In this document: piece by piece, positions 1-64,000 of the stretch
Numbering within the stretch: position 1 is the first letter of the stretch
Layout of the letters: the number at the start of each line of letters is the position of its first letter
Source of the DNA: Actinomycetota bacterium
GTDB lineage: Bacteria > Actinomycetota > Coriobacteriia > Anaerosomatales > JAUXNU01
Assembly: GCA_030682655.1 (NCBI GenBank)
Contig: JAUXNU010000112.1
Span: forward strand, 2,175 to 66,174
Reading direction: 5' to 3'
Length of the DNA: 64,000 nucleotides
The notes under the pieces: model-generated
The model's database searches: none
The model's input: only the letters and a program-made list of their open reading frames with translations
Told to the model about the DNA's origin: nothing
Position numbers and translations under genes: made by a program

Positions 1-5
1 GTTGT

Positions 6-1022
6 ATGGGAGAACGGCCGGCCAGCCCGGCGCGATTCCTCAAACCCCACTACATAGCCGCAGCTCTCATCCCAGTAATCATCGTTCTCCTGAGTGTCAC
101 TGGATTCGTATGGGCACATAAGGGCATCACCCTCGTTGTCGATGGGGACTCCCGCTACATCAAGACCCAGGCTGAGGATGTCGCCGGGCTGCTCGACGAA
201 GCCGATGTCGTCATCGGCGAGGGAGATGTCGTGACACCCGCCGGGGATGCTTCCCTTCAGGACGGAATGTCAGTCGTCGTGTGTCACGCAGTCCCTGTGA
301 CTTTGTCGTTGTCAGGCGACCGCATTCGTCTGTATGTCGTCGGGCAGACGGTCGCCGATGCGCTTGTGGCGGCCGGAGTCGATGCGGGTACCGGGACTGT
401 TGCGGATCCTCCGCTTGAGACGCCCCTCACTCCCAACATGCTGATCACCGTCAACGACGTCTTCCTTCGCGTGGTGCAGGAAGAAGTCGAGATACCGTTT
501 GAGACCGTCACCGAGCGGGACGCATCTCAACCGCAAGGCGCGCGCGAGGTTATCACTCAGGGAGTGCCGGGCCGCATGCTTCGTATATACCGGGTCGTGG
601 TCACGGACGGCGTCGAAGGCGCTCGCACCCTCACGGCGGAGCGGGTTCTGATCAAGCCGGTGGACGAAGTCGTCGCGGTTGGAATCAAGCGCTCCTCTGG
701 GCGTTTGACCATTTCGCGCGGGAAGTCGAGGCCCCCCTCTTCGGGGGAGAAGATCTCCGTAGTGTCAACTGCCTACGCCCCCGGTGTTGACGGAGTTGAC
801 TGGCGTACGGCCACGGGCGCGCGCGCCGGCTACGGCGTTATCGCGGTCGACCCGAGCGTCATTCCCCTCGGCACCCACGTCTACGTTTCCGGATATGGAT
901 ACGCGGTTGCCGCCGACACGGGTGGCTCCATCCGGGGAAATCGTATCGACGTGTGCTTCGACACCAGGGCCGAGGCGATCGCCTGGGGCCGCCGCACCGT
1001 GACCGTTACCATCCTGCCGTAG
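6..1022 (+). CDS. YabE/RpfB-like cell-wall protein (DUF348 repeats + G5 + C-terminal 3D domain)
   Basis: N-terminal TM helix (IAAALIPVIIVLLSVTGFVW). DUF348-like repeats (ITLVVDGD.., VTLSLSGD..). C-terminal 3D-type motif (TATGARAGYGVIAVDPSVIPLGT..YGYAVAADTGGSIRGNRIDVCF). Occupies the yabE position upstream of ksgA as in Bacillus. Confidence 0.75.
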   Translation: MGERPASPARFLKPHYIAAALIPVIIVLLSVTGFVWAHKGITLVVDGDSRYIKTQAEDVAGLLDEADVVIGEGDVVTPAGDASLQDGMSVVVCHAVPVTLSLSGDRIRLYVVGQTVADALVAAGVDAGTGTVADPPLETPLTPNMLITVNDVFLRVVQEEVEIPFETVTERDASQPQGAREVITQGVPGRMLRIYRVVVTDGVEGARTLTAERVLIKPVDEVVAVGIKRSSGRLTISRGKSRPPSSGEKISVVSTAYAPGVDGVDWRTATGARAGYGVIAVDPSVIPLGTHVYVSGYGYAVAADTGGSIRGNRIDVCFDTRAEAIAWGRRTVTVTILP

Positions 1023-1031
1023 GGGTCGCAC

Positions 1032-1898
1032 GTGCCTCACTCACCGCTGGCCACGCCGCGGGCGACAATCGACGTGCTCGAGGCTCACGGACTGCGCCTT
1101 CGGGCGTCTCTGGGCCAGAACTTCCTGGTTGACGACAACATCGTCGGACGCATCCTGGCGCTGGCGGCGCTTTCCGGGGACGAGTCCGTGCTGGAGGTCG
1201 GACCGGGAATCGGGACGCTCACGCTTGCTTTGTGTAGGGTGGCTGGAGCTGTGGTCTCGGTGGAACGCGACGAGCGATTCGCTCGCGTCCTCGCGGACAC
1301 GGCCGAGGAGTGCGACAACCTCTCGGTTGTCATGGGCGATGCGGTGAACGTCCCCTCCCACGAACTGCGGACCCGCCTCGGCCCACCGACCGATTTCGTC
1401 GCGAACCTGCCCTATGGGGTGGCAGCGACGGTCATCCTCCGCTACTTCCAGGAGATCGACTCACTCGAAACAGCCGTGGTCATGGTTCAGGCCGAGGTTG
1501 CGGACCGCATCTCCGCGGTGCCCGGTACCAAGGACTACGGGTCGTACACGGTCAAGCTGAAGCTTCAGGCCGACGTTGCGGGTCGTTTCGCCGTGTCCCG
1601 CACGTGCTTCCTGCCGCCCCCGCGGGTCGATTCGGCAGTCGTGCGTCTCGAAAGGCGTGTGCACTCGGAGTCGCCCGAGGTCGTAGCGGCTGCCTCCCGG
1701 ATGGCAGATGCGGCGTTCGCCCAGCGCCGCAAGACACTTCGCAATTCTGTGCGGGCGGTGCTTGCCGCCGACGCGGACCACATCGAGTCTGTGCTCGCGG
1801 CCTCCGGAATCGACGGTTCCCGTCGCGCCGAGACACTTTCGGTGGAAGAGTACGTCTTCCTTGGCCGGAATGCGCTCGAATTGGGCCTTCTACCTTGA
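1032..1898 (+). CDS. rsmA: 16S rRNA (adenine1518/1519-N6)-dimethyltransferase
   Basis: GTG start. LGQNFL, SAM-binding VLEVGPGIGTLT and NLPY motifs of KsgA/RsmA. Confidence 0.9.
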   Translation: MPHSPLATPRATIDVLEAHGLRLRASLGQNFLVDDNIVGRILALAALSGDESVLEVGPGIGTLTLALCRVAGAVVSVERDERFARVLADTAEECDNLSVVMGDAVNVPSHELRTRLGPPTDFVANLPYGVAATVILRYFQEIDSLETAVVMVQAEVADRISAVPGTKDYGSYTVKLKLQADVAGRFAVSRTCFLPPPRVDSAVVRLERRVHSESPEVVAAASRMADAAFAQRRKTLRNSVRAVLAADADHIESVLAASGIDGSRRAETLSVEEYVFLGRNALELGLLP

Positions 1899-1923
1899 GT
1901 TTCGCCTTTTCCTGGGGTATAAT
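1895..1923 (+). promoter_or_regulatory. Near-consensus sigma70/sigmaA-type promoter upstream of veg
   Basis: TTGAGT (1895-1900), 17-nt spacer, TATAAT (1918-1923). Overlaps the rsmA stop. GGAGG RBS at 1941-1945. Confidence 0.5.
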
Positions 1924-1951
1924 GCCCGTTTGAGCCAGAAGGAGGATGTGT

Positions 1952-2233
1952 ATGGATTTGCAGTCCCAGCATGAGGTAGTCGGGCGCATTCGCGGAGATC
2001 TCGAGTCCCTCATGGGAACGCGAATGCGTCTGAAAGCGAACATGGGTCGCTCAAAGATCATCGAGCGGGAGGGCACCCTAGAACAGACTCATCCGTCTCT
2101 GTTTGTGGTCAAAGTGGACGAGAAGCGAGATCGGACGGCCCGTGTGTCATACAGCTACGTGGACGTCCTAACGGGAACAGTTGAACTGACGCACGTCGAT
2201 AGCGGAGAGAACCTGCTGCCCTGGCTGAACTAG
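1952..2233 (+). CDS. veg: Veg (biofilm/sporulation-associated small DNA-binding protein)
   Basis: MRLKANMGRSKIIEREGTLEQTHPSLFVV...RVSYSYVDVLTGTVELT matches B. subtilis Veg as I recall it. ATG 1952 lies 6 nt after GGAGG, whereas the ORF-track ATG 1946 has no spacer. Confidence 0.85.
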   Translation: MDLQSQHEVVGRIRGDLESLMGTRMRLKANMGRSKIIEREGTLEQTHPSLFVVKVDEKRDRTARVSYSYVDVLTGTVELTHVDSGENLLPWLN

Positions 2234-2252
2234 CAGGAGCGAAATCGGCAGA

Positions 2253-2292
2253 AACGACGACGCGGGGCCACAACGCTCCGCGTCGTGTCGTT
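2253..2292 (+). terminator. Long hairpin between veg and ispE (possible leaky terminator/attenuator)
   Basis: AACGACGACGCGG (2253-2265) pairs with CCGCGTCGTGTCGTT (2278-2292) with a 2-nt bulge. Only a TT tail follows, and it abuts the ispE RBS AGGGGAG. Confidence 0.35.
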
Positions 2293-2302
2293 AGGGGAGT
2301 GA

Positions 2303-3199
2303 ATGGGTCCGTCCGTAGTTGCCGTCAAGGCCCACGCGAAGGTCAATCTGTATCTGGAGGTCGGCGCGAAGCGCCCTGACGGATACCACCGGGTCGACAC
2401 GGTGCTGCACACCCTTGCACTCCACGACACCGTGACAATCCGCGAGGCAAACGGACTAAGCGTGGTCTGCGCGCCCGATATCGGGGTGGCGCAGGAACAC
2501 AACCTCGTCTACCGAGCTGCGGTGTCGCTCGCTGAGACGCTCGGCCGGCGGGTGGATGTCGCGATATCTGTCGACAAGCGCATTCCCGACGGAGCAGGCC
2601 TTGGAGGCGGCAGCTCGGATGCCGCAGCCACACTGGCGGGTCTTGCGATGATGTGGGAAGTCGATCCGGAAGACCCGCTGCTCATCACGGTCGCTGCCGC
2701 GCTCGGTGCGGACGTCCCCTTCTTCCTTGGCGGCGGAGCTGCGCTCTATGCTGGCCGAGGAGACGAACTCGTGACCGCCCTGCCTCCCATGTCCGTGCCT
2801 GTTGCACTGGTCAAGCCGCGCGAGTCGGTGTCGACCGGCGCGGCCTATGAGGCGTTCGATCGGCTCCCGCATTCGGCAGGTCCTGGAGCGAATCGCCTCT
2901 CGGACGCATTGCGCGCGGGGGATAGGGTAGATACGGTCGCGTCGCTTCACAACAACATGACGGAAGCGTCCGTGGGGCTGGTTCCGGCCATCGGTGAGGC
3001 GCTAGCATGGTGTCAGTCGGCACGGGGTGTTCTCGGCGCTGCGATGGCGGGGAGCGGGTCGGCGGTGTTCGCTGTGTGCGAAGACGCCGGGGCGGCGGAC
3101 CGGATTGCACGGGACTCGAGCATGCAGGGCTGGTGGGGATCTTCCACCACCACGGCTCCGGAAGGCGCGGTAGCGGTCAGAGTGGAGGAGCGGCAGTGA
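2303..3199 (+). CDS. ispE: 4-diphosphocytidyl-2-C-methyl-D-erythritol kinase
   Basis: GHMP-kinase motifs KVNLYLEV and IPDGAGLGGGSSDAAA. Conserved position after veg. Confidence 0.9.
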   Translation: MGPSVVAVKAHAKVNLYLEVGAKRPDGYHRVDTVLHTLALHDTVTIREANGLSVVCAPDIGVAQEHNLVYRAAVSLAETLGRRVDVAISVDKRIPDGAGLGGGSSDAAATLAGLAMMWEVDPEDPLLITVAAALGADVPFFLGGGAALYAGRGDELVTALPPMSVPVALVKPRESVSTGAAYEAFDRLPHSAGPGANRLSDALRAGDRVDTVASLHNNMTEASVGLVPAIGEALAWCQSARGVLGAAMAGSGSAVFAVCEDAGAADRIARDSSMQGWWGSSTTTAPEGAVAVRVEERQ

Positions 3200-3990
3200 A
3201 GGTCGATGTTGTCATTCTTGCGGGGGGCGACGGTGCCGTCATCGACCCCGCGTGCCGGTTCAAGGGCCTCGTGACGATCGCCGGCAAGCCAATGGTGGAA
3301 TGGGTTGTCGACGCAATGAGGGACGCTGAACTCGTCGCCGAGGTGGCCGTCGTCGTTCCCAGTGCGGAGGACTTGGGTGTGTGGGCAGATTCCGTAGACA
3401 AGCTGGTCATTTCCGACGGCTCCTTCCTCGACAACCTTCTGGCCGGCATACGATCGTTCCGCTCCGACAGGCGTGTTCTCCTGGCGACCGGCGACGTTCC
3501 TGCCCTCACAGGAGAGGCAGTGGACGACTTCGTGAGCCGCAGTCTGACCTCAGGGGCGGACTTCACCTATCCACTCATCCGCAGGGCAGACATGCTCGAG
3601 CAGTTCCCGGGCAGCGAACGGACCTTCATCAAGCTGCGGGACGGAGAAGTCACCGGCGGGAACATGATGGTCGCCAATCCGGTGCTCGCGGAGCACTGTC
3701 GTGAAGTCGGCCAAAGACTGTTCGACACCCGGAAGAACGCCGTGCAGATGGCGCGCGTCCTTGGCTTCCGGTTCGCGTTCAAACTCGTCACCGGCCGCCT
3801 CGAAGTCGCCGAGGTCGAGGACAAGATTCGCGACTTGCTAGGGGGAAGCGGAGCGGCCGTATACACGCCATATGCGTCCATCGGGGCCGATGTCGACAAG
3901 CCGGTGGATGTGGTCGTTACCGAACGCGTGCTGTATGAGGGGTCAGCTCGCGGTAGGATTGTGGGGACCGGCGCAGAATCAAACAGCTAG
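3196..3990 (+). CDS. MobA-like/NTP_transf_3 family nucleotidyltransferase
   Basis: N-terminal VVILAGGDG...GKPM nucleotide-binding signature. GTG 3196 overlaps the ispE stop (GTGA). The ORF-track extension 3007-3195 lies inside ispE. Confidence 0.6.
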   Translation: MKVDVVILAGGDGAVIDPACRFKGLVTIAGKPMVEWVVDAMRDAELVAEVAVVVPSAEDLGVWADSVDKLVISDGSFLDNLLAGIRSFRSDRRVLLATGDVPALTGEAVDDFVSRSLTSGADFTYPLIRRADMLEQFPGSERTFIKLRDGEVTGGNMMVANPVLAEHCREVGQRLFDTRKNAVQMARVLGFRFAFKLVTGRLEVAEVEDKIRDLLGGSGAAVYTPYASIGADVDKPVDVVVTERVLYEGSARGRIVGTGAESNS

Positions 3991-4056
3991 AACTCGGGTC
4001 TCGGTACTATGGGGGTGTCCGAAGGCCAGAGTGCCGCCAAGGGGGGAACAAGCACG

Positions 4057-4353
4057 ATGGACATCACAAAGGTGACCCTGCGCCCGGTCTCGATGAACAA
4101 GGTGTGCGCGATAGCAAGTATCGTGCTGGACGACGCCTTCGTCGTCCACGACCTGCGGGTTGTCAACGGCGACAAGGGTTTGTTCGTGGCGATGCCGTCC
4201 CGGAAGCTTCCGAGCGGGGAGTTTCGCGACATCTGTCATCCGATCAACACGGACACGCGGTCGCGCATCCAGCAGGCCGTACTCGATCAGTTCAACGTCG
4301 AGGGCGGTGTGGGCGCCTTCGCTGCTGCTGCCGCCGCAGTGCCAGGCGAGTAG
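4057..4353 (+). CDS. spoVG: SpoVG family regulator
   Basis: [47 protein letters not shown] is the SpoVG core. Confidence 0.9.
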
Positions 4354-4407
4354 TACGCCGTCTCCCTCCCGGTTCGACATCTGCTCGTGCGTGTGAGCGC
4401 GTCCCGG

Positions 4408-4436
4408 TTGACGCTGCCCACACCCATTCATACACT
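4408..4436 (+). promoter_or_regulatory. Putative promoter of tRNA-Gln
   Basis: TTGACG (4408-4413), 17-nt spacer, TACACT (4431-4436). The tRNA 5' end lies 11 nt downstream. Confidence 0.45.
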
Positions 4437-4446
4437 CGGTATGCTC

Positions 4447-4521
4447 TGGGGCGTAGCCAAGTGGCAAGGCAGCGGACTTTGGCTCCGCCATCCGTAGGTT
4501 CGAATCCTACCGCCCCAGCCA
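4447..4521 (+). tRNA. tRNA-Gln (anticodon UUG), CCA encoded
   Basis: Manual cloverleaf. Acceptor TGGGGCG/CGCCCCA, anticodon stem GCGGA/TCCGC with loop CTTTGGC, T arm GTAGG-TTCGAAT-CCTAC, discriminator G + CCA. 75 nt. Confidence 0.9.
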
Positions 4522-4571
4522 TTCAGCCTTGACCGGGAAACCCGTTTCAGCACATGACCGAAGGAGCGCAC

Positions 4572-5954
4572 ATGAGCGCAGTGGCCCTCATCCTGGCCGC
4601 GGGCGAGGGGACTCGGATGAAGTCCGACATCCCCAAGGTCGCACACCGGCTCCTTGGCGAGCCGATGGTGCGTCTCGTTGTGCAGGCCGCTGCGGAAGCC
4701 GGTTGTGAGCGGGCTATCGTCGTCACCGGTCATCGCGCCGATATTGTCGAGACGCTTGTCGAGGATGTGGGGTTCGTGCGCCAGGACCGCCAGCTCGGAA
4801 CAGGGCATGCGGTCATGTGCGCGCGTGACGCACTCGCGGACTTTGGCGGTTCGCTCGTGGTGCTCTCCGGCGACACGCCACTGCTGCGGCCCGAAACCAT
4901 TCGCGCGCTTGTGGACGAGCGCGAGTCGACCGGTGCTGCTGTTGCGGTACTCACGACCCGTATGTCCGAGCCCACCGGCTATGGGAGGATCGTCCGTTGC
5001 CCGGACGGTACGGTGGAGCGAATCGTGGAGCAGAAGGACGCTTCCGCCGCCCAGCTCGCGATCGACGAGATCAACACCGGCACATACTGCTTCGACTCCC
5101 GCGCTCTCTTTGAACACCTGGAGCGGCTGGACACGGACAATGCCCAGGGCGAGTACTACCTGACCGACATGGTCGCCATCTTCGCGGCCGAGAACCTGGG
5201 CGTGGCCGCTGTCATGACCGAAGACCCGATGGAGACCATGGGCGTCAACAGCCGTGTCCAGCTTGCCGAAGCATCAGGTGTGCTGCAGCGCCGCATCAAC
5301 GAGCGGCATATGCTCGCCGGTGTGACCATGACCGATCCGGGACTCGTATGGATCGGGCCGCGCGTGGAACTCGGTCGCGATATCGTGATCGAGCCGATGA
5401 CGTTCCTCATGGGCGATACCCGCATCGGCGACCGGGTGGTTCTGGGTCCCGGCACGCGCATCACCGACTCCTTCATCGCCGAGGATGCGACCGTCGATTC
5501 TTCCGTAGTCACGGGCGCGAGCGTAGGTCCCGCGGCTACCGTCGGGCCCGTCGCGTATCTCAGGCCAGGCACGGTGCTCGGAGCACGCGCGAAGGCGGGA
5601 ACCGCCGTCGAGATCAAGAACTCCACGGTGGGCGAGGGTTCGAAAGTCCCGCACCTCTCCTACATCGGGGACGCCACGATAGGCAAGGAAGTGAACGTCG
5701 GAGCGGGTACGATAACGTGCAATTACGATGGTGTACGCAAGCACAAGACCGTCATCGGCGACGGCGCTTTCATCGGCTCTGATACCATGCTCGTAGCTCC
5801 GGTTCGAATCGGCCGCGGAGCGGTCACCGGTGCGGCGAGCGCAATCACGCGCGACGTCCCCGACGACGCCCTCGGAGTCGAGCGTTCGGAGCAGCGCACG
5901 ATCGAAGACTGGCTCGAGCGCAAGAGCGGAAGTTCGACCGGTGAGAACGACTAG
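4572..5954 (+). CDS. glmU: Bifunctional UDP-N-acetylglucosamine pyrophosphorylase / GlcN-1-P acetyltransferase
   Basis: LILAAGEGTRMKS N-terminus and left-handed beta-helix hexapeptide repeats in the C-terminal half. AAGGAG lies 7 nt before ATG 4572. Confidence 0.9.
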   Translation: MSAVALILAAGEGTRMKSDIPKVAHRLLGEPMVRLVVQAAAEAGCERAIVVTGHRADIVETLVEDVGFVRQDRQLGTGHAVMCARDALADFGGSLVVLSGDTPLLRPETIRALVDERESTGAAVAVLTTRMSEPTGYGRIVRCPDGTVERIVEQKDASAAQLAIDEINTGTYCFDSRALFEHLERLDTDNAQGEYYLTDMVAIFAAENLGVAAVMTEDPMETMGVNSRVQLAEASGVLQRRINERHMLAGVTMTDPGLVWIGPRVELGRDIVIEPMTFLMGDTRIGDRVVLGPGTRITDSFIAEDATVDSSVVTGASVGPAATVGPVAYLRPGTVLGARAKAGTAVEIKNSTVGEGSKVPHLSYIGDATIGKEVNVGAGTITCNYDGVRKHKTVIGDGAFIGSDTMLVAPVRIGRGAVTGAASAITRDVPDDALGVERSEQRTIEDWLERKSGSSTGEND

Positions 5955-5972
5955 GGAGTGAGTGGACAGACG

Positions 5973-6935
5973 ATGAGCGAGTCTGGCAAGCGCATGATGG
6001 TCTTCAGCGGGACCTCCAACCCCGAGCTCGCCGAGGGCGTTGCGAGTCATCTCGGTATCGAGCTCGGCAACGTCAAGATCTCGAAGTTCGCCAACGGCGA
6101 GATCTACGTGCGTTTCCTTGAGTCGGTCCGTGGAGCAGATGTGTTCCTGCTCCAGTCGATCAGCGCACCAGTCAACTCGTCGCTCATGGAGCTGCTCATC
6201 ATGGCCGATGCGGCCAAGCGAGCGAGTGCGCGGACGATCACCGCTGTGATCAGTCACTATGGATATGCCCGTCAGGACAAGAAGTCCGCAGCTCGCGAAC
6301 CGATCACGGCCAAGCTCGTTGCGGATCTTCTGACCACCGCCGGCGTGGACCGCGTGATCGCGATGGATCTGCACCAGGGTCAGATACAGGGGTTCTTCAA
6401 CCAGCCCGTGAACCATCTCACGGCGCTGCCGATCCTCGAGGATTACTTCCGCAGTCTCAATCTCGAGGACGTGTGCATCGTGTCCCCGGATGTGGGCCGC
6501 GTGAAGGTCGCCAAGAAGTTCGCCGACATGCTCGGAGCATCGTTGGCCATCATGCACAAGGGCCGCCCGCAGCACAACGTCGCAGAGATCACGCACGTCA
6601 TCGGTGAGGTCGAGGGCAAGAACTGCATCATGATCGACGACATGATCGACACGGCGGGCTCGGTATCCGAGGGTGCCAAGAGCCTGATGAATTCCGGAGC
6701 GCGTTGCGTCTACGTGTCGGCAACGCACGGCATATTCTCACCGCCGGCTTTCGAGCGGATCGAGTCATCGCCGATCGAAGAGGTCGTTGTGACCAACACC
6801 TTGCCGGTGCCCGAGGACAAGCGCGGCAGCAAGATCAGGGTACTGTCGGTCGCGCCGCTGTTTGCGCATGCCGTCCAAAACGTGTACAACGACGAGTCGG
6901 TGTCCGAGCTCTTCGATCCGGACTTCCAGCTATAG
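5973..6935 (+). CDS. prs: Ribose-phosphate pyrophosphokinase
   Basis: MMVFSGTSNPELA, DLHQGQIQGFF and PRPP-binding IMIDDMIDTAGS motifs. Start uncertain (5958 GTG, 5973 ATG or 5994 ATG). Confidence 0.9.
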   Translation: MSESGKRMMVFSGTSNPELAEGVASHLGIELGNVKISKFANGEIYVRFLESVRGADVFLLQSISAPVNSSLMELLIMADAAKRASARTITAVISHYGYARQDKKSAAREPITAKLVADLLTTAGVDRVIAMDLHQGQIQGFFNQPVNHLTALPILEDYFRSLNLEDVCIVSPDVGRVKVAKKFADMLGASLAIMHKGRPQHNVAEITHVIGEVEGKNCIMIDDMIDTAGSVSEGAKSLMNSGARCVYVSATHGIFSPPAFERIESSPIEEVVVTNTLPVPEDKRGSKIRVLSVAPLFAHAVQNVYNDESVSELFDPDFQL

Positions 6936-6996
6936 TCACGAGACAAGGCACGCGGCGAGCGCACGACGCCGCCGCTCGAAAGGAGAACGCGAGATC

Positions 6997-7644
6997 ATGA
7001 CCGAGAGCACCACGATAATCGCACGACGCCGCGACATCATCGGCAAGGCGAACCGCCGCATGACCGATGAGATTCCCGCTATTCTGTACGGAACCGGCCG
7101 CGAGGCTCTGCCCGTCGCTGTCGACCGGCACGACTTCGAGCTGTTCATAAGCCACCACGGTGCGGGCTCGACGCTCGTCTCCATCAGCGTTGAGGGCGAA
7201 GCCACGCCCGTCAACGCCATGGTCAAAGAGGTTCAGACGAGCCCGGTGAAGGGCACGATCCTCCACATCGACTTCCTGGCCGTACGCATGGACCAGATCA
7301 TCCAGGCATCGGTCGGTCTCCACTTCATCGGCGAGAGCCCCGGCGTGAAGGCCGGCGGTGTTCTGATGCAGAGTGTCCACACGGTCACCGTCGAAGCGCT
7401 GCCGGCGGAGTTGCCGGAGGCTATCGAGATCGATGTCTCCGCGCTCGAATTGGGTGATTCGCTGCACATGAGCGATCTCGTCGGCCCCGAGGGCGTCACC
7501 ATCGTGGACGACCCCGAGGTACTCGTCTGCTCCGTGACGACGCCGACCGCCGAGCCCGTCGAAGAGGAACTCGTTGCCGAGGAAGGCGCGGAGCCGGAGG
7601 TCATTGGCGAAGAGTCTGACGACGGGAAGTCCGAGGAGTCGTAG
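6997..7644 (+). CDS. rplY: 50S ribosomal protein L25 / general stress protein Ctc (long form)
   Basis: L25/Ctc N-terminal fold followed by an acidic C-terminal tail. AAAGGAG upstream of ATG 6997. Conserved prs-ctc-pth order. Confidence 0.85.
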   Translation: MTESTTIIARRRDIIGKANRRMTDEIPAILYGTGREALPVAVDRHDFELFISHHGAGSTLVSISVEGEATPVNAMVKEVQTSPVKGTILHIDFLAVRMDQIIQASVGLHFIGESPGVKAGGVLMQSVHTVTVEALPAELPEAIEIDVSALELGDSLHMSDLVGPEGVTIVDDPEVLVCSVTTPTAEPVEEELVAEEGAEPEVIGEESDDGKSEES

Positions 7645-7652
7645 GGCAACAG

Positions 7653-8222
7653 ATGGCCCATCTGGTCGTGGGCCTGGGCAATCCAGGCCCGGAGTACGGC
7701 AATACGCGGCACAACGCGGGGTTCATGGTCGTCGAGCTGCTCGGCGAGAACCTCCGGGCGTGCTATTGGCGGGACGATGCAGGCGCCAAGACGGCCGTGG
7801 TGCGCTTTGGCGACGACGATCTCGTGCTGGCAAAGCCGCAGACCTTCATGAACCTTTCGGGCAAGACGGCGGTCAAGCTCTGCGCCGCCTACGAGGTCCC
7901 ATTGAGCAGCCTCGTGGTCGTACATGATGACCTCGACCTGCCGCTCGGGACGGTGCGTGCCAAGCGCGGCGGCGGCCATGGAGGGCACAACGGGTTGCGT
8001 TCCGTCACAGAGGAGCTCGCCTCCGATGCGTACGGGCGCGTCCGCATCGGTATCGGGCGCCCTCCGGGACGCATGGATCCCGCCGATTTCGTGCTCGAGC
8101 CAATGAGCGCCCGCGTCGCCGAGGAACTTGCGGCATCCATACCGGCCGGCGCCCAGGCGGTCATCCACATCCTCGAGCACGGGATCGAGGATGCCATGCA
8201 GGAGTTCAATACGCGGGAATAG
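7653..8222 (+). CDS. pth: Peptidyl-tRNA hydrolase
   Basis: VGLGNPG..Y..TRHNAGF and GGHGGHNGLRS motifs. Confidence 0.9.
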   Translation: MAHLVVGLGNPGPEYGNTRHNAGFMVVELLGENLRACYWRDDAGAKTAVVRFGDDDLVLAKPQTFMNLSGKTAVKLCAAYEVPLSSLVVVHDDLDLPLGTVRAKRGGGHGGHNGLRSVTEELASDAYGRVRIGIGRPPGRMDPADFVLEPMSARVAEELAASIPAGAQAVIHILEHGIEDAMQEFNTRE

Positions 8223-8243
8223 GGCTTGCGCCGTCCTTGGCGC

Positions 8244-9464
8244 CTACTGCAGGTAGTTCATCGGATTCTCGCTCGCGTACTCGCTGCCGTTCCACACGCG
8301 CACCTCGAAGTGCAGGTGCGGACCGGTCGAGTAGCCGGTAGATCCCACTTCGGCGATGTGTTGGCCCTTGACGACCGCCCGCCCGTTCGAGACGAGGATG
8401 CCCCCGTCGAGCAGGTGGTTGTACGTGGAGACGACGCCGTCGCCGTGGTCGACCCAGACCACGTTGCCGTATCCGCCGTTCCAGCCGTAGCTGGTCTTGA
8501 TGACGGTTCCGTCACCGGAGGCCACGACATCGGCGCCCGAACTCGCACTGATGTCGATGCCGTGATGGAACTTCTTGGTTCCGAAGATGGGGTGGATGCG
8601 CCAGCCGTATGCCGAGGAGAGCGATCCTCCCGGAACGGGCCAGGCCATGACGCCGTTGTAGACACCGCCACCCTGCGAGGCCCGCATGGCCGAGGCGATC
8701 CGCGCAGCCTCGCGCTCCTCCTCCTCGGCCAGTGCTTTCATGCGGGCGGCATCCTTCTCGGCCGCCTCCATCATCGCGTTCTTCTGATTCTGAACAGCCC
8801 GCTGCTGGTTCGCAACGGCCTGGCGTGCGCCGCGCATCTCGCGGAGGTTCTTCTCGACGGTCTCTGCCTCGGCGCGTTTCGCCGAGACGGTCGAGAGATC
8901 CCGATCGAGTTCCGCCTTTGCGGTCTCGAGGTCGGTCTTGGTTGCGGCGAGACCGAGCGCGATGTCGTTGTTCGACTCGATGACCCGTTGCACGAGGGTC
9001 GTGCGGGCGATGAGGTCGCTGAAGTCCTTCGCCCCGAGGAGTAGTTCGAGGTAGAAGAAGTCGCCTTGCTTGTATGAACTCGTCATCCGGGCCTCGAGCA
9101 GCGCCTGCTGTCGCTCGAATTCCGCCTGGGTGGCGGAGATGGCAGCCTCCTTGGCACCGATGTTCGCGCGTAGCTGCGCCACCTCGGCGCGGAGGCGCGA
9201 TGTGCGCGCAGAGGCGTCGGCGATCTGCGGGTCGAGCTTGGAGACCTCGGCCTGGAGACCGGAGATCTTCTCGTCGAGAGCTCTCGTCTCGGCCGCCAGC
9301 TTGTCGGCGAGGTCCTCGGCTTGCTGTTGCGCCTTGCGTGCGTCGATAGCGCGCTGTCTGGCGGCGTCGAGTTCGGCCTGGGTGGCAGCACCGGACATGG
9401 CGATGCCGGAGAAGACCATGATGATGGCGAGGAGGATCGAAAGATATGCGCGGCAACGTCTCAT
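8244..9464 (-). CDS. Secreted M23 (LytM-type) peptidoglycan endopeptidase with long N-terminal coiled coil (EnvC-like architecture)
   Basis: Signal/TM segment (ILLAIIMVFSGIAMSGA), about 250 aa of heptad-rich sequence, C-terminal HHGIDI...GSTGYSTGPHLHFEV. ATG 9464 is preceded by GGAGGA. Confidence 0.8.
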   Translation of the reverse strand: MRRCRAYLSILLAIIMVFSGIAMSGAATQAELDAARQRAIDARKAQQQAEDLADKLAAETRALDEKISGLQAEVSKLDPQIADASARTSRLRAEVAQLRANIGAKEAAISATQAEFERQQALLEARMTSSYKQGDFFYLELLLGAKDFSDLIARTTLVQRVIESNNDIALGLAATKTDLETAKAELDRDLSTVSAKRAEAETVEKNLREMRGARQAVANQQRAVQNQKNAMMEAAEKDAARMKALAEEEEREAARIASAMRASQGGGVYNGVMAWPVPGGSLSSAYGWRIHPIFGTKKFHHGIDISASSGADVVASGDGTVIKTSYGWNGGYGNVVWVDHGDGVVSTYNHLLDGGILVSNGRAVVKGQHIAEVGSTGYSTGPHLHFEVRVWNGSEYASENPMNYLQ

Positions 9465-9536
9465 GCTGTGGTTCCTCCGGACAGCGCAAGCTGCGATGTT
9501 GGGTTTAATGCCGCCGGAAGGCGCAGTTCCGTTCCC

Positions 9537-9565
9537 ATGGTAGCAGCGAGAAGGGGTATATTCAA
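9537..9565 (-). promoter_or_regulatory. Putative promoter of the M23 peptidase gene
   Basis: On the minus strand: TTGAAT (9565-9560), 17-nt spacer, TACCAT (9542-9537). Confidence 0.35.
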
Positions 9566-9618
9566 CGTGGGAAGAGGAAGCCTCTCCCAACGGTCTTGCT
9601 GAAGACAAGGAAAGGAAG

Positions 9619-9978
9619 ATGTCCCAGATGGACGACAACATGGGCACTCCCGATGTGACGACAGATCGTCCCGGTCCCGTGAACGACACCAGCAAGTTGC
9701 TCGCTGCGCTCGGCTACGTGATCTGGCCGGTGGCTCTCGTCGCTATCCTTATCGATCCGTACAAGGACGAGAAGTTCGTGAAGTTCCACGCTGTCCAGGC
9801 GCTTGGTCTCAACCTCGTGATCTACGTGCTGTCAGCTGTCACGACACCGGTATTCGGACTCGGTATCGTTGTTGGAATCGTGGGGTTCATCTACAGCATC
9901 ATTCTTGCCGTGAAGGCATACAGCGGCGAGAGCACCGAAGTGCCGGTCATCTACGGTCTGGTCAAGAACTACATCTAG
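9619..9978 (+). CDS. Small integral membrane protein, DUF4870-like
   Basis: LGYVIWPVALVAILI..KFVKFHAVQAL pattern and 3 predicted TM helices. Confidence 0.55.
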   Translation: MSQMDDNMGTPDVTTDRPGPVNDTSKLLAALGYVIWPVALVAILIDPYKDEKFVKFHAVQALGLNLVIYVLSAVTTPVFGLGIVVGIVGFIYSIILAVKAYSGESTEVPVIYGLVKNYI

Positions 9979-9998
9979 CATTGCTCGTACGGTTGTGA

Positions 9999-11063
9999 TC
10001 AGGGCTTCTCGGAGCCTGAGCCCTCAGTGATCGAGAACGACGCACCTTCGGGGGCGGGCACGGTTTGTGCCCGCCCTTCGCTGTCCACGAGAAACAGCGC
10101 CAGCCCGCTCTCGAGCGCGTAGGCAGGCGCGCCGTCGGGCCCCGCGACGAACAGCGCGGTCGAAAGGATGTCCGATTCGACCCCGCTTGATGCGCCGATC
10201 ACGGTCAAAGACCGAAGCCCGGACGCGGGGAGGCCGGTCGCGGGATCGAGAATGTGGTGGTACCGCACGCCGTCTCGCTCGAAGTACTGCTGGTAGTCAC
10301 CTGACGTTGAGACCGTGAACGGTCCGGTTCCGCGTGCGACCGCCACGACCGAACTCGTGTCGCGAGGATCCTCGATTCCGACCTGCCACTGCGACCCGTC
10401 GGGCTTGCTGCCCATCGTTACCGTCGTGCTGCCGCTCGTCAGGATCGCGGCATCCACGGCTCCGCTGCTTGCGAGCGTACGGAGCGCCTCGTCAAGCGCC
10501 AGCCCCTTCGAGGCCCCGCCGAAATCGAGCGACGGCGGCGGCACGGTGCCCGCCTTGCCCAGCCCGAACGGCTTCAGGTAGATGTTCCGGCCGCGGCGCT
10601 CGAGGCGCGGCTCCAGCACTGCATCGAGCTCCGCCGCGGTGGGCACGTGTCCCGAACCCCCGAAATCGTAGAGACCCACTGCTGCACCGATGGTGACCGA
10701 GAACTGTTCCGAGACACCCAGACGTTCGACGCTGTTCAGGATCTCCAGCGAGTACGGGGGCAGGGGTGCCCGTATCGCGTTCTTGGCAAGGTACGCATTG
10801 GCGGCTGAGATGGCCGAGGACGCGTCGTAGCTGTCGAGTTGGCCCGCGACACGGTCCATGGCGTCAAAAGCCGCGTCGACGGCGTCCCCCACGGCTACGC
10901 GGTCCTCGCCGTAGGCGGTGACGGTCACTACCGTGCCGAGTTTCTCCCGGGCATCCACGACCGGATCGTTGCGGTCGCACCCGGCTAGCGCGAGCGATGA
11001 TGCACACAGCGCGGCTACCAGCGACACGGTCCCAAGGACCGAAAGTGCGGCCTTTCTTTCCAC
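9999..11063 (-). CDS. apbE: FAD:protein FMN transferase (ApbE family lipoprotein)
   Basis: Lipobox LALAGC. ApbE motifs GGASKGLALD, TSGDYQQYFERDGVRYHHILDPATGLP. GTG 11063 is preceded by GGAGG. Confidence 0.85.
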   Translation of the reverse strand: MERKAALSVLGTVSLVAALCASSLALAGCDRNDPVVDAREKLGTVVTVTAYGEDRVAVGDAVDAAFDAMDRVAGQLDSYDASSAISAANAYLAKNAIRAPLPPYSLEILNSVERLGVSEQFSVTIGAAVGLYDFGGSGHVPTAAELDAVLEPRLERRGRNIYLKPFGLGKAGTVPPPSLDFGGASKGLALDEALRTLASSGAVDAAILTSGSTTVTMGSKPDGSQWQVGIEDPRDTSSVVAVARGTGPFTVSTSGDYQQYFERDGVRYHHILDPATGLPASGLRSLTVIGASSGVESDILSTALFVAGPDGAPAYALESGLALFLVDSEGRAQTVPAPEGASFSITEGSGSEKP

Positions 11064-11166
11064 GGTGCCTCCAGCGATTGCCTGATGGGCGGGGCTTAGT
11101 ATACTTGTCCGACGCGTCACTGTGGAACGCGTTGGCGCATGCAGCCACTTGGTCGCGGGAGGCCGG

Positions 11167-12006
11167 ATGTTCCCGATCGTGCACACACGACAGCTCTCGG
11201 AGTCTGTCTTTGAAATGGGTGTCGAGGCTCCCCGGATCGCACGCAAGGTGCGGGCGGGGCAGTTTCTGATGCTGCGCGTCGACGATGCGGGCGAGCGCAT
11301 CCCGCTCACCTTCAGCGACTGGTCTGCCGAGGAGGGCTGGGTCCGCTTCATCTTCATGCGCGTCGGCAAGACGACGCACAAGCTCTCTCACCTCGGCGTC
11401 GGGGATTCGCTTGCGGATGTCGTGGGGCCCCTTGGCAAGCCCACCGAGGTGGAGGGGCTCGGTCGCGTCGCTGTTGTCGGCGGAGGTGTCGGTGCCGCCG
11501 TTGCGTATCCGGTTGCGCGGGCGATGGCGGAGGCGGGCTCGCAGGTCACGGTGATCCTTGGCGCGCGGGCCGAGGAGCTGCTCATCCTGCGCGACGAGTT
11601 CACGGCGATTCCGGGCGTGGAGCTCGTCGTGACCACCGATGATGGCTCGGCAGGTCGCAAGGGGCTTGTGACCGCGCCGCTCAAGGAACTCTGCGAGGCC
11701 AAGGCGATCGACCACGCGATGGCCATCGGACCCGCGATCATGATGAAGTTCTGCGCCGAGACGACCCGCGAGTACAAGGTGCCCACCACCGTGTCGCTCA
11801 ACCCGATCATGGTCGACGGCACGGGGATGTGCGGCGCGTGCCGGGTGAGCGTGGGCGGCGTGACCCGGTTCGGGTGCGTCGACGGGCCCGATTTCGACGG
11901 GCATGCCGTCGACTTCGAAGAGCTCCTGAGCAGGCAACGCGTCTATGTCGATGACGAAAGGCTCGCCGATTCCGAGTACTCCAAGGAGTGCTCATGCCAC
12001 AAGTAG
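11167..12006 (+). CDS. nfnA: NfnA/SudB/PyrK-like FAD + [2Fe-2S] electron-transfer subunit
   Basis: FNR-like fold start (AGQFLMLRV..ERIPLTF) and C-terminal cysteine cluster CGACRV..GCVDGP. Paired with a GltD-like subunit. Confidence 0.75.
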   Translation: MFPIVHTRQLSESVFEMGVEAPRIARKVRAGQFLMLRVDDAGERIPLTFSDWSAEEGWVRFIFMRVGKTTHKLSHLGVGDSLADVVGPLGKPTEVEGLGRVAVVGGGVGAAVAYPVARAMAEAGSQVTVILGARAEELLILRDEFTAIPGVELVVTTDDGSAGRKGLVTAPLKELCEAKAIDHAMAIGPAIMMKFCAETTREYKVPTTVSLNPIMVDGTGMCGACRVSVGGVTRFGCVDGPDFDGHAVDFEELLSRQRVYVDDERLADSEYSKECSCHK

Positions 12007-13451
12007 ACGACATGCACCCCGACACTTCCGGCGAAACGGGCCCCGAGAAGCCGCGCCACAAGCCCTCGCGCGGGCCGCGCACGGCGATGCCGGAGCGTCC
12101 AGCCGCCGAGCGCGCGCAGGACTTCGATGAGGTCGCGCTCGGCTACACGGAAGAGCAGGCCGTTGCCGAGGCGATGCGCTGCCTACAATGCAAGAACCCG
12201 ACCTGCCAGCAGGGCTGTCCGGTCAACATCGACATCAAGGCCTTCATCGGCCACATGATCGACGGCAACTACGCCGACGGCGTGTCCGTGCTCAAGGAGC
12301 GCAACGCGTTGCCCGCGGTGTGCGGCCGTGTGTGCCCGCAGGAGGAGCAGTGCGAGATCGCGTGCGTTCTCGCCAAGAAGGGCGACCCGGTCGCGATTGG
12401 ACGGCTCGAGCGCTGGCTCGGCGACTTCGACCTCGCGTGCGACCTCGAGCACCGGTGTGTCCCGGTCGTTGGTGAGCCCACGGGCAAGCGAGCCGCCGTG
12501 ATCGGCTCCGGACCGGCAGGCCTGGCGTGCGCGGGGGAGCTGGCTCGCCTTGGCCACGGGGTGACGATCTTCGAATCGCTACATGCGCCCGGGGGAGTGC
12601 TCACCTACGGCATCCCGGAGTTCCGGCTGCCGATGCACGTTGTCGGCGTCGAGATCGACATGCTCTCGCAGATGGGCGTCGAGATCGTCACCGACATGGT
12701 CGTTGGCGCCACGGTCACCATCGACGAACTCCTGGCCGAGGAGGGCTTCGACAGCGTATTCATCGGCAGCGGGGCGGGTCTGCCGGTATTCATGGGAATT
12801 CCCGGCGAGAACCTGGGCGGCGTCTACTCGGCCAACGAGTTCCTCACGCGCGTCAACCTGATGCGCGCCTACGAGTTCCCGCGCGCCGACACACCTGTGT
12901 GGCGCGGTCGCAAGGTGGCGGTTGTCGGCGGCGGCAACGTCGCGATGGACTCCGCGCGTACCGCATTGCGGCTTGGGGCGGACGAGGTGTTCTTGGCGTA
13001 CCGGCGTACCGATGAGGAGATGCCGGCTCGTCGCGAAGAGGTCCACCACGCCCGCGAGGAGGGCGTCCAGTTCAAGATGTTGTGTTCGCCGGTGGAGATC
13101 ACGGGCCACGACGGCTGGGTGACCGGTATGGTCGCGACGCGGATGGAGCTAGGGGAGCCGGATTCGAGCGGTCGGCGCGCACCGGTGTGCGTGATGGGGT
13201 CGGAGTTCGTGATCGATTGCGACACCGTGATCATCGCGGTGGGGACCCGGGCTAACCCCCTTCTCAGCAAGGCGGCTCCGAACCTCGAGCTGACGAGCCG
13301 GGGATACGTGCTCGCAGATGATGACGGGGCAACGAGCATCCCGGGCGTGTGGGCTGGAGGCGACATCGTGACGGGGTCGGCGACCGTCATTCTGGCGATG
13401 GGGGCTGGCAAACAGGCTGCGCGCGCGATGGACCGCTACATGCGCGGCTAG
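11994..13451 (+). CDS. nfnB: NfnB / glutamate synthase small-subunit-like NADPH oxidoreductase
   Basis: Two Fe-S motifs (CLQCKNPTCQQGCPV, CGRVCPQEEQCEIAC). Dinucleotide folds VIGSGPAGLACAGELA and VVGGGNVAMD. ATG 11994 follows AAGGAG and overlaps the nfnA end. Confidence 0.85.
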   Translation: MPQVDDMHPDTSGETGPEKPRHKPSRGPRTAMPERPAAERAQDFDEVALGYTEEQAVAEAMRCLQCKNPTCQQGCPVNIDIKAFIGHMIDGNYADGVSVLKERNALPAVCGRVCPQEEQCEIACVLAKKGDPVAIGRLERWLGDFDLACDLEHRCVPVVGEPTGKRAAVIGSGPAGLACAGELARLGHGVTIFESLHAPGGVLTYGIPEFRLPMHVVGVEIDMLSQMGVEIVTDMVVGATVTIDELLAEEGFDSVFIGSGAGLPVFMGIPGENLGGVYSANEFLTRVNLMRAYEFPRADTPVWRGRKVAVVGGGNVAMDSARTALRLGADEVFLAYRRTDEEMPARREEVHHAREEGVQFKMLCSPVEITGHDGWVTGMVATRMELGEPDSSGRRAPVCVMGSEFVIDCDTVIIAVGTRANPLLSKAAPNLELTSRGYVLADDDGATSIPGVWAGGDIVTGSATVILAMGAGKQAARAMDRYMRG

Positions 13452-13931
13452 GCTGCGTTGCGCTTGCCAGCGGTGTAGTTGGCCGGAGTGCGGTCAACTC
13501 GACGAAGAGCTGGTGATTGGCGCGCAACCCCTGTGCGGATACGGATGGAGCGGTCTGGCGGAATGGCGATCTCATTTCGAACGAACCGTCCCGCGGCTCG
13601 TTCGGTGAGCAGCAACATGCAAACGTAGCCCACAGAGAATGTGCCGTAGACAACTACGTCGATGAGAGCCATGATCGCTGTTCGCTCCTTCAGTGTGGGT
13701 TGCCGTTCAGCCTTACTATCGAACCGTTGGTCGCATCAACATGAGGATAACGCGACAGACGGATACCTTGTGTACCCGCCATCACACCGTTGAGCTGTTC
13801 GGAAGACGGGCTACACGCCGTTAAGAACCCGCTGCAGCCTTTGGGCGCCAACGCAGCAGTCACCGCCCGTTGCGCACCCCAAGGTGCTCTCTCATCGGCC
13901 GACGGGGTATACTGAGAGGCATAATGCAAGG

Positions 13932-14726
13932 ATGAACGGCGCTATGCGTCGTTTGGCGACCGCGGGGATGGTGCCAGTGGCGACCGAAGCTGCGAACGTG
14001 CTGGTCATCGACGACGACGAGTCCATCGTCGAGATGATCAAGATGGGGCTCGAGGCCGACGGCATGAAGGTCCACAGCGCCGGCGACGGAGCCGAGGGGA
14101 TCGAAGTCCTGAACCGCGAGCTTGTCGATGTCGTTGTTCTCGATATCATGATGCCCCGCGTGGACGGCTGGATGGCCCTCATGGAGATTCGCAACAATCC
14201 CATGACGGCCGACCTTCCCGTGATCATGCTGACGGCCAAGACCCAGGACCTCGCGAAGATCCTTGCGTTCAAGCAGGGCGTCCAGCAGTACGTCACCAAG
14301 CCGTTCAACATCCTCGAGCTCTCCGCGCGCGTGGAAAGTCTCGTCAAGGGTCGCCGCCGCATGATGGGCGAGTCGGTCAGCGCGGGCGAAGCGGACTTCC
14401 GCAAGCTCGCCGTCCGCAAGGGTGGCAGGACCGTCCTGCTCACGATCGACGACATCGTCATCATCTCGGCGCGCAACAAGTCCACCTACGCACACACATA
14501 CGAGAACCAGTATCTCGTTGACCTCACCCTCGGCGAGCTTGAAGGCAGGCTGGCCAAGGAATCCTTCGTTCGCGTTCACCGCAGCTACATGATCAACCTG
14601 AACAAGATCAAGGAGATCCTGCGAGTCGACGGTCAGTACGTCGTGGTCGTGTCCGATCGCGACGAGACCCACGTTCCGGTCGCGCGACGCCAGGTGCGCG
14701 CGTTCCGCGAGGCGGTGGGTATCTGA
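13932..14726 (+). CDS. Response regulator, receiver + LytTR DNA-binding domain
   Basis: Receiver residues DDD, VVVLDIMMP, MLTAK, YVTKPF. C-terminal LytTR signature (FVRVHRSYMINLNKIKEI). No cognate kinase is adjacent. Confidence 0.85.
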   Translation: MNGAMRRLATAGMVPVATEAANVLVIDDDESIVEMIKMGLEADGMKVHSAGDGAEGIEVLNRELVDVVVLDIMMPRVDGWMALMEIRNNPMTADLPVIMLTAKTQDLAKILAFKQGVQQYVTKPFNILELSARVESLVKGRRRMMGESVSAGEADFRKLAVRKGGRTVLLTIDDIVIISARNKSTYAHTYENQYLVDLTLGELEGRLAKESFVRVHRSYMINLNKIKEILRVDGQYVVVVSDRDETHVPVARRQVRAFREAVGI

Positions 14727-15874
14727 TGCTTCGACCGTCTGTACGCCGCCGGGTCCTACTGGCGGGGCTGCTCGCTTTCGCCGTGCTCATTGGCGTGCCG
14801 GCCAGTTCGTACGCCGTCAAGACCCTCGCGCTGTCCACGGCCTCGTTCAAGTTCGAGGTTGCAGGCGGCAAGACGGTGGGCGGCGTGGTCAAGGTGGCCA
14901 ACGACGGCGATGAGCCCATCAAGGTGCTCGTCTACGCGGCGAACCAGGAAGTGGACGAGCAGGGCAACGTCACCTACGTCGCTCCCAACAGGGCGGACCT
15001 GTCGTCGATGGCGAGCCCCGCCACGTGGGCGAAGGTCACGATGCCGGCCGACAGCAAGTCGGCGGGCAACATCCCCTACATCGAGATCGAGCCGGGCGAA
15101 GAGATCCCCATCAAGTTCAGCTTCACGCCACCCCAGGGCGTGGCACCCGGCGATCACAACGCCATGTTGTTCTTTGAGATGTTCGATTTCCCGGAGGGTG
15201 GGGACACGTCGCAGTCGCAGGTCACGGGGCGGCTCGGGGCTCGGGTGAGACTGCGTGTCGCGGGGGACATCGTGGAGCAGATGGAGGTCCGGCCATTCGA
15301 GCTTCCGTCGTTCGTCGTGGGTGACTCGATACCGTACTCGTTCTCCCTGCGCAACTTCGGCAACGTCGATCAGCGGATGACCGCTGATGTTCTGCTGCTC
15401 AACCGGGCGGGCGAGGAAATTGGACGGCAGACCGCCATAGCTTCGAAACTCGTCTTCGCCGATGAGAGCCTCGCGGCGACGGGGACAATCTCCCCTCCCA
15501 GCCCCCTTGGGCACTTCACCGCGCAGGTGCTCGCCGCAGCTGTGGACGACGATGGAGTACCGATCCCCGGAAAGCAGACGCTCGTGAAGGAGCTTTCCGC
15601 ATGGATCGTACCGCTGTGGTTGGTGGCCGCCGCGGGTGTAATCGCGGGACTGCTTGTTCTCGGGCTCATCTGGTGGCTCGCGGGGCGCAGTGCTGTCCGC
15701 CGGAGCCGGAAACGCGATGATACGGATGCCGATCCCGGGCGCAGGAACTCGCGTTCGAGCAAGCGCCAGGAGTCCGATGAGCGCAGGGCTGCTCGAGAAG
15801 CACGGCAGCGTGGGAGCGAAGGCGAAACGCCGGAGCCCACAGGCAAGGACGGCGAGTCCGAGTACGGGGACTGA
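14726..15874 (+). CDS. Cell-surface protein, DUF916/DUF3324-like (CscA-like) with C-terminal TM anchor and charged tail
   Basis: Signal peptide ending SSYA|VKTL. Two beta-rich domains (FKFEVAGGKTVGGVVKVANDGDEPIKVLVYAANQEVDEQGNVTY; SFSLRNFGNVDQRMTADVLLL). TM helix WLVAAAGVIAGLLVLGLIWWL followed by an R/K/D/E-rich tail. ATG overlaps the regulator stop (TGATG). The family call is by architecture and motif only. Confidence 0.5.
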   Translation: MLRPSVRRRVLLAGLLAFAVLIGVPASSYAVKTLALSTASFKFEVAGGKTVGGVVKVANDGDEPIKVLVYAANQEVDEQGNVTYVAPNRADLSSMASPATWAKVTMPADSKSAGNIPYIEIEPGEEIPIKFSFTPPQGVAPGDHNAMLFFEMFDFPEGGDTSQSQVTGRLGARVRLRVAGDIVEQMEVRPFELPSFVVGDSIPYSFSLRNFGNVDQRMTADVLLLNRAGEEIGRQTAIASKLVFADESLAATGTISPPSPLGHFTAQVLAAAVDDDGVPIPGKQTLVKELSAWIVPLWLVAAAGVIAGLLVLGLIWWLAGRSAVRRSRKRDDTDADPGRRNSRSSKRQESDERRAAREARQRGSEGETPEPTGKDGESEYGD

Positions 15875-15950
15875 CGCATTGGGAAGTCCCGGGCTACGGA
15901 GCCGCGCACGGTAGGTCGCGTGCGCGTGGGTGCGACGCGAGTGAACGCAA

Positions 15951-15980
15951 AGAAGCCCCCGGCGTGTGCCGGGGGCTTCT
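15951..15980. terminator. Bidirectional GC-rich hairpin between convergent genes
   Basis: AGAAGCCCCCGGC-GTGT-GCCGGGGGCTTCT, a perfect 13-bp stem. No strong U tract. Confidence 0.55.
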
Positions 15981-16008
15981 CCTTGAGCTTAAGCTTGATG
16001 TGAGCGTT

Positions 16009-16488
16009 CTAGTTCTGGGTGACGGTGTAGGTGACCGTGTCGACGTAGGTGCCGGGGTTGACGGTCCACGCGACGGCCGGAATGTCGTAGCTATCCGTGA
16101 AGGAGACGTTCTGGCCCTTGGCGCCAGTGGCAACGCCCAAGCCAGGAGCGTAGCTCATCGTCATGCCGAAGACTGTGACGAGATCGTTGCCAGCCACGGC
16201 CTTGTCGATGGCGAACGCCTTGTTCGAGGACACGAGGATACCGACTGCCTTCGCGGCGGGATCGTCGCCAGGGTTCAGCGAACCGAAGTCGAGCGTCTGG
16301 GCCGCGTCCGGAGTCGTGAGCGACAGCGTCAGTTTGGGGTTGACGACTGCGCGGACGGTGACGCTTCCAGATGCGGACTGGTTCGGTGCGCCGGCGCCAG
16401 GATAGACGACCGTGTCTGCGGTGGCATACGCAACGAGGCCAAATACGACGGCGACGATGAGGATGCTTACTACGACTAGCTTCTTCAT
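16009..16488 (-). CDS. Secreted beta-rich protein, WxL-domain-like
   Basis: Signal peptide MKKLVVVSILIVAVVFGLVAYATA with GGGAGG RBS. LTLSLTTPDAAQTLDFGSLNPG and C-terminal AWTVNPGTYVDTVTYTVTQN resemble the two conserved blocks of WxL-type surface proteins. Paralogous to the C-terminus of the next gene. Confidence 0.45.
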   Translation of the reverse strand: MKKLVVVSILIVAVVFGLVAYATADTVVYPGAGAPNQSASGSVTVRAVVNPKLTLSLTTPDAAQTLDFGSLNPGDDPAAKAVGILVSSNKAFAIDKAVAGNDLVTVFGMTMSYAPGLGVATGAKGQNVSFTDSYDIPAVAWTVNPGTYVDTVTYTVTQN

Positions 16489-16753
16489 TTGGTGCCTCCC
16501 TATTCCGGTCTTTCAGATGTGGGCGTTCGTCTGTCGTGTGCAGTACGTTTGCCCTGCCCTTGCAGAAGAACGCCGCGTGGTTCGCTTGGTGCTGTTTCGC
16601 GTCGTCTTCCCTTACAGTCTCTGAAATCGGCAATAGTGACGGAGAGCACAATGACGTCATGACAACAGGCATGAATGCGAGATGAACGGTAGCCGAACGG
16701 CACGGAAGAGCTGACGAGCGGAGCAAATGGGCACTTGCGGCTACGTGCGGGGG

Positions 16754-17560
16754 CTACTGCGCAACGGTGTAGAGCACCGTCGCAGTGAGCGGGACCGAGG
16801 GGTCTGTGGTCCACGGAGGGTTGAGCGTGTAGTCGTCGACCCACGACACGTTGGTGCCGATGGGCTTCGCGCCCGTTGCCGTACCCGTCACGACGAGGCC
16901 CATCTTCGCGGTGTCCCCGGAGATGGCACGTGTGATCGTATAGGCGAGCGTCGACGTGACCTGGACGGTGACCTGGAGCGGTGCGGTCACGACGCCCGGG
17001 TTAACGGCTCCGAAGTCGACACTCTGTCCTGCATGCGGAGTCGTGATCGACACGGAGAGGTAGTTGCCCGTGATCGTGTAGTCGCCGGTCGGGAGTGCCG
17101 TCGTTCCCGTCGGCACGCCGTTCAGGTCGGTTGTCCAGAACGTCATGTTCCCGGCGTTGTACGTTCCTGCGGGGGGATTCGTGATTCCGCCGATGTCGAC
17201 ATTGAACGTCGTCCTGTCAGGAATGACGGGGTTGCTGAAAACGATGCGCACGGTCTGACCCGTGACTGTGACTGTTCCCGGCGGGTCGATGGCTGTTGCT
17301 CCGGACACGATCGTGCCGACAGGGAACGTGATCTGGCATCCCGTCACCAGTTCCTTGTTGTCGGTGCGGTAGCGGCCGGAGGAATACACAGCACCCGTTG
17401 AACCCGCAGCGGCGGGCGTGACTGTCGTCTGGATAGCACCAAGAGTCTTCACCGCATGTACGGACGTTGGCAGCGCCAGCGCCAACACAAACAGGCCGAG
17501 GGTGAGCACACCGCCCATCAGCCGTTTCGCGTGCACAGTATGTAGTCGGGGTCGATGCAT
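16754..17560 (-). CDS. Secreted two-domain beta-rich protein, C-terminal WxL-like domain
   Basis: Signal peptide ending SVHA|VKTL. T/G/V-rich N-domain. C-terminal LSVSITTPHAGQSVDFGAVNPG ... PPWTTDPSVPLTATVLYTVAQ aligns with the 159-aa neighbour. Start uncertain (17560 or 17518). Confidence 0.45.
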   Translation of the reverse strand: MHRPRLHTVHAKRLMGGVLTLGLFVLALALPTSVHAVKTLGAIQTTVTPAAAGSTGAVYSSGRYRTDNKELVTGCQITFPVGTIVSGATAIDPPGTVTVTGQTVRIVFSNPVIPDRTTFNVDIGGITNPPAGTYNAGNMTFWTTDLNGVPTGTTALPTGDYTITGNYLSVSITTPHAGQSVDFGAVNPGVVTAPLQVTVQVTSTLAYTITRAISGDTAKMGLVVTGTATGAKPIGTNVSWVDDYTLNPPWTTDPSVPLTATVLYTVAQ

Positions 17561-17656
17561 CAGATGTACCCGTGCTTCGCCAGGGTGACCCGTCTCACTA
17601 GTATAGTCGGTAAGAACTGCCGTTCGCTTCATGTGGTGCGTGACGAGCGGCAAGAG

Positions 17657-19021
17657 CTAGTTGCGCAGACTCCCGAGGGGAGCAGGTACGCGGCCACCAC
17701 GCCGGACCAGGCGCGAGCCAGCCCAGGCGTTCACCGCCATGATGGGCGCCGAGCCGAACAGCCCTCCATACTCGACCGTGTCGCCCACGGATTTCCCGAC
17801 GACCGGTATGAGTCGGGTGGCGGTGGTCTTGCCGTTGATGACGCCGATCGCGCATGCGTCGGAGATTATCGCGGCAATCGTCTCTGCGGGTGTGTCCCCC
17901 GGAATGGCGATCATATCCAGGCCCACCGAGCAGACCGCCGTCATGGCCTCCAGCTTCTCAAGGGTCAGGGCGCCGTCGTTGACCGCGCGCACCATGCCCA
18001 TGTCCTCTGACACAGGTATGAAGGCGCCTGAGAGCCCGCCGATCGAGCTCGTCCCCATCGCGCCACCCTTCTTGATGGCGTCATTGAGAAGCGCAAGCGC
18101 TGTCGTGGTCCCGGGTCCGCCGCAGCGCTCAACCCCTATCGCCTCGATGATGTCGGCGACGCTGTCGCCGGGGGCGGGCGTGGGGGCGAGTGAGAGGTCG
18201 ACAATGCCCATCGCAACGCCAAGCCTCCGGGCTGTCTCGCGCGCGATCAGTTCTCCCACGCGGGTGATCTTGAACGCCGTCGCCTTGATGGCCTCGGCCA
18301 CGGTGGTCAGGTCGGCGTCCTCGGCAAGTGCGGAGACTACGGCGCGGACCACACCGGGGCCGGAGATGCCCACGTTGATGACCGCGTCGGCCTCGCCTGG
18401 TCCGTGCATCGCCCCGGCCATGAACGGGTTGTCCTCGACCATGTTGCAGAAGATCACGAGCTTCCCGCAGCCGAAGCCGTCTTCGTGCGCTGTGAGTGCG
18501 GCCGTTTCCCGGATGACCTCGGCCATGCGGAGGACCGCGTCCATGTTGATCCCCGCGCGTGTGGAAGCGACGTTGACCGACGAGCAGACGCGCTTCGTGC
18601 TCGAAAGGACGGCGGGAATGGAGTCGATCACGCGCCGGTCGCCTGCGCCGATGCCCTTCTGCACGAGCGCGGAGAACCCGCCGATGAAGTCGACGCCCAC
18701 CTCGTGAGCCGCGCGGTCGAGCGCCACTGCGAGCGGGGTCACGTCGGTCACGTCGCATGCGGCCGCAAGGTTGGCGATCGGGGTGACGGCGATGCGCCGG
18801 TTGACGATGGGGACGCCGTACTCGGCCTGGATCGCCTCGGTGGTCGGTACGAGCTTCTCTGCACGTGAGCACACCGCCTCGTAGACGTTGGCCGCCATCG
18901 TGTTGAGATCAGGGTGGGCGCAGTGGTCGAGTGACATGCCAAGAGTGACCGTGCGTATGTCGAGGTTCTGCTGGGTGATCATCAGCAGCGTCTCGACGAT
19001 CTCCTCGGGAGATAGGTTCAT
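17657..19021 (-). CDS. PFL-like UPF0210 (DUF711) family protein
   Basis: N-terminus [28 protein letters not shown] is typical of UPF0210. Preceded by its usual ACT-domain partner. Confidence 0.85.
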
Positions 19022-19066
19022 CGTTGCTCCTGTCGTGGTGCGAAGGGCCCGTCCGGGCCGTAGCGT

Positions 19067-19342
19067 CTAAATGCGGTGCATGTACCGGAAGACGTCCTCG
19101 CGCTGAAGGGTCACCTGTAGCCCGAGACCCTCGCCGACCTGCGACAGATGGCGCTGCAGCTCGTCGAATGGCGTGGCGTCCTCGTCGACGGTGACGAGCA
19201 TGGTCATCGAGAAGATCCCGCTGATGATGGTCTGGCGGATGTCTTCGATGTTGGCGCCCGATTCTGCGAGCACCTTCGAGATGCCGGCTACGATGCCGAC
19301 CCTGTCCTCGCCGAGGACGGAAAGGATAGCTGGCGTATGCAT
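19067..19342 (-). CDS. ACT domain protein (UPF0237)
   Basis: ILSVLGEDRVGIVAGISKVLAESGANIEDI ACT fold. Canonical pairing with UPF0210. Confidence 0.85.
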   Translation of the reverse strand: MHTPAILSVLGEDRVGIVAGISKVLAESGANIEDIRQTIISGIFSMTMLVTVDEDATPFDELQRHLSQVGEGLGLQVTLQREDVFRYMHRI

Positions 19343-19447
19343 GATTCCCCTCCAGGAAGTGAGCTTGTGTGGCGGTTATACTCCCTTATACCGTGAGATG
19401 TCGCGCGTGACACGTGCGCGGAGAGTGGCAGAGGAGGCTTCACCGGC

Positions 19448-19666
19448 GTGGCAGTGCCCATCACACCCGTTCGCGTTGGCGATGTGGTCAAGCTCAAGAA
19501 GCCCCATCCTTGCGGCGGAAACGAGTGGGAGATCACGCGCGTGGGCATGGACATCGTGCTGCAGTGTCTGGGGTGCGGCCGCAAAGTGCGCCTCGTGCGA
19601 TATGAGTTCGACCGGCGCTTTCGGGGCTTCGTGAGGCGGTCTTCGCACGAGCAGAACGACTCGTAG
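19448..19666 (+). CDS. DUF951 family small protein
   Basis: VGDVVKLKKPHPCGGNEWEITRVGMDIVLQCLGCGRKV, a CxxC..CxxC zinc-ribbon-like DUF951 pattern. GTG start. Confidence 0.75.
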   Translation: MAVPITPVRVGDVVKLKKPHPCGGNEWEITRVGMDIVLQCLGCGRKVRLVRYEFDRRFRGFVRRSSHEQNDS

Positions 19667-19692
19667 GGCTGTCTGCCTCGAGGCACGGACTC

Positions 19693-20631
19693 CTAGGAGC
19701 CGCCCGCCGCATCGAGCTTGCCCGGCACATCCATCTTGTTGAGCTGAAGGTGCACGTGGTCGCCATCGCTCTTGGTATAGGCGGAGATCTGGGGCGTGAC
19801 GCGATTCGCCAGCCGACGCACCGACGCGATTGGGGTCACTCCTCCCACGACGCGGTCGCCTTCCGAGATTGTGACTTTGTCGACGTGAATGAGCACGACG
19901 TCGACCTCGGGCCAGCCGGTCGGCTGGATATGTATCTCGTAGTCGTCGTACTCGTCGTACAGCTTGTAGGCCTTCACCTTGATGACCTTGCCTGTGACCG
20001 GGGAGCGAACCTGCGTCCCGGCGACCGCTCCGACATCCGCCGCGGAGTCGGGTTTCCCACTGCGGTTGGACCTCCACATCCGCAGGACCGCGCCCGTGAG
20101 CTTCTGTGGGGTGCCGTCCGTTGATGCTGGCTGGGGTTCTCTGCCCGTCCCCTTGTTGTTGAACGCCTTCGTCATGTTCGCGTCGGGCAGGAGTGACTCC
20201 ATGTGCAGTACCTGGTCACCGGATGCCTGGTGGAAGGCCAGCTCGGTCAGTTTGCTTGCGGGAACCGGCAGATACAGGTAGAGGCTGCGGTACGTGGCGA
20301 AGAACGGTGTGGGCGAGCAGTCAGCTTCGCCATACACAGCGACCTCCTCGGCAGGTATGCTTGGTTGGGTCGCCTGTGCCGAGGAAGGCGGTTCGCTTGC
20401 GTTGAGTCGCCATCCGACCAGCAGGGCCACGAGCACGGCGCCGCACAGGACGAGGGCCTGGAGTGTTTGGCGTCGCCGGCGGATCTGCCGCCGCCGCTCG
20501 CGCGCTGAGGCGCCGCGGAGGCGGACGCCCGTGTCGCGCATCGGCTCCAGCCTCGAGGCGCGTGCCGGGGACGCGGGGCGCACCCGCCCCTGCCCGTCGA
20601 CCTCAAGTCGCTTGCGCTCCTGCGGGCTCAC
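19693..20631 (-). CDS. Membrane-anchored M23/LytM-like domain protein (possibly degenerate)
   Basis: One TM helix (LVLCGAVLVALLVGW). C-terminal beta-rich domain with HxH (GDHVHLQL). The first metal motif reads FHQASGD rather than a clean HxxxD. Confidence 0.5.
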   Translation of the reverse strand: MSPQERKRLEVDGQGRVRPASPARASRLEPMRDTGVRLRGASARERRRQIRRRRQTLQALVLCGAVLVALLVGWRLNASEPPSSAQATQPSIPAEEVAVYGEADCSPTPFFATYRSLYLYLPVPASKLTELAFHQASGDQVLHMESLLPDANMTKAFNNKGTGREPQPASTDGTPQKLTGAVLRMWRSNRSGKPDSAADVGAVAGTQVRSPVTGKVIKVKAYKLYDEYDDYEIHIQPTGWPEVDVVLIHVDKVTISEGDRVVGGVTPIASVRRLANRVTPQISAYTKSDGDHVHLQLNKMDVPGKLDAAGGS

Positions 20632-21866
20632 GGGAGAACCTGCGCTCTGTTGTCGCGAATCTTCACGTTCGTGCCGTGTTTCGCCGAAATGTCGGTCAGG
20701 CGTTCCAGGATGACGGTAGCCTCGGAACCCTGTACCAGCTTAGGTGCTCCGTATGTATCGAGGTAGACCGGGATCGCGGAAACGTCCGTGACGCCGCCGG
20801 GTCCGAGCGATGCATTGAGCACGAACGCCTCGCCGGTCTTGCGAGAGTAATGGTCGAAGACGAAATCGCCAAGGGAGTACGCGATGAGTCGCCCCTTGTA
20901 GAACTCGATGCCTTGTATGACATGAGGGTGATGGGCGAGCACCATGTCGGCCCCGGCGTCGATTGTCGCGCGCGCGTCACGGACCTGGTCGCCGTTGGCG
21001 TCGTCCTTGTACTCGACACCCCAGTGGAACGACACGAGCACGTAGTCGTACTTCTTCTTGGCGGACCGCACTGCCTCGGTGACGTTGTCCATATTGTTGC
21101 GTCCCTGCGCGAGGCCGGCCTTGCTCGACGTCGCGACGAATCCCGGCGGCAGGATGTGGCTGAATGCCAGGTACGCTGCGGTTGTGCCGCCGTCGAGCTC
21201 GATGACGGCCGGCTTCCACGCGGCGTCGCGATCAGCACCGGCCCCCGCGTGAGCGATTCCGGCGTCGCCGAGAGCGCTCACCGTGTCCGCAAGCGCGTCC
21301 GGCCCGTAGTCGAGAACGTGATTGTTCGCGATGGATAGGAAGTCGAAGCCGGAAGCCGTCAGGCCGATGATGGCGCGGGGGTCTCCTCGGAAGGTCACGT
21401 CCTTGTCGGCGTCCATCGTGCCGCCGTCCGACAGCGGACTCTCGAGATTTCCCACCGTGAGATCGGCCCGGCCAAGGAGGTCCGCGACGTGTCGCAACGG
21501 AGCCGCGCCACCGCTGGCGCGGATGAGCTCCTTTACGCGGCGGTCGAAGATCATATCGCCGACCGCAGAGATCGTGATCGTCGCGGGCCGGCTGGCCTCG
21601 GGATCGGGCGCAACTGTGTGCTCGACGGTCGCGACCGGGCGGGGGTCGGGCGGAGCGTATGCGCCGGGAGCCGCGGCTTCCGAATCTTGGGAGGACTTAG
21701 GGAGGCCGACCGCGAAGTAGACCGCAGCAACGGCGAGTGCGACCAGAAGGGCGGCTGCAGACACGAAGACGACGCGAATCCGGCTCCGACGGCGACGCCG
21801 GGAGCGCATGTCCGTCCGGTTGTGGGGGGAGTTCGACTGCATGCGGTTGGGTCGTGTCGGGGCCAT
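20628..21866 (-). CDS. CapA/PGA_cap family metallophosphatase-like protein
   Basis: ISAVGDMIFDR, GNLESPLS, FLSIANNHVLDYG, VSFHWGVEY, HHPHVIQG motifs. N-terminal TM helix. Stop overlaps the next gene's start. Start 21866 or 21842. Confidence 0.8.
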   Translation of the reverse strand: MAPTRPNRMQSNSPHNRTDMRSRRRRRSRIRVVFVSAAALLVALAVAAVYFAVGLPKSSQDSEAAAPGAYAPPDPRPVATVEHTVAPDPEASRPATITISAVGDMIFDRRVKELIRASGGAAPLRHVADLLGRADLTVGNLESPLSDGGTMDADKDVTFRGDPRAIIGLTASGFDFLSIANNHVLDYGPDALADTVSALGDAGIAHAGAGADRDAAWKPAVIELDGGTTAAYLAFSHILPPGFVATSSKAGLAQGRNNMDNVTEAVRSAKKKYDYVLVSFHWGVEYKDDANGDQVRDARATIDAGADMVLAHHPHVIQGIEFYKGRLIAYSLGDFVFDHYSRKTGEAFVLNASLGPGGVTDVSAIPVYLDTYGAPKLVQGSEATVILERLTDISAKHGTNVKIRDNRAQVLP

Positions 21867-21879
21867 CTTGCGCCCCCAG

Positions 21880-21885
21880 ATTATA
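21880..21885 (-). promoter_or_regulatory. Candidate -10 box (TATAAT on minus strand) for capA
   Basis: Perfect TATAAT 14 nt upstream of ATG 21866. No convincing -35. Confidence 0.3.
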
Positions 21886-21917
21886 GCGCGCCGCGTCCCA
21901 CAGCCCTGCATGTTGAA

Positions 21918-21926
21918 TGATAGAAT
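21918..21926 (+). promoter_or_regulatory. Candidate extended -10 promoter (TGATAGAAT) of the V-ATPase operon
   Basis: TGn-TAGAAT 43 nt upstream of ATG 21969. GGGGAGG RBS at 21951-21957. Confidence 0.35.
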
Positions 21927-21968
21927 CGGGTCGTTGTCGCGCACACCCCAGGGGAGGCCGGATACCGC

Positions 21969-22274
21969 ATGGAAAAGCTAGAGCAGATAATGCGGGCCGA
22001 AGAGTCCGCTCGTAGGGCGCTCGCGGACGCCACTGCGCGCGCAAGGGAGATTCGCAAGCAAGCTCTCGCCGAAGCGGACTTGGTTCTCGCGTCGGGAGCT
22101 CGAGAGGCCGCCGACGCCGCCGGCGCGGTACGCGCACGCATTCTTCGCGAAGCCGACGCGCAGGCAGCGACCGTCGAGCGCGACGCAGAGTCCGAGCTCG
22201 GCGCCTTGGTGAAGGCGGCAGAGACCCGGCTCGACAGCGCTGTGTCTGCCGTCGCCGACAGTCTGGTCGGGTGA
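21969..22274 (+). CDS. V/A-type ATPase peripheral-stalk subunit (G/H type)
   Basis: 101-aa Ala/Glu/Arg-rich coiled coil as the first gene of the operon, the position of ntpF/atpH-type stalk subunits. Confidence 0.6.
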   Translation: MEKLEQIMRAEESARRALADATARAREIRKQALAEADLVLASGAREAADAAGAVRARILREADAQAATVERDAESELGALVKAAETRLDSAVSAVADSLVG

Positions 22275-22281
22275 CGCGCGA

Positions 22282-24273
22282 GTGGCCATTGCCCGAATGC
22301 TCAAGGTCGAGGTCATCGCCCACGGAGATGTCATCGACGAGGCCGTCGAGCGGCTTCAGCGCGTCGGGGTCCTCGAGATCGTTCGAGCTGAGATCGACGA
22401 CGAGCGCGTCACACCGTTCGTGCCCGATGAGCGCAGGCTCAACGAACTCGACGAGCAGATAGCCCGCGCCCAGTTCGTGCGCGATTTCCTTGGCAGGTAT
22501 CACACGCCGGACATCGCGTTCGCATCCTTCATTGCCGAGAAGATCCACATCGCCGAGGACGACTTCGATCGCCTCGAGACGGATCCGGAGTTCAACTCGC
22601 TTTACCGTGAGTGCAACAGCATCGCCGCGCGCCTCGCCGACATCGAGCGCGAGCGGGCGCGCGAGCGGGCACTTGCCGAGGAGCTCGAGCCCTGGCGCGA
22701 GCTGCACCTGCAGATCAGCCAGTGGAAGGGCACGGGGCACGTCCGCCTGTTCACCGGCGTCGTTCCCGCGGCCCAGTCTGCGGCCATCCGGCAGAGCCTC
22801 CGAGACGCCGTCGACGAGGTCACCGTGGCCGAGGTCGGTGCAGCCGGCGACCGCGAAGCGTGGATCGTGATGGCGCACCGCGGCAGGTTCGAAGAGGTCC
22901 GTTCGCAGCTCGCGCTCACGGAGTTCACGGAGGTCACGTTCCCCGGACTCGAGAACTACCCGACCGAGGAGATCCACCGCATCGGGGAGCACCTCGACCA
23001 TCTTGCGAAAGAGGAGGAGGGCCTCCGCGCACGCGCGCAAGAGCTCGAGTCCCGCCACGCTCATGCCCGCGCACTCGTGGAGGCGCTGCTCAGCCAGCGT
23101 GAGGCGGAATCGGTGCGGTCGGACTTCCACGCGACGGATCGCGCGTTCGTGGTGACCGGCTGGTTGCCCGAGGCGCGCAAGAGCACGCTTGTCGAAGCGC
23201 TCGCTCCGATCGGCTCCGACCTCGACATCGACTTCTCGAAGCCGACCGCAGACGACCTCGTGCCGGTCGAGCTCACCAACCCGTGGTTCATACGACCCTT
23301 CGAGGTGCTCACTGACCTCTACGGACGTCCTGCGTACGGGGCCGTCGATCCTACGCCGCTGCTCGCGGGCTTCTTCTTCCTGTTCTTCGGGATGTGCCTG
23401 GGGGATGTGGGATACGGCATCGCGCTGGCAGTAGCCGCTTACCTCATGAAGACCAAGCTCGACGTTGCCCCCGGCGTCAAGAAGTTCATGGATCTGCTCA
23501 TCGCTGGCGGCATCTCGTCGGTTCTCGTGGGCGTGGCGACCCGGAGCTACTTTGCTCTTACGGTCGAAGAGCTTCCGGCGTTCTTGCGCTATACGCCGCT
23601 GATCGATCCGCTCGACGACATCATCACGCTTCTTGTCGTGTCCATCGCTATCGGCGTCGTGCACGTGCTCCTTGGCGTGTTCGTGAACGTGTACCTGCAG
23701 GTGAAGGCCGGGGCGTGGATGGACGCCGTGCAGGACGACATCTCGACCGTTCTGTTGCTGATTGCGCTCGGGCTCACGGCTGCTACGGGACAGGTCGCCT
23801 TCCTGGGATGGGGGGCGGTTGTCGCGGTAGTGCTGAAGGGCCACATCCTGGAGCGGCTGTTCGTGGACCGCGCGCCCGTTCGCGCACTGATAGGGATAGG
23901 CAGTGGTTTGCTGGGAATCTACGGTCTCACGGGCTTCATGTCGGACTTCTTGTCCTACTCGCGACTGGCCGCTCTCGGGCTCTCGAGCCTACTCGTAGGC
24001 CAGGTGATGAACTTGCTTGCCGGCATGGTCTCCGGAGCGCCGTGGGGACTCGGATTCCTCGCAGCCGCTCTCATCCTGATCGTTGGCCACACGTTCAACT
24101 TGGTCATCAATCTCCTTGGCTCATTCGTGCATCCTGCACGTCTGCAGTTCGTCGAGTTCTTCAGCAAGTTCTACGAGGCCGGAGGGCGGGTCTACAAGCC
24201 GTTCTCACGGCAACGCGCATTGTTGGTGCTCCACCCGGGGACGGGTGAGCAGGAAGGAGGGTCCCCCCAGTGA
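22282..24273 (+). CDS. ntpI: V/A-type ATPase subunit I (a subunit)
   Basis: Cytoplasmic N-terminal half plus 7-8 TM C-terminal half. Conserved SYSRLAALGL and HTFNLVINLLGSFVHPARLQFVEFFSKF. Confidence 0.9.
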   Translation: MAIARMLKVEVIAHGDVIDEAVERLQRVGVLEIVRAEIDDERVTPFVPDERRLNELDEQIARAQFVRDFLGRYHTPDIAFASFIAEKIHIAEDDFDRLETDPEFNSLYRECNSIAARLADIERERARERALAEELEPWRELHLQISQWKGTGHVRLFTGVVPAAQSAAIRQSLRDAVDEVTVAEVGAAGDREAWIVMAHRGRFEEVRSQLALTEFTEVTFPGLENYPTEEIHRIGEHLDHLAKEEEGLRARAQELESRHAHARALVEALLSQREAESVRSDFHATDRAFVVTGWLPEARKSTLVEALAPIGSDLDIDFSKPTADDLVPVELTNPWFIRPFEVLTDLYGRPAYGAVDPTPLLAGFFFLFFGMCLGDVGYGIALAVAAYLMKTKLDVAPGVKKFMDLLIAGGISSVLVGVATRSYFALTVEELPAFLRYTPLIDPLDDIITLLVVSIAIGVVHVLLGVFVNVYLQVKAGAWMDAVQDDISTVLLLIALGLTAATGQVAFLGWGAVVAVVLKGHILERLFVDRAPVRALIGIGSGLLGIYGLTGFMSDFLSYSRLAALGLSSLLVGQVMNLLAGMVSGAPWGLGFLAAALILIVGHTFNLVINLLGSFVHPARLQFVEFFSKFYEAGGRVYKPFSRQRALLVLHPGTGEQEGGSPQ

Positions 24274-24758
24274 AGGACTTCGTTCTTGGGATGGGCGGCG
24301 CCGAGTGGGCGCTGTTCGGTGCCGCACTCGCTGTCATTGGCGGCGGGGTCGGGTCGTCGATCGGCATCACGTCGATCAGCAACACGGCCACGGGCATCAT
24401 CTCGGAGGAGCCGGGCAAGTTCGGCAAGCTGCTGCCGTTGGCGGCAATGCCGGGTACCCAGGGCATCTACGGCTTCATCACGGGATTGCTCGTGCTGATC
24501 TTCTTCAACTTCTTCGAGGGTATCCCGGACCTATCTGCAAGCGAAGGCATCCGCATCTTCTTCGCGTGCTTGCCGGTCGCATTCGTATGCATGGTGTCCG
24601 CCATCTACCAAGGCGCGACAGCCGTGGGCTCAGCGGGAATGGTCGCGCGTCGCGACGAGGATGCAGGCAAGTCGCTCATCTTCCCCGCGCTCGTCGAGAC
24701 CTACGCGGTGCTCTCGCTTATCGTCACCGTGCTCATGCTCATCACCCTCTCGAGTTAG
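24270..24758 (+). CDS. ntpK: V/A-type ATPase proteolipid subunit K (16-kDa, 4 TM)
   Basis: Duplicated hairpin with PGTQGIYGF, IYQGATAVGSAG, PALVETYAV. GTG overlaps the subunit I stop. Confidence 0.9.
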   Translation: MKDFVLGMGGAEWALFGAALAVIGGGVGSSIGITSISNTATGIISEEPGKFGKLLPLAAMPGTQGIYGFITGLLVLIFFNFFEGIPDLSASEGIRIFFACLPVAFVCMVSAIYQGATAVGSAGMVARRDEDAGKSLIFPALVETYAVLSLIVTVLMLITLSS

Positions 24759-24766
24759 GTAGCGCC

Positions 24767-25351
24767 GTGGCACTCGCTGACATACTCAAGCGCATCGACC
24801 GCGATGCCGAGGACGAGGCCAACGACGTTCTGTTGACCGCGGAGCGCGAGGCCCAGCGGCTGCATGCCGAGGCGGAGGCTACCGTTGTTGCCGATCACGA
24901 GCGTGAAGTCGCGCATGCACAGGCGGTAGCCCAAGACGACGCTCGCACCCGCATCGCAGGCGCTCGCCTGCGTGGGCGCGACCGGGTCCTTGGCGAGAAA
25001 CGCGTGCTCATCGATCGGGTGCTGCATCGTTCGGTCGAGAGCATCGAGAAGCTGGCCGATGACCGCTACGCTACGCTCCATGCACGTGAGGTCGCGCGTG
25101 CGACTCGCGGTGGCGAGCGGATCTTGGTCGCGGAGGCGGATGGTCCGCGCTTGAACGCCACGCTTCCCGCTGCGCTGGCGGCTGTCGGTGTCGACGCGGA
25201 GCTGTCGGGAACGACGGGCGATATCGCGCACGGCGTGCTCCTCCAGGGCGAGCGCATGCGCATGGAGATATCGCCTGCCGCGATGGTGGACGCGCGTCGT
25301 GCAGAGCTGGAGGCCCTCGTGTCGAAGCATCTCTTCGGAGGTGACGTGTAG
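24767..25351 (+). CDS. ntpE: V/A-type ATPase subunit E
   Basis: N-terminal coiled coil (ILKRIDRDAEDEANDVLLTAEREAQRL) plus a globular C-terminus. GTG 24767. The ORF-track extension 24083-24766 lies inside ntpI/ntpK. Confidence 0.8.
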   Translation: MALADILKRIDRDAEDEANDVLLTAEREAQRLHAEAEATVVADHEREVAHAQAVAQDDARTRIAGARLRGRDRVLGEKRVLIDRVLHRSVESIEKLADDRYATLHAREVARATRGGERILVAEADGPRLNATLPAALAAVGVDAELSGTTGDIAHGVLLQGERMRMEISPAAMVDARRAELEALVSKHLFGGDV

Positions 25352-25354
25352 CCC

Positions 25355-26350
25355 GTGGCCCGCACGCGCGTCATAGCCGATCCGATCAGATATGGCTTCG
25401 CGGTCGGCCGCGTCCGCGTTCTCGAGACGAGGTTGCTGAGCCGGTCTCACTTCGAGCGTCTGCTCGACGCCCCCTCCTTCGTCGAGCAGAAGCGCGTGTT
25501 GTCCGAGACCGTCTACGGGGGCTATCTCGAGTCGGCGACGACCGCGGACGACGTGGAGCGTGCGGTTGATCACGCACTAGCCGATGTCTACGAGGACTTC
25601 CTCGAGAGCGCGAACCTCCCGGCAAGCATGGTCAAGTTCTTCCGCACGCAGCACGATTTCGAGAACCTGCGCGGCATGCTCAAAGCGGAGGCTGTGGGCA
25701 TCCCAGCCGATGACCTCCTCAACGACCTGGGAAGCATACCTGCCGAGGACTTCCTGTCGGGGAATCTTCCGCAGCGGCTCGCGAAGATCGAGCGCCGCGT
25801 GCGTGCGAAGATCGAGCGCGACGACGAGACGCTGCCGGTCGACCTCGTGGATCCCGCCGTTGATGCCGAGATGTACGTGGAGATGTGCGAGGTGGCGGGA
25901 GAGTCCACGAGCGAGCACATACGTGAGATTGCGCAACTGGGGTCCGATTTGGCCAACATCAAGGCATTCCTTCGCACGCGGTCACGCAACATGCCCGTGG
26001 CCGAGGCCGAACGGTTCTTCGTACCGTGTGGCCATGTGCCTATCGCGAGGTTCATCGCGCTGTACCGGCTGCCGCTTGCCGATGCCGCTGCGCAACTGGC
26101 AGCGTTGCCGGCCCTGAGAGTCGCGGACCCGGCGGCGCTGCTGGATCCCGGTCGCGTCGACGTGCTGGTCGACGTTGCACTCGCGCGCGCACTGCGCGGC
26201 GCGCTCATGGTTGCGATCGGCCCCGAGCCGGTCATCGGGTATGTGTACGCGCGACGCGCTGAAGCATCGATGCTGCGAATGCTGCTCATTGGCAAGTTGT
26301 CCGGCGTGAGAACCGACGTGCTGCGCGCCCGGCTAAGGGACGTGGCCTGA
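25355..26350 (+). CDS. ntpC: V/A-type ATPase subunit C (d subunit)
   Basis: About 330-aa all-helical protein at the conserved position between E and F. YGFAVGRVRVLETRLL start is typical. Confidence 0.8.
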   Translation: MARTRVIADPIRYGFAVGRVRVLETRLLSRSHFERLLDAPSFVEQKRVLSETVYGGYLESATTADDVERAVDHALADVYEDFLESANLPASMVKFFRTQHDFENLRGMLKAEAVGIPADDLLNDLGSIPAEDFLSGNLPQRLAKIERRVRAKIERDDETLPVDLVDPAVDAEMYVEMCEVAGESTSEHIREIAQLGSDLANIKAFLRTRSRNMPVAEAERFFVPCGHVPIARFIALYRLPLADAAAQLAALPALRVADPAALLDPGRVDVLVDVALARALRGALMVAIGPEPVIGYVYARRAEASMLRMLLIGKLSGVRTDVLRARLRDVA

Positions 26351-26682
26351 TGTCTGCATCGGCGCAGATCGCCGTTGTGGGAGACGGAACGAGTGTGGCG
26401 GGGTTTCGCCCGCTGGGCTTCACGGTGTTTGCGGTGCGTGAGGCCGCCGACGCGCGTGGCCTGTGGCGAGACCTCTCGAGCGGGAAGTACGCGGTGGTGT
26501 TCGTGACAGAGCCCGTGTGGGATGCCATCTCGGACCTCGCAGCTGAGGTGCTCGACAAGGCGGTTCCCGCCGTGACGGTGATTCCGGGGGCGGGCAGTCC
26601 CGGAGGACTTGGACAGAAGAGACTCGATCGCGCCATCGAGCGCGCACTTGGAACGACGGTACTGATCCGGGAAGAGGACTGA
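26350..26682 (+). CDS. ntpF: V/A-type ATPase subunit F
   Basis: 110 aa, IAVVGDGTSVAGFRPLGF..VVFVTE pattern. ATG overlaps the subunit C stop. Confidence 0.85.
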   Translation: MSASAQIAVVGDGTSVAGFRPLGFTVFAVREAADARGLWRDLSSGKYAVVFVTEPVWDAISDLAAEVLDKAVPAVTVIPGAGSPGGLGQKRLDRAIERALGTTVLIREED

Positions 26683-26686
26683 GTTC

Positions 26687-28552
26687 ATGGAGCAAGGGAA
26701 AATCGTCAAGGTCGCCGGACCGCTCGTTGTCGCCGAAGGGCTCTTGCGCTCCAGGATGTACGACCTGGTACGCGTAGGGGACGAGGGTCTCATGGGCGAG
26801 ATCATCGAGATGCGTGGTGACCGGTGCTCGATACAGGTGTACGAGGAGACCGAGGGCCTCGGCCCCGGTGACCCGGTCGAGTCGACCGGCGCTCCGCTGT
26901 CGGTCGAGCTCGGGCCGGGCATGCTCGGAGCGGTTTACGACGGCGTCCAGCGCCCCCTCGACGCGCTCGAGGCGACGGTCGGCGCCTTCCTGAAGCGCGG
27001 CATCAGCGCCCCGGGTCTGGACCGCGAGAAGAAGTGGACCTTCCACGCGACGGCCAAAGCCGGCGACACGGTCTCCGAGGGTGACGTGATCGGCATCGTG
27101 CAGGAAAACGAGGTCATCACGCACCGGATCATGGTGCCGATCGGTCTGTCGGGCAGGGTTCAGCATATCGAGAGCGGCACGTACACGGTCGAACAGCCGG
27201 TGGCGCACCTGCTCGCCGGTGAGAAGGGCGAAGTCGATCTCACGATGATGCAGACCTGGCCGGTGCGTGTTCCTCGGCCATACAAGAAGAAGCTGTCGGT
27301 CGCCGAGCCGCTTGTGACCGGCACTCGCGTCATCGATACGTTCTTCCCGCTCATGAAGGGCGGCGTTGCGTGCATTCCGGGCCCGTTCGGCGCCGGCAAG
27401 ACGGTCACGCAGCACCAGATCGCCAAGTGGAGCAACGCAGAGGTGGTCGTCTTCATCGGCTGCGGTGAGCGCGGCAACGAGATGACCGACGTGCTCATGG
27501 AGTTCCCCGAACTGATCGACCCGTATTCCGGCGAGCCGCTGATGAAGCGCACGGTGCTCGTAGCGAACACCTCCAACATGCCCGTGGCGGCACGTGAGGC
27601 AAGCGTCTACACGGGTATCACGATGGCCGAGTACTTCCGCGACATGGGCTACAACGTCGTGTTGCAGGCCGACTCGACGTCGCGCTGGGCCGAGGCCATG
27701 CGCGAGATATCCGGTCGACTCGAAGAGATGCCCGGCGAGGAGGGCTTCCCGGCCTATCTCGGCACCAAGCTGGCGGCGTTCTACGAGCGGGCCGGCAAGG
27801 TCTCCACTCTCGGCGGCGCGCTGCCGCCGGGCAGCGTCTCGGTCGAGGAGGCGGCATCGGAGAAGTCCGTCGGCGACGTGGCGGAACCTGCGGCCAGGGA
27901 GGGTGAAGAGGATCACGAGCGCGTCGGTTCGGTGTCAGTCGTCGGCTCGGTCTCTCCTCCGGGAGGGGACCTTTCCGAGCCCGTCGTGCAGAACACCCTG
28001 CGCGTCGTGAAGGTCTTCTGGGCGCTGGAAGACCGTCTCGCGTATGAGCGCCACTTCCCCGCGATCTCGTGGCTCACGAGCTACTCGCTCTATCTTGACA
28101 AGATCACGCCCTACTGGCGCGAACATGTCGGGCCTGAGTTCCGGCTCCGCCGCGACCGCTGTATGGAGATTCTGCAGCGCGAAAGCGAGCTGGTCGAGAT
28201 CGCCCGTCTCGTCGGCGTAGAAGCGCTCTCCGTCGAGGAGCAGCTGCTCATGGAGACCGCGAAGTCCATTCGCGAGGACTTCCTCCAGCAGAACGCGTTC
28301 CGCGACGACGACCAGTTCACATCGCTGGCCAAGCAGAACAACCTGCTCCAGATGATCCTGCTGTTCCACGAGAAGGCGCTCGAGGCCGTGCGAAACGGAG
28401 CCTTGCTCAAAGACATCTTCGCCGCGCCGGTCCGCGAACGCATCACGCGGGCGAAGTACCTGACCGAGGAAGATGCGGGAGTATTTGCCGAGATCGCCTC
28501 CGACATCGAGACGCAGCTTGTCGCCGAGGGTGTCGAGGAGGGAGTCCGCTAG
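26687..28552 (+). CDS. ntpA: V/A-type ATPase catalytic subunit A
   Basis: P-loop GPFGAGKT, Walker B VVLQADSTSRWAEA, SPPGGDLSEPV. Carries the non-homologous region typical of A subunits plus an extra insertion (see findings). Confidence 0.95.
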   Translation: MEQGKIVKVAGPLVVAEGLLRSRMYDLVRVGDEGLMGEIIEMRGDRCSIQVYEETEGLGPGDPVESTGAPLSVELGPGMLGAVYDGVQRPLDALEATVGAFLKRGISAPGLDREKKWTFHATAKAGDTVSEGDVIGIVQENEVITHRIMVPIGLSGRVQHIESGTYTVEQPVAHLLAGEKGEVDLTMMQTWPVRVPRPYKKKLSVAEPLVTGTRVIDTFFPLMKGGVACIPGPFGAGKTVTQHQIAKWSNAEVVVFIGCGERGNEMTDVLMEFPELIDPYSGEPLMKRTVLVANTSNMPVAAREASVYTGITMAEYFRDMGYNVVLQADSTSRWAEAMREISGRLEEMPGEEGFPAYLGTKLAAFYERAGKVSTLGGALPPGSVSVEEAASEKSVGDVAEPAAREGEEDHERVGSVSVVGSVSPPGGDLSEPVVQNTLRVVKVFWALEDRLAYERHFPAISWLTSYSLYLDKITPYWREHVGPEFRLRRDRCMEILQRESELVEIARLVGVEALSVEEQLLMETAKSIREDFLQQNAFRDDDQFTSLAKQNNLLQMILLFHEKALEAVRNGALLKDIFAAPVRERITRAKYLTEEDAGVFAEIASDIETQLVAEGVEEGVR

Positions 28553-29998
28553 ATGGAACGCGAGTACATGACAACACGCGACATCGTCGGCCCGCTACTG
28601 CTGGTCGAGGACGTAGAAGGCGTCACTTACGGAGAGCTTGTCGAGCTCGACTTCCCGGACGGGACTCACTCGCTCGGGAACGTGCTCGAGGTGAACGGCG
28701 ACGTCGCTCTCGTGCAGGCGTTCCAGGGCACACAGGGCTCGAATCCGAGCGAGACAAAAGTGCGCTTCCTTGGCCGGGGCATGACGCTTGGCGTGTCGCG
28801 CGACATGCTGGGCCGCGTGTTCGACGGCCTCGGTCGCCCGCGCGATGGCGGCCCCGAGATCCTGCCCGACGTGCGGCTCTCGATCCACGGCGCGCCGATC
28901 AATCCGACCGCGCGAGACTTCCCTGACGACTTCATCCAGACAGGCGTCTCTTCGATCGACGGACTCAACCCGCTCGTGCGCGGGCAGAAGCTGCCGATCT
29001 TCTCGGCCTCGGGCCTTCCGCACAACCAGCTGGCGGCGCAGATCGCGCGCCAGGCAGCCGTTCTCCAGCGGTCCGACGACCCGACGAAAGTCGGTGCCAA
29101 GATGGAGGGCGAGTTCGCGGTCGTCTTTGCGGCCATGGGAATCACGTTCGAGGACGCCGACTTCTTCTCGAGCGAGCTGCGCAACACCGCGGCCATCGAG
29201 CGCGCGGTGCTCTTCCTGAACCTCGCGGACGACCCGGCCGTCGAGCGTATCGCGACCCCGCGCATGGCGCTCACCGCAGCCGAGTACCTCGCGTACGAGT
29301 GCGACATGCACGTGCTCGTCATTCTCACCGACATGACCTACTACTGCGAGGCGCTGCGGGAGGTCTCTGCCGCGCGCAAGGAGGTCCCCGGTCGTCGCGG
29401 GTATCCCGGCTATCTCTACACCGACCTCGCGACGCTGTATGAGCGTGCCGGCCGCATCAAGGGGCGCAAGGGCTCCATCACGCAGATCCCGATCCTGTCG
29501 ATGCCCGAGGACGACAAGACGCACCCCATCCCCGACCTGACCGGCTACATCACCGAGGGCCAGATCATCCTCGATCGCAACCTGCACCGCCGTGGCGTCT
29601 ACCCGCCGGTCGCAGTCCTGCCGTCGCTGTCTCGTCTCAAGCAGAAGGGCATCGGCCCGGGCAAGACGCGAGAGGACCACGCGGACCTCAGCAACCAGCT
29701 GTTTGGCGCCTACGCCCGTGGCATCCAGGCCAAGGAGCTCGCAATCATCCTCGGCGAAGCAGCTCTGTCCGAGTCGGACAAGGCGTTCGTTGCGTTCGCC
29801 GATGCATTCGAAGATCGCTTCATCCGGCAGGGCGAGCACGAGGAGCGCACCGTCGAGGAGACCCTTGCGATCGGCTGGGAGCTCGTTGCGCTGCTGCCTC
29901 GCAGCGAAGTCAAGCGCATCAAGGACGAGTTCGTCGAGAAGTACCTGCCCGTCGACGAGCTGGCAGAAGAGCCGGTCGCCGAGGAGGTCAGTGCGTGA
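28553..29998 (+). CDS. ntpB: V/A-type ATPase subunit B
   Basis: [69 protein letters not shown]. Confidence 0.95.
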
Positions 29999-30186
29999 CG
30001 CTGGCGCCCTGGATAGCGCTCTTTGTGCTCGTTGCGCTGCTCGGCGCGATGCAGGTCGTAGGCGTGCGCGCTCTCGAAGCGTGGGGCGTGCAGCCCTCGC
30101 GGGCAGTCGTGGCGCTTCGTGCGGTGAACTTCATGGCCGTGGTCGTGGTGGTCGCATACGCCGTGTGGTGGAAGGTGGCGAGGTAG
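29995..30186 (+). CDS. Hypothetical 63-aa two-TM protein wedged between ntpB and ntpD
   Basis: GTG overlaps the ntpB stop (GTGA). Its stop lies 1 nt before the ntpD start. Two hydrophobic helices ([31 protein letters not shown]). Could still be a chance ORF in GC-rich DNA. Confidence 0.4.
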
Positions 30187-30187
30187 C

Positions 30188-30832
30188 GTGGCGCAGTTGC
30201 GGGTGAACCCCAACCGCATGGAGCTGCTCAAGCTCAGGCGTCGCCGCGCCGTGGCCGAACGAGGACACAAGCTGCTCAAAGACAAGCTTGACGAGCTCAT
30301 GAAGGAGTTCCTTGGCAGGATCGGCCAGAGCCGCAAGGTGCGCGGAGCGGTCGAACGCGAGCTGGCGGGCGCTTACGGCATGTTCGCCATCGCGCGCGCA
30401 GAGGCAGGACGGGCGAACCTGGCGCAGGCGCTTTCCGCCGGACAGCCGGTGGGTCTTGTCGATGTCGTCGAGCGCAATGTCATGAGTGTTCGCATCCCGC
30501 ACTACACTCCGCTTCCCATGCCGCAGCCGGGCGGCTACTCGCTCGTCGCGACGCCGGTGGTGCTCGACGCAGCGCTCGATTCTTTGGCCGAGGTCGCGCC
30601 AAGGCTGATCGATCTTGCCGAGCGCGAGAAGGCGATCGAACTGCTCGCCGCCGAGATCGAGACCACGCGCCGACGCGTGAACGCGCTCGAGCACGTTCTG
30701 ATCCCGCAGCTGGCCGAGGCCATCCGGGACATCGGCATGAAGCTGGAAGAGGCGGAGCGAGGCAACCTGACGCGGCTGATGAAGGTCAAGGACATCATCG
30801 CTGCCCAGGAGGCCCGTGGGGCAGACCGATAG
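30188..30832 (+). CDS. ntpD: V/A-type ATPase subunit D (central stalk)
   Basis: VNPNRMELLKLRRRRAVAERGHKLLKDKLDEL and a C-terminal coiled coil. Confidence 0.9.
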   Translation: MAQLRVNPNRMELLKLRRRRAVAERGHKLLKDKLDELMKEFLGRIGQSRKVRGAVERELAGAYGMFAIARAEAGRANLAQALSAGQPVGLVDVVERNVMSVRIPHYTPLPMPQPGGYSLVATPVVLDAALDSLAEVAPRLIDLAEREKAIELLAAEIETTRRRVNALEHVLIPQLAEAIRDIGMKLEEAERGNLTRLMKVKDIIAAQEARGADR

Positions 30833-31047
30833 GCTCTCGTACGCTTGCACGCCGGAGCCGTCGGGCCGCCAAGGAAGGGGATCCATGTCACGCCGCCTCA
30901 CTGTGACGAAGGCCACAACGCAAAGAGCTAAAGCCCCCCTCTGAGCTGGCCGATAAAGCTATTGTCAGGATTCAAATGAGCCTCCTGACTTAGGGATTCG
31001 CTCCTCACCGTGGCGCCCCTCCACCAATCGGAGCTGATTCCGTCTCC

Positions 31048-31078
31048 GGACCCCGGCGTGTGAAGATCGCCGGGGTCC
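31048..31078. terminator. Perfect 11-bp GC hairpin between convergent operons
   Basis: GGACCCCGGCG-TGTGAAGAT-CGCCGGGGTCC. Lies between the ntpD end (30832) and the end of the cNMP-binding gene (31109). No U tract. Confidence 0.4.
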
Positions 31079-31108
31079 GAGCATTTCCCCTGGGCACGCG
31101 GAGTTGCC

Positions 31109-31600
31109 CTACGGCGTCGAGGCGAATGACTCGGGGTGGCGAAGCGCGCTCACCTCTGCGAAGACGTCCTCGGCCAGCTTCTCCCGAACGAGGAGCCGCT
31201 CGATGAGCGCGTCGGTCTTGCGAATCCGCTTGCTCATCCGCTCAAGGAACTGGAGTGCGATCTCCGGGTTCGCACGGATCCCCGCTTCGAGATCCTTGCG
31301 GGATACCTTCCGGAGCTGGACGTCGCCGACTGCGGTTGCAGTCGGCGAGCGACGCGCCACATCAAACAGCGCCATTTCGCCGAAGAACGCGCCGGGGCCG
31401 ATCTCGGCCAGCGGAGTCACGATCTCTTCCGATTCGTGCGTCGCCGTGCGCGTACGCCGGATTCGCCCGGATTCGACAACGAACATGGAGCGGCCCGGTT
31501 CGTTCTCGGAGAAGACAACAGCGCCGTCTTCGAACTGCTTGATTCGTCCGACATCCTCAAACACTACTCTGTCCACTCGTACTCGGCTTCCGTACCCCAA
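31109..31600 (-). CDS. Stand-alone cyclic-nucleotide-binding (cNMP/CAP-effector) domain protein
   Basis: FGEMALFDVARRSPTATAVG phosphate-binding cassette with the beta-roll upstream. No HTH or other output domain. TTG start preceded by GAGAGGAAG, 45 nt after the MrpA-like gene. Confidence 0.8.
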   Translation of the reverse strand: MGYGSRVRVDRVVFEDVGRIKQFEDGAVVFSENEPGRSMFVVESGRIRRTRTATHESEEIVTPLAEIGPGAFFGEMALFDVARRSPTATAVGDVQLRKVSRKDLEAGIRANPEIALQFLERMSKRIRKTDALIERLLVREKLAEDVFAEVSALRHPESFASTP

Positions 31601-31645
31601 GCAGGCGCTTCCTCTCGTCGGCAGTCGTGGCCGAAGAAGGCGCGC

Positions 31646-34396
31646 CTAGGTGATTCCCGCCATCGCCGTCAGGACGAAGACGAGCAGCATCGCAATCGCA
31701 ATCCCGACGTTGAGACCGATGTCACGCACATAGCGCTGGATGGCGAGGCGGGCGCTCGCGAGGCGCCTGTTGTCCATGTGATCGTCGATTATCCAGGGGA
31801 TGCGCTCCTGGATGATCGACTCGATCACGGTGGTGGCCGTGTCCGAGAGCCAGCCTCCCGCTCTCTCGATCTTGGTGAGGCCTCCTGCGCGGTAGGCCGA
31901 TACGACTTCTTGGCTTGGAACGGCCTGGCCGACACGGTGCCCGAGCCGGGCTGCCGCGAGCGATCCGGCCTGGTAGGCGGATGCGACTTCCTCTCTTGGA
32001 ACGGCCTGGCCGACACGGTGCCCGAGCCGGGCTGCCGCTTGCGATGCACTCCACGAAGGAATCGATTCGCGAATGAGCACATCGAATCTCTCTTTGGCCA
32101 TGATGTCGTTCATCTCGCGAGCTATCTCGCGCAGGATGTTTTCGCCTCTCATGCGCCGTGGCGCGAGTTCGAGAGCGAGGTCGGTGACGGGTTGCCGCCA
32201 CTTCTCCACGCGGATCATGGATTCGTTGAGTGCTACCCTGAGAGGCTCGATCCGACCGGTTCGGGCGAGCTCCGCCACCGCGTCGATTCGCTCGTCGAAC
32301 AGCCGGGTGGCCATGTACATGGCGGTATCGCGGACCGAGTTCACGTACTGCTGCCGAAGCGCCTCGTCCATGTCGCGGGAGTTCTCGGCCTTCATGACGG
32401 CGGCATCGACGGCATGCCGCACGGTCTCGTGACGCTCACGCTCGATGATGACGTACGCGGTCTCGATGAACTGCTGGTGTCGGAGTCCCGGTGCCCCTGT
32501 TCCGAGCGTCACGATCACCCGCCGCCAGTTTCGCTGGATTCGCACGCCATAGCGGGAGGTCATACGCAGCGTGCGTATGATTGCCCTTGACATGAAGCCC
32601 GTGTATGCCTCGTAGGACTGGTTGGCCGAAACGCAGAAGGCCAGGAATGCCCTTGCCGTGCGGCGATACCAGTAGTCGATGCTGAGCCACGCCGGGAAGT
32701 GCGCGTGGAAGAGCCCGAAGCGTACACCGACGATCACCACCGTTGTGCCTATTGCGAACGCGATGAGCACAGCCATCAGGTCCCCGCCAGCGAACAGCAC
32801 GAAGTGGTCCAGAATCTCAGAGTGCAGGCCCCATGTGTGCAGGCCGGGTGATATCACGCCCTTCAGCATCAGGTTCGGTGCGAGACCGAGGGCTACGATC
32901 GGTACCGCCAGTGCGCCCATCGCAACGAGCATCCGAGCAGGGGCGTCCTTCACGCCGGGGAACTCCTGCTTCGGTTTGCCAAGGAAGACGAACACGATGA
33001 GCTTGATGAACGAGGCCGCCGTTCCTCCGCAGGTGAGCACGAAGATCTTCTCGGCGACGGACAGCGCAGTAGCCTGTCTAGCCAGCCCCGTGGAGTGGGC
33101 CGCGTGCGCGAGGTGGGAGGCATGCTCGACCGCCTCGACGAGCCCATGGTGCAGGAGGGTCTTGCTGACGAAACCGTTGAACAGCGGCACGCCTGTGATG
33201 CCGCATGCCGCAATCAGCGTAAACAGAAACGTCAGCGGCATCTTTTTCCACAGTCCGCCGAGCTTGTACATGTTGAGCTCGTGCGTGCGGAAGTACACTG
33301 CTCCCACGCCAAGGAAGAGGCAGGCCTTGAATAGCGCGTGGTTGACGATGTGGTACAGCCCGCCAGCGAAGCCCATGGCCCCGTGCGCCCCAAGGTACCC
33401 GGCGACACCGATGCCGGTGATGATGAAGCCCATCTGACTCACGCTGTGATAGGCGAGCATCCGCTTCGCGTTCTCTTGCAGAAGCGCGAGCACCACACCG
33501 ATGAACATCGTCGCGATGCCGATCCAGATGACGGCGAAGCCCAGCTGCGTCGTGAAGTGCCACAGCTCCTCGGCCACCTCTTCCATGATCGGAGGTCGGA
33601 ACAGTGCTGTCACCACGCGGAAGATGCCGTACGCCCCTGCCTTGATCATGATGCCGGAGAGCAGAGCGCTGGCCGGAGAGGGGGCCACCGGATGCGCGTC
33701 AGGAAGCCAGACATGCACCGGCACGATACCCGCTTTGACTCCGAAACCTACGATCATGAGGATCGCAGCGGCCCACATGAGCAGCTCTTGCCCCTCCGCC
33801 ATGGGCACGGGTCCCAGATGGCCGGTCGAGCCGAGCCCGAATGTGATGAAGATGCCAGCGACCAGGGCGAACCCGCCCATCACCGTCATCCAGAGGTACT
33901 TGGTCGAGGCCTTCAGGGCCTCCGGCGTCTCGGTGTGGACCACGAGCCAGTACGCGAGAAGGCCCAGGGCCTCGAAGAACAGATAGAGAGAGATGAGATC
34001 GCCGGCGAGCACCACGCCCATGTTTGCCCCGAGTACGGCCAGGTTGACCGTGAAGTACCGGTCGCGCTTCTGCTCGTGCTGCATGTAGGAGCCGGCATAA
34101 AGAGTCGATGCCATCCAGACGAACGACGTGAACAGCGCGAAGAACATCCCGAACGAGTCGACCTCGAAGGTGATGTGCCCGAGCAGCACCGGGATCTTCG
34201 AGCCGACTATGTGGTGCTCCGCCACAAGCGGTATGAGTGCTACCGAGCCAAGGAAGGTGAGGCCCGTGACGACAACGGCGAACCAGTTCCGCAGCGGCTC
34301 AGAGCGACGACCGAGAGGTCGCGCCAGCAGCGCCGCCGCGAACGGCAACGCGACAATCGCCGCCGGAATCGCGCTGTATGTCACGTGGCTCTCCAC
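31646..34396 (-). CDS. MrpA/NuoL-like antiporter subunit (916 aa) with atypical long C-terminal extension
   Basis: Proton-pump core motifs (LYLFFEALGL, VHVWLPDAHPVAPSPASALLSG, HIVNHALFKACLFL). GTG 34396 follows AGGAGG. Residues from about 560 to 916 are non-TM helical sequence ending in a single TM helix. Confidence 0.8.
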   Translation of the reverse strand: MESHVTYSAIPAAIVALPFAAALLARPLGRRSEPLRNWFAVVVTGLTFLGSVALIPLVAEHHIVGSKIPVLLGHITFEVDSFGMFFALFTSFVWMASTLYAGSYMQHEQKRDRYFTVNLAVLGANMGVVLAGDLISLYLFFEALGLLAYWLVVHTETPEALKASTKYLWMTVMGGFALVAGIFITFGLGSTGHLGPVPMAEGQELLMWAAAILMIVGFGVKAGIVPVHVWLPDAHPVAPSPASALLSGIMIKAGAYGIFRVVTALFRPPIMEEVAEELWHFTTQLGFAVIWIGIATMFIGVVLALLQENAKRMLAYHSVSQMGFIITGIGVAGYLGAHGAMGFAGGLYHIVNHALFKACLFLGVGAVYFRTHELNMYKLGGLWKKMPLTFLFTLIAACGITGVPLFNGFVSKTLLHHGLVEAVEHASHLAHAAHSTGLARQATALSVAEKIFVLTCGGTAASFIKLIVFVFLGKPKQEFPGVKDAPARMLVAMGALAVPIVALGLAPNLMLKGVISPGLHTWGLHSEILDHFVLFAGGDLMAVLIAFAIGTTVVIVGVRFGLFHAHFPAWLSIDYWYRRTARAFLAFCVSANQSYEAYTGFMSRAIIRTLRMTSRYGVRIQRNWRRVIVTLGTGAPGLRHQQFIETAYVIIERERHETVRHAVDAAVMKAENSRDMDEALRQQYVNSVRDTAMYMATRLFDERIDAVAELARTGRIEPLRVALNESMIRVEKWRQPVTDLALELAPRRMRGENILREIAREMNDIMAKERFDVLIRESIPSWSASQAAARLGHRVGQAVPREEVASAYQAGSLAAARLGHRVGQAVPSQEVVSAYRAGGLTKIERAGGWLSDTATTVIESIIQERIPWIIDDHMDNRRLASARLAIQRYVRDIGLNVGIAIAMLLVFVLTAMAGIT
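31891..32052. repeat. In-frame tandem duplication, 2 x 81 bp, inside the MrpA-like C-terminal extension
   Basis: Units 31891-31971 and 31972-32052 share a 41-nt identical core (31917-31957 = 31998-32038). They encode AARLGHRVGQAVPREEVASAYQAGSLA / AARLGHRVGQAVPSQEVVSAYRAGGLT. Confidence 0.9.
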
Positions 34397-34414
34397 AAGA
34401 TCCTCCTTTGGGGC

Positions 34415-35905
34415 CTACGGCAATGTCTCGGCGGCGAGCTTTGCGAGCGAGAGCGGTAGTCCGGGAGCCCACGCGAAGATTCCAAGGACGACGGTGAGTG
34501 CGGCTCCGGCCAGTAGCGGACCGAGCATCGTCCAGGGGGCTTCGAGTCGGGTCGTAGCCTCTGGGAGATCGCGCACGATCGGCGACGGCTCCTTCAGGTA
34601 GGCGGCGTAGACGATGGGAAGCAGGTACACGGCGGCAAGCAATGCCCCGCCAAGGAGCACCGCCAAGTACCAGGGCTTTTCCGCGTCGAGGATGCCGAGG
34701 CCCAGATACCACTTGCTTGTGAAGCCGGAGAGCGGCGGCGTGCCGATCATCGAGAGAGCTGTGAGAGTGAAGACGCCCATAGTGATGGGATGCTGCTTGG
34801 CGATTCCGGCCATCTCGCTCACCTTGTGAACGCCCGCCCGCTTTATCACGATGCCGACGCAGAAGAACAGCGTCGCCTTCATGAACGCGTGGTTGGCGAT
34901 GTGGACCAAAGCGCCGGTCGTTGCGTTGACGCTCAGAAGCGATGCGCCGAAGATCACGTATCCCATTTGGCTGATGGTGGAGTAGGCGAGTCGACGTTTG
35001 AGGTTGTCCTGGGCTACGGCGAGCACGGCGGCGGTGATAATGGTCGCTGCGGCGATCAACCCCAGCGGGACCGCCACGCCGAGCTCCCTTAGCAGCGGGA
35101 TGCCGAAGACGTTGTGAATCACCCGCAGGATGCCGAAGCTGCCGGCTGCCACCATGATTCCGGACAGGACCGCTGAGAAAGGTGCCGGAGCGGCGGGATG
35201 TGCGTCGGGTACCCACCCGTGCAACGGCATGAGGGCCGCCTTGACGCCGAAGCCCGCGATGAAGCACCAGAAGACGGCGAGCAATGCCGTCCTGCTGGAC
35301 TTGGATGCGGCGAAGAACGCGGTGCGTCCGAACTCCTGCGAGTCGGCGAGGAAGTACGTTCCCATGATGGCGAGCAGCACGAAACCGCTGCCGATGATGA
35401 TGTAGGTGATGTACTTCGTGCCGGCCGCCATCGCCTCGGGCGTCTGCTCGTGGACTACGAGCGGATAGGTGAGTATCGAGAACAGCTCGTAGAAGACCAG
35501 GAACGACAGCAGGTTGCCGGCAAAGGCGACACCAAAGGTCCAGGAAAGCGCCAGCATGAGGAAGGAGAAGTAGCGGTTCTTGCGGTGCCCGTCTGCCATG
35601 TACCCGATCGAGAAGACTACCGCCAGCAGCCATAGCACGCTCGCCGTGATCGCGAAGAGCACGCCGAGGGGGTCGACACGGAGGTGCATCCAGATGGTAG
35701 GCGTCATCTGGAACATGCGCATCCCGTATGTCTCGCCCTCGAGCGCTCCCGGTATGAGCAACGCCACGAGTCCGGTCACGAGTGTGACCACGAAGACCAG
35801 GCCGACCGCGCGAGCACGCTCCGAAATCCTCGACAGCGGAACGACGAGAGCTGCGCCGAGCATCGGCAAGAACACCACTGCGGGGAGTACTGCTGAGGGA
35901 TTCAT
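34415..35905 (-). CDS. mrpD: MrpD/NuoN-like antiporter subunit (copy 3)
   Basis: FYELFSILTY, HGWVPDAHPAAPAPFSAVLSG, HIANHAFMKATLFF. 14 predicted TM helices. Confidence 0.85.
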   Translation of the reverse strand: MNPSAVLPAVVFLPMLGAALVVPLSRISERARAVGLVFVVTLVTGLVALLIPGALEGETYGMRMFQMTPTIWMHLRVDPLGVLFAITASVLWLLAVVFSIGYMADGHRKNRYFSFLMLALSWTFGVAFAGNLLSFLVFYELFSILTYPLVVHEQTPEAMAAGTKYITYIIIGSGFVLLAIMGTYFLADSQEFGRTAFFAASKSSRTALLAVFWCFIAGFGVKAALMPLHGWVPDAHPAAPAPFSAVLSGIMVAAGSFGILRVIHNVFGIPLLRELGVAVPLGLIAAATIITAAVLAVAQDNLKRRLAYSTISQMGYVIFGASLLSVNATTGALVHIANHAFMKATLFFCVGIVIKRAGVHKVSEMAGIAKQHPITMGVFTLTALSMIGTPPLSGFTSKWYLGLGILDAEKPWYLAVLLGGALLAAVYLLPIVYAAYLKEPSPIVRDLPEATTRLEAPWTMLGPLLAGAALTVVLGIFAWAPGLPLSLAKLAAETLP

Positions 35906-35930
35906 GAGCCCACCACCCCGATCACTCCTC

Positions 35931-37406
35931 TCACAATCCGAAGAAGTACTCTACTGCCGTTCGAGCCAGGGACAGAGGCATCCCCGGGACCTCGGCGAAG
36001 CTGCCAAGCAGAATCACGTACACGGCGCAGATGAGCGTTGGGAGGAGCAACATCCAGTGGGCCTCCTTGATATGGAGGCTCGTACCGGGCGGTACCTTGA
36101 AGAACGCCATGTAGATGATCGGAAGCCAGTACGCGGCGTTGAGTATCGAACTCGTAATCAGCACGACAACGAATACCCAGCCGCCCATCTCCATCGCACC
36201 GAGAGACAGGTACCACTTGGTGATGAACCCTGCCGTGAGAGGCACGCCGATGAAGCCGAGGGCGGCGACGGTGAATGCTCCCATGGTAAACGGCATCTGA
36301 TACCCGATGCCGGCGAACTCGTGGATGTTCGTGCGTCCGGTTGTTTTCTGGATGGCCCCGGCAACGAAGAACATGGTGATCTTCATGAACGCCTGGTTAG
36401 CGATGTGGACGATTGCGCCAAGCGCTGCCAGGGGGGTTAGCAGCGCGGCGCCAAGGATGATGTAGGAGAGCTGGCTGATTGTCGAATATGCGAGGCGTCG
36501 CTTGAAGTTGTCCTGGGTCAGCGCGATCGCGGACGCCATGACGATCGTGAACGATGCGGCGGCGGCAAGCCACACGCCGATACCGAGCTCCCTCAGCAGC
36601 TCCACGCCAAAGACGCAGAACACGACGCGCAGTATGCCATAGACCCCGGCCTTCACAACGGCCACTGCGTGCAGAAGGGCGCTAACCGGCGCCGGAGCGA
36701 CCATTGCCGACGGCAGCCATCCGTGCAGCGGCATGATCGCGGCCTTCACGCCGAACCCGATGATGAACGCCGCGAACAGGAGTGTGAGCCCCTGTGTGCC
36801 CGCCGAGATGTCGAGGATTCCTCGCCCGCTAAGCGTGAGCGTTCCCGCCCACTGGTAGGTGACAGCGGTGGCGAGCAGCACGAACACACCGCCGATGAGC
36901 GTGTATGCGAGGTACTTGCGGCCAGCCGCCATCGCCTCCGGAGTCTCCTCGTGCACGACCAGTGGATACGTGCAGATTGTGAGCATCTCGTAGAAGAGGA
37001 ACAGTGTGAGGAGGTTCTCGGCAAACGCGATACCGACCGTGGTCGACACGCACAAGGCGAAGAAGCCGAAGAAGCGAGCCTGCTCGTGCTCATTCTTCAT
37101 ATAGCCGATTGCGTAGAGGGTCGTGATCAACCACAGCGTCGATGAGACGAGAGTGAAGAACATTGCGAGTGCATCGACCCTGAATGCTAGACCGATGCCA
37201 GGCGTGAACTCGACGAGCGAGTATCTGTAGACTGTGCCGGCCAGCACGCCTGGCAGCATCGAGAAGATGAGGACGAGCTTGACGGCCGCAGTACTCAGGC
37301 TCCAGAAAGCCCTCCAGAAGGGACGTGAACCACCGAAGAACATCAGAAGTCCGCACGCGAGTGATAGCGCCGGTGCGAGGAGCGGTCGAATATCCCATAC
37401 TTCCAT
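35931..37406 (-). CDS. mrpD: MrpD/NuoN-like antiporter subunit (copy 2)
   Basis: FYEMLTICTY, HGWLPSAMVAPAPVSALLHA, HIANQAFMKITMFF. Confidence 0.85.
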   Translation of the reverse strand: MEVWDIRPLLAPALSLACGLLMFFGGSRPFWRAFWSLSTAAVKLVLIFSMLPGVLAGTVYRYSLVEFTPGIGLAFRVDALAMFFTLVSSTLWLITTLYAIGYMKNEHEQARFFGFFALCVSTTVGIAFAENLLTLFLFYEMLTICTYPLVVHEETPEAMAAGRKYLAYTLIGGVFVLLATAVTYQWAGTLTLSGRGILDISAGTQGLTLLFAAFIIGFGVKAAIMPLHGWLPSAMVAPAPVSALLHAVAVVKAGVYGILRVVFCVFGVELLRELGIGVWLAAAASFTIVMASAIALTQDNFKRRLAYSTISQLSYIILGAALLTPLAALGAIVHIANQAFMKITMFFVAGAIQKTTGRTNIHEFAGIGYQMPFTMGAFTVAALGFIGVPLTAGFITKWYLSLGAMEMGGWVFVVVLITSSILNAAYWLPIIYMAFFKVPPGTSLHIKEAHWMLLLPTLICAVYVILLGSFAEVPGMPLSLARTAVEYFFGL

Positions 37407-37407
37407 G

Positions 37408-38892
37408 TCAACCCCCGATGGGCGCCAGCATGCTTCTTACGGCGGGCTCGATGAAACTGAGCGGGATTCTGCCGAAGATCCCCATGACGAGACAGAGAAT
37501 CGCAAGCACGACGACGGGCACAAGCATGGAGATGGGAGCCTCGCCCACCTCCAGGATCTCCGGGTGCGTTGGGGCCATGAAGTAGAACGCATTCACCATC
37601 CGGATGTAGTACACGAAGATCAGCAGCGCACCGAAGAGCAGGAGGATCGCGAACAAGAGCCTCCCTGCCTCAATGGCGCCCAGGGCGATGTACCACTTGC
37701 AGAGGAAGCCTGCCGTAGGCGGGATACCGACGATCGATATCGCGCCGATCGCGATTGCCGCCGTTGTGATCGGCATGGCTTTGCCGATTCCCCGGAGATC
37801 TCGAAGATTGCGATAGCCGGTCTGGTGGATCAGAGCTCCTGCCCCAAGGAAGAGTGTCGCCTTGATCAGCGCGTGGTTGAAGATGTGCACCGATGCACCC
37901 ATGATTCCGAACGGTGAAGCGAGACCCAGTCCCATGAAGATGTAACCGATGTTGGAGATTGTCGAGTAGGCGAGCATCATCTTGATGTCCTCTTGGACCA
38001 TCGCGAACAGCGCGCCCGTGACGATTGAGATCGCGCCTAGCCACATGAGCACGGTATTGAGCGATGAGAGGTCGAACAACTGAGCCGCATACAGGATCTG
38101 GAACATCCGCAACATGCCGAGCACGCCGATCTTGACCACGAGGCCCGACAGGATGGCACTCACCGGTCCGGGGGCGATCGAGTGTGCGTCGGGCAACCAG
38201 ATATGGAGGGGGAACACCGCCGCTTTCATTGAGAATCCCAGCGTGAGCGCGGCTACCGCAACGGCCGCGGGGAAGGGCGCGACACCCCCAAGTCTCGTTG
38301 CCAGGTCCGTCATGTTCAGCGTACCGGTCAGGGAGTACAGCAGGCCGATGGCGAGCAGGACACACAGCGACGAGATTGCCCCCATGATCAGGTACTTGAA
38401 GCCGGCGAGTTCCGCGATGCGCTCACCCGTTATCGCAACCAGCGCGTAGCCGGCGAGCGAGAGGACCTCGAGGAACACGAACATATTGAAGATGTCGCCG
38501 GTGACCGCGAAGCCGTTCATTCCTCCAAGGCAGAGCAGCACCAGCGCGTAGTAGTACGGAATCCTCTGCTCGGGGATGGCGTGTTTCGCATAAGCCAAGG
38601 AGAACAGGAGCGCGAGCCAGCCAACGAGGCAGATGACCCCGATGGAGACGCTGAACTCATCGAACCGCAGCTCGATGCCTAGCGGCGGTGCCCAGCCGCC
38701 CATGTGATACGAGAAGGATCCCTGCGTCGACACACGGTAGGAGAGTACGACCGCCGCCAGGGAGACGATGCTGAACACGAACAGCGCCCAGTATCCTGCG
38801 AGCTGGGTCCGATATCTCCCGACTATGGGAGTAAGAGCGGCGCCGACGAGAGGGGTGATGATGAGTACCACGGGCCACTGGCCGCCACCCAT
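37408..38892 (-). CDS. mrpD: MrpD/NuoN-like antiporter subunit (copy 1)
   Basis: FLEVLSLAGY, HIWLPDAHSIAPGPVSAILSG, HIFNHALIKATLFL. Confidence 0.85.
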   Translation of the reverse strand: MGGGQWPVVLIITPLVGAALTPIVGRYRTQLAGYWALFVFSIVSLAAVVLSYRVSTQGSFSYHMGGWAPPLGIELRFDEFSVSIGVICLVGWLALLFSLAYAKHAIPEQRIPYYYALVLLCLGGMNGFAVTGDIFNMFVFLEVLSLAGYALVAITGERIAELAGFKYLIMGAISSLCVLLAIGLLYSLTGTLNMTDLATRLGGVAPFPAAVAVAALTLGFSMKAAVFPLHIWLPDAHSIAPGPVSAILSGLVVKIGVLGMLRMFQILYAAQLFDLSSLNTVLMWLGAISIVTGALFAMVQEDIKMMLAYSTISNIGYIFMGLGLASPFGIMGASVHIFNHALIKATLFLGAGALIHQTGYRNLRDLRGIGKAMPITTAAIAIGAISIVGIPPTAGFLCKWYIALGAIEAGRLLFAILLLFGALLIFVYYIRMVNAFYFMAPTHPEILEVGEAPISMLVPVVVLAILCLVMGIFGRIPLSFIEPAVRSMLAPIGG

Positions 38893-38894
38893 CG

Positions 38895-39245
38895 CTACTC
38901 AACCCCCCACAGGTCGTCGGACTCGATCGTCCCGTACTGCTCGTAGATACGGATGATCAGACTGAGTGCGAGCGCTGTGGTGCTGAATGCGACAACGATG
39001 CCCGTGAGGATGAGGCCCTGGGGAAGCGGATTGGCGAAGGGCGGAGCCGCGCCGTGGCCCATGATCGGAGCATCACCGTCGGTCACGATCCCCGCCGCCA
39101 TGACGAACGCGAAGACCGCAGTCTCGATGATGTTGAGCCCGAGGAGCTTCTTGATGAGGTTGCCCTTGGCGATGATCGCGTAGAGCCCGATAAGGAACAG
39201 CAGGACTGACGCGACGTAGTCGATATTGGCCCACAGTTCCTTCAT
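38895..39245 (-). CDS. mrpC: MrpC/MnhC (NuoK-like) subunit
   Basis: 116 aa, 3 TM. LIKKLLGLNIIETAVFAF and LILTGIVVAFSTTALALSLI. ATGA overlap with mrpB. Confidence 0.85.
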   Translation of the reverse strand: MKELWANIDYVASVLLFLIGLYAIIAKGNLIKKLLGLNIIETAVFAFVMAAGIVTDGDAPIMGHGAAPPFANPLPQGLILTGIVVAFSTTALALSLIIRIYEQYGTIESDDLWGVE

Positions 39246-39958
39246 CCGTTGCTCCCCTCCATGGTCCAGTAGACGGACGCGACGATCGCCGCGCCTCCGA
39301 TTGCAATGCCGGCCTCGATGACCGTGAGGAAGGGAACCCGGAGGAACAGCCACCGGCCATCGATGGGATACGAAAGGTACTCGCCAAGGAGGGCCATTCC
39401 GGCGACCCCGACCACGGCGAACAGGAGCACGGCGGCGGGCTGCAACCACGGGCGGATCCGTTCGGGCAGCAGCTTCTGCGCCTGCTTGCTCCCCTGGACG
39501 AGGCTCGTGGCGATCAGAAGCGCGCCGATGATCGTGCCTCCCTGGAAACCGCCGCCCGGCGTGGAGTGGCCGTATATGACCATGTAGACCGAGAAGACCA
39601 CGATGAATGGCGCCAGCACGCGGACGATGAATCGGGTGACGGGGCTAACCGGGGTTGCGGGCTCGGCGGGCTGTTCCTGCTTGGCGGTACGCGGAATCAG
39701 GAGCACGCCGAAGACGGCCATCATGGCCGTGAAGATGACGGTGACCTCGCCGTCGGTGTCGTAGCCTCTGTAGTTGAGGATGATGGCGGTCACGATGTTC
39801 TCGCATCCGGTCTCCTCCGGGCCCTCTTCGAGGTAGTGCGGGACGATGTGCGTGTAGGTGGGGTTCTCAACCGAGCCGATCGGCGGAAGCAGGGACACGG
39901 CATACAGAAGGGGTACGGCCGCCAGTATCAGCAGCGCCAGGGTGAGTGCGCGTCTCAT
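39242..39958 (-). CDS. mrpB: MrpB/MnhB-domain subunit
   Basis: NIVTAIILNYRGYDTDGEVTVIF and GGGFQGG motifs of the MnhB domain. ATGA overlap with the upstream gene. The ORF-track extension to 40411 is out of context. Confidence 0.8.
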   Translation of the reverse strand: MRRALTLALLILAAVPLLYAVSLLPPIGSVENPTYTHIVPHYLEEGPEETGCENIVTAIILNYRGYDTDGEVTVIFTAMMAVFGVLLIPRTAKQEQPAEPATPVSPVTRFIVRVLAPFIVVFSVYMVIYGHSTPGGGFQGGTIIGALLIATSLVQGSKQAQKLLPERIRPWLQPAAVLLFAVVGVAGMALLGEYLSYPIDGRWLFLRVPFLTVIEAGIAIGGAAIVASVYWTMEGSNG

Positions 39959-40197
39959 CGCTCTCGCCTCGTTGTCCGGGAGACGGCAATGAGGAACAGC
40001 ACCGTCGTGACTCCGGCGCCCACCGCAGCTTCGGTAAGAGCGACGTCGGGCGAACCTCTGAGCTGCCACAGAAGACACATGATGAGGCTGTAGGTCGAGA
40101 AGATGATCGCTGCGGCGAGCAGGTCCTTCGTTCGGATGACCGCCAGTGCGCATGCGATGAGAAGGCCGTAGAGGACCAGGTCGAACGCGCGACTCAT
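39955..40197 (-). CDS. DUF4040 (MbhD / MrpA-C-terminal-like) small membrane subunit
   Basis: 80 aa, SPDVALTEAAVGAGV signature, 3 TM. Confidence 0.75.
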   Translation of the reverse strand: MSRAFDLVLYGLLIACALAVIRTKDLLAAAIIFSTYSLIMCLLWQLRGSPDVALTEAAVGAGVTTVLFLIAVSRTTRRER

Positions 40198-40529
40198 GTC
40201 TGGTCACCGTCCGCCCTTGGGCTGCGCGTCCAGGGGGCAAGCCCCGATCTGAAGGCCGCACGAGCAAGGGCATGGCCTGCAGTGGGGCTCGTGAGGAGCA
40301 CGAACGCCGCAATCGCCAGGATCTTGAAGGCATCGGGTTTGAGTCCCGTGTACACGGCGAGGGCGACCAGGATCGATCCGGCTCCGAGCGTGTCGCATTT
40401 GGTCGCCGCATGAGTCCTTGAGTAGAAATCGGGCAGGCGCAACATGCCGATCGTTCCGACGAGGAAGAAGAAGGCCCCGATGCAGGCGAACACGATGGTT
40501 ATCGCCATTACGATGGGATGTACGTTCAC
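40194..40529 (-). CDS. mrpG: MrpG/MnhG subunit
   Basis: GTIGMLRLPDFYSRTHAATKCDTLG signature. GTG overlaps the mrpF stop (GTGA). Confidence 0.8.
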   Translation of the reverse strand: MNVHPIVMAITIVFACIGAFFFLVGTIGMLRLPDFYSRTHAATKCDTLGAGSILVALAVYTGLKPDAFKILAIAAFVLLTSPTAGHALARAAFRSGLAPWTRSPRADGDQT

Positions 40530-40804
40530 TGCTGCCACTCCTCCTCGAATCGCCCGGTCTCGAGGAATCTCGAGGCAGCGAGCGTTGCCACGAGATTCAG
40601 GAGGGCGTAGACGAAAGCAACATCGATATACAGACCGCGATCGAAGACGAAGGCCAGCAGAACGAGTACGACAAGCGTCTTCGTTCCCACGATGTTCACG
40701 GCGAGGATCCGGTCGACGGCAGTGGGGCCGCGATACGCCCGGTAGAGACAAATGAAGGCATTCACGAGCAGGAAGATAGCCGTTCCCCAGAAGAAGACGT
40801 CCAT
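40526..40804 (-). CDS. mrpF: MrpF/MnhF subunit
   Basis: 92 aa, LYRAYRGPTAVDRILAVN signature. Confidence 0.85.
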   Translation of the reverse strand: MDVFFWGTAIFLLVNAFICLYRAYRGPTAVDRILAVNIVGTKTLVVLVLLAFVFDRGLYIDVAFVYALLNLVATLAASRFLETGRFEEEWQQ

Positions 40805-40808
40805 GCCA

Positions 40809-41285
40809 CTACTCCTCGAAGACCTTGGCGATTATGTGGTCGAGCTTGCGTGAGGCGATGTCGTCGGCGAACTCGCGATCGAGGCAGTGGATGAAGAAGA
40901 CGGAGCCGTCCACGTCTACCGTCAGCGTGCCCGGCGTGAGAGTGATCGAGTTTGCCAGCGCGACTCCGGAGACCGGTCGCTTGAGCGCTGACAGATGCTC
41001 GATGATCAGGGGGTCTATCGGCAGCCTGGGATCAAGCACCTTCTCGGCGACGTAGATGTTGGCCCAGACTATCTCCTTCACCAGGAACCCTACATAGACG
41101 AAGAAGCGTCCCGCTTGACGTAGCGTGAGGTAGGGCGCGTCGTCCTCGGTCCAGAGAGTTCGTTCTGTGAACCAGGCCACGAGCACCGACAGGACGAGGC
41201 CGGTAGCCAGTCCGCTTGGGTTGAATGAGCCGAGTATGAGAACCCAGAAGCCGAACAAGACGATGGAGAGCTGGAGCACGGCCAT
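40809..41285 (-). CDS. mrpE: MrpE/MnhE subunit
   Basis: LANSITLTPGTLTVDVD signature. The ATG shares its A with the TGA of the upstream GGDEF-like gene. Confidence 0.8.
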   Translation of the reverse strand: MAVLQLSIVLFGFWVLILGSFNPSGLATGLVLSVLVAWFTERTLWTEDDAPYLTLRQAGRFFVYVGFLVKEIVWANIYVAEKVLDPRLPIDPLIIEHLSALKRPVSGVALANSITLTPGTLTVDVDGSVFFIHCLDREFADDIASRKLDHIIAKVFEE

Positions 41286-42151
41286 CAGACGCTGCCTTCT
41301 AGCACGCGCTCGACGTGCGGGGCTGCCCCGGTTGCGATCTTGCCCGCCTTCGCCTCGCTCAGACTGGACTGCGCCAGCGCGAGCAGGGATTCGGCGTCGC
41401 ACGCTGGCTCCGGGCAGGTGGCAATGCCCGTGCTTATCGTCTGTCGAGTGACGGGTTCGAGCTCGTCGCCCTCGAACTCGGTACCGGCGACGAGGTTCTC
41501 GAGACGCCGAGCGATCAGATGCGCTTCGTCTTGGGTGCAATGGGGGCAGATGAGCGCGAACACGCCGTCGGCATGTCGGGCAAGCACGTCGGTGCTGCGG
41601 ACCGAGATCTTGGTTACCTCGGCCAGATGCTCAAGGAGCAAGGCGGCCCGATGGCTGCCAAACGTTTCCTTGAATACTTTGATGTCATCCAGTTCGATCA
41701 GCAGAAGCGCCATGCTCCCGCCGTAGCGAGCTCTCCGCCGGGTCTCCTCCTCGAGGCGCGTGGCGAAGTAGCTTTCCGAGTACAACCCGGTGAGCGGGTC
41801 GTACACGGACGTTCTCTCGAGCTCCTGGGCGTGCACTCCCTGTCTCTGGGTGAGGATCCCGACGATCAGGCCCGTCACCAAGAACACAGCCAGCCCGACG
41901 GCGGACTCCGTGACCACATCGGTGGTCAAGCGGGAGGCTGCTGCGAGCGCGTGGAATCCGAGGAGAGCTGCCGTGATGGCGGTCATCAGAATCGCGCCGC
42001 TGGCATGGTAGGTGAGAGCTGCGACTATGACGGGCACGCCGTAGAGGGGCCACAGCCAATGGAACTCACCGGTGAACTGAACGAGGAGTGCGACGAATAT
42101 CGTCGATAGTGCGATAAACAGCAGTCGGTGGAGATGAATTCGTGAAGCCAT
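41285..42151 (-). CDS. Membrane protein with degenerate GGDEF domain (I-site retained, active site lost)
   Basis: 4 N-terminal TM helices, then DPLTGLYSESYF...LLIELDDIKVFKETFG...RSTDVLARHADGVFALI. The start is taken at ATG 42151 (G-run RBS); the ORF track starts at TTG 42175. Confidence 0.75.
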   Translation of the reverse strand: MASRIHLHRLLFIALSTIFVALLVQFTGEFHWLWPLYGVPVIVAALTYHASGAILMTAITAALLGFHALAAASRLTTDVVTESAVGLAVFLVTGLIVGILTQRQGVHAQELERTSVYDPLTGLYSESYFATRLEEETRRRARYGGSMALLLIELDDIKVFKETFGSHRAALLLEHLAEVTKISVRSTDVLARHADGVFALICPHCTQDEAHLIARRLENLVAGTEFEGDELEPVTRQTISTGIATCPEPACDAESLLALAQSSLSEAKAGKIATGAAPHVERVLEGSV

Positions 42152-42205
42152 CACTGCCCCCCCCAATACAAACAAAGCAGTACGGCGGGGGCGTCCACAA
42201 AGCCG

Positions 42206-42211
42206 ATTATA
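42206..42211 (-). promoter_or_regulatory. Candidate -10 box (TATAAT, minus strand) for the GGDEF-mrp operon
   Basis: Perfect TATAAT in a GC-rich intergenic region about 55 nt upstream of ATG 42151. No clear -35. Confidence 0.3.
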
Positions 42212-42356
42212 TACCCTCGGTGGCGCAGAGTGCAGTTAATCGTTGTTCATGCACAGTTGGCGTTTCATGCGGGCTGTAGTGCGTGTTTGGAGGTTGTCAG
42301 TCGTCACCGTAACCACTCTCCGGGCGCCTACGGATGGGTCGTGCGTGCTTGCCGCC

Positions 42357-43694
42357 CTACTCGGTCTGACCGGTGAACGCGAACGACGTGAGCAGCAGGG
42401 CGGGGACGTAGCTGCCGCTTAGCTCGCTGCCGAAGAGTCGGCGCTCGCGGGTTGCCCCCTGGACGCCCGCAAGCGCCTCGACCATGGGTTGGGTGAAGCG
42501 CAGGTTCTTGAGCGGGCGCGTCAGCCTCCCGTTCTCGATCAGGAACGTCCCGTCGCGTGTCATGCCCGTTAGCGTGACGGGCACGGGATCCTCCACGTTG
42601 GCGTAGTGGAATCGCGTCACATATACGCCATGTTCTACAGCTCCAACGAGATCGTCGATCGTGGCATCGCCTGCCGAGAGTTCGAGGTTCATGGGCATGG
42701 GGCCGTGTGGGTTGGGCGCGGGAAGAGCGTGCCCGGTGTTGTGCGTGCCGGTTCTGGCCGCCCAGTATGAGTCGGTGACGGGCTTCCCTATGACACCGCG
42801 GTCCACGAGGGTGACCTGTCTGCGGGGCACGCCCTCGAAATCGAACGGGAGACCCAGGGCGTGCGTCGCCAGCGCGTCGTCGACGATCGTCACGCTCTCC
42901 GACATCAGGCGCTGACCGGAAGTGCCACTCATGAACGAGCGCCCTTCCTCCACGGCCTTGGCGGAGAACCCCACGTAGCCAAGGAACTCCAGGATGTCGG
43001 CGACCGCTTCCGCGGCCAGCACGACGGTGTAGGCGCCGGGCTCGAGATCGCCGGGATCCGCCGAACGCTCCGCAAGCGTTGCCGCTTCGTCGCCGAGAGC
43101 CGCGGGTGCGAGGCCGGAAGAATCCGGGCCCAGGTACGACGCCCAGCCTGCGCCGCCATCACTGCCCATGGAAAGCACGGTCGCGCGGACGCCTGTGGCC
43201 GTGCCGGCGACATCCGTTCCGCGCGTGTTTGCGACCGCGATCGCATGCTCGTTCGCAGAGACCGTACCCGCGGCGACGAGCGAACGCGACGAGGATTGGT
43301 CTATGACGGAACGGGCAGCCAGTGCGCGCGCTTCGGCGTCGAAGGCGTCAACGACTGCGCTTGCAGCTGCAGGGGCCACTTCGCTGGGTCCCGGCAGCCC
43401 CGGGAAGCTTGCGTCCTCGGGTGCCGCCGCAGCCGCGCGGGCGGCGGCGGCGCAGCACGCGAGAAGTCCGTCATCATCGACGCGGCTCGTCGAGGCGACA
43501 CCGATGCGTGTGCCAAGGACCGCGCGGACGGAGACAGAGACGCCGTTCTCGGCCACGTTCTGATGGATGTGGTTGTTCGCGAATCGCGTGAGTGCGGTGT
43601 TGCTGGCCGAGACGAGTGCCTCGGCCTCGTCCGCCGACGTGAGTTCGAGCGCGCGCAGTGCCAGCCCCCGTGCGAGGCTCTCTTGAGCGGTCAT
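42357..43694 (-). CDS. pmbA: TldE/PmbA metalloprotease subunit
   Basis: PmbA_TldD family C-terminal block (HNTGHALP...GVYVTRFHY..VTLTGMTRDGTFLIENG). ATGA overlap with the tldD stop. Confidence 0.85.
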   Translation of the reverse strand: MTAQESLARGLALRALELTSADEAEALVSASNTALTRFANNHIHQNVAENGVSVSVRAVLGTRIGVASTSRVDDDGLLACCAAAARAAAAAPEDASFPGLPGPSEVAPAAASAVVDAFDAEARALAARSVIDQSSSRSLVAAGTVSANEHAIAVANTRGTDVAGTATGVRATVLSMGSDGGAGWASYLGPDSSGLAPAALGDEAATLAERSADPGDLEPGAYTVVLAAEAVADILEFLGYVGFSAKAVEEGRSFMSGTSGQRLMSESVTIVDDALATHALGLPFDFEGVPRRQVTLVDRGVIGKPVTDSYWAARTGTHNTGHALPAPNPHGPMPMNLELSAGDATIDDLVGAVEHGVYVTRFHYANVEDPVPVTLTGMTRDGTFLIENGRLTRPLKNLRFTQPMVEALAGVQGATRERRLFGSELSGSYVPALLLTSFAFTGQTE

Positions 43695-45151
43695 CGGCCC
43701 ACCCCCACGGTCACGCCGCGGAACCTGGCGGGCGCGGCACCATGCGCGACGTGAGCAACCTGCATGGGCTCTCCCTTGCCGCAGTTGTTCAGTCCCCATA
43801 CCTTCCAGTGGTTTCGCGAACACACGGCATCGCACGAGTTCCAGAACTGCGGAGTGATGCCGGTGTAGTTGGGGCTCTTGACCATTCTGCCGAGCTTGCC
43901 GTCCTTGATCTCCCAGCCTATCTCGCAGGCGAACTGGAAGTTCAGGCGCTTGTCGTCGATGGACCACGAGTTGTTAGTCTCTATGTAGAGGCCGTCCTCC
44001 GTGTCGGCGATCAGGTCGTCAAAGGACCAGGCGCCGGGCTCGAGGGAGACCGTGTTCATCCTGATGAGCGGGATGCGATTCCAGCCGTCTGCCCGCATGC
44101 AAGCGTTGCTCGTGCGCCCGATCGTGAGCGCCGATTCGCGCGATGTCAGGAAGCCGGAGAAGAGCCCGTCCCGGATGATGTAATCGCGCTGGGCCGGTAC
44201 GCCCTCGTCGTCGTAGGCGTAGCTCCCGAGCGACCCGGGTACGGTGGCATCCGCGGTCACCGTAACGTGTTCGGAGCCATAGCGAAGCACGCCCAGGTCC
44301 CGCAGGTCCAGGAAGGACGTCCCGGCGAACGCGGCTTCATCGCCGAGGACGCGGTCGAGCTCGGTCGGGTGTCCGACGGACTCGTGAACCTGCAGCGCGA
44401 GCTGGCTCGCGTCGATGACGAGGTCGGTCGTGCCGCTAGGGTAGTAGGGCGCCGAACGGAGGGCGGCAGCCTCCTCGGCCACGCGCGGTGCGTTGCCGAG
44501 GAGATCGAGAGCGAGGATCGTCTCCCATCCGCCCTGGGTCCATGCGCCGCCGTGCGAGTTCGGGTAGCTGCGCGGGAGCACCTCCCCGTCACCGATAGCG
44601 TGCGCGACGATCCCGGCCCCGGACTCGACGTACTCCTGCTCGATGAGACTGCCTTCCGAGGACCCGAAGTACTTGTGGACCTTGTAGAAGCCGAGGTGCG
44701 CCTTGGAGAGCTTGATCGACGGTTCCGCACGAAGTGCCTCGTCGGCGGCGAGCAGCAGTGCCAACTTGTCCTCGACACTGATCGCGAACGGATCGATCTC
44801 ACACGCTCCGCGCCAGCTGTCCTGAGCCACCGGGGCATCCGAGAGCCGCACCGATGCGGCTGGCGCGAGGGTCGAAGCCCGTGCTATGGCGACCGCGTGT
44901 CTTGCGGTCTCGGCGACGTCTTCGCCGTCGATTCGCGACATGGCCGCGAATCCCCAAGCTCCGTCGCAGATCACGCGAATGCCTATGCCGAAGGAAGTGG
45001 CCGACTCGATTCCCTCGACTCGGCCGTTGGCTACCGTGATCTCCTCGTGCGTCGTGTCGACTACTCGCACGTCCGCGTAGGTGGCGCCGGCAATCTGGGC
45101 AGCATCGAGCGCGGCCGAGACAACGTCCTTCACGTGGTTCCTCCCCCTCAT
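43691..45151 (-). CDS. tldD: TldD metalloprotease
   Basis: HESVGHPTELDRV zinc motif, GLYIETNNSWSIDDKRLNFQF. ATG 45151 follows GGAGG. Confidence 0.9.
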   Translation of the reverse strand: MRGRNHVKDVVSAALDAAQIAGATYADVRVVDTTHEEITVANGRVEGIESATSFGIGIRVICDGAWGFAAMSRIDGEDVAETARHAVAIARASTLAPAASVRLSDAPVAQDSWRGACEIDPFAISVEDKLALLLAADEALRAEPSIKLSKAHLGFYKVHKYFGSSEGSLIEQEYVESGAGIVAHAIGDGEVLPRSYPNSHGGAWTQGGWETILALDLLGNAPRVAEEAAALRSAPYYPSGTTDLVIDASQLALQVHESVGHPTELDRVLGDEAAFAGTSFLDLRDLGVLRYGSEHVTVTADATVPGSLGSYAYDDEGVPAQRDYIIRDGLFSGFLTSRESALTIGRTSNACMRADGWNRIPLIRMNTVSLEPGAWSFDDLIADTEDGLYIETNNSWSIDDKRLNFQFACEIGWEIKDGKLGRMVKSPNYTGITPQFWNSCDAVCSRNHWKVWGLNNCGKGEPMQVAHVAHGAAPARFRGVTVGVGR

Positions 45152-45259
45152 GACCTCCGTCGGTCGATTCGCGTTGGCATGGATGTACCCGTCGACAGCG
45201 CGTGCCAAAAACGATTCGCTAGCGTGTGTGCGAAGCCGGCTGGAGACGACGTGCCGCGT

Positions 45260-46513
45260 CTACGGCAAAGAAGGAAGGGTGCCTTCCTGCCAGTCGCCTG
45301 CTATGCCAGCAGGGGGGGTTGTGCGTGGAATCCACGGATAGCGGCGCGCACCCACGTAGTCTCTTCGGTCGACCAGAGGGGATATCTTGACGAAGTCCCC
45401 CGTGCGCGGAGCGTGCAGGAAGTACCCGCCGCCGATGTAGATTCCTACGTGGTGGACGGGCGAGCCAAAGAAGACCACGTCACCCGGGAGCAAGGCTGCC
45501 GGAGCGATCTTCGCGCCCATGAGGAACTGACTGCCGGAGTAGTGGGGCAGTTCCACACCGTGCTGTCGATAGACGTACTGCACCAGGCCGGAGCAGTCGA
45601 AACCTGCCGGTGTTGCACCGCCCCAGAGATACGGTATGCCGTGGTATGCGAGGGCGGTCTCCACCGGCGTGCCCGCCACGACAGAGATCCCGGCCTCGTT
45701 GGCTCCCGAGAGGATCGCCCTCAGGAGATCCGACTCTACGAGCTGGCGGCGCAAGGCTTCCTCGTCGAGCAGGGACAGGAGGTCCGCTTGTGTCGCAGAG
45801 AGCATCTCCTGGCGTTCTTGGATCCTGAGCAAGATTTCGATCTGGCGTGCCTTGAGCTCGAACTCGATCGCCTCGGCTTGCTTCGCGGCTTCGGCGAGTC
45901 CGGTTGCGGTCTGCTCGACTAGCTCCTTCTGTCCCTTCAGTGCCTTCGCAACATCGGCGTCAGCCATGCCGATCGTGTTGAGGAACTGCACGCGGGCAAC
46001 GAAGTCGGACAGCGATTTTGAGTCGAGCAGAACCTCGATGGTGGCGAACGTGCCCTGCTTGTAGATCGCGTTGGCCCGATCGTTCAGCAAGTCCAACTGA
46101 AAGTCGTAGGCACTGGCGGCATTCGTGAGATCAACCTGGGTAGTCACGGCTCTCTGCTGGGTGTTCGCGAGTCTTTCAACCGCGGCGTTGTACGCCTCGG
46201 AAGCGATTGCGAGCTCGCTGTCGAGAGCATCGAGCTGTGCCATGAACTCGTCCAGTCGCGCCTGTTTCTCGGCCAAGTCGCGTCTGAACTGCTCGGTTTC
46301 GGGGCCCAGGGGAACGTCGATTGGCTCCTGCGAGGGAGTCGGGGGGGTGCGGCCGGTGTCCGGCGCGCTGGCGGTTGGCGTCTTGGATGCGGGAGCCGGG
46401 ACGGGTGTCGAGGTGGTTTCGGGCGCCGCGTAGACGGGTATGCCGAACGCGAGCACGGCAACGAGTGCGAGTGCCCACGTACGACGCATCATTCTTCCGC
46501 GTAGTACCGTCAT
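45260..46513 (-). CDS. Secreted NlpC/P60 peptidoglycan endopeptidase with N-terminal coiled coil (CwlO/RipA-like architecture)
   Basis: Signal peptide, about 230 aa of coiled coil, C-terminal YLWGGATPAGFDCSGLVQYVY...HVGIYIGGGYFLHAP catalytic Cys/His. Confidence 0.85.
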   Translation of the reverse strand: MTVLRGRMMRRTWALALVAVLAFGIPVYAAPETTSTPVPAPASKTPTASAPDTGRTPPTPSQEPIDVPLGPETEQFRRDLAEKQARLDEFMAQLDALDSELAIASEAYNAAVERLANTQQRAVTTQVDLTNAASAYDFQLDLLNDRANAIYKQGTFATIEVLLDSKSLSDFVARVQFLNTIGMADADVAKALKGQKELVEQTATGLAEAAKQAEAIEFELKARQIEILLRIQERQEMLSATQADLLSLLDEEALRRQLVESDLLRAILSGANEAGISVVAGTPVETALAYHGIPYLWGGATPAGFDCSGLVQYVYRQHGVELPHYSGSQFLMGAKIAPAALLPGDVVFFGSPVHHVGIYIGGGYFLHAPRTGDFVKISPLVDRRDYVGARRYPWIPRTTPPAGIAGDWQEGTLPSLP

Positions 46514-46862
46514 CCAACCAGGCCCTTCCGTACATCCGGCTTCCCAGCCACGTGTCGCGATTCCGCCCGTGGCGACGCGCCATGAATCCAGCTAAATAGT
46601 CTACCACAAACCTGCAGGTCACGTTCACAAGTACCGACCGAGCAGGCGTCCTGCACGCCATGCCTGCACGCCATGGTACGATACGTATCTTGCCATTCTC
46701 TTGCCAGAATTGGAATCTCCACATGGAAACCATGCAAATCGGATGCCGACCGTGCGGGTACGAACATGGGTGTATGCTCAACGTGGGTTCAGGAGGCTGG
46801 GATGACTGATCGGGGGAAGGCCGGGTCTTCTCAAGCATGGGGGGTAGCAGGGGGTAAGGGCA

Positions 46863-47375
46863 ATGGAACTGCGCAGACGGTGTCTTATGCTCTGCCTGGC
46901 GGCGGCGATGCTCACAGTGACTGTGACAGGCTGCTCCTCGGCAGATGATGTAGGTGGTACGACCGGGCATCCAAGGAGCGAGCCTGCAGAAGCGGGGGGC
47001 GAGTGGATCGTCGGGACCTGGACGGTGCGCCACGAGCTGCTCACTGTCGATCCCGAGATCATGCGCCCGGCGGCGGAGCGGGACGAGACCACGTGGTCTT
47101 GCACGCTTGAGGGAGGCACGCTCACGCTCAAGACCGCGAAGCATACCTACACGGGCCCGCTGGTGGTCGACGGCGACTCGTTCAGCTACGATGCCAAGGC
47201 GACATACCTGGATGAGGCCGGCGAGCAGTGGACGAGCGTCATCAAGGTGGACGGGACGCACTCGGGAGAGACTGCGTTAGCCGCCGAGATGTGGGGCGAG
47301 ATCAGCTCGGCCGAAGAAGGGGTGCTCTACACGGCGACCTGGAGGCAGATCGGCCTCAAGACGGCTGACAAGTAG
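46863..47375 (+). CDS. Hypothetical lipoprotein
   Basis: Lipobox TVTGC. Beta-rich (lipocalin-like?) body. No recognisable motif. Confidence 0.6.
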   Translation: MELRRRCLMLCLAAAMLTVTVTGCSSADDVGGTTGHPRSEPAEAGGEWIVGTWTVRHELLTVDPEIMRPAAERDETTWSCTLEGGTLTLKTAKHTYTGPLVVDGDSFSYDAKATYLDEAGEQWTSVIKVDGTHSGETALAAEMWGEISSAEEGVLYTATWRQIGLKTADK

Positions 47376-47518
47376 CGGACCCTCGTAGAGTAGAGACGGT
47401 TGACGCTGCCCGTGCGTGGGGGCGGGATCGCCGACATGATCTGGTCGTGATCCAGCCGGATTTGCGCCGCTCTTGGCGGGTATGATATACATACAGTCCG
47501 CCGAAGGGCGGCATGCAT

Positions 47519-47595
<77 letters not shown>

Positions 47596-47604
47596 GAATC
47601 TTCG

Positions 47605-47635
47605 CAGGTCCGAGACTCACACAGTCTCGGACCTG
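47605..47635. terminator. Hairpin terminator after tRNA-fMet (also at the 3' end of the kinase remnant)
   Basis: CAGGTCCGAGACT-CACAC-AGTCTCGGACCTG followed by TTTGC. Confidence 0.6.
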
Positions 47636-49051
47636 TTTGCTGTGTGTGATCCGTCGGGCGTCGGTCCCTCACGGGGCAGCTCCAGCGTGAAGACCGAACC
47701 CTCACCGAGGGTGCTACGGGCCTCAAGAGCGCCGCAGAGCAACTCAGCAAGGTGCGCCGAAACAGGTAGGCCGAGGCCGGTTCCCGCGGTGTTGCCTGCA
47801 TCGGGGTTCCTCACCTGGTAGAACTCGTCGAACACGCTGTCGAGCTCCTCGGGAGAGATGCCTCGGCCGATGTCTCGCACGGTGAATCACACCCTCGATT
47901 TGTCGGGGCAATCCACCTCGATCGTCGCGGACCCGTGTGAGGTGAATCTCACGGCATTCGACAGCAGATTGAGCAGGATCTGCTCGAACCGCATCTTGTC
48001 GGCCACGATCTCGCCGCATCCCGGTGGGATTTGCGCTCGCAGCTCCAGACCCTTCGCGTCGGCCGCCGGGAGCAGGGTCGCAACGAGCCGTCCGACGACC
48101 TCCGCGATGTCGACCACCTCCGGGCTCAGAGTCACCTGCCCGGCCTCGATCTTCGACAGATCGAGAATCTGATTGATGAGTCCGAGCATGTGCTTCCCGG
48201 AGTTGCTGATCATCCCGGTCTGCTTGAGTTGCTCGTCGTTCATCGGACCCGCCAACCCCTGTGCGAGGATTCCCGAGAAGCCGATTATCGAGTTGAGCGG
48301 CGTGCGCAGCTCGTGGCTCATCGCCGAGAGGAATTCGCTCTTGGCTCGGCCCGCCGTCTCGAGTTCTGCCGTGCGTTCGGTCACCAGCCGTTCGAGATGG
48401 GTGTGGTACTCTTCCAGTTCTCGTTTCTTGTCCTCCAAGACGACGAGTGTCGTGGAGAGTTCCAGCACGACCAGGAAGATCGCCCCAAGCATTGCCACAG
48501 CGGTCGTGACTATCCACGGCCACACAGGCGTGGGCTTGTCCGGCGCGAAACTACTCGGGAGCCAGATGATCGCAGACAGTCCGGCCCGCCCCAAAGAAGC
48601 CCACCAACCAGTAGTAGGCGTGCCCTCCGACTCGAATGAACTCGCGGCGATGAAGCAGCCCATACGCTGCCGGGGCTGTTAGTGCGAGCATCTGGGCGAG
48701 CGTGCCCAGGGCTCTGGAGTTTAGGACGGCCAGGAACAGGACGAGCAGGAGCGTGCAGATTGCGAGGATGGCCAAGCACGCGCGCGCGGCCGAGAACGCA
48801 ATGAAGTACGAGAGGGCTCCGGCGACGAGAAGCAGGACCCCGGCAAGCATGGTCATCTCGAAGAGTGCGCCCCACAGGCCGCCGGCGGTCTCCGAGGCAA
48901 GGTAGAAGAGGGGTGACAGGCCGAAGAGAACCCAGCCGAGGGTGAACAGATAGAGGTAGCGGGGCTCTCGCCTTCTGATGTAGATCTCGACGGGGAAGGG
49001 AAGCACTACGAAGCACGGCGCGGCAAATACGTACATCGCATACTCGAGCAT
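47617..49051 (-). pseudogene. Membrane sensor histidine kinase, disrupted (in-frame TGA plus probable frameshift)
   Basis: H-box SHELRTPLN and N-box LLNLLSNAVRFT, then TGA at 47887-47889, then in the same frame FTVRDIGRGISPEEL..GTGLGLPV (G1/G2). The 5-TM N-terminal part (48551-49051) is in another frame and overlaps by about 110 nt. A 1-nt indel in the G/C run near 48585-48596 would fuse them. Alternatively, the TM protein is a separate gene. Confidence 0.65.
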
Positions 49052-49400
49052 GAGATTCGCAACGCCTCTCTGCGCTCGCCCAGATGGGGCGTGTTCGCCG
49101 TCGCTTCACCGTGGTTCATCATTCCCTGTCACTGACCACAGGAAACTGTTTCCCCGCACCGCAGGGGCGCGCTTCTGGCGGCGTCCGACACAGCCGGGAG
49201 GGGACTCGAACTCTCGGACCTGCGGTCTGGTGGGGGTACGATTCGGAAGCACACGCTATATACTGCTGGAGGCAAGGGGCGCTCGAGGCACCATGCCCGC
49301 AGTTCGAAAGGAAGGGGGCACACATCAGACTCAGTCCGGCAATCACACGCTCCAGTCCGATTCCGTTCTTCACGAAGCGAGGCGATAGAACTTGAGCAGA

Positions 49401-50603
49401 ATGAAGAGACTCTCCCTGTTCCTCTCCCTATTGATGGTCGCGGCGATGATGCTCACCGCATGCGCCGCCAAGGACGAGGGCACTTCCGGTTCGACCTCAG
49501 GCGGAGACGATAAGATCATCATCGGCGCGGCTTTGTGTCAGACCGGTATACAGGCGCCGCTCGACGAGCCCGCTCTGCGCGGCGCGCAGCTTGCCGTCGA
49601 CGAACTCAACGCCAAGGGCGGCATCCTTGGCAAGCAGGTCGAGCTGTTGAACATGGACGGCAAGAGCGACCCGGTCACGGTAGGCAACGTAGCCAAGCAG
49701 ATGATCGACAAGGGTGCGGCAGCGATCATCGCTCCGAGCGACTTCGATTTCGGTGGCCCGGCCAGCCGCGAGGCGCAGAATGCCGGCGTCGTCGGCATCT
49801 CGCCGTGCGCGTCCTCTCCGCTGTACGGTTCGGCCGCTCTTGGCGACAAGCAGTTCACGATGTCCATGTGGAACACCACGATGGGCGCGGCGACTGCCGA
49901 GTACGCCTACGACAAGGGCTACAAGTCCGCGTACGTCATCACCGACGATTTCATCGACTACACCAAGAGCCTCAGCCGCTACTTCATCGTTCGCTTCGAG
50001 GAGCTCGGTGGCGAGGTCATCTTCGAGGACAGCTACACCCAGGGTCAGGCCGACGTCTCCGCGCAGCTCGCGCGCATCAAGGCGCTTCCCAAGCAGCCCG
50101 ACTGCATCTACGTGTCGTCCTACATGCCGGACCTCGCGCTCATCATCCGTACACTGCGCGAGAGCGGCATCGATGTCCCGATCGTCGGTGGCGACTCCTA
50201 CGACGATCCGGCGCTGTTCGAAGCGCTTGGCGCGCAGTACGGTAACGACATCGTCTTTGACACCCATGGCTACCTGTCGGACGCTGCGAACCCCAACTAC
50301 GGCGCGTTCGCGACCGCCTACGAGGCGAAGTTCGGCAGCGCTCCGGATGCCGTGTGGATCATGCCTGGCTACGACGTCGTGATGTTGCTTGCGACGGCCA
50401 TGGAAGAGGCCGGAACGACTGACGGCGCGGAGGTTGCTAAGGCAATGGAGACGACCGAGTTCGATTTGCTCACCGGGAAGCTCAAGTGGTCTGACGCCGC
50501 TTCCGGTCACGAGCCGAACAAGGCGGCCGCGCTCGTCAAGATCGAGGGCGGCAAGAACGTGTTCATGGAGTGGGTCGTACCTGAGAAGATCCCTGCTCCG
50601 TAG
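49401..50603 (+). CDS. ABC transporter substrate-binding lipoprotein, LivK/AmiC (type I periplasmic binding) family
   Basis: Lipobox MLTAC. IIIGAALCQTG..., typical Leu/Ile/Val or amide-binding fold length. Start 49392 (TTG) or 49401 (ATG). Confidence 0.8.
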   Translation: MKRLSLFLSLLMVAAMMLTACAAKDEGTSGSTSGGDDKIIIGAALCQTGIQAPLDEPALRGAQLAVDELNAKGGILGKQVELLNMDGKSDPVTVGNVAKQMIDKGAAAIIAPSDFDFGGPASREAQNAGVVGISPCASSPLYGSAALGDKQFTMSMWNTTMGAATAEYAYDKGYKSAYVITDDFIDYTKSLSRYFIVRFEELGGEVIFEDSYTQGQADVSAQLARIKALPKQPDCIYVSSYMPDLALIIRTLRESGIDVPIVGGDSYDDPALFEALGAQYGNDIVFDTHGYLSDAANPNYGAFATAYEAKFGSAPDAVWIMPGYDVVMLLATAMEEAGTTDGAEVAKAMETTEFDLLTGKLKWSDAASGHEPNKAAALVKIEGGKNVFMEWVVPEKIPAP

Positions 50604-50728
50604 GTCCCGAGGAACACACGCTTCAAAGCGACGGAACACCTCAGGAGAGAGTCCGGAAGCGGGCTCTCTCTTGGGGGTTTCGCGACACTCAACGGGCGCG
50701 AGCCCGACTCGTGATTGTGGAGACCTGC

Positions 50729-51469
50729 ATGGAAGCAGAGCACAACCAGATCAGCACGCTTGAGATACACAACCTGTGCAAGTCCTTCGCAGGCCTGAAA
50801 GCAGTCGACGACGTCAGTTTCGATTTGCGCACGGGCGAGATTCTTGGTCTGATCGGCCCGAACGGGTCGGGCAAGACCACACTCATCAACGTCGTGACAG
50901 GTCTCCTCCGCGCGACGAGCGGGACGGTGACCGTCGACGGCATGGTGACGACCGAGAAGCCACCACATCGTGTCGCGCGCGCCGGTCTTGCGCGCACATT
51001 CCAGACCATCCGTCTGTTCCGCGAGCTCACGGTTCTTGAGAACGTCGAGGTCGCGGCGGTCAGCATGGGCAACTCGCGTCGTACGGCCGTCCCCCTCGCC
51101 AAGGAATTGCTCGTCGAGATGGGCATCGAGGAGTACGCCGATCGCCTTGGCAGTGAGATACCCTTTGGCCATCAGCGCAAGCTGGAGATTGCACGTGCGC
51201 TCGCCATGAAACCGAAGTTCCTGCTGCTCGACGAGCCGGCCGCCGGTCTCAACGAAGAGGAGAGTGACCTGCTTCTCGGGCTGCTGAGGTTGATTCCCGA
51301 GCGCAAGAACGTCGGCGTGCTGATCGTCGAGCACGACATGCGCCTGATGATGAATCTGTGCGACGCCCTGCACGTTCTCAACTACGGCAGGACCATCGCT
51401 CACGGCACGCCGGAAGAGGTGCGCTGCGATCCAGAGGTCGTCAGTGCCTACCTCGGAAGCAGCGCATGA
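50729..51469 (+). CDS. ABC transporter ATP-binding protein (LivG-like)
   Basis: Walker A GPNGSGKTT, signature FGHQRKLEIARAL, Walker B LLLDEPAAGL, LivG-type C-terminal motif. Confidence 0.9.
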   Translation: MEAEHNQISTLEIHNLCKSFAGLKAVDDVSFDLRTGEILGLIGPNGSGKTTLINVVTGLLRATSGTVTVDGMVTTEKPPHRVARAGLARTFQTIRLFRELTVLENVEVAAVSMGNSRRTAVPLAKELLVEMGIEEYADRLGSEIPFGHQRKLEIARALAMKPKFLLLDEPAAGLNEEESDLLLGLLRLIPERKNVGVLIVEHDMRLMMNLCDALHVLNYGRTIAHGTPEEVRCDPEVVSAYLGSSA

Positions 51470-51480
51470 GAGAGGAACCC

Positions 51481-52215
51481 ATGCTCTCGGTCACGGATCT
51501 GCAAGCTTCATACGGTGCGATTACCGCACTTCACGGAATCTCGCTCGAGGTCAACGAGGGTGAACTTGTGGCTCTCCTTGGCACGAACGGCGCGGGCAAG
51601 TCGACCACGCTCAAGTCGATTTGCGGCGTTCTGCGCCCGATCCAAGGCTCGATCGAGTTCCTTGGCAGGAGCATCGCTAACAAGAAGCCCGAGGCTATCC
51701 TCCGGCAGGGCATCTCGATGGTGCCGGAGGGACGCGAGATCTTCACAAGCCTCACCGTGGCGGAGAATTTGCGGCTCGGCGCGTTCACCTCGTTCGAACG
51801 CACGCGCTACCAGCGGGATCTGAAGGAGATGTTCGAGCTCTTTCCGATCCTCGAGGAGCGTATGAACCAGCCCGGCGGTCTGCTTTCGGGCGGCGAACAG
51901 CAGCAGCTGGCCATCGCGCGGGCGCTCATGAGTCATCCGAAGCTTCTCATGCTAGATGAGCCGTCGCTCGGTCTGTCGCCGACGCTCGTTGACCAGATCT
52001 TCGAGCTCATCTCGGTGTTGCGCGAACGTGGCATGACGATCCTGCTCGTGGAACAGAACGCCGAGCGGGCACTCAAGATCGCCGACCGCGTCTACGTGCT
52101 CAAGACCGGGCAGTTCGAGTTCACGGGCACACCCGAGCAACTATCGAGCGAACTGGATATCGCCGCGGTCTACTTCGGCGGCAGCAACGACGGAACGTGC
52201 GAGGTGACCGTGTGA
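51481..52215 (+). CDS. ABC transporter ATP-binding protein (LivF-like)
   Basis: GTNGAGKST, LSGGEQQQLAIARAL, LMLDEPSLGL. An alternative ATG at 51466 overlaps the upstream stop. Confidence 0.9.
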   Translation: MLSVTDLQASYGAITALHGISLEVNEGELVALLGTNGAGKSTTLKSICGVLRPIQGSIEFLGRSIANKKPEAILRQGISMVPEGREIFTSLTVAENLRLGAFTSFERTRYQRDLKEMFELFPILEERMNQPGGLLSGGEQQQLAIARALMSHPKLLMLDEPSLGLSPTLVDQIFELISVLRERGMTILLVEQNAERALKIADRVYVLKTGQFEFTGTPEQLSSELDIAAVYFGGSNDGTCEVTV

Positions 52216-53102
52216 GCGGCGAGTTTGTAATCAACACACTCAGCCTCGGGAGCCTCTACGCTCTCATGGCTCTCGGGCTGGTGTTCGTGTACGGCATCCT
52301 AAAGCTCGTGAACTTCGCGTATGGCGAGTACATCATGGTCGCCGGGTACACGATGTTCGTGCTCGGGCTGTACACGAGCACACCATGGTGGGCGACGATG
52401 ATTGCGGCCGTGTTATTCGCGGCGCTGACCAGCTACTTGACGGAACTCGTGGCATTTCGGCCGGTGCGTACGAAGTCGATGACCGCCATGCTCGTCACTT
52501 CGTTCGCGATCAGCGTTCTGCTCCAGAACGCGGTGCTCCTCATCGTGTCGCCGCGGGCGCGGGCGGTGGCCTTGCCGGCAGCGTTCAACGCGTCGGTCTC
52601 GGTCTTCGGCGTGGTTACGCCCCTGCGCAACGTGGCGACCATCGTGACCACGGTCGTGCTGCTGAGCGGGCTTACGTTGCTCATGAAGTACACGGTGCTT
52701 GGCATCGCGATGCGTGCGGCGGCAGACAAGTTCACGACCACGCGACTCATGGGCGTGCAGGCCAACCTCGTCATTTCGGTGGCCTTCCTCATCAGCGGCT
52801 TTCTCGCGGGAGTCGTCGCGATCTTCTGGGTCGGACGGTCGGCCTCGGTCGACCCGCTCGTTGGGGCGGCCCCGCTGCTCATCGCCTTCATCGCGACTGT
52901 CATGGGCGGTATGAACTCGCTCCTTGGAGCGGTCGCGGGTGGGTACGTGTACGGTCTGCTCTTCAACGTCCTGAGCATCACGCTGCCCGCGTCGATGGTC
53001 AACTACCGCGACGCCTTCATGTTCGTGATCGTGATCCTATTCCTGCTGTTCAAGCCCGAGGGCTTGATACGGGGCTCCTATACCGAGGAGCGTGTCGGAT
53101 GA
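52212..53102 (+). CDS. ABC transporter permease (LivH-like)
   Basis: VINTLSLGSLYALMALGLVFVYGILKLVNFAYGE, typical LivH N-terminus. GTGA overlap. Confidence 0.85.
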   Translation: MSGEFVINTLSLGSLYALMALGLVFVYGILKLVNFAYGEYIMVAGYTMFVLGLYTSTPWWATMIAAVLFAALTSYLTELVAFRPVRTKSMTAMLVTSFAISVLLQNAVLLIVSPRARAVALPAAFNASVSVFGVVTPLRNVATIVTTVVLLSGLTLLMKYTVLGIAMRAAADKFTTTRLMGVQANLVISVAFLISGFLAGVVAIFWVGRSASVDPLVGAAPLLIAFIATVMGGMNSLLGAVAGGYVYGLLFNVLSITLPASMVNYRDAFMFVIVILFLLFKPEGLIRGSYTEERVG

Positions 53103-54133
53103 GTTCACGACGAACCGTCCTCGATATGCTTCGGGAGCGCTCGACCATGCTCGGTCTGATCGCCGTGCTGGTCGCCGGAGCGTTCGTGATCACCGCCGTT
53201 GCCCCGCGGGTGTTTGCGGATGTCTACACTTACTTCTGCGTGAGCGTGATGATGGTGCTCGGCTTGCAGATGTTCATGGGCAACTCCGGGATTCTGAACT
53301 GGACCTATGTGGGATTCGTGGGCATCGGGGCCTTCGTTGCCTCGATCATGTCGACGCCGTCCTCGGTCAAGTCGATGGGCGTGCCCAACATGTACCCGGT
53401 CCTCGTTGACCTGCAGATGCCGATCCTGCCTGCGCTGTTCGTGGGTGCGCTCGTGGCCGCCGCGATCGCGGCTGTGATCGCGTGGCCGCTCATGCGACTG
53501 TCCGACGCGGTCGGCGTCATCACGTTGTTCGCGACACTGATCGTAATCCACGTGATCATGACGCAGTGGGACAACGTCACGAACGGGCCGCGCACGTTCT
53601 TTGGCGTGCCGTTCTTCACGACGCTTCCAATCGCGGTGGCGGGTGCGTGTCTGACGCTCGTTGCCGCGCACATCTTCAGGGAGTCGGGTCTTGGCCTGCG
53701 CCTGCGGGCATCGCGCGACGACCGGCATGCGGCCAAGGCGATCGGCATCAACGTGGTCGCGGTGCGCTACTTCTCGTTCGTGTCGAGCTCGTTCGTGGCC
53801 GGCCTGGCCGGCGGGCTCTGGGCGCACTACATCACATCGTTCTCGCCCAAGTCGTTCTACATCATCGAGGCGTTCTTGCTGCTCACGATGCTTGTGGTTG
53901 GCGGTTCAGGCAGTATCTCGGGAGCGGTGACTGGCACGGCGATCGTCACCGTCATGCGCGAGCTGCTGCGCCAGCTCGAGGGCTACCTCAACAACTCCGG
54001 CGTGATCTCGTTCGAGGTCTACGGGCTGACCGAGTTGGCCGTCGCCATTCTGCTCGTGATCATCCTGATATGGCGACCAGAAGGCATCATCGGCGGCCGG
54101 GAGATCCGGCTTCCGTTCCTCCGTAAGAAGTAG
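53099..54133 (+). CDS. ABC transporter permease (LivM-like)
   Basis: Multi-TM protein with GNSGILNWTYVGFVGIGAF and GGSGSISGAVTG motifs. ATGA overlap. The ORF-track extension 52385-53098 lies inside the previous gene. Confidence 0.85.
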   Translation: MSSRRTVLDMLRERSTMLGLIAVLVAGAFVITAVAPRVFADVYTYFCVSVMMVLGLQMFMGNSGILNWTYVGFVGIGAFVASIMSTPSSVKSMGVPNMYPVLVDLQMPILPALFVGALVAAAIAAVIAWPLMRLSDAVGVITLFATLIVIHVIMTQWDNVTNGPRTFFGVPFFTTLPIAVAGACLTLVAAHIFRESGLGLRLRASRDDRHAAKAIGINVVAVRYFSFVSSSFVAGLAGGLWAHYITSFSPKSFYIIEAFLLLTMLVVGGSGSISGAVTGTAIVTVMRELLRQLEGYLNNSGVISFEVYGLTELAVAILLVIILIWRPEGIIGGREIRLPFLRKK

Positions 54134-54157
54134 CTTCTGCGACGGGAGGTCTTTCCG

Positions 54158-55060
54158 ATGAATGAACTGACCCGCGACAAGGCATTCTTCGCGTTCTCGC
54201 CCGAGGTCGCCCCGGTGCTCAAGGTCAAGCAGGCCGAGGAGATCCGGCTGCAGACCCACGACTGCTTCAGCGGCCAGCTCAAGACTGCGGCCGACACGCT
54301 CGAGACGCTCGACTGGAGCATCACGAACCCGGCCACCGGGCCGGTCTACATCGAGGACACCAAGCCTGGCGACCTGCTGCGCATCGACCTGCTCGAAGTG
54401 AAGGCCACCGGTCCCTCGGTCATGGTTGCCGTGCCCGGCGTTGGCGGCATGGGCGACATGATCACCGAGATGGAGACCACGATCCTGACCCACACCGAGG
54501 ACACCGTGATCTTCAAGGACCTCATCGAGGTCAAGCAGAACCCGATGCTCGGCGTGATCGGTGTGGCCCCTGCCGAAGGCGAGATCCCCAACAGCACGCC
54601 GGGCAGCCACGGCGGCAACATGGATTGCACTCTCGTGACCACGGGCGCGAGCCTGTACCTGACAGTCGGCGTGGAGGGTGCGCTATTCGGCTGTGGCGAC
54701 ATGCACGCGGTCATGGGCGACGGCGAGGTCATCATCTGCGGCGCCGAGACACCCGGCGAAGTTCGACTCACCGCGCAGGTGGTGGCGATTCCCGGACTGC
54801 CGACCCCGCTCATCGAGAACGACGAGATCGTTGCGGTCATCGCCTCGGCAGAGACCGTCGACGAAGCCTACAAAGACGCTCTCAAGCTCATGCTCGGGTT
54901 CCTCAGTGACGTTGCGGGAATGCCGCTGAACGACGCAGCGATGCTCATGAGCCTGGTCGGCAACCTCAAGTTCTGCCAGATCGTGGACCCGCTCATGACC
55001 GTGCGCTTCGAGTTCCCGAAAAGCGTGCTCGCGAAGTACGGCTTCGTGATGCCGAGGTAG
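54158..55060 (+). CDS. Acetamidase/formamidase (FmdA_AmdA) family amidohydrolase
   Basis: TNPATGPVYIEDTKPGDLLRIDLLEV, GSHGGNMDC, GDMHAVMGDGEV motifs. Confidence 0.85.
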   Translation: MNELTRDKAFFAFSPEVAPVLKVKQAEEIRLQTHDCFSGQLKTAADTLETLDWSITNPATGPVYIEDTKPGDLLRIDLLEVKATGPSVMVAVPGVGGMGDMITEMETTILTHTEDTVIFKDLIEVKQNPMLGVIGVAPAEGEIPNSTPGSHGGNMDCTLVTTGASLYLTVGVEGALFGCGDMHAVMGDGEVIICGAETPGEVRLTAQVVAIPGLPTPLIENDEIVAVIASAETVDEAYKDALKLMLGFLSDVAGMPLNDAAMLMSLVGNLKFCQIVDPLMTVRFEFPKSVLAKYGFVMPR

Positions 55061-55093
55061 GACTACCGCCGACCCTCGCGTCATTACCGTCCG

Positions 55094-58294
<3,201 letters not shown>

Positions 58295-58478
58295 GCGAGG
58301 CTCCTTCTCCCCAGAGTGGCGTGACGCGGCGCTACGCTCGGCGCACAGGCCGCACGCCGATTCTAGCGGATGTGGCCGAGGGCGCGTGGGTCGGGTTTGG
58401 GTCCTTTGGCGGCGCAATCGCTCGCCTCGAAGCCGTAGCGGGTACATAGAAGTCCTATCGACTGAAGGGGAGGTTGCC

Positions 58479-59432
58479 ATGGATAGGATTCGGAGAGCCT
58501 CGGTCTTGCTCGTGGCACTGGTTCTTGCGATGACGGTTGCGGTGGCACCGTCGCTCGCTTTGAGTGCGCCAGCCGGTGCCGACGCGTATGCCTACATCGA
58601 GCAGCTCGCGGTCATGTCGCGTGTGGCGGGTGCCGCAAGCGAGCTCGGGGCGGCGGGCATGATCGAAGGATGGTTCCAGGACGCCGGGTACTCGACCGGG
58701 ATGCAGCCGTTCACCTACGTGCGCCACGGCAAGACACGCTACTCGCAGAATGTGGTCGCGTATCTGCCGGCGACCGATGGAGATCCGGATGCGCCGCTGG
58801 TGATCGTCGGGGCCCACTATGACTCGGCGGTCGCCGGCAACGGTGCCGACGACAACGGCTCAGGCGTCGGATGCATGGTCGAGATCGCCGAGGAGGTGGC
58901 CTCCTACGAACGGGACTACGACATCGTGTTCGTTGCGTTCGGCGCCGAGGAGGTCGGCCTCGAGGGTTCGTTCTACTACGTGAGCCAGATGTCTTCGGCC
59001 GACAGGGACCGGACGATCGCGATGATCAACTTCGACTCGCTGATCGTCGGAGACAAGCTCTACATTCACGCCGGGTTCAATAACAAGACCGGGCCGCGCG
59101 ATGCGATGCTGGAGATCATCGACGACCTCGGGCTGCCGATCGAGGTGCAGCCGGGCCTGAACGAGCACTACCCGACAGGCCTGACGCCCGACTGGTTCAG
59201 CGACTACACCGCATTCAACCGGGCCGGCATCCCGATCGTGGCATTCGAATCGACGAACTGGGAGATCGGTGACCTGGACGGATATGTCGAGACGGAGAAG
59301 TACGGCTCGTTCTGGCACACCGGCAAGGACAAGCTGAAGACCATCGAGCAGCGCTACCCCGGGCGCCCCATGGCGCGGCTGGCCGCGTATACGACGCTCG
59401 TAGAGACCTATCTGGACGAGCTGGGCCCATAG
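58479..59432 (+). CDS. Secreted M28 family aminopeptidase
   Basis: Signal peptide. VIVGAHYDS, GADDNGSGVGCMVE, FVAFGAEEVGLEGS zinc ligand motifs. Confidence 0.8.
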   Translation: MDRIRRASVLLVALVLAMTVAVAPSLALSAPAGADAYAYIEQLAVMSRVAGAASELGAAGMIEGWFQDAGYSTGMQPFTYVRHGKTRYSQNVVAYLPATDGDPDAPLVIVGAHYDSAVAGNGADDNGSGVGCMVEIAEEVASYERDYDIVFVAFGAEEVGLEGSFYYVSQMSSADRDRTIAMINFDSLIVGDKLYIHAGFNNKTGPRDAMLEIIDDLGLPIEVQPGLNEHYPTGLTPDWFSDYTAFNRAGIPIVAFESTNWEIGDLDGYVETEKYGSFWHTGKDKLKTIEQRYPGRPMARLAAYTTLVETYLDELGP

Positions 59433-59502
59433 TATGGCTTGAAGCGCTTTCGGCCGAGGAGCTTTCTGCGCGCTGTTTGCATGACCTAGAGAAACGGTCA
59501 TA

Positions 59503-59898
59503 ATGACCACAGGAACCGGTCAGCCGGCGAAAGCGCAACGCGACCTAGACCTCGAGCCGGGATGGCTCAACGCCGGTCCGGCGGACTTGATGGATCAGGG
59601 GCTGCCAGAGGGCTTCGAGGACAGGATGACTCCCAAGCGCTATGGGCCAGATCTCATCATCCACTTCCCGGCGCGTGGGGATCTGATCGCCCTCAAGGTG
59701 TATGCCGCTGCCGATACGGGAGTCGGTCGCCATACTCAGGATTTGCACGCGCTTGAACCCGCGGCGGACGAACTGCTGGGTGGCGCCCGATGGGCGCGCA
59801 CACAGGATCCCTCGGCTGGCTTCAAGACGATGCTCGTTGCGCTTCTGCGGTACATGAACGCGGAGGACGCTGCTGAAGGGCTGCGACATGACCCCTAA
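59503..59898 (+). CDS. Hypothetical protein. Weak resemblance to the C-terminal half of nucleotidyltransferase-fold proteins (DUF6036/AbiEii-like)
   Basis: GWLN...LPEGFEDR...GDLIALKVYAA....DLHAL pattern only. The N-terminal catalytic half seems absent. Overlaps the next ORF by 11 nt. Confidence 0.3.
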   Translation: MTTGTGQPAKAQRDLDLEPGWLNAGPADLMDQGLPEGFEDRMTPKRYGPDLIIHFPARGDLIALKVYAAADTGVGRHTQDLHALEPAADELLGGARWARTQDPSAGFKTMLVALLRYMNAEDAAEGLRHDP

Positions 59899-60904
59899 GG
59901 ATCTCCATGGCGCGCTGCTCGACTCGCTACTTGAACTCGCGTGGCGGCAGTGGTCCGCGCTCGGCGTCGCCGGCATTCGAGTGGCATCGGAGTCCGTTGT
60001 CGATCCAGAGGCGTTGCTTGTGGCGACGATGTCGATCGGTCGCTGGGACGCGCGATTGTTCGACGAGGTTCTTGACTGGGTCGTGGCCAACAACACGATC
60101 GTGGATGCGGCCAGGCTTCGCAGGCTGGCCAGAGACTCAGCCGAGGAGCAACAGCGCCTGGTGGCTGTCGTCTCTCACCTTGCTTCGGAAGGCGAGAAGC
60201 GTGTGGGGCTCAAGCGAGTCGAAACCGACCTTATCTCTCGCGAGGAAGGTGTCGACTACGGAACCCAGCCACTGTTTCACTCTTCACGTTCTGTCCCGGA
60301 GAACTGGGTTCCCGAGGACGAGGTCTTCGCGGGTGTGGGATTCAGCAGGTCAGCGCCGGAACTTCGCGGGATGTCGCAGCAGCCGGACACATCGAACCCC
60401 GCGTGTCTGCGCTTCAAGGCAAGGGCTCTCGTGGGACTCGGCGCTCGTGCGGAGGTGCTGTCGTACCTCTGGACCCACGAATGGGCGCACGGTCGCCTCA
60501 TTGCACAACGGGGCGCGTACAACCAGTCGCCGGTCGCCGGGTATCTCACTGCCCTGTGCAACGCCCGCCTTGCGGAGAAGCGAGTGGACGGTCGACGCAC
60601 CGAGTATCGTCTGACCGAGGAGCTGCGTGGACTGGGCACGCCCACGCCGCACTACGTCGCCTGGGACGCCGTGTGGCCGGCTCTCGCGGTGGTCGCCCAA
60701 GCGCTGGACTCGACGACATCGCTCTCGGATGAAGCGCTGTGGTCGCGACTAGCGACCTCGCTCGACACAGCACGGAAAGGGCTCGCCGCCGAGGGGTTCG
60801 CGGTTCACGTGCCGGACCTGACCGGATGGGCACTGCGCGGACCGAGTGGTCTTGAGGCGATGGTGCGCGAGATCGCTGACCGTGCCCGGGAGCTCGGCGA
60901 GTAG
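59888..60904 (+). CDS. Hypothetical 338-aa protein with a central winged-helix-like segment
   Basis: SPVAGYLTALCNARLAEKRVDGRRTEYRLTEEL looks like a wHTH recognition helix plus wing. No other motif recognised. Confidence 0.4.
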   Translation: MTPKDLHGALLDSLLELAWRQWSALGVAGIRVASESVVDPEALLVATMSIGRWDARLFDEVLDWVVANNTIVDAARLRRLARDSAEEQQRLVAVVSHLASEGEKRVGLKRVETDLISREEGVDYGTQPLFHSSRSVPENWVPEDEVFAGVGFSRSAPELRGMSQQPDTSNPACLRFKARALVGLGARAEVLSYLWTHEWAHGRLIAQRGAYNQSPVAGYLTALCNARLAEKRVDGRRTEYRLTEELRGLGTPTPHYVAWDAVWPALAVVAQALDSTTSLSDEALWSRLATSLDTARKGLAAEGFAVHVPDLTGWALRGPSGLEAMVREIADRARELGE

Positions 60905-60924
60905 ACTCTACCTGGCGCCGCCCG

Positions 60925-61842
60925 TCACGCTGGCGGAGTAGGCTCGCCGTCGTTCGGCTGCTCGGGGTCCTGCTGCGCATCGCCGCCAGCCGGCGCACTC
61001 TCCGCACACGGCTCCTCCTTGCGCACGAATCGCCACCCGCGTCCCGACGTGGGCTTGAGATGCACGGCCATGGGCGCCTGCCATCCGCGCTTGATCGCAA
61101 GGAGACGGATGGTGACCGTTACGGCCACAGTCACGATGAGCGCGACAGGCTTGACGATGTTCATCCAGCTCACGAGGAACACGTAGAGCGACGAGCCAAG
61201 GATAGCCGCCGTGGCCGACAGCGTGCCCGGCCGCATGACCTGCGGCGTCTCGCTGCAGAGCACATCGCGGATCATGCCGCCGCCCACGCTCGTGATCACG
61301 CCAAGGAGCACCGCCGGGATCACGGTGAGCCCTGCGCTAAGGGCCTTGTCCGCACCTACGACGGCGAAGAGCCCGAGCGACACCGCGTCCAGGTACAGGA
61401 ACGGCCGGTGCATGCTCCGGTACGCCGAGGTGAAGAAGAAGCCGAACGCGGCAGCAAGAAGCGCCACGCCAAGGAGCCGGGGGTGCAGGAATGCCGCGAT
61501 GCCGTGGTTCTGGAGCAGCACGTCGCGCAGCATGCCGCCGCCGAGCGCGTTCACGATTGCGAGGATGAGGATGCCGGTGAGGTCCATGCGACGCTCGTCG
61601 GCGTGGACGGCGCCCGAGAGACCACCGACGAATGCCGCGGTGAGCTCGTAGGCGACCGGCACCCTCACGATCATGGCAGTGACGGGCGTGGTGGTGGTGA
61701 GCGCCGAGGGCAGGGCGCTCGCGATCACGCTCGGCACGACGGTAGTGATGATGCTCGCCAGCCCGGTGGCTTCGACCGATGGCGCGACAGCCGCAGCTGC
61801 GCTGGCCGCGACGGAGGCTGTTGCGAAGAGTGATTCGAACAT
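60925..61842 (-). CDS. TRIC / UPF0126 family cation channel-like membrane protein
   Basis: Two GGG(M)(L/I)RDVL repeats (ALGGGMLRDVLL, SVGGGMIRDVLC). Start uncertain: ATG 61842 follows GAGGTG but adds a 56-aa A/S/T/V-rich extension, whereas ATG 61674 gives the canonical length. Confidence 0.7.
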   Translation of the reverse strand: MFESLFATASVAASAAAAVAPSVEATGLASIITTVVPSVIASALPSALTTTTPVTAMIVRVPVAYELTAAFVGGLSGAVHADERRMDLTGILILAIVNALGGGMLRDVLLQNHGIAAFLHPRLLGVALLAAAFGFFFTSAYRSMHRPFLYLDAVSLGLFAVVGADKALSAGLTVIPAVLLGVITSVGGGMIRDVLCSETPQVMRPGTLSATAAILGSSLYVFLVSWMNIVKPVALIVTVAVTVTIRLLAIKRGWQAPMAVHLKPTSGRGWRFVRKEEPCAESAPAGGDAQQDPEQPNDGEPTPPA

Positions 61843-62110
61843 GCGGGCGATGCACCTCAAGCAGTTGAGCGTCGACCGCTCGCGCGGCCGTGTGGGTTCT
61901 TCCCGCAGTATGTGCGCTGCACTCGGTATGTTCCCGAGGACGTGGGTGTCCCGTCACGAAGGGTTGCCGGGGCGTTGCCTGGCCCCGGGGCCCTTCGAGT
62001 ACGCACACAGAGGGTGGCGAGTGACGGGCAACGGGAGCACAATCTCCTCACAGGTCCGGTCAGCCTCGACGCGATCGCGGCCACCGGCTCGTCGCCCGAA
62101 AGGAGTCACC

Positions 62111-62539
62111 ATGAAGGCGAACATACGACTGCCGTTGCTTGCGGCGCTGCTGCTGCTGGCGGCCGTCGTCCTTGGCGGGTGCTCGACGTCCGCCGATCCG
62201 ACCGTAGTCCAGGGCACGTGGGTTCTCGAGTCCTTCGGGGGGACGGCCGAACTCGTGTCTGCGGACCCGGCAGTCACGACCGAGCTCACGCTGAAGGCGG
62301 GCGAGGCCACGGGCAACGGGGGCGTCAACTCGTTCAGTGGGACCTACGAGGTCAAGGACAACGGCATCGATTTCGGCGCGATCGCGGCCACGGCGATGGC
62401 CGGTCCTCCGGCAGCCATGGATCAGGAAGCCAAGTTCCTGAAGGCGCTCGATGACACCAGGCACTTCGAGATCAACGAGGACAAGCTCGTGCTCAGCGAC
62501 CTCGGCAACAACACGGTCGTGGTGATGGTGCCCAGGTAG
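62111..62539 (+). CDS. META-domain (HslJ-like) lipoprotein
   Basis: Lipobox VLGGC. GTWVLESF..., GNGGVNSFSGTYEV..., FLKALDDTRHFEINEDKLVL. AGGAG RBS. Confidence 0.8.
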   Translation: MKANIRLPLLAALLLLAAVVLGGCSTSADPTVVQGTWVLESFGGTAELVSADPAVTTELTLKAGEATGNGGVNSFSGTYEVKDNGIDFGAIAATAMAGPPAAMDQEAKFLKALDDTRHFEINEDKLVLSDLGNNTVVVMVPR

Positions 62540-62737
62540 GTAGACGCAAAAGTGCGAGGCCGCTGCCTCCCTCGAACGAACATTTCACCTTACGGCTTGT
62601 GCCCATCCGCGTTCTTCAACGACCTCGCAATTAGGATTATCGCCCAACCCGCGCGCTATGCAACGGGTTTCGGCGAGATTCGTATGACTTCGTGCCGAGC
62701 GGTCACTATCGGCGACAGGCGGTCTGAGCTGCGGTTA

Positions 62738-62764
62738 TTATCCACAGTATCCACAATATCCACA
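62738..62764 (+). promoter_or_regulatory. Three contiguous DnaA-box 9-mers
   Basis: TTATCCACA-GTATCCACA-ATATCCACA head-to-tail, no spacers, in the gap between convergent genes (62539 and 62790). Confidence 0.6.
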
Positions 62765-62789
62765 GGCACCCGGCGCGATTCGGGCGGCG

Positions 62790-63212
62790 CTACGCGAGCA
62801 GCCGCACCGGGCACTCGGTCACGCGCGCCTGAGCACGGTCGGCTGTCACGAGTTCGCACCCCAGCCGGACCGCGAGCGCCGGGAAGAGCGCATCGTGGAT
62901 CGTGAGGTCGTAGGCGAGCGCGAGGTCGAGTGCGGTGCTCATGAGTTCCGCGTCAAGCGGGACCGTGAGGATCTCGGCGCCGAAGAGCGTTTCGGGCGCG
63001 CGACGGAGATACTCGGCATCGAGCTTCGCGTATCGCAGCCCGTCGATCACCTCCGCCTGCAGGTGCGCGGGAGCGGCCAGAAGGAGGTCTCCTTGGCAAT
63101 GGGCGGAAAGCAGGTCGAGTGCCTGCTCGACATGCGACTCACCCTCGTTGTTGAACCACTTGTAGGCCACCGAGCTGTCGACCACGAAGAGGGGGAGGCC
63201 GGAGGCGCTCAC
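62790..63212 (-). CDS. vapC: PIN-domain ribonuclease toxin VapC
   Basis: FVVDSSVAYKW (first acidic residue), ...DALFPALAV..., C-terminal TAD. GTGA overlap with vapB. Confidence 0.85.
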   Translation of the reverse strand: MSASGLPLFVVDSSVAYKWFNNEGESHVEQALDLLSAHCQGDLLLAAPAHLQAEVIDGLRYAKLDAEYLRRAPETLFGAEILTVPLDAELMSTALDLALAYDLTIHDALFPALAVRLGCELVTADRAQARVTECPVRLLA

Positions 63213-63505
63213 TCGTCGGCCTCGTCGCGGGGTGGGAGCCACGGCTCGGGCATGTCTCGGAAGTGCCGGATGATCGCGGTTCCATCCGTGCCTTTGGGCA
63301 TGTGTTTGGCGACTTCTCGCATACCCTCGATCGCCTTGCCGATGCGCTCCGCCCGCTCGGCGCGTGCTTGTTCGGCATCGAGTTCGGCCACGTAGCGGGC
63401 GGCCGCTTCCTGGATGAAGCCGCTCCGGGTGGTGCCGGTCTCGGCCGCTCTGCGGTCGATTTCTTGGAGCAGCGCGTCGGGCACGGATATCGTGGTCTTG
63501 GCCAT
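63209..63505 (-). CDS. vapB: Ribbon-helix-helix (CopG/VapB-type) antitoxin
   Basis: TTISVPDALLQEIDRRAAETGTTRSGFIQEAAARYV RHH motif. ATG 63505 follows GAGGTG. Confidence 0.8.
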   Translation of the reverse strand: MAKTTISVPDALLQEIDRRAAETGTTRSGFIQEAAARYVAELDAEQARAERAERIGKAIEGMREVAKHMPKGTDGTAIIRHFRDMPEPWLPPRDEADE

Positions 63506-63575
63506 CGGTTTCACCTCGGGTATGACTCGTGGTGGTATCGATGGTAGTACCCGAGTGTGTGTGGGTCAAGCGCGC

Positions 63576-64000
63576 CTACCGCATTCCCGGATGGCGTCCT
63601 CTTCCGGCAATCATTGCCCACGCCAGGGGCAGCAGCGAGCCACCCATCAGGAGCTTGCCGAACCCTGGGTCCTTGCCAAACAGAATCGCGCCGGCGACGA
63701 GCATCGCCGCGAAGACGATCGCGGCCGTCAGGCGACCGACCGCCCGCTCGACACCGCGCACCCGCATGTTGAGGAGCGGGGTCTGCACGCTGAGGTCGCC
63801 GCGCTCGATCGTTGTCAGCACGCGGTCGGCGCGGGCCGGCAGGCCGATGAGTGTCTTGCCGATATTTGTGGCCTCGGCGAGGATCGTGTCCCACGTCGAC
63901 CCGTTGTCGTCGTCGGAAACGAGCTTGGACGCGTAGGGCGCGATCGACGACCACAGGTTGAACTCCGGATCGAGTCCGGTGCACATGCCGGAAAGGATCG
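63576..64000 (-). CDS. C-terminal part of an ABC1/UbiB-like kinase family membrane protein (5' end outside the window)
   Basis: The reading frame stays open to the window edge. C-terminal two-TM tail (AAIVFAAMLVAGAILF, GGSLLPLAWAMIAG) is typical of AarF/UbiB proteins. The call is tentative. Confidence 0.5.
   Translation of the reverse strand, partial: ILSGMCTGLDPEFNLWSSIAPYASKLVSDDDNGSTWDTILAEATNIGKTLIGLPARADRVLTTIERGDLSVQTPLLNMRVRGVERAVGRLTAAIVFAAMLVAGAILFGKDPGFGKLLMGGSLLPLAWAMIAGRGRHPGMR

Follow-up and report, generated by a model that had tools for sequence, protein, structure and literature searches.

A predicted four-channel group-3 Mrp antiporter operon in Actinomycetota with a degenerate GGDEF protein as its first cistron

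Can a second messenger act directly on a complex-I-type ion-translocating machine? The question is raised by a locus from an Actinomycetota bacterium in which genes of the Mrp type stand between a GGDEF-like membrane protein and a small cNMP-binding protein. The ion-pumping arm of complex I descends from Mrp, and how Mrp modules communicate over long distances is still debated. In addition, the outputs known for c-di-GMP have so far lain mainly in motility, matrix production and development. The DNA analysed, here called the window, is a 64,000-nt stretch of contig JAUXNU010000112.1 (GCA_030682655.1), and all positions given are window positions. The locus is read here as a four-channel group-3 Mrp operon with a c-di-GMP receptor subunit, plus a clade-specific cNMP input; taken as a whole, this reading has about an even chance of being right.

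Table 1. Features of the mrp locus and its flanks, listed in the direction of transcription where they are genes.
Feature	Position	Strand	Basis
Intergenic region, presumed promoter/leader of first cistron	42152..42356	-	205 nt; ORF map
GGDEF-like membrane protein, 288 aa, first cistron	41285..42151	-	Pfam GGDEF 2.4e-24
mrpE, 158 aa	40809..41285	-	Pfam MNHE 8e-32; ATG overlaps GGDEF-like stop codon (TGATG)
mrpF, 92 aa	40526..40804	-	Pfam MrpF_PhaF 2.6e-15
mrpG, 111 aa, GTG start overlapping mrpF stop	40194..40529	-	Pfam PhaG_MnhG_YufB 8e-30
MbhD-like (DUF4040) subunit, 80 aa	39955..40197	-	Pfam MbhD 7.5e-23
Fused MbhE + MnhB (MrpB-type) subunit, 238 aa	39242..39958	-	Pfam MnhB 8e-22, MbhE 5e-9
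mrpC (NuoK-like), 116 aa	38895..39245	-	Pfam Oxidored_q2 1.2e-24
D1, MrpD/MbhH-type antiporter-like subunit, 494 aa	37408..38892	-	PDB search and alignment
D2, second antiporter-like subunit, 491 aa	35931..37406	-	Pfam Proton_antipo_M 2e-56; PDB search
D3, third antiporter-like subunit, 496 aa	34415..35905	-	Pfam Proton_antipo_M 4e-58
D4, terminal antiporter-like subunit, 916 aa	31646..34396	-	PDB matches, AF2 models, family alignment
In-frame tandem duplication in D4 arm	31891..32045	-	Tandem Repeats Finder
Small cNMP-binding protein, longest ORF 163 aa	31109..31600	-	Pfam cNMP_binding 6e-20
12-bp GC-rich hairpin, candidate terminator without U-tract	31047..31079	-	30 nt past cNMP stop

Twelve tightly packed genes run along the minus strand from 42151 to 31109, and the ORF map confirmed every one of them at the coordinates in Table 1, which bears out the gene train described in the initial annotation. 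Gene content and order are observed directly: a GGDEF-like protein with four transmembrane (TM) helices is followed by MrpE, F, G, MbhD, MbhE/MnhB, MrpC, the four antiporter-like subunits D1–D4 and the small cNMP-binding protein. The coupling of these genes is likewise plain. Inspection of the sequence recovered the overlaps and gaps that had been claimed, namely TGATG at 41283–41287, GTGA at 40526–40529 and ATGA at 40194–40197, 39955–39958 and 39242–39245, with gaps of 4, 2, 1, 25, 18 and 45 nt at the remaining junctions. The region is best explained as a single operon that encodes a stand-alone, enlarged cation/proton antiporter of Mrp group 3, for which antiport activity is predicted.

Assignment to the Mrp (CPA3) family rests on several features, and the Pfam scores of the cluster genes are far beyond chance. 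MrpE, F and G are encoded together, MrpB-type domains and MrpC are present (Pfam), and the TM5 Glu, TM7 Lys and TM12 Lys are conserved in the antiporter-like subunits. MrpG also scores above the cut-offs of NCBIfam NF009314 and TIGR01300. The locus does not belong to Mrp groups 1/2: D4 matches MrpA only to residue ~590, four genes carry Proton_antipo_M and MbhD, the equivalent of MrpA TM17–19 according to a published subunit table (PMC8415708), is a separate gene. Group 3 comprises Mrp systems without a fused mrpA, with irregular gene order and sometimes with several mrpD genes (PMC8415708, PMC5703873). The order found here, E-F-G-MbhD-B-C-D-D-D-D', agrees with this definition, and Pfam and gene order together uphold the earlier view of an Mbh-like, EFG-first, stand-alone module with four antiporter-like subunits.

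Complexes of the MBH/MBX/MBS type have an MbhM/NuoH-like connector together with NiFe-hydrogenase-type MbhJKLN, and none of these was found in the twelve genes and the scanned ORFs. This Pfam scan for redox modules covered the cluster genes plus about 36 of the longer ORFs in the rest of the 64-kb window and gave no match to NuoH-, NuoB/C/D- or hydrogenase-type families. Within that set, the reported absence of NuoB/C/D- and hydrogenase-type genes holds.

The four Proton_antipo_M proteins match their family with E-values of 5e-66, 2e-56, 4e-58 and 3.5e-56. For D1, the best solved relatives in the PDB search are MbhH (6cfw_H, 1.7e-78), MbsH and MrpD (7qru_D), and its alignment displays the TM5 Glu and the TM7, TM8, TM11 and TM12 Lys. 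D2 has Met in place of the histidine of the TM8 'PDAH' motif, and D3 has Ala in place of the TM8 Lys (alignment). The remaining positions are kept throughout: E142, K223, K344 and K399 (D1 numbering), the TM5 Glu and the TM7, TM11 and TM12 Lys, are invariant across D1–D4.

D4 combines a core resembling MrpA (TM1–16) and NuoL with a cytoplasmic helical arm of ~330 residues and a terminal TM anchor. Its PDB matches are MbhH (5.5e-59), MrpA (7qru_A, 1.3e-40) and 6z16_A, the last aligned up to residue 591. Here, the initial description of a 916-aa MrpA/NuoL-like subunit stands for the MrpA TM1–16 part and has to be amended at the other end, as the C-terminal MrpB-like domain of MrpA is supplied by the separate MbhD gene. 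In the AF2 models, the arm consists of a 61-residue helix (573–633), a confident antiparallel helical bundle (~638–780), a low-confidence helical linker and a C-terminal TM helix (893–915). A Foldseek comparison of the arm with the PDB returned generic helical bundles alone (E >= 0.07), so that no solved fold was matched. The arm is kept over its full length in actinobacterial and gammaproteobacterial homologs, down to ~40% identity; archaeal D4 matches cover it only in part. The low-confidence part of the arm also holds a tandem duplication of 81 nt (1.9 copies, 90% match) affecting residues about 785–836, an insertion that in the family alignment is shared with ortholog P0003 alone.

The 10-gene core is not peculiar to this genome and occurs in Coriobacteriia-type MAGs, in haloalkaliphilic Gammaproteobacteria and in some archaea. 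The D1-D2-D3-D4 order is kept in about 60 loci of Actinomycetota and Gammaproteobacteria. The archaeal loci likewise carry four antiporter-like genes with D4 as the last, but their middle pair lacks a one-to-one correspondence to D2 and D3. Carriers of the operon with complete or near-complete genomes include Coriobacteriia bacterium Es71-Z0120 and Coriobacteriaceae bacterium EMTCatB1, and the 715-kb contig CAWBOJ010000003 is another example.

The first cistron is a degenerate GGDEF protein, as had been proposed. Its N-terminus comprises four hydrophobic helices with a weak DUF4118/KdpD-like match (Pfam DUF4118, 5.7e-4), residues ~105–288 make up the cytoplasmic part, and Pfam finds no output domain other than GGDEF. 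The motif pattern is observed directly. The active site reads ADGVF in place of GG[DE]EF, with an RSTD I-site five residues upstream. When aligned to WspR, RSTD pairs with RSSD, ADGVF with GGEEF and FKETFGSHRAA with YNDTFGHVAGD; the GG[DE]EF motif, the substrate-binding Asn/Asp and the GH..GD of an active diguanylate cyclase are thus missing from the window protein. Conservation tells the same story, the A-site being degenerate in 48/48 orthologs. By contrast with ~40% conservation around them, R142, R185 and D188 are invariant in the 48 orthologs and align with WspR R198, R242 and D245. An FEGD motif (226–229) is equally invariant. RxxD is also present in 102/111 of the top matches outside the family and is therefore frequent among the GGDEF proteins most similar to it. 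Judged from sequence, R142 and RxxD together with a degenerate A-site are the hallmark of receptors that bind c-di-GMP at the I-site, YdaK and PelD among them; as in receptors of the YdaK/PelD/PssE type, the RxxD lies five residues before the degenerate motif and the protein is membrane-anchored and operon-encoded. The inactive protein probably still binds c-di-GMP.

Is this protein a regular companion of the pump? In 46/49 actinobacterial loci the gene immediately upstream of mrpE is the GGDEF-like one, and in 42 of those 46 the two share a start/stop overlap (4- or 1-nt). A Mantel test over all pairs gave r 0.85 between the pairwise identities of the GGDEF-like proteins and those of D1, a value reached in 0/2000 permutations. 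This test was used in place of the correlation of identities to the window protein alone (rho 0.26, p 0.11). As read from these identities, the GGDEF-like gene co-evolves with the pump genes. The initial annotation had made conservation of the sensor genes beside orthologous mrp clusters a test of its reading, and the GGDEF-like gene passes it; the cNMP gene is conserved in a narrow clade only, as explained below.

A word-indexed search had pointed to a narrow-clade association of GGDEF and mrp genes (14 orthologs, then a drop to 29% identity). This was rejected as a sensitivity artefact, and the locus survey places GGDEF-like orthologs of 35–44% identity before mrpE in most Coriobacteriia.

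The association has limits of its own. A sensor gene upstream of mrpE was searched for in the gammaproteobacterial and archaeal loci and none was found, and three actinobacterial loci also have the four-pump core without a GGDEF-like gene. Because the core exists elsewhere without it, the sensor appears dispensable for the machine, and the sensor genes are, on the distribution surveyed, not intrinsic to the four-channel design.

At the other end of the operon, the cNMP-binding protein consists of a CRP-type effector domain and a C-helix, and its phosphate-binding cassette (FGEMAL...R[ST]ATA) is intact and invariant in 12 orthologs. Its best PDB matches are Crp-family effector domains only, and the alignments end at the C-helix (~138). 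Thus, the beta-barrel and cassette of CRP/FNR proteins are present, and Pfam detects no C-terminal HTH DNA-binding domain. The gene and domain reported initially were recovered, although the length of 163 aa is probably too great: since the orthologs all begin MFEDVG and the NCBI call is 155 aa, a start at GTG 31564 (151 aa) or GTG 31576 (155 aa) is likelier than at TTG 31600. The gene is conserved and syntenic only in the narrow clade of the window (D4 identity >= about 71%). Outside this clade, no conserved gene follows D4, the neighbors including a PfkB-like kinase, a 4Fe-4S protein, an FKBP, a binding protein and others. As the gene after D4 varies in other Coriobacteriia, the cNMP gene is taken to be a recent accessory and not a feature of the subtype.

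From these parts we infer a single complex with all four antiporter-like subunits. In it, MrpE, F, G and B would form the Na+-side module, MbhD, MbhE and MrpC would be the connecting elements and D1–D4 would form a chain of proton channels, clamped by the cytoplasmic arm of D4 with its terminal TM anchor in a manner comparable to helix HL of NuoL and MrpA. With four proton channels per Na+ site, the H+:Na+ ratio would exceed the value of ~2 assumed for canonical Mrp. A more strongly electrogenic exchange of this kind may suit alkaline, saline or energy-poor anoxic habitats as well as a Na+-based V/A-ATPase. The GGDEF-like protein would have lost c-di-GMP synthesis and kept the product-binding I-site; its translational coupling to mrpE makes assembly with the complex most likely. 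Ligand binding would make its c-di-GMP occupancy a signal passed to the complex, so that transport or assembly would be switched or tuned. The CRP-type protein lacking a DNA-binding domain, added after D4 in the clade of the window, would probably provide a cAMP input. Control of Mrp activity or assembly by either messenger would follow from this arrangement. The proposal that a receptor subunit couples c-di-GMP directly to a four-channel Mrp, with a CRP-like protein adding cAMP in one clade, is put forward tentatively and falls short of an even chance.

Other explanations must be weighed against it. The GGDEF-like protein could be a fixed structural or assembly subunit that has lost nucleotide binding and keeps R142, RxxD and FEGD for contacts or folding. 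It is coupled to mrpE in the way a stoichiometric subunit would be, its catalytic residues are thoroughly eroded and the invariant FEGD has no known role in c-di-GMP binding. Furthermore, no diguanylate cyclase, phosphodiesterase or other c-di-GMP enzyme was seen in the 64-kb window, where, apart from the first cistron, the GGDEF search picked up only the REC domain of a LytTR response regulator; a single canonical GGEEF protein, in L063, was found across 1.6 Mb of related loci. A purely structural role is nevertheless considered unlikely. The three invariant residues fall exactly on the WspR I-site positions within surroundings of low conservation, and the GGDEF fold does not require RxxD, since many GGDEF domains lack it. 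In addition, known operon-encoded degenerate TM-GGDEF proteins are receptors (YdaK, PMC9800504). It could also be argued that the 4-TM GGDEF family monitors ions, pH or the state of the membrane near Mrp and sends signals out, without being an input to the pump; intact members would make c-di-GMP and degenerate members would act via partner proteins. Two intact-GGEEF relatives do adjoin mrp clusters without sharing a start/stop overlap: P0271 is convergent, and P0265 is separated by 263 nt. The N-terminal domain has the KdpD-type match described above. These two relatives complicate a pure receptor reading, and the ancestral link may have been a c-di-GMP-making sensor. One further intact relative, P0274, has no mrp neighbor. 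The window protein and 46 operon-integrated orthologs are, however, unable to make c-di-GMP and have no other output domain, and the 4-nt overlap with mrpE argues for co-assembly, making outward signalling improbable.

Doubt may equally attach to the machine itself. D1–D4 might not all sit in one complex and instead be exchangeable subunits, or the cluster might be the membrane arm of a redox enzyme encoded elsewhere. One canonical TM8 residue is missing from D2 and another from D3, group-3 Mrp modules occur inside MBH and MBS (PMC8415708) and just 64 kb of the genome is visible. Yet the ten genes include no NuoH/MbhM-like connector and the scanned window ORFs gave no hydrogenase/Nuo match. 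The order and orthology of D1–D4 are kept across bacterial phyla, with four antiporter-like genes in the archaeal clusters as well, and gaps of 1–25 nt between the D genes fit co-expression. The D4 arm is far longer than that of a two-subunit Mrp, as expected if it spans more subunits. Either version of this alternative is regarded as very improbable.

Comparison with known systems places the locus more precisely. The closest in layout is the stand-alone group-3 Mrp of Pyrococcus furiosus (mrpEFGBB'CD, PF1147-53), which is likewise EFG-first, has split MrpB-type genes equivalent to MbhD/MbhE/MnhB, with MrpC followed by MrpD, and is without fused MrpA or redox module (PMC8415708). It has one antiporter-like subunit and no sensor genes, whereas the window locus has four, with the ~330-aa arm on D4. 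All domain types (A-N, A-C/B, C, D, E, F, G) are shared with canonical group 1/2 Mrp of Bacillus, Anoxybacillus and Dietzia (7qru, 6z16, 7d3u), and the conserved Glu/Lys channel residues are kept. These systems differ in having two antiporter-like subunits, a single MrpA polypeptide, the order mrpABCDEFG and, unlike the window operon, no second-messenger protein. Extra antiporter-like genes are found in the cyanobacterial group-3 system mrpCD1D2EFGAB (PMC5703873) and in 'Ca. Nitrospira alkalitolerans', with NuoM/NuoL-like genes after mrpD (PMC7784846). Both belong to halo-/alkali-tolerant hosts; in contrast to the window locus, they have fewer antiporter-like genes, another order, no described giant arm and no GGDEF/cNMP genes.

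The D4 arm is paralleled by the long NuoL lateral helix of complex I variants with four antiporter-like subunits, which are redox-driven Nuo enzymes with a full peripheral arm, whereas the window cluster has none. In these variants the helix is reportedly lengthened to span the extra subunit. They are attributed to Chadwick et al. 2018 as cited in PMC7419157, which discusses the extension of a two-subunit unit to three or four antiporter-like subunits and states that alkaline pH requires electrogenic antiport.

The proposed control also has parallels. PelD of Pseudomonas and PssE of Listeria are degenerate-GGDEF c-di-GMP receptors that retain the I-site and are encoded with their target machine. 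YdaK of B. subtilis/B. velezensis is a TM-anchored degenerate GGDEF protein with a retained I-site, in an operon with the membrane machine that it controls (PMC9800504). The targets of these three are exopolysaccharide synthases; the window family differs in being paired with an ion transporter and in its own invariant FEGD motif. Control of monovalent cation/H+ exchange by a cyclic dinucleotide is known from the c-di-AMP-regulated antiporters CpaA and KhtTU. Those antiporters differ from the window system in messenger, in receptor domain (RCK_C) and in transporter family (CPA2, single-gene). A literature search found no Mrp system linked to c-di-GMP, in line with the earlier statement that no characterised one with second-messenger sensors in its operon is known.

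The pairing of GGDEF-like protein and Mrp is thus kept in dozens of related genomes and has never been studied. A catalytically dead GGDEF subunit that is translationally coupled to the pump genes and keeps its I-site points to a primary ion-homeostasis machine as a possible target of c-di-GMP. If true, a complex-I-type ion-translocating machine would for the first time be seen under cyclic-dinucleotide control, and c-di-GMP would gain a new class of output in the poorly known anaerobic Actinomycetota, tying lifestyle signalling to Na+/H+ bioenergetics in these organisms. The family would have passed from an active membrane cyclase beside mrp, through integration into the operon, to loss of catalysis with retention of the product-binding site. 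The four-module Mrp with its lengthened clamp helix, conserved in bacteria and archaea of alkaline, saline and subsurface habitats, matters apart from its sensor. A redox-free complex of four modules with an extended lateral arm would be a natural model for long-range coupling of antiporter-like subunits, and would put two ideas to the test: that the H+:Na+ ratio rises as modules are added, and that the length of the lateral arm follows their number.

The flanks of the operon contain few recognizable signals. In the presumed leader, an Rfam scan gave no match to a riboswitch or known RNA and no sigma-70-like site was recognized. Neither the sigma-70 scan nor the terminator scan rose above shuffled expectation. 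A convergent V/A-ATPase operon, whose K subunit has Na+ ligands of the NtpK type, adjoins the mrp operon, and the candidate terminator hairpin (MFE -36.7 kcal/mol for a 74-nt stretch, z -2.95) sits between the two. The K subunit of this V/A-ATPase aligns with the Na+ pump NtpK (2bl2, E 2e-25), with the PGTQG, QG and VETYA positions kept.

The window comes from a MAG labelled Actinomycetota/Coriobacteriia. Its mrp operon comprises 12 minus-strand ORFs in succession from 42151 to 31109, joined by start/stop overlaps or short gaps. The overlap junctions are TGATG (41283–41287), GTGA (40526–40529) and ATGA (40194–40197, 39955–39958 and 39242–39245), while the remaining intergenic gaps are 1–45 nt. 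The ORF map, junction sequences and Pfam matches bear out the operon described in the initial annotation, with two refinements: the start of the cNMP protein and the identity of D4, the last of the four antiporter-like subunits (D1–D4).

Features of the mrp operon and its surroundings in the window
Feature	Position	Strand	Remarks
GGDEF domain protein (GGDEF-like protein)	41285–42151	-	First cistron; Pfam GGDEF E 2.4e-24
FEGD motif of the GGDEF-like protein	41466–41477	-
MrpE		-	Second gene; Pfam MNHE 8e-32
MrpF		-	Third gene; Pfam 3e-15
MrpG		-	Fourth gene; Pfam 8e-30
MbhD/DUF4040		-	Fifth gene; Pfam 7.5e-23
MbhE+MnhB fusion protein		-	Sixth gene; Pfam 8e-22
MrpC/NuoK-like		-	Seventh gene; Pfam 1e-24
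D1, D2, D3, D4 (Proton_antipo_M)		-	Genes 8–11; Pfam; 494, 491, 496 and 916 aa
Tandem duplication in D4	31891–32045	-	81 nt (27 aa), in frame; 1.9 copies, 90% match
cNMP-binding protein	31109–31600	-	Twelfth gene; Pfam 6e-20
Hairpin	31047–31079		12 bp, GC-rich; z -2.95 vs shuffles; no U-tract
V/A-type ATPase operon	21969–30832	+	Complete: I, K, E, C, F, A, B, small ORF, D
V/A-type ATPase K subunit	24270–24758	+
Two TldD/PmbA-family metallopeptidase genes	42357–45259	-	Directly upstream of the mrp operon
Redox gene pair	11086–13448	+	DHODB Fe-S binding/NAD-binding; Fer4_20 + Pyr_redox_2
REC-LytTR response regulator	13884–14726	+
HisKA-domain-only ORF	47890–48678	-

The gene order, E-F-G-MbhD-MbhE/B-C-D, is of the Mbh type. 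It is also that of the stand-alone group-3 Mrp of Pyrococcus furiosus, mrpEFGBB'CD, which has no MrpA (PMC8415708; for group definitions see also PMC5703873). By NCBIfam every product is Mrp-type and only MrpG passes the curated cut-off, the sub-cut-off scores marking these sequences as a divergent subfamily. Pfam matches in the cluster include no hydrogenase, no peripheral Nuo subunit and no connector of the NuoH/MbhM type, and none turned up among ~36 further, mostly longer, window ORFs scanned; the operon is thus a stand-alone module. The remainder of the window consists of housekeeping genes.

D1 is an ortholog of MrpD/MbhH, with PDB matches in the order 6cfw_H (1.7e-78), MbsH and MrpD. 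MbhH is the top PDB match for D2 and D4 too, and MrpA is second for D4. In the alignment, all of D1–D4 have the TM5 Glu and the TM7, TM11 and TM12 Lys, which are the defining residues of functional antiporter-like subunits. Ala takes the place of the TM8 Lys in D3, and Met that of the TM8 His in D2. D4 had been described as MrpA/NuoL-like, and this holds for the portion corresponding to MrpA TM1–16, but D4 is not a complete MrpA: its alignment to 6z16_A ends at residue 591, and the MrpA C-terminal domain is a separate gene of the operon, MbhD.

Beyond its core, D4 continues into a cytoplasmic helical extension, or arm. AlphaFold2 modelled full-length D4 with a pLDDT of 80.7 and residues 560–916 with one of 80.1. 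From N to C, the model has the antiporter core, a 61-residue helix (573–633), three helices of ~35 residues, a low-confidence helical stretch and a TM helix (893–915). The three helices, with pLDDT 93–98 in a fragment model, are read here as an antiparallel bundle. NuoL and MrpA TM15-HL-TM16 are built alike, with a core followed by a long amphipathic helix and a TM anchor at the end, but the D4 version is much longer; the arm may run back along D3, D2 and D1. Foldseek matched the arm to no solved fold (best E 0.07). D4 homologs that carry the entire extension are numerous: the 120 matches listed are mostly 860–940 aa and reach down to 43% identity. The extension can be aligned end to end in actinobacterial and gammaproteobacterial homologs, and archaeal matches span just part of it. 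The tandem duplication, a recent one, falls within the arm's low-confidence linker and, in the D4 family alignment, is common to the nearest 916-aa ortholog (P0003) only.

The ten-gene core is widespread. In a survey of one genome per species (80 loci, whose ORFs were matched to the window proteins), the order E-F-G-MbhD-B-C-D1-D2-D3-D4 was present in ~50 MAGs of Coriobacteriia/Actinomycetota type and in Gammaproteobacteria labelled Thioalkalivibrio, Wenzhouxiangellaceae and Halomonas. The core is also found in Methanocellales, Methanosarcinales and Hydrothermarchaeales, where the middle two antiporter-like genes are not one-to-one with D2 and D3. Sample names of several loci refer to soda-lake sediments, mud volcanoes, groundwater and springs. 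Five gammaproteobacterial loci (L053, L059, L062, L073 and L080) have a second, more divergent cluster directly after the first (E-F-G-MbhD-B-C-D..., including a D4-like gene). Extra MrpD/A-like genes have been noticed before in group-3 clusters of cyanobacteria (PMC5703873) and 'Ca. Nitrospira alkalitolerans' (PMC7784846), and some complex I variants have four antiporter-like subunits (Chadwick et al. 2018, as cited in PMC7419157). We found no description of a ten-gene, four-subunit stand-alone Mrp in the literature.

In actinobacterial loci the first cistron is closely linked to this core. A GGDEF-like ortholog lies directly upstream of mrpE, on the same strand, in 46 of the 61 loci where the region before the primary cluster's mrpE was readable (46/49 actinobacterial, 0/8 gammaproteobacterial and 0/4 archaeal). 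L059 and L080 were left out of the 63 loci in the mrpE list, as their mrpE belongs to the second tandem cluster. The two genes are translationally coupled, the stop overlapping the mrpE start in 42 of the 46 (ATGA in 37, TGATG in 5). Since the genes further upstream in other loci differ from those of the window, whose TldD/PmbA gene is never upstream elsewhere, the linkage is to mrp. In addition, the protein has co-evolved with the pump: across 45 loci its pairwise identities correlate with those of D1 (Pearson r 0.85, reached in 0/2000 permutations), even though it evolves much faster (median identity 40% vs 71%).

The N-terminal part of the protein contains four hydrophobic helices and weakly matches DUF4118; the GGDEF domain is C-terminal. 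In an alignment with WspR, GGEEF becomes ADGVF, YNDTFGHVAGD becomes FKETFGSHRAA and the NRR substrate loop is missing. The active-site motif is degenerate in all 48 orthologs. By contrast, the RSSD of the WspR I-site (the c-di-GMP product-binding site) pairs with an RSTD, 5 residues ahead of the active-site motif, whose R185 and D188 are 100% invariant over the 48 orthologs, as are R142, G165 and the family-specific F226-E-G-D229. R142 is opposite WspR R198, which we take to be the third I-site arginine. FEGD, for which we know of no role in GGDEF domains, may be a partner-contact site; it also occurs in relatives with intact GGEEF. PelD and PssE follow the same pattern of lost catalysis and kept product site. 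So does YdaK, which is anchored in the membrane and encoded together with its membrane machinery; its catalysis is lost and its product-binding site strictly kept (PMC9800504).

A profile search over 1.8 billion representative proteins ranked ~37 full-length 4-TM+GGDEF representatives (270–320 aa) before ordinary cyclases. Many have FEGD, and some also retain intact GGEEF and FND..GH..GN substrate motifs. P0265, with an intact site, precedes an mrpEFG-MbhD-B-C-D cluster by 263 nt. P0271 (gene 12778–13947 of L063; also L087), with intact GGEEF, is convergent to D4 and 3 nt from its end; L063 is a deep-branching Coriobacteriia locus with no upstream GGDEF-like gene. P0254, with a degenerate site, is 9 nt upstream of mrpE. 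P0274, with an intact site, has no mrp neighbour and shares its upstream YjbQ, deacetylase and DUF2085 genes with the P0265 locus. The most economical reading has three steps: an active membrane cyclase first came to sit beside mrp, next entered the operon and finally lost catalysis, keeping the I-site. The adjacency of intact-site members to mrp clusters (P0265, P0271) also keeps alive an alternative, in which the family would be a sensor signalling outward and not an input to Mrp.

Reading the first cistron as an input, we infer that it would be a c-di-GMP-binding subunit tuning activity or assembly; the gene-level observations are solid and this functional claim is inferential. No diguanylate cyclase was seen within the 64-kb window. 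All ten core products would assemble into a single complex in which each Na+ site is served by four proton channels, and exchange would then be more electrogenic than in canonical Mrp, where ~2 H+ per Na+ is assumed. Electrogenic antiport is required at alkaline pH (PMC7419157). Each element has precedents: Mrp itself, clusters with several MrpD genes, four-subunit complex I, and degenerate-GGDEF receptors. New are the combination of these elements, the giant conserved arm, and the presence in an ion-transport operon of a GGDEF-type subunit that is translationally coupled and robustly conserved. A full-text literature search found nothing relevant on Mrp with c-di-GMP or degenerate GGDEF with antiporters.

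The cNMP protein has a CRP-type effector domain and C-helix without an HTH, and its phosphate-binding cassette (FGEMAL...R[ST]ATA) is invariant in 12 ortholog clusters. Because all orthologs start MFEDVG and NCBI annotates the window's own protein as 155 aa, translation probably begins at GTG 31564 or GTG 31576, not TTG 31600. For 8 of the 12 clusters, the longest contig is equal in length to that of a D4 ortholog of ~71% or higher identity, which suggests co-contig placement, and the gene follows D4 in three genome and two metagenome loci. Unrelated, variable genes occupy this position in other Coriobacteriia, so it is a recent addition specific to one clade, in which it might add a cAMP input. 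As the spacer from D4 is short (45–81 nt) and has no hairpin, co-transcription with the operon is plausible. The hairpin after the cNMP stop lies where the mrp/cNMP operon and the ATPase operon converge.

Among solved structures, the ATPase K subunit has a single relative, NtpK, a Na+ pump of Enterococcus hirae (E 2e-25). The PGTQG, QG and VETYA positions, which we take to carry the Na+ ligands T64, Q65, Q110 and E139, are conserved, and the enzyme is probably Na+-coupled. The tail-to-tail pairing with mrp recurs in Coriobacteriia (L029, L047, L060, L081 and L082) and in Methanocellales and Methanosarcinales MAGs (L071 and L072). The recurrence may reflect a block of genes that is linked by function or was transferred as a unit, and it fits a Na+/H+ cycle in which Mrp would interconvert both gradients.

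Elsewhere in the window, the response regulator and the HisKA ORF have no evident link to the operon. The redox pair, 18 kb from the operon, is the only redox enzyme noticed and resembles NfnAB, sulfide dehydrogenase or glutamate-synthase small chain. In L029, L047 and L060, the mrp cluster and the ATPase operon have a homolog of the first TldD/PmbA gene between them.

Follow-up and report, generated by a model that had tools for sequence, protein, structure and literature searches.

Why should an operon for a multisubunit cation/proton antiporter begin with a protein that has the fold of a diguanylate cyclase and the active site of none? The question is raised by a locus within a 64,000-nucleotide stretch of an Actinomycetota contig, the whole of which is here called the window. 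An earlier note on this DNA had proposed that the protein is a membrane-embedded receptor for c-di-GMP, a subunit or assembly factor of the Mrp complex. The answer that we favour, with a probability of roughly 0.55, is that this dead, membrane-anchored GGDEF protein serves an 11-gene Mrp-like cation/proton antiporter as an accessory subunit or a regulator specific to the lineage, and senses c-di-GMP via its I-site, its association with Mrp being one of gene order only.

The gene and its mrp-type operon

On the minus strand, the gene runs from an ATG at 42151 to a TGA at 41287-41285, and translation of this open reading frame gives a 288-residue product that is 100% identical to the NCBI MAG protein P0001. 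An alternative start, TTG, is present at 42175; the ATG is favoured because all orthologs begin M[AGS]SRIHLHR. A GC3 of 0.77, a Pfam match at E = 2.4e-24 and orthologs of 61-85% identity rule out a chance or misannotated reading frame, and all three motif strings that had been quoted from the protein (DPLTGLYSESYF, LLIELDDIKVFKETFGSHRAA and RSTDVLARHADGVFALI) are found in it. The gene and those that follow it are, in order of transcription:

41285..42151, minus strand: degenerate GGDEF gene (stop codon included), first gene of the operon, encoding a 288-aa membrane-anchored protein
40809..41285, minus strand: mrpE (Pfam MNHE, E = 8e-32), its ATG overlapping the TGA of the GGDEF gene by one base
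40526..40804, minus strand: mrpF (Pfam MrpF_PhaF, E = 2.6e-15)
40194..40511, minus strand: mrpG (Pfam PhaG_MnhG_YufB, E = 7.5e-30)
39955..40197, minus strand: MbhD-like small membrane subunit (Pfam MbhD, E = 7.5e-23)
39242..39961, minus strand: MbhE/MnhB (MrpB-like) subunit (Pfam MnhB, E = 8.5e-22; MbhE, E = 5e-9)
38895..39245, minus strand: MrpC (NuoK-like) subunit (Pfam Oxidored_q2, E = 1.2e-24)
34415..38892, minus strand: three MrpD-like antiporter subunits in a row (37408-38892, 35931-37406 and 34415-35905; Pfam Proton_antipo_M, E = 5e-66, 2e-56 and 4e-58)
31646..34396, minus strand: 916-aa MrpA/D-like subunit (Proton_antipo_M, E = 3.5e-56, residues 131-422)
31109..31600, minus strand: stand-alone cNMP-binding protein (Pfam cNMP_binding, E = 6e-20), 45 nt downstream

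The earlier note had called this the first gene of the mrp operon and had its stop codon sharing a base with the start of mrpE. Both statements hold: the downstream reading frames are of mrp type by Pfam, and at the junction (GTC TGATG GCC) the TGA and the mrpE ATG (41285-41283) have the A at 41285 in common. The 916-aa subunit carries a C-terminal helical extension of about 430 residues and a terminal membrane helix, its orthologs being 888-939 aa long. The cNMP-binding gene, which also follows the cluster at loci L001, L002 and L006 among the relatives, probably closes the operon, its membership being tentative. Canonical Mrp complexes consist of seven subunits, MrpA to MrpG (PMC9070056). 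The window's GGDEF protein has no homology to any of these, its Pfam matches being to GGDEF and, weakly, to DUF4118.

Loss of the catalytic site and retention of the I-site

The product consists of an N-terminal membrane domain, a stalk helix and a GGDEF domain, and was modelled with AlphaFold2 at a pLDDT of 88. Its parts lie as follows:

41837..42151, minus strand: N-terminal membrane domain, residues 1-105, with 3-4 helices, DUF4118-like (KdpD-type)
41336..41836, minus strand: stalk helix and GGDEF-fold domain, residues 106-272 (Pfam and Foldseek)
41588..41599, minus strand: RSTD (R185-D188), the primary I-site RxxD motif, aligning with RSSD of WspR (codon-checked)
41558..41572, minus strand: ADGVF, residues 194-198, occupying the GG[DE]EF catalytic hairpin (codon-checked)
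41504..41506, minus strand: R216, secondary I-site arginine in helix alpha3, at the position of PleD R390 and PelD R402 (codon-checked)
41453..41476, minus strand: FEGDELEP, residues 226-233, an acidic loop particular to the family that lies between helix alpha3 and the strand after it

The membrane helices were taken from hydropathy segments, and the model places helices at residues 2-27, 34-70 and 77-116. The match to DUF4118 is weak (E = 5.7e-4) and falls under the Pfam cutoff in the window protein; on relatives P0283-P0288 the domain (PF13493) is present as a precomputed annotation. With 3-4 predicted helices and this weak likeness, 'membrane-embedded' is a fair description. The identity of the cytoplasmic domain is much firmer: Pfam GGDEF (PF00990) matches residues 116-269 at E = 2.4e-24 (86.4 bits against a cutoff of 23.8), TIGR00254 matches at E = 2.8e-24 (85.7 bits against 37.4), and Foldseek aligns the model with many GGDEF crystal structures, 3ign and 4urs for example, at E of about 1e-12, an rmsd of 1.4-1.5 A and a TM-score of about 0.9 when normalised by target.

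What can be said of the active site within this fold? The HMMER alignment to WspR sets RHADGVF on RYGGEEF, and ADGVF likewise aligns with the GGEEF of DgcR. The metal-binding D327 of PleD and its guanine-binding N335 and D344 correspond to E153, K161 and A170, and the phosphate-binding K442 and R446, from the KxxGRN motif, fall in AKAGKI. Neither a motif search nor the alignments revealed a functional GG[DE]EF at any other place in the window protein. These changes were followed through a family of 31 full-length relatives with pairwise identities down to 27%, all of them from uncultured MAGs. No member is canonical at the GG[DE]EF position; in the hairpin four positions vary at 2.3-2.7 bits and F198 alone is invariant. 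Entropies at the K442 and R446 equivalents are 2.75 and 3.24 bits, and catalytic positions as a whole range over 1.4-3.2 bits against a domain mean of 1.47. The A-site is, as judged from these alignments, both lost and unconstrained: neither the motif nor either metal-binding acid survives, and the residues that bind base and phosphate have disappeared too.

It is scarcely credible, then, that catalysis persists through a non-canonical active-site motif, whether that of a diguanylate cyclase or of some other nucleotidyl cyclase. The fold is indeed intact, and some non-GGDEF motifs, such as AGDEF, are reported to keep activity (PMC3974145). Here, however, the motif lacks both of its glycines and both of its acidic residues, the equivalents of D327, N335, D344, K442 and R446 are all replaced, and the catalytic positions vary freely among orthologs, so that no alternative catalytic constellation is conserved.

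The I-site presents the opposite picture. RSTD lies exactly five residues ahead of the former GGEEF position, and the 28 residues that separate D188 from R216 equal the spacing between D362 and R390 in PleD. R185, D188 and R216 show 0 bits of entropy, being invariant in 31/31 family members, as is T187 (31/31). Only 23 of the 161 positions in the domain are invariant, and the probability that three positions named in advance would all be among them by chance is about 0.3%, if invariant positions fell at random. On the evidence of the alignment, the triad is under strict purifying selection. The main observations of the earlier note on this domain are thus upheld, namely a GGDEF fold (by Pfam, TIGR00254, the AlphaFold2 model and Foldseek), ADGVF in place of GGDEF, non-canonical substrate and metal regions, and an RxxD kept at canonical spacing; a proper alignment, which it had named as the check for a displaced GG(D/E)EF, found none.

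The presence of RxxD alone does not guarantee c-di-GMP binding. In PelD, however, isothermal titration calorimetry has shown that the same triad (R367/D370/R402 in Pseudomonas aeruginosa and R363/D366/R395 in Bacillus cereus) is needed for binding (PMC7112168). The case for a receptor is strengthened in two ways: first, the triad has zero variation while the A-site drifts, and, second, the triad of PelD is an experimentally established requirement. RxxD and R216 are conserved in relatives with a canonical GGEEF as well, so part of the invariance could be inherited structural constraint.

Linkage to mrp and the origin of the family

In every family locus, approximately 30 of 30 independent loci (L001-L006, L008-L017, L025-L039 and L047), the GGDEF gene immediately precedes the same mrp cluster, in which the conserved order is MrpE-F-G, MbhD, MbhE/MnhB, MrpC, three MrpD genes and a long MrpA-like one. 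Absence from orthologous operons would, according to the earlier note, have told against its reading; the gene heads all of those recovered in the lineage. A stop/start overlap with mrpE is usual in the family loci, as seen outside the window by comparing the ends of genes or reading frames with the starts of genes or tblastn matches. Upstream neighbours vary from locus to locus, and the linkage is therefore to mrp and not to a wider region. One clade, 36-38% identical, surfaced only through locus scans anchored on MrpE or on motifs, and not through a word-indexed homolog search. In seven distant loci from Clostridia/Ruminococcaceae (L018-L024), where MrpE is 30-33% identical, no GGDEF gene lies upstream of mrpE, and this rules out the gene as a part of all MbhD-type mrp clusters.

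The nearest relatives outside the degenerate clade, by sequence, are four proteins from Actinomycetota MAGs (P0269, P0271, P0138 and P0274), which have an intact GGEEF together with an FEGD loop and are linked to Mrp in 4/4 cases. Like the window protein, these canonical four-helix GGDEF proteins are short (278-295 aa) and share its membrane-domain motif, FEGDxxxP loop, RxxD, R216 and type of mrp cluster. Unlike it, they keep RxxD-5-GGEEF, DxD, ND, GHxxGN and KxxGR, and on this basis they look catalytically competent. Their linkage is looser, in that the gene is separated from the cluster by an 88-nt gap or by a DUF6812 gene, is convergent with it, or lies at its 3' end, in contrast to the overlap with mrpE in the degenerate clade. 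Linkage to Mrp is not general for GGDEF proteins with a similar membrane domain, since P0015, P0286 and P0280 are unlinked. The existence of Mrp-linked relatives with an intact GGEEF indicates that the association with Mrp is older than the loss of catalysis, and the window protein is best seen, from these comparisons, as descended, with degeneration, from an Mrp-linked cyclase rather than as an independently arisen receptor. The interpretation in the earlier note, which was made from the letters alone, is on this account supported in part.

In another reading, Mrp would be the input of the system and not its output. The DUF4118-like domain and the acidic loop would then read Na+, K+, pH or the state of Mrp, and the dead GGDEF domain would pair with an active cyclase elsewhere and so control c-di-GMP synthesis. 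DUF4118 is a KdpD-type membrane domain, the most obvious role for the cyclase-like relatives in the same position is to report Mrp or ion status, and GGDEF domains function as dimers. We nevertheless consider an ion or pH sensor of this kind improbable: no partner cyclase is known, the strict conservation of the triad is left unexplained while the dimer-facing A-site hairpin drifts, and the tight coupling to mrpE is more suggestive of co-assembly in fixed stoichiometry than of a signalling relay.

The acidic loop, which lies a few residues past the helix that bears R216, has the consensus FEGD[E/A]LEP, with F226, E227, G228, D229, L231, E232 and P233 invariant in the family; in the membrane domain W34, P40 and G98 are invariant too. 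The loop tracks Mrp linkage, loop-bearing relatives being linked and the three loop-less relatives (P0286, P0280 and P0015) unlinked, a correlation that comprises, outside the degenerate clade, only 4 positive and 3 negative cases. It is a candidate for an Mrp-docking or cation-sensing element.

A further possibility, which we regard as rather unlikely, is that the protein is a structural or assembly subunit that works independently of any nucleotide. The dead GGDEF domain would be a scaffold, and the triad would form salt bridges internally or at an interface, for example with FEGDELEP or an Mrp subunit. The strict synteny, the translational coupling and the invariant acidic loop next to the R216 helix would all fit such a subunit, and so would the gene content of the window, where Pfam found no further GGDEF and no EAL, HD-GYP or PilZ domain, and thus no c-di-GMP turnover gene, among 38 other open reading frames, mostly of at least 160 aa, a result that counts against the receptor reading. 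There is precedent as well, in that CsrD and the GGDEF domain of LapD are degenerate and function without binding c-di-GMP. What argues against a scaffold is that the conserved residues are the exact triad, at the exact spacing, with which PleD and PelD bind c-di-GMP, and that the Mrp-linked relatives with intact GGEEF indicate ancestors that made it. Moreover, where c-di-GMP signalling is absent, PelD sheds the whole GGDEF domain and does not keep the I-site (PMC7112168).

A putative c-di-GMP input to an antiporter

How might a c-di-GMP receptor act on Mrp? The ancestor would have been an Mrp-associated diguanylate cyclase with a product-binding I-site; in the degenerate lineage synthesis would have been lost and sensing kept, with translational coupling to mrpE as a gain. 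In the present protein an intercalated c-di-GMP dimer would bind RxxD and R216, as in PleD, WspR and PelD, and binding would alter how the cytoplasmic domains are set on the stalk helix and the membrane domain. The Mrp-like complex would in turn be modulated in its activity, assembly or stability, and contact with it may be made through the acidic FEGD[E/A]LEP loop and the membrane helices. A bolder version, which we think conceivable but probably not correct as a whole, is that an unrecognised family of small membrane GGDEF proteins wires c-di-GMP directly to Mrp, with intact GGEEF forms as local sources, degenerate forms as I-site receptors for gating or assembly, and FEGDxLEP as the docking or cation-sensing element.

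The route from cyclase to effector has been taken before. PopA of Caulobacter crescentus, an I-site effector whose GGDEF domain is degenerate, descends from a PleD-like cyclase that lost its A-site, kept its I-site and turned to c-di-GMP sensing; unlike the window protein it is soluble, has receiver domains, targets proteins for proteolysis and has no link to membranes or transport. The active cyclases with a product-inhibition I-site, PleD, WspR and DgcR, share with the window protein the fold (rmsd 1.4-4 A), the RxxD position, the R390 equivalent and a stalk helix at the N-terminus that runs into DxLTG, but the window protein has lost GGEEF, the metal-binding Asp and the equivalents of N335, D344, K442 and R446, and has a membrane input module in place of a receiver.

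The closest functional parallel is PelD, the receptor of the Pel polysaccharide synthase in P. aeruginosa and B. cereus, which is under post-translational control by c-di-GMP at the I-site (PMC7112168). It too is anchored in the membrane, combines a degenerate GGDEF domain with an intact RxxD and a downstream Arg, and has its gene in the same operon as the membrane machine that it serves. The differences are that PelD has a GAF domain between membrane anchor and GGDEF and serves an exopolysaccharide synthase, whereas here a stalk helix joins a DUF4118-like membrane domain directly to GGDEF, with an Mrp-type cation/proton antiporter cluster as partner; binding is proven in PelD and here predicted from sequence. 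Orthology with PelD was rejected: there is no GAF match, the neighbours are mrp and not pel genes, and no PelD chain appears either in the PDB sequence hits or in the 50 best structural matches, which points to no specific homology beyond the common domain.

On the side of the target, direct control of cation/proton antiporters has so far been the territory of c-di-AMP, through CpaA in Staphylococcus aureus and KhtTU in Bacillus subtilis. These are alike in that a cyclic dinucleotide is wired directly to a cation/proton antiporter, and unlike in the nucleotide, in the receptor fold (RCK_C) and in being single-gene CPA-type transporters as against the multisubunit Mrp. C-di-GMP is known chiefly as the signal that switches bacteria between motile and biofilm states, and those of its receptors that are known to be degenerate GGDEF proteins act on polysaccharide synthases, proteolysis adaptors and targets of that sort. 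A literature search for a link between Mrp antiporters and GGDEF or c-di-GMP yielded unrelated co-mentions only, and a c-di-GMP-sensing subunit tied to an Mrp antiporter is not described in the papers searched. If our favoured reading is correct, a complex-I-related ion-translocating machine would constitute a new class of c-di-GMP target, and Mrp would have its first dedicated regulatory subunit. On the bolder version, ion/pH homeostasis and bioenergetics would join the direct outputs of c-di-GMP, and an Mrp complex would have an eighth, regulatory subunit. The occurrence of intact, partly degenerate and fully degenerate forms beside the same machine provides a natural series that could show how an enzyme changes into a receptor.

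Two smaller matters concern the gene itself. CPHC (residues 202-205) was considered as a redox motif of the family and dismissed, as it is confined to clade 1, with LPHC in two members. In the 205-nt leader of the gene Rfam detected no riboswitch, of c-di-GMP or other type, at E <= 1, and a scan for sigma-70 promoters and terminators around the gene gave nothing exceeding shuffled expectation; a single TATAAT, spotted by eye only, lies on the minus strand at 42206-42211.

The degenerate GGDEF domain and its I-site

41285-42151, minus strand: degenerate GGDEF gene (ATG at 42151, TGA at 41287-41285; 288 aa)

The product of this gene is a 100% match to P0001, a protein annotated at NCBI on an 'Actinomycetota bacterium' MAG contig, and it belongs to the GGDEF superfamily: residues 116-269 match the Pfam GGDEF domain at E = 2.4e-24, scoring 86 bits where the cutoff is 23.8, NCBIfam TIGR00254 agrees, and a Foldseek comparison of the AlphaFold2 model (pLDDT 88) with GGDEF crystal structures 3ign and 4urs gives an rmsd of 1.4-1.5 A and a target-normalised TM-score of ~0.9. 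The first 105 residues are hydrophobic, and the model places helices at 2-27, 34-70 and 77-116, the last forming a stalk that continues into the GGDEF domain. A Pfam match to DUF4118, a KdpD-type membrane domain, is sub-threshold here and precomputed on relatives P0283-P0288.

An earlier note, made from the sequence alone, had described an RSTD I-site motif retained beside ADGVF in place of GGDEF, and a TGA sharing one base with the mrpE ATG; its observation is correct in all details. In HMMER alignments to WspR and DgcR, and in an alignment with canonical homologs, RSTD (185-188) falls on the I-site RxxD and ADGVF (194-198) on GGEEF, and the junction with mrpE reads TGATG, so that stop and start codon have one base in common. 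Other sites were mapped with a constant offset of 174 from the PleD sequence, consistently with its published numbering. We take E153 to correspond to the metal-binding D327 of PleD, K161 and A170 to the guanine-binding N335 and D344, K268 and I272 to the phosphate-binding K442 and R446, and R216 to R390, the secondary I-site arginine. At the sequence level the protein lacks every feature looked for in an active cyclase and has every feature looked for in an I-site receptor. It is almost certainly catalytically dead; residual catalysis of a non-canonical kind would have the well-preserved fold in its favour and the replaced active-site residues against it, and is very improbable. After the A-site hairpin, where 'lLPet' is usual, stands a DsbA-like CxxC, CPHC (residues 202-205; 41537-41548, minus strand); it was rejected as a family-wide feature, being restricted to clade 1, with LPHC in two members and PHA/PYA in clade 2.

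Conservation was assessed over 31 full-length members of the degenerate family (pairwise identity down to 27%, median 37%). Invariant residues occupy 23 of the 161 domain positions, including R185, T187, D188 and R216, which are the complete I-site triad plus T187, and F226, E227, G228, D229, L231, E232 and P233 of a downstream loop.

Entropy at the drifting catalytic positions in the 31 members (PleD numbering)
D327-equivalent: 1.97 bits (E/R/Q/A/D/G/H/K)
N335-equivalent: 2.62 bits
GGEE, four positions: 2.3-2.7 bits
K442-equivalent: 2.75 bits
R446-equivalent: 3.24 bits

Time has sufficed to randomise unconstrained positions, and the I-site stayed fixed. PelD no longer binds c-di-GMP once any one residue of this triad is replaced by alanine, the KD being ~100 nM for the B. 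cereus protein, and streptococci, which are without c-di-GMP signalling, have dropped the PelD GGDEF domain entirely (PMC7112168). Retention of the I-site in the window protein is meaningful because of this streptococcal loss.

Relatives and linkage to mrpE

A word-indexed protein search returned 14 close relatives (61-100% identity), all from MAGs or metagenomes, followed by a drop to 30% or less; the weaker matches examined (P0015-P0060 except P0032 and P0052) have canonical RxxD-5-GG[DE]EF throughout. This search missed a whole clade at 33-41% identity, recovered with MrpE- and FEGD[EA]LEP-anchored searches, so a total of only 14 homologs should not be read from it. On the contigs of four relatives (P0007, P0008, P0012 and P0013) the gene lies immediately 5' of the same 10-gene mrp cluster, with upstream neighbours that differ among themselves.

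The MrpE-anchored search of one-genome-per-species contigs gave 17 loci. The GGDEF gene lies just 5' of mrpE at ten, all from Actinomycetota/Coriobacteriia MAGs, and six of these constitute a second clade with only 36-38% identity to the window protein; the gene is missing from the other seven, from Clostridia/Ruminococcaceae, where MrpE is 30-33% identical. A metagenome scan seeded with the family's motifs added 15 family loci, in which the end of the GGDEF reading frame overlaps the mrpE start or sits within a few bases of it, and MrpE is followed by MrpF, MrpG, MbhD, MnhB and MrpC as far as the contig extends. The earlier note had asked whether the gene is missing from orthologous operons; within the lineage it is present at every locus recovered by either search. 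Functional linkage to Mrp is very probable. Such constant company would also suit a structural or assembly subunit acting independently of nucleotide, which we consider unlikely, the I-site triad being invariant.

Origin within a wider 4TM-GGDEF family

When 1.84 billion cluster representatives were searched exhaustively with a profile and the results aligned, the degenerate proteins came out as a branch of a larger 4TM-GGDEF set of ~280-300 aa sharing a membrane-domain motif and a FEGDxxxP loop. Many members keep RxxD-5-GGEEF, DxD, ND, GHxxGN and KxxGR, and on these motifs look like working cyclases.

Loops and contexts of relatives outside the degenerate clade
P0269: FEGDVENP; 88 nt 5' of the same mrp cluster
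P0271: FEGDIEQP; upstream, one small DUF6812 gene intervening
P0138: FEGDEVDP; convergent, abutting a 939-aa MrpA-like gene
P0274: FEGDREQP; final gene, preceded by three for antiporter subunits
P0286: six-residue deletion; beside a ROK-family gene, without mrp
P0280: FEGGKGEP; beside a ROK-family gene, without mrp
P0015: no loop; unrelated context

From these contexts we conclude that the Mrp association predates the loss of catalysis. The FEGD loop tracks Mrp association, on small numbers outside the degenerate clade (four linked against three unlinked). It is in the degenerate forms that tight translational coupling to mrpE arose; a further one of these, P0281, again overlaps mrpE. The intervening DUF6812 gene (85 aa) lies between a canonical GGDEF gene and mrpE at two loci (L044, 6875-7132; L045, 6874-7131).

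By descent, the closest relatives are uncharacterised Mrp-linked 4TM-GGDEF proteins that are cyclases by sequence; the closest functional analogue is PelD, the classic membrane-anchored degenerate-GGDEF receptor. Orthology to PelD was rejected, as was identity with a canonical MrpA-G subunit. PopA followed the same route from enzyme to receptor.

Intact-GGEEF Mrp-linked relatives (P0269-P0280, P0138; loci L041-L046) have GHxKGN, with Asn at the guanine-binding D344 of PleD. Variation at this position is a hallmark of Hypr GGDEFs, which make cGAMP. Both the product of these relatives and the I-site ligand may be a nucleotide other than plain c-di-GMP.

Proposed mechanism and the surrounding operon

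A PelD-like model is the best-supported mechanism. The protein would be synthesised in step with MrpE and anchored in the membrane beside or inside the Mrp-like complex; c-di-GMP would bind at the I-site, probably as an intercalated dimer of the kind seen in PleD and WspR, which can tie one domain to another, and binding would alter antiporter activity or assembly, a mode of action that we infer. We put the probability of c-di-GMP binding at about 0.55-0.6. The comparative data strengthen the c-di-GMP receptor reading of the earlier note, which is partly supported and is the best hypothesis. The main weakness of the model is that no genes making or degrading c-di-GMP were seen within the 64-kb window. 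A role as an ion or pH sensor modulating other cyclases, which the membrane domain would accommodate, seems improbable.

For control of cation/proton antiporters by a cyclic dinucleotide, the nearest precedents are CpaA and KhtTU, on which c-di-AMP acts. The literature searched held no paper connecting Mrp antiporters to GGDEF proteins or c-di-GMP; the receptor type is already known, and the partner machine, an Mrp-like complex, is new.

Downstream on the same strand follow MrpE, MrpF, MrpG, an MbhD-like protein, MbhE/MnhB, MrpC (NuoK-like), three MrpD-like subunits and a 916-aa MrpA/D-like subunit. The order is Mbh-style (E-F-G-MbhD-MbhE/B-C-D...), and no hydrogenase or oxidoreductase module adjoins the cluster. 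The four antiporter-like (MrpA/D-type) subunits (34415-38892 and 31646-34396, minus strand) exceed the two of the smaller canonical Mrp.

31646-34396, minus strand: 916-aa MrpA/D-like subunit, Proton_antipo_M core at residues 131-422
31109-31600, minus strand: stand-alone cNMP-binding protein, 163 aa, 45 nt after the last mrp gene
22282-30832, plus strand: V/A-type ATPase operon, convergent on the mrp 3' end

Beyond its core the 916-aa subunit (orthologs 888-939 aa) carries ~430 aa of soluble, mostly helical extension and ends in a membrane helix. This extension, far longer than the NuoL/MrpA lateral helix, could be a docking platform, and includes a tandem repeat (81 nt, 27 aa; 1.9 copies; 31891-32045). 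A cNMP-binding gene (about 150-163 aa) also follows the cluster at L001 (20576-), L002 (20492-) and L006 (11312-), with an NhaA-type antiporter gene in its place at L004; this recurrence suggests that two second-messenger-binding modules may bracket the operon.

On the 5' side, a PmbA/TldD and an NlpC/P60 gene are found, PmbA being separated from the GGDEF gene by a 205-nt leader without an Rfam match. The leader contains a perfect TATAAT hexamer (42206-42211, minus strand; 55-60 nt 5' of the ATG), for which a promoter scan found no -35 partner, and a run of eight G before the ATG is a likely ribosome-binding site. A 258-aa protein (47887-48663, minus strand) matches HisKA only, with no HATPase_c at E <= 1e-4, and a LytTR-type response regulator lies at 13884-14726 (plus strand); a tie of either to the operon is not obvious. 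At the 3' end, two ion-translocating machines adjoin, the Mrp-like cluster and the V/A-type ATPase (subunits scanned: I, c, C/AC39, A, B and D).
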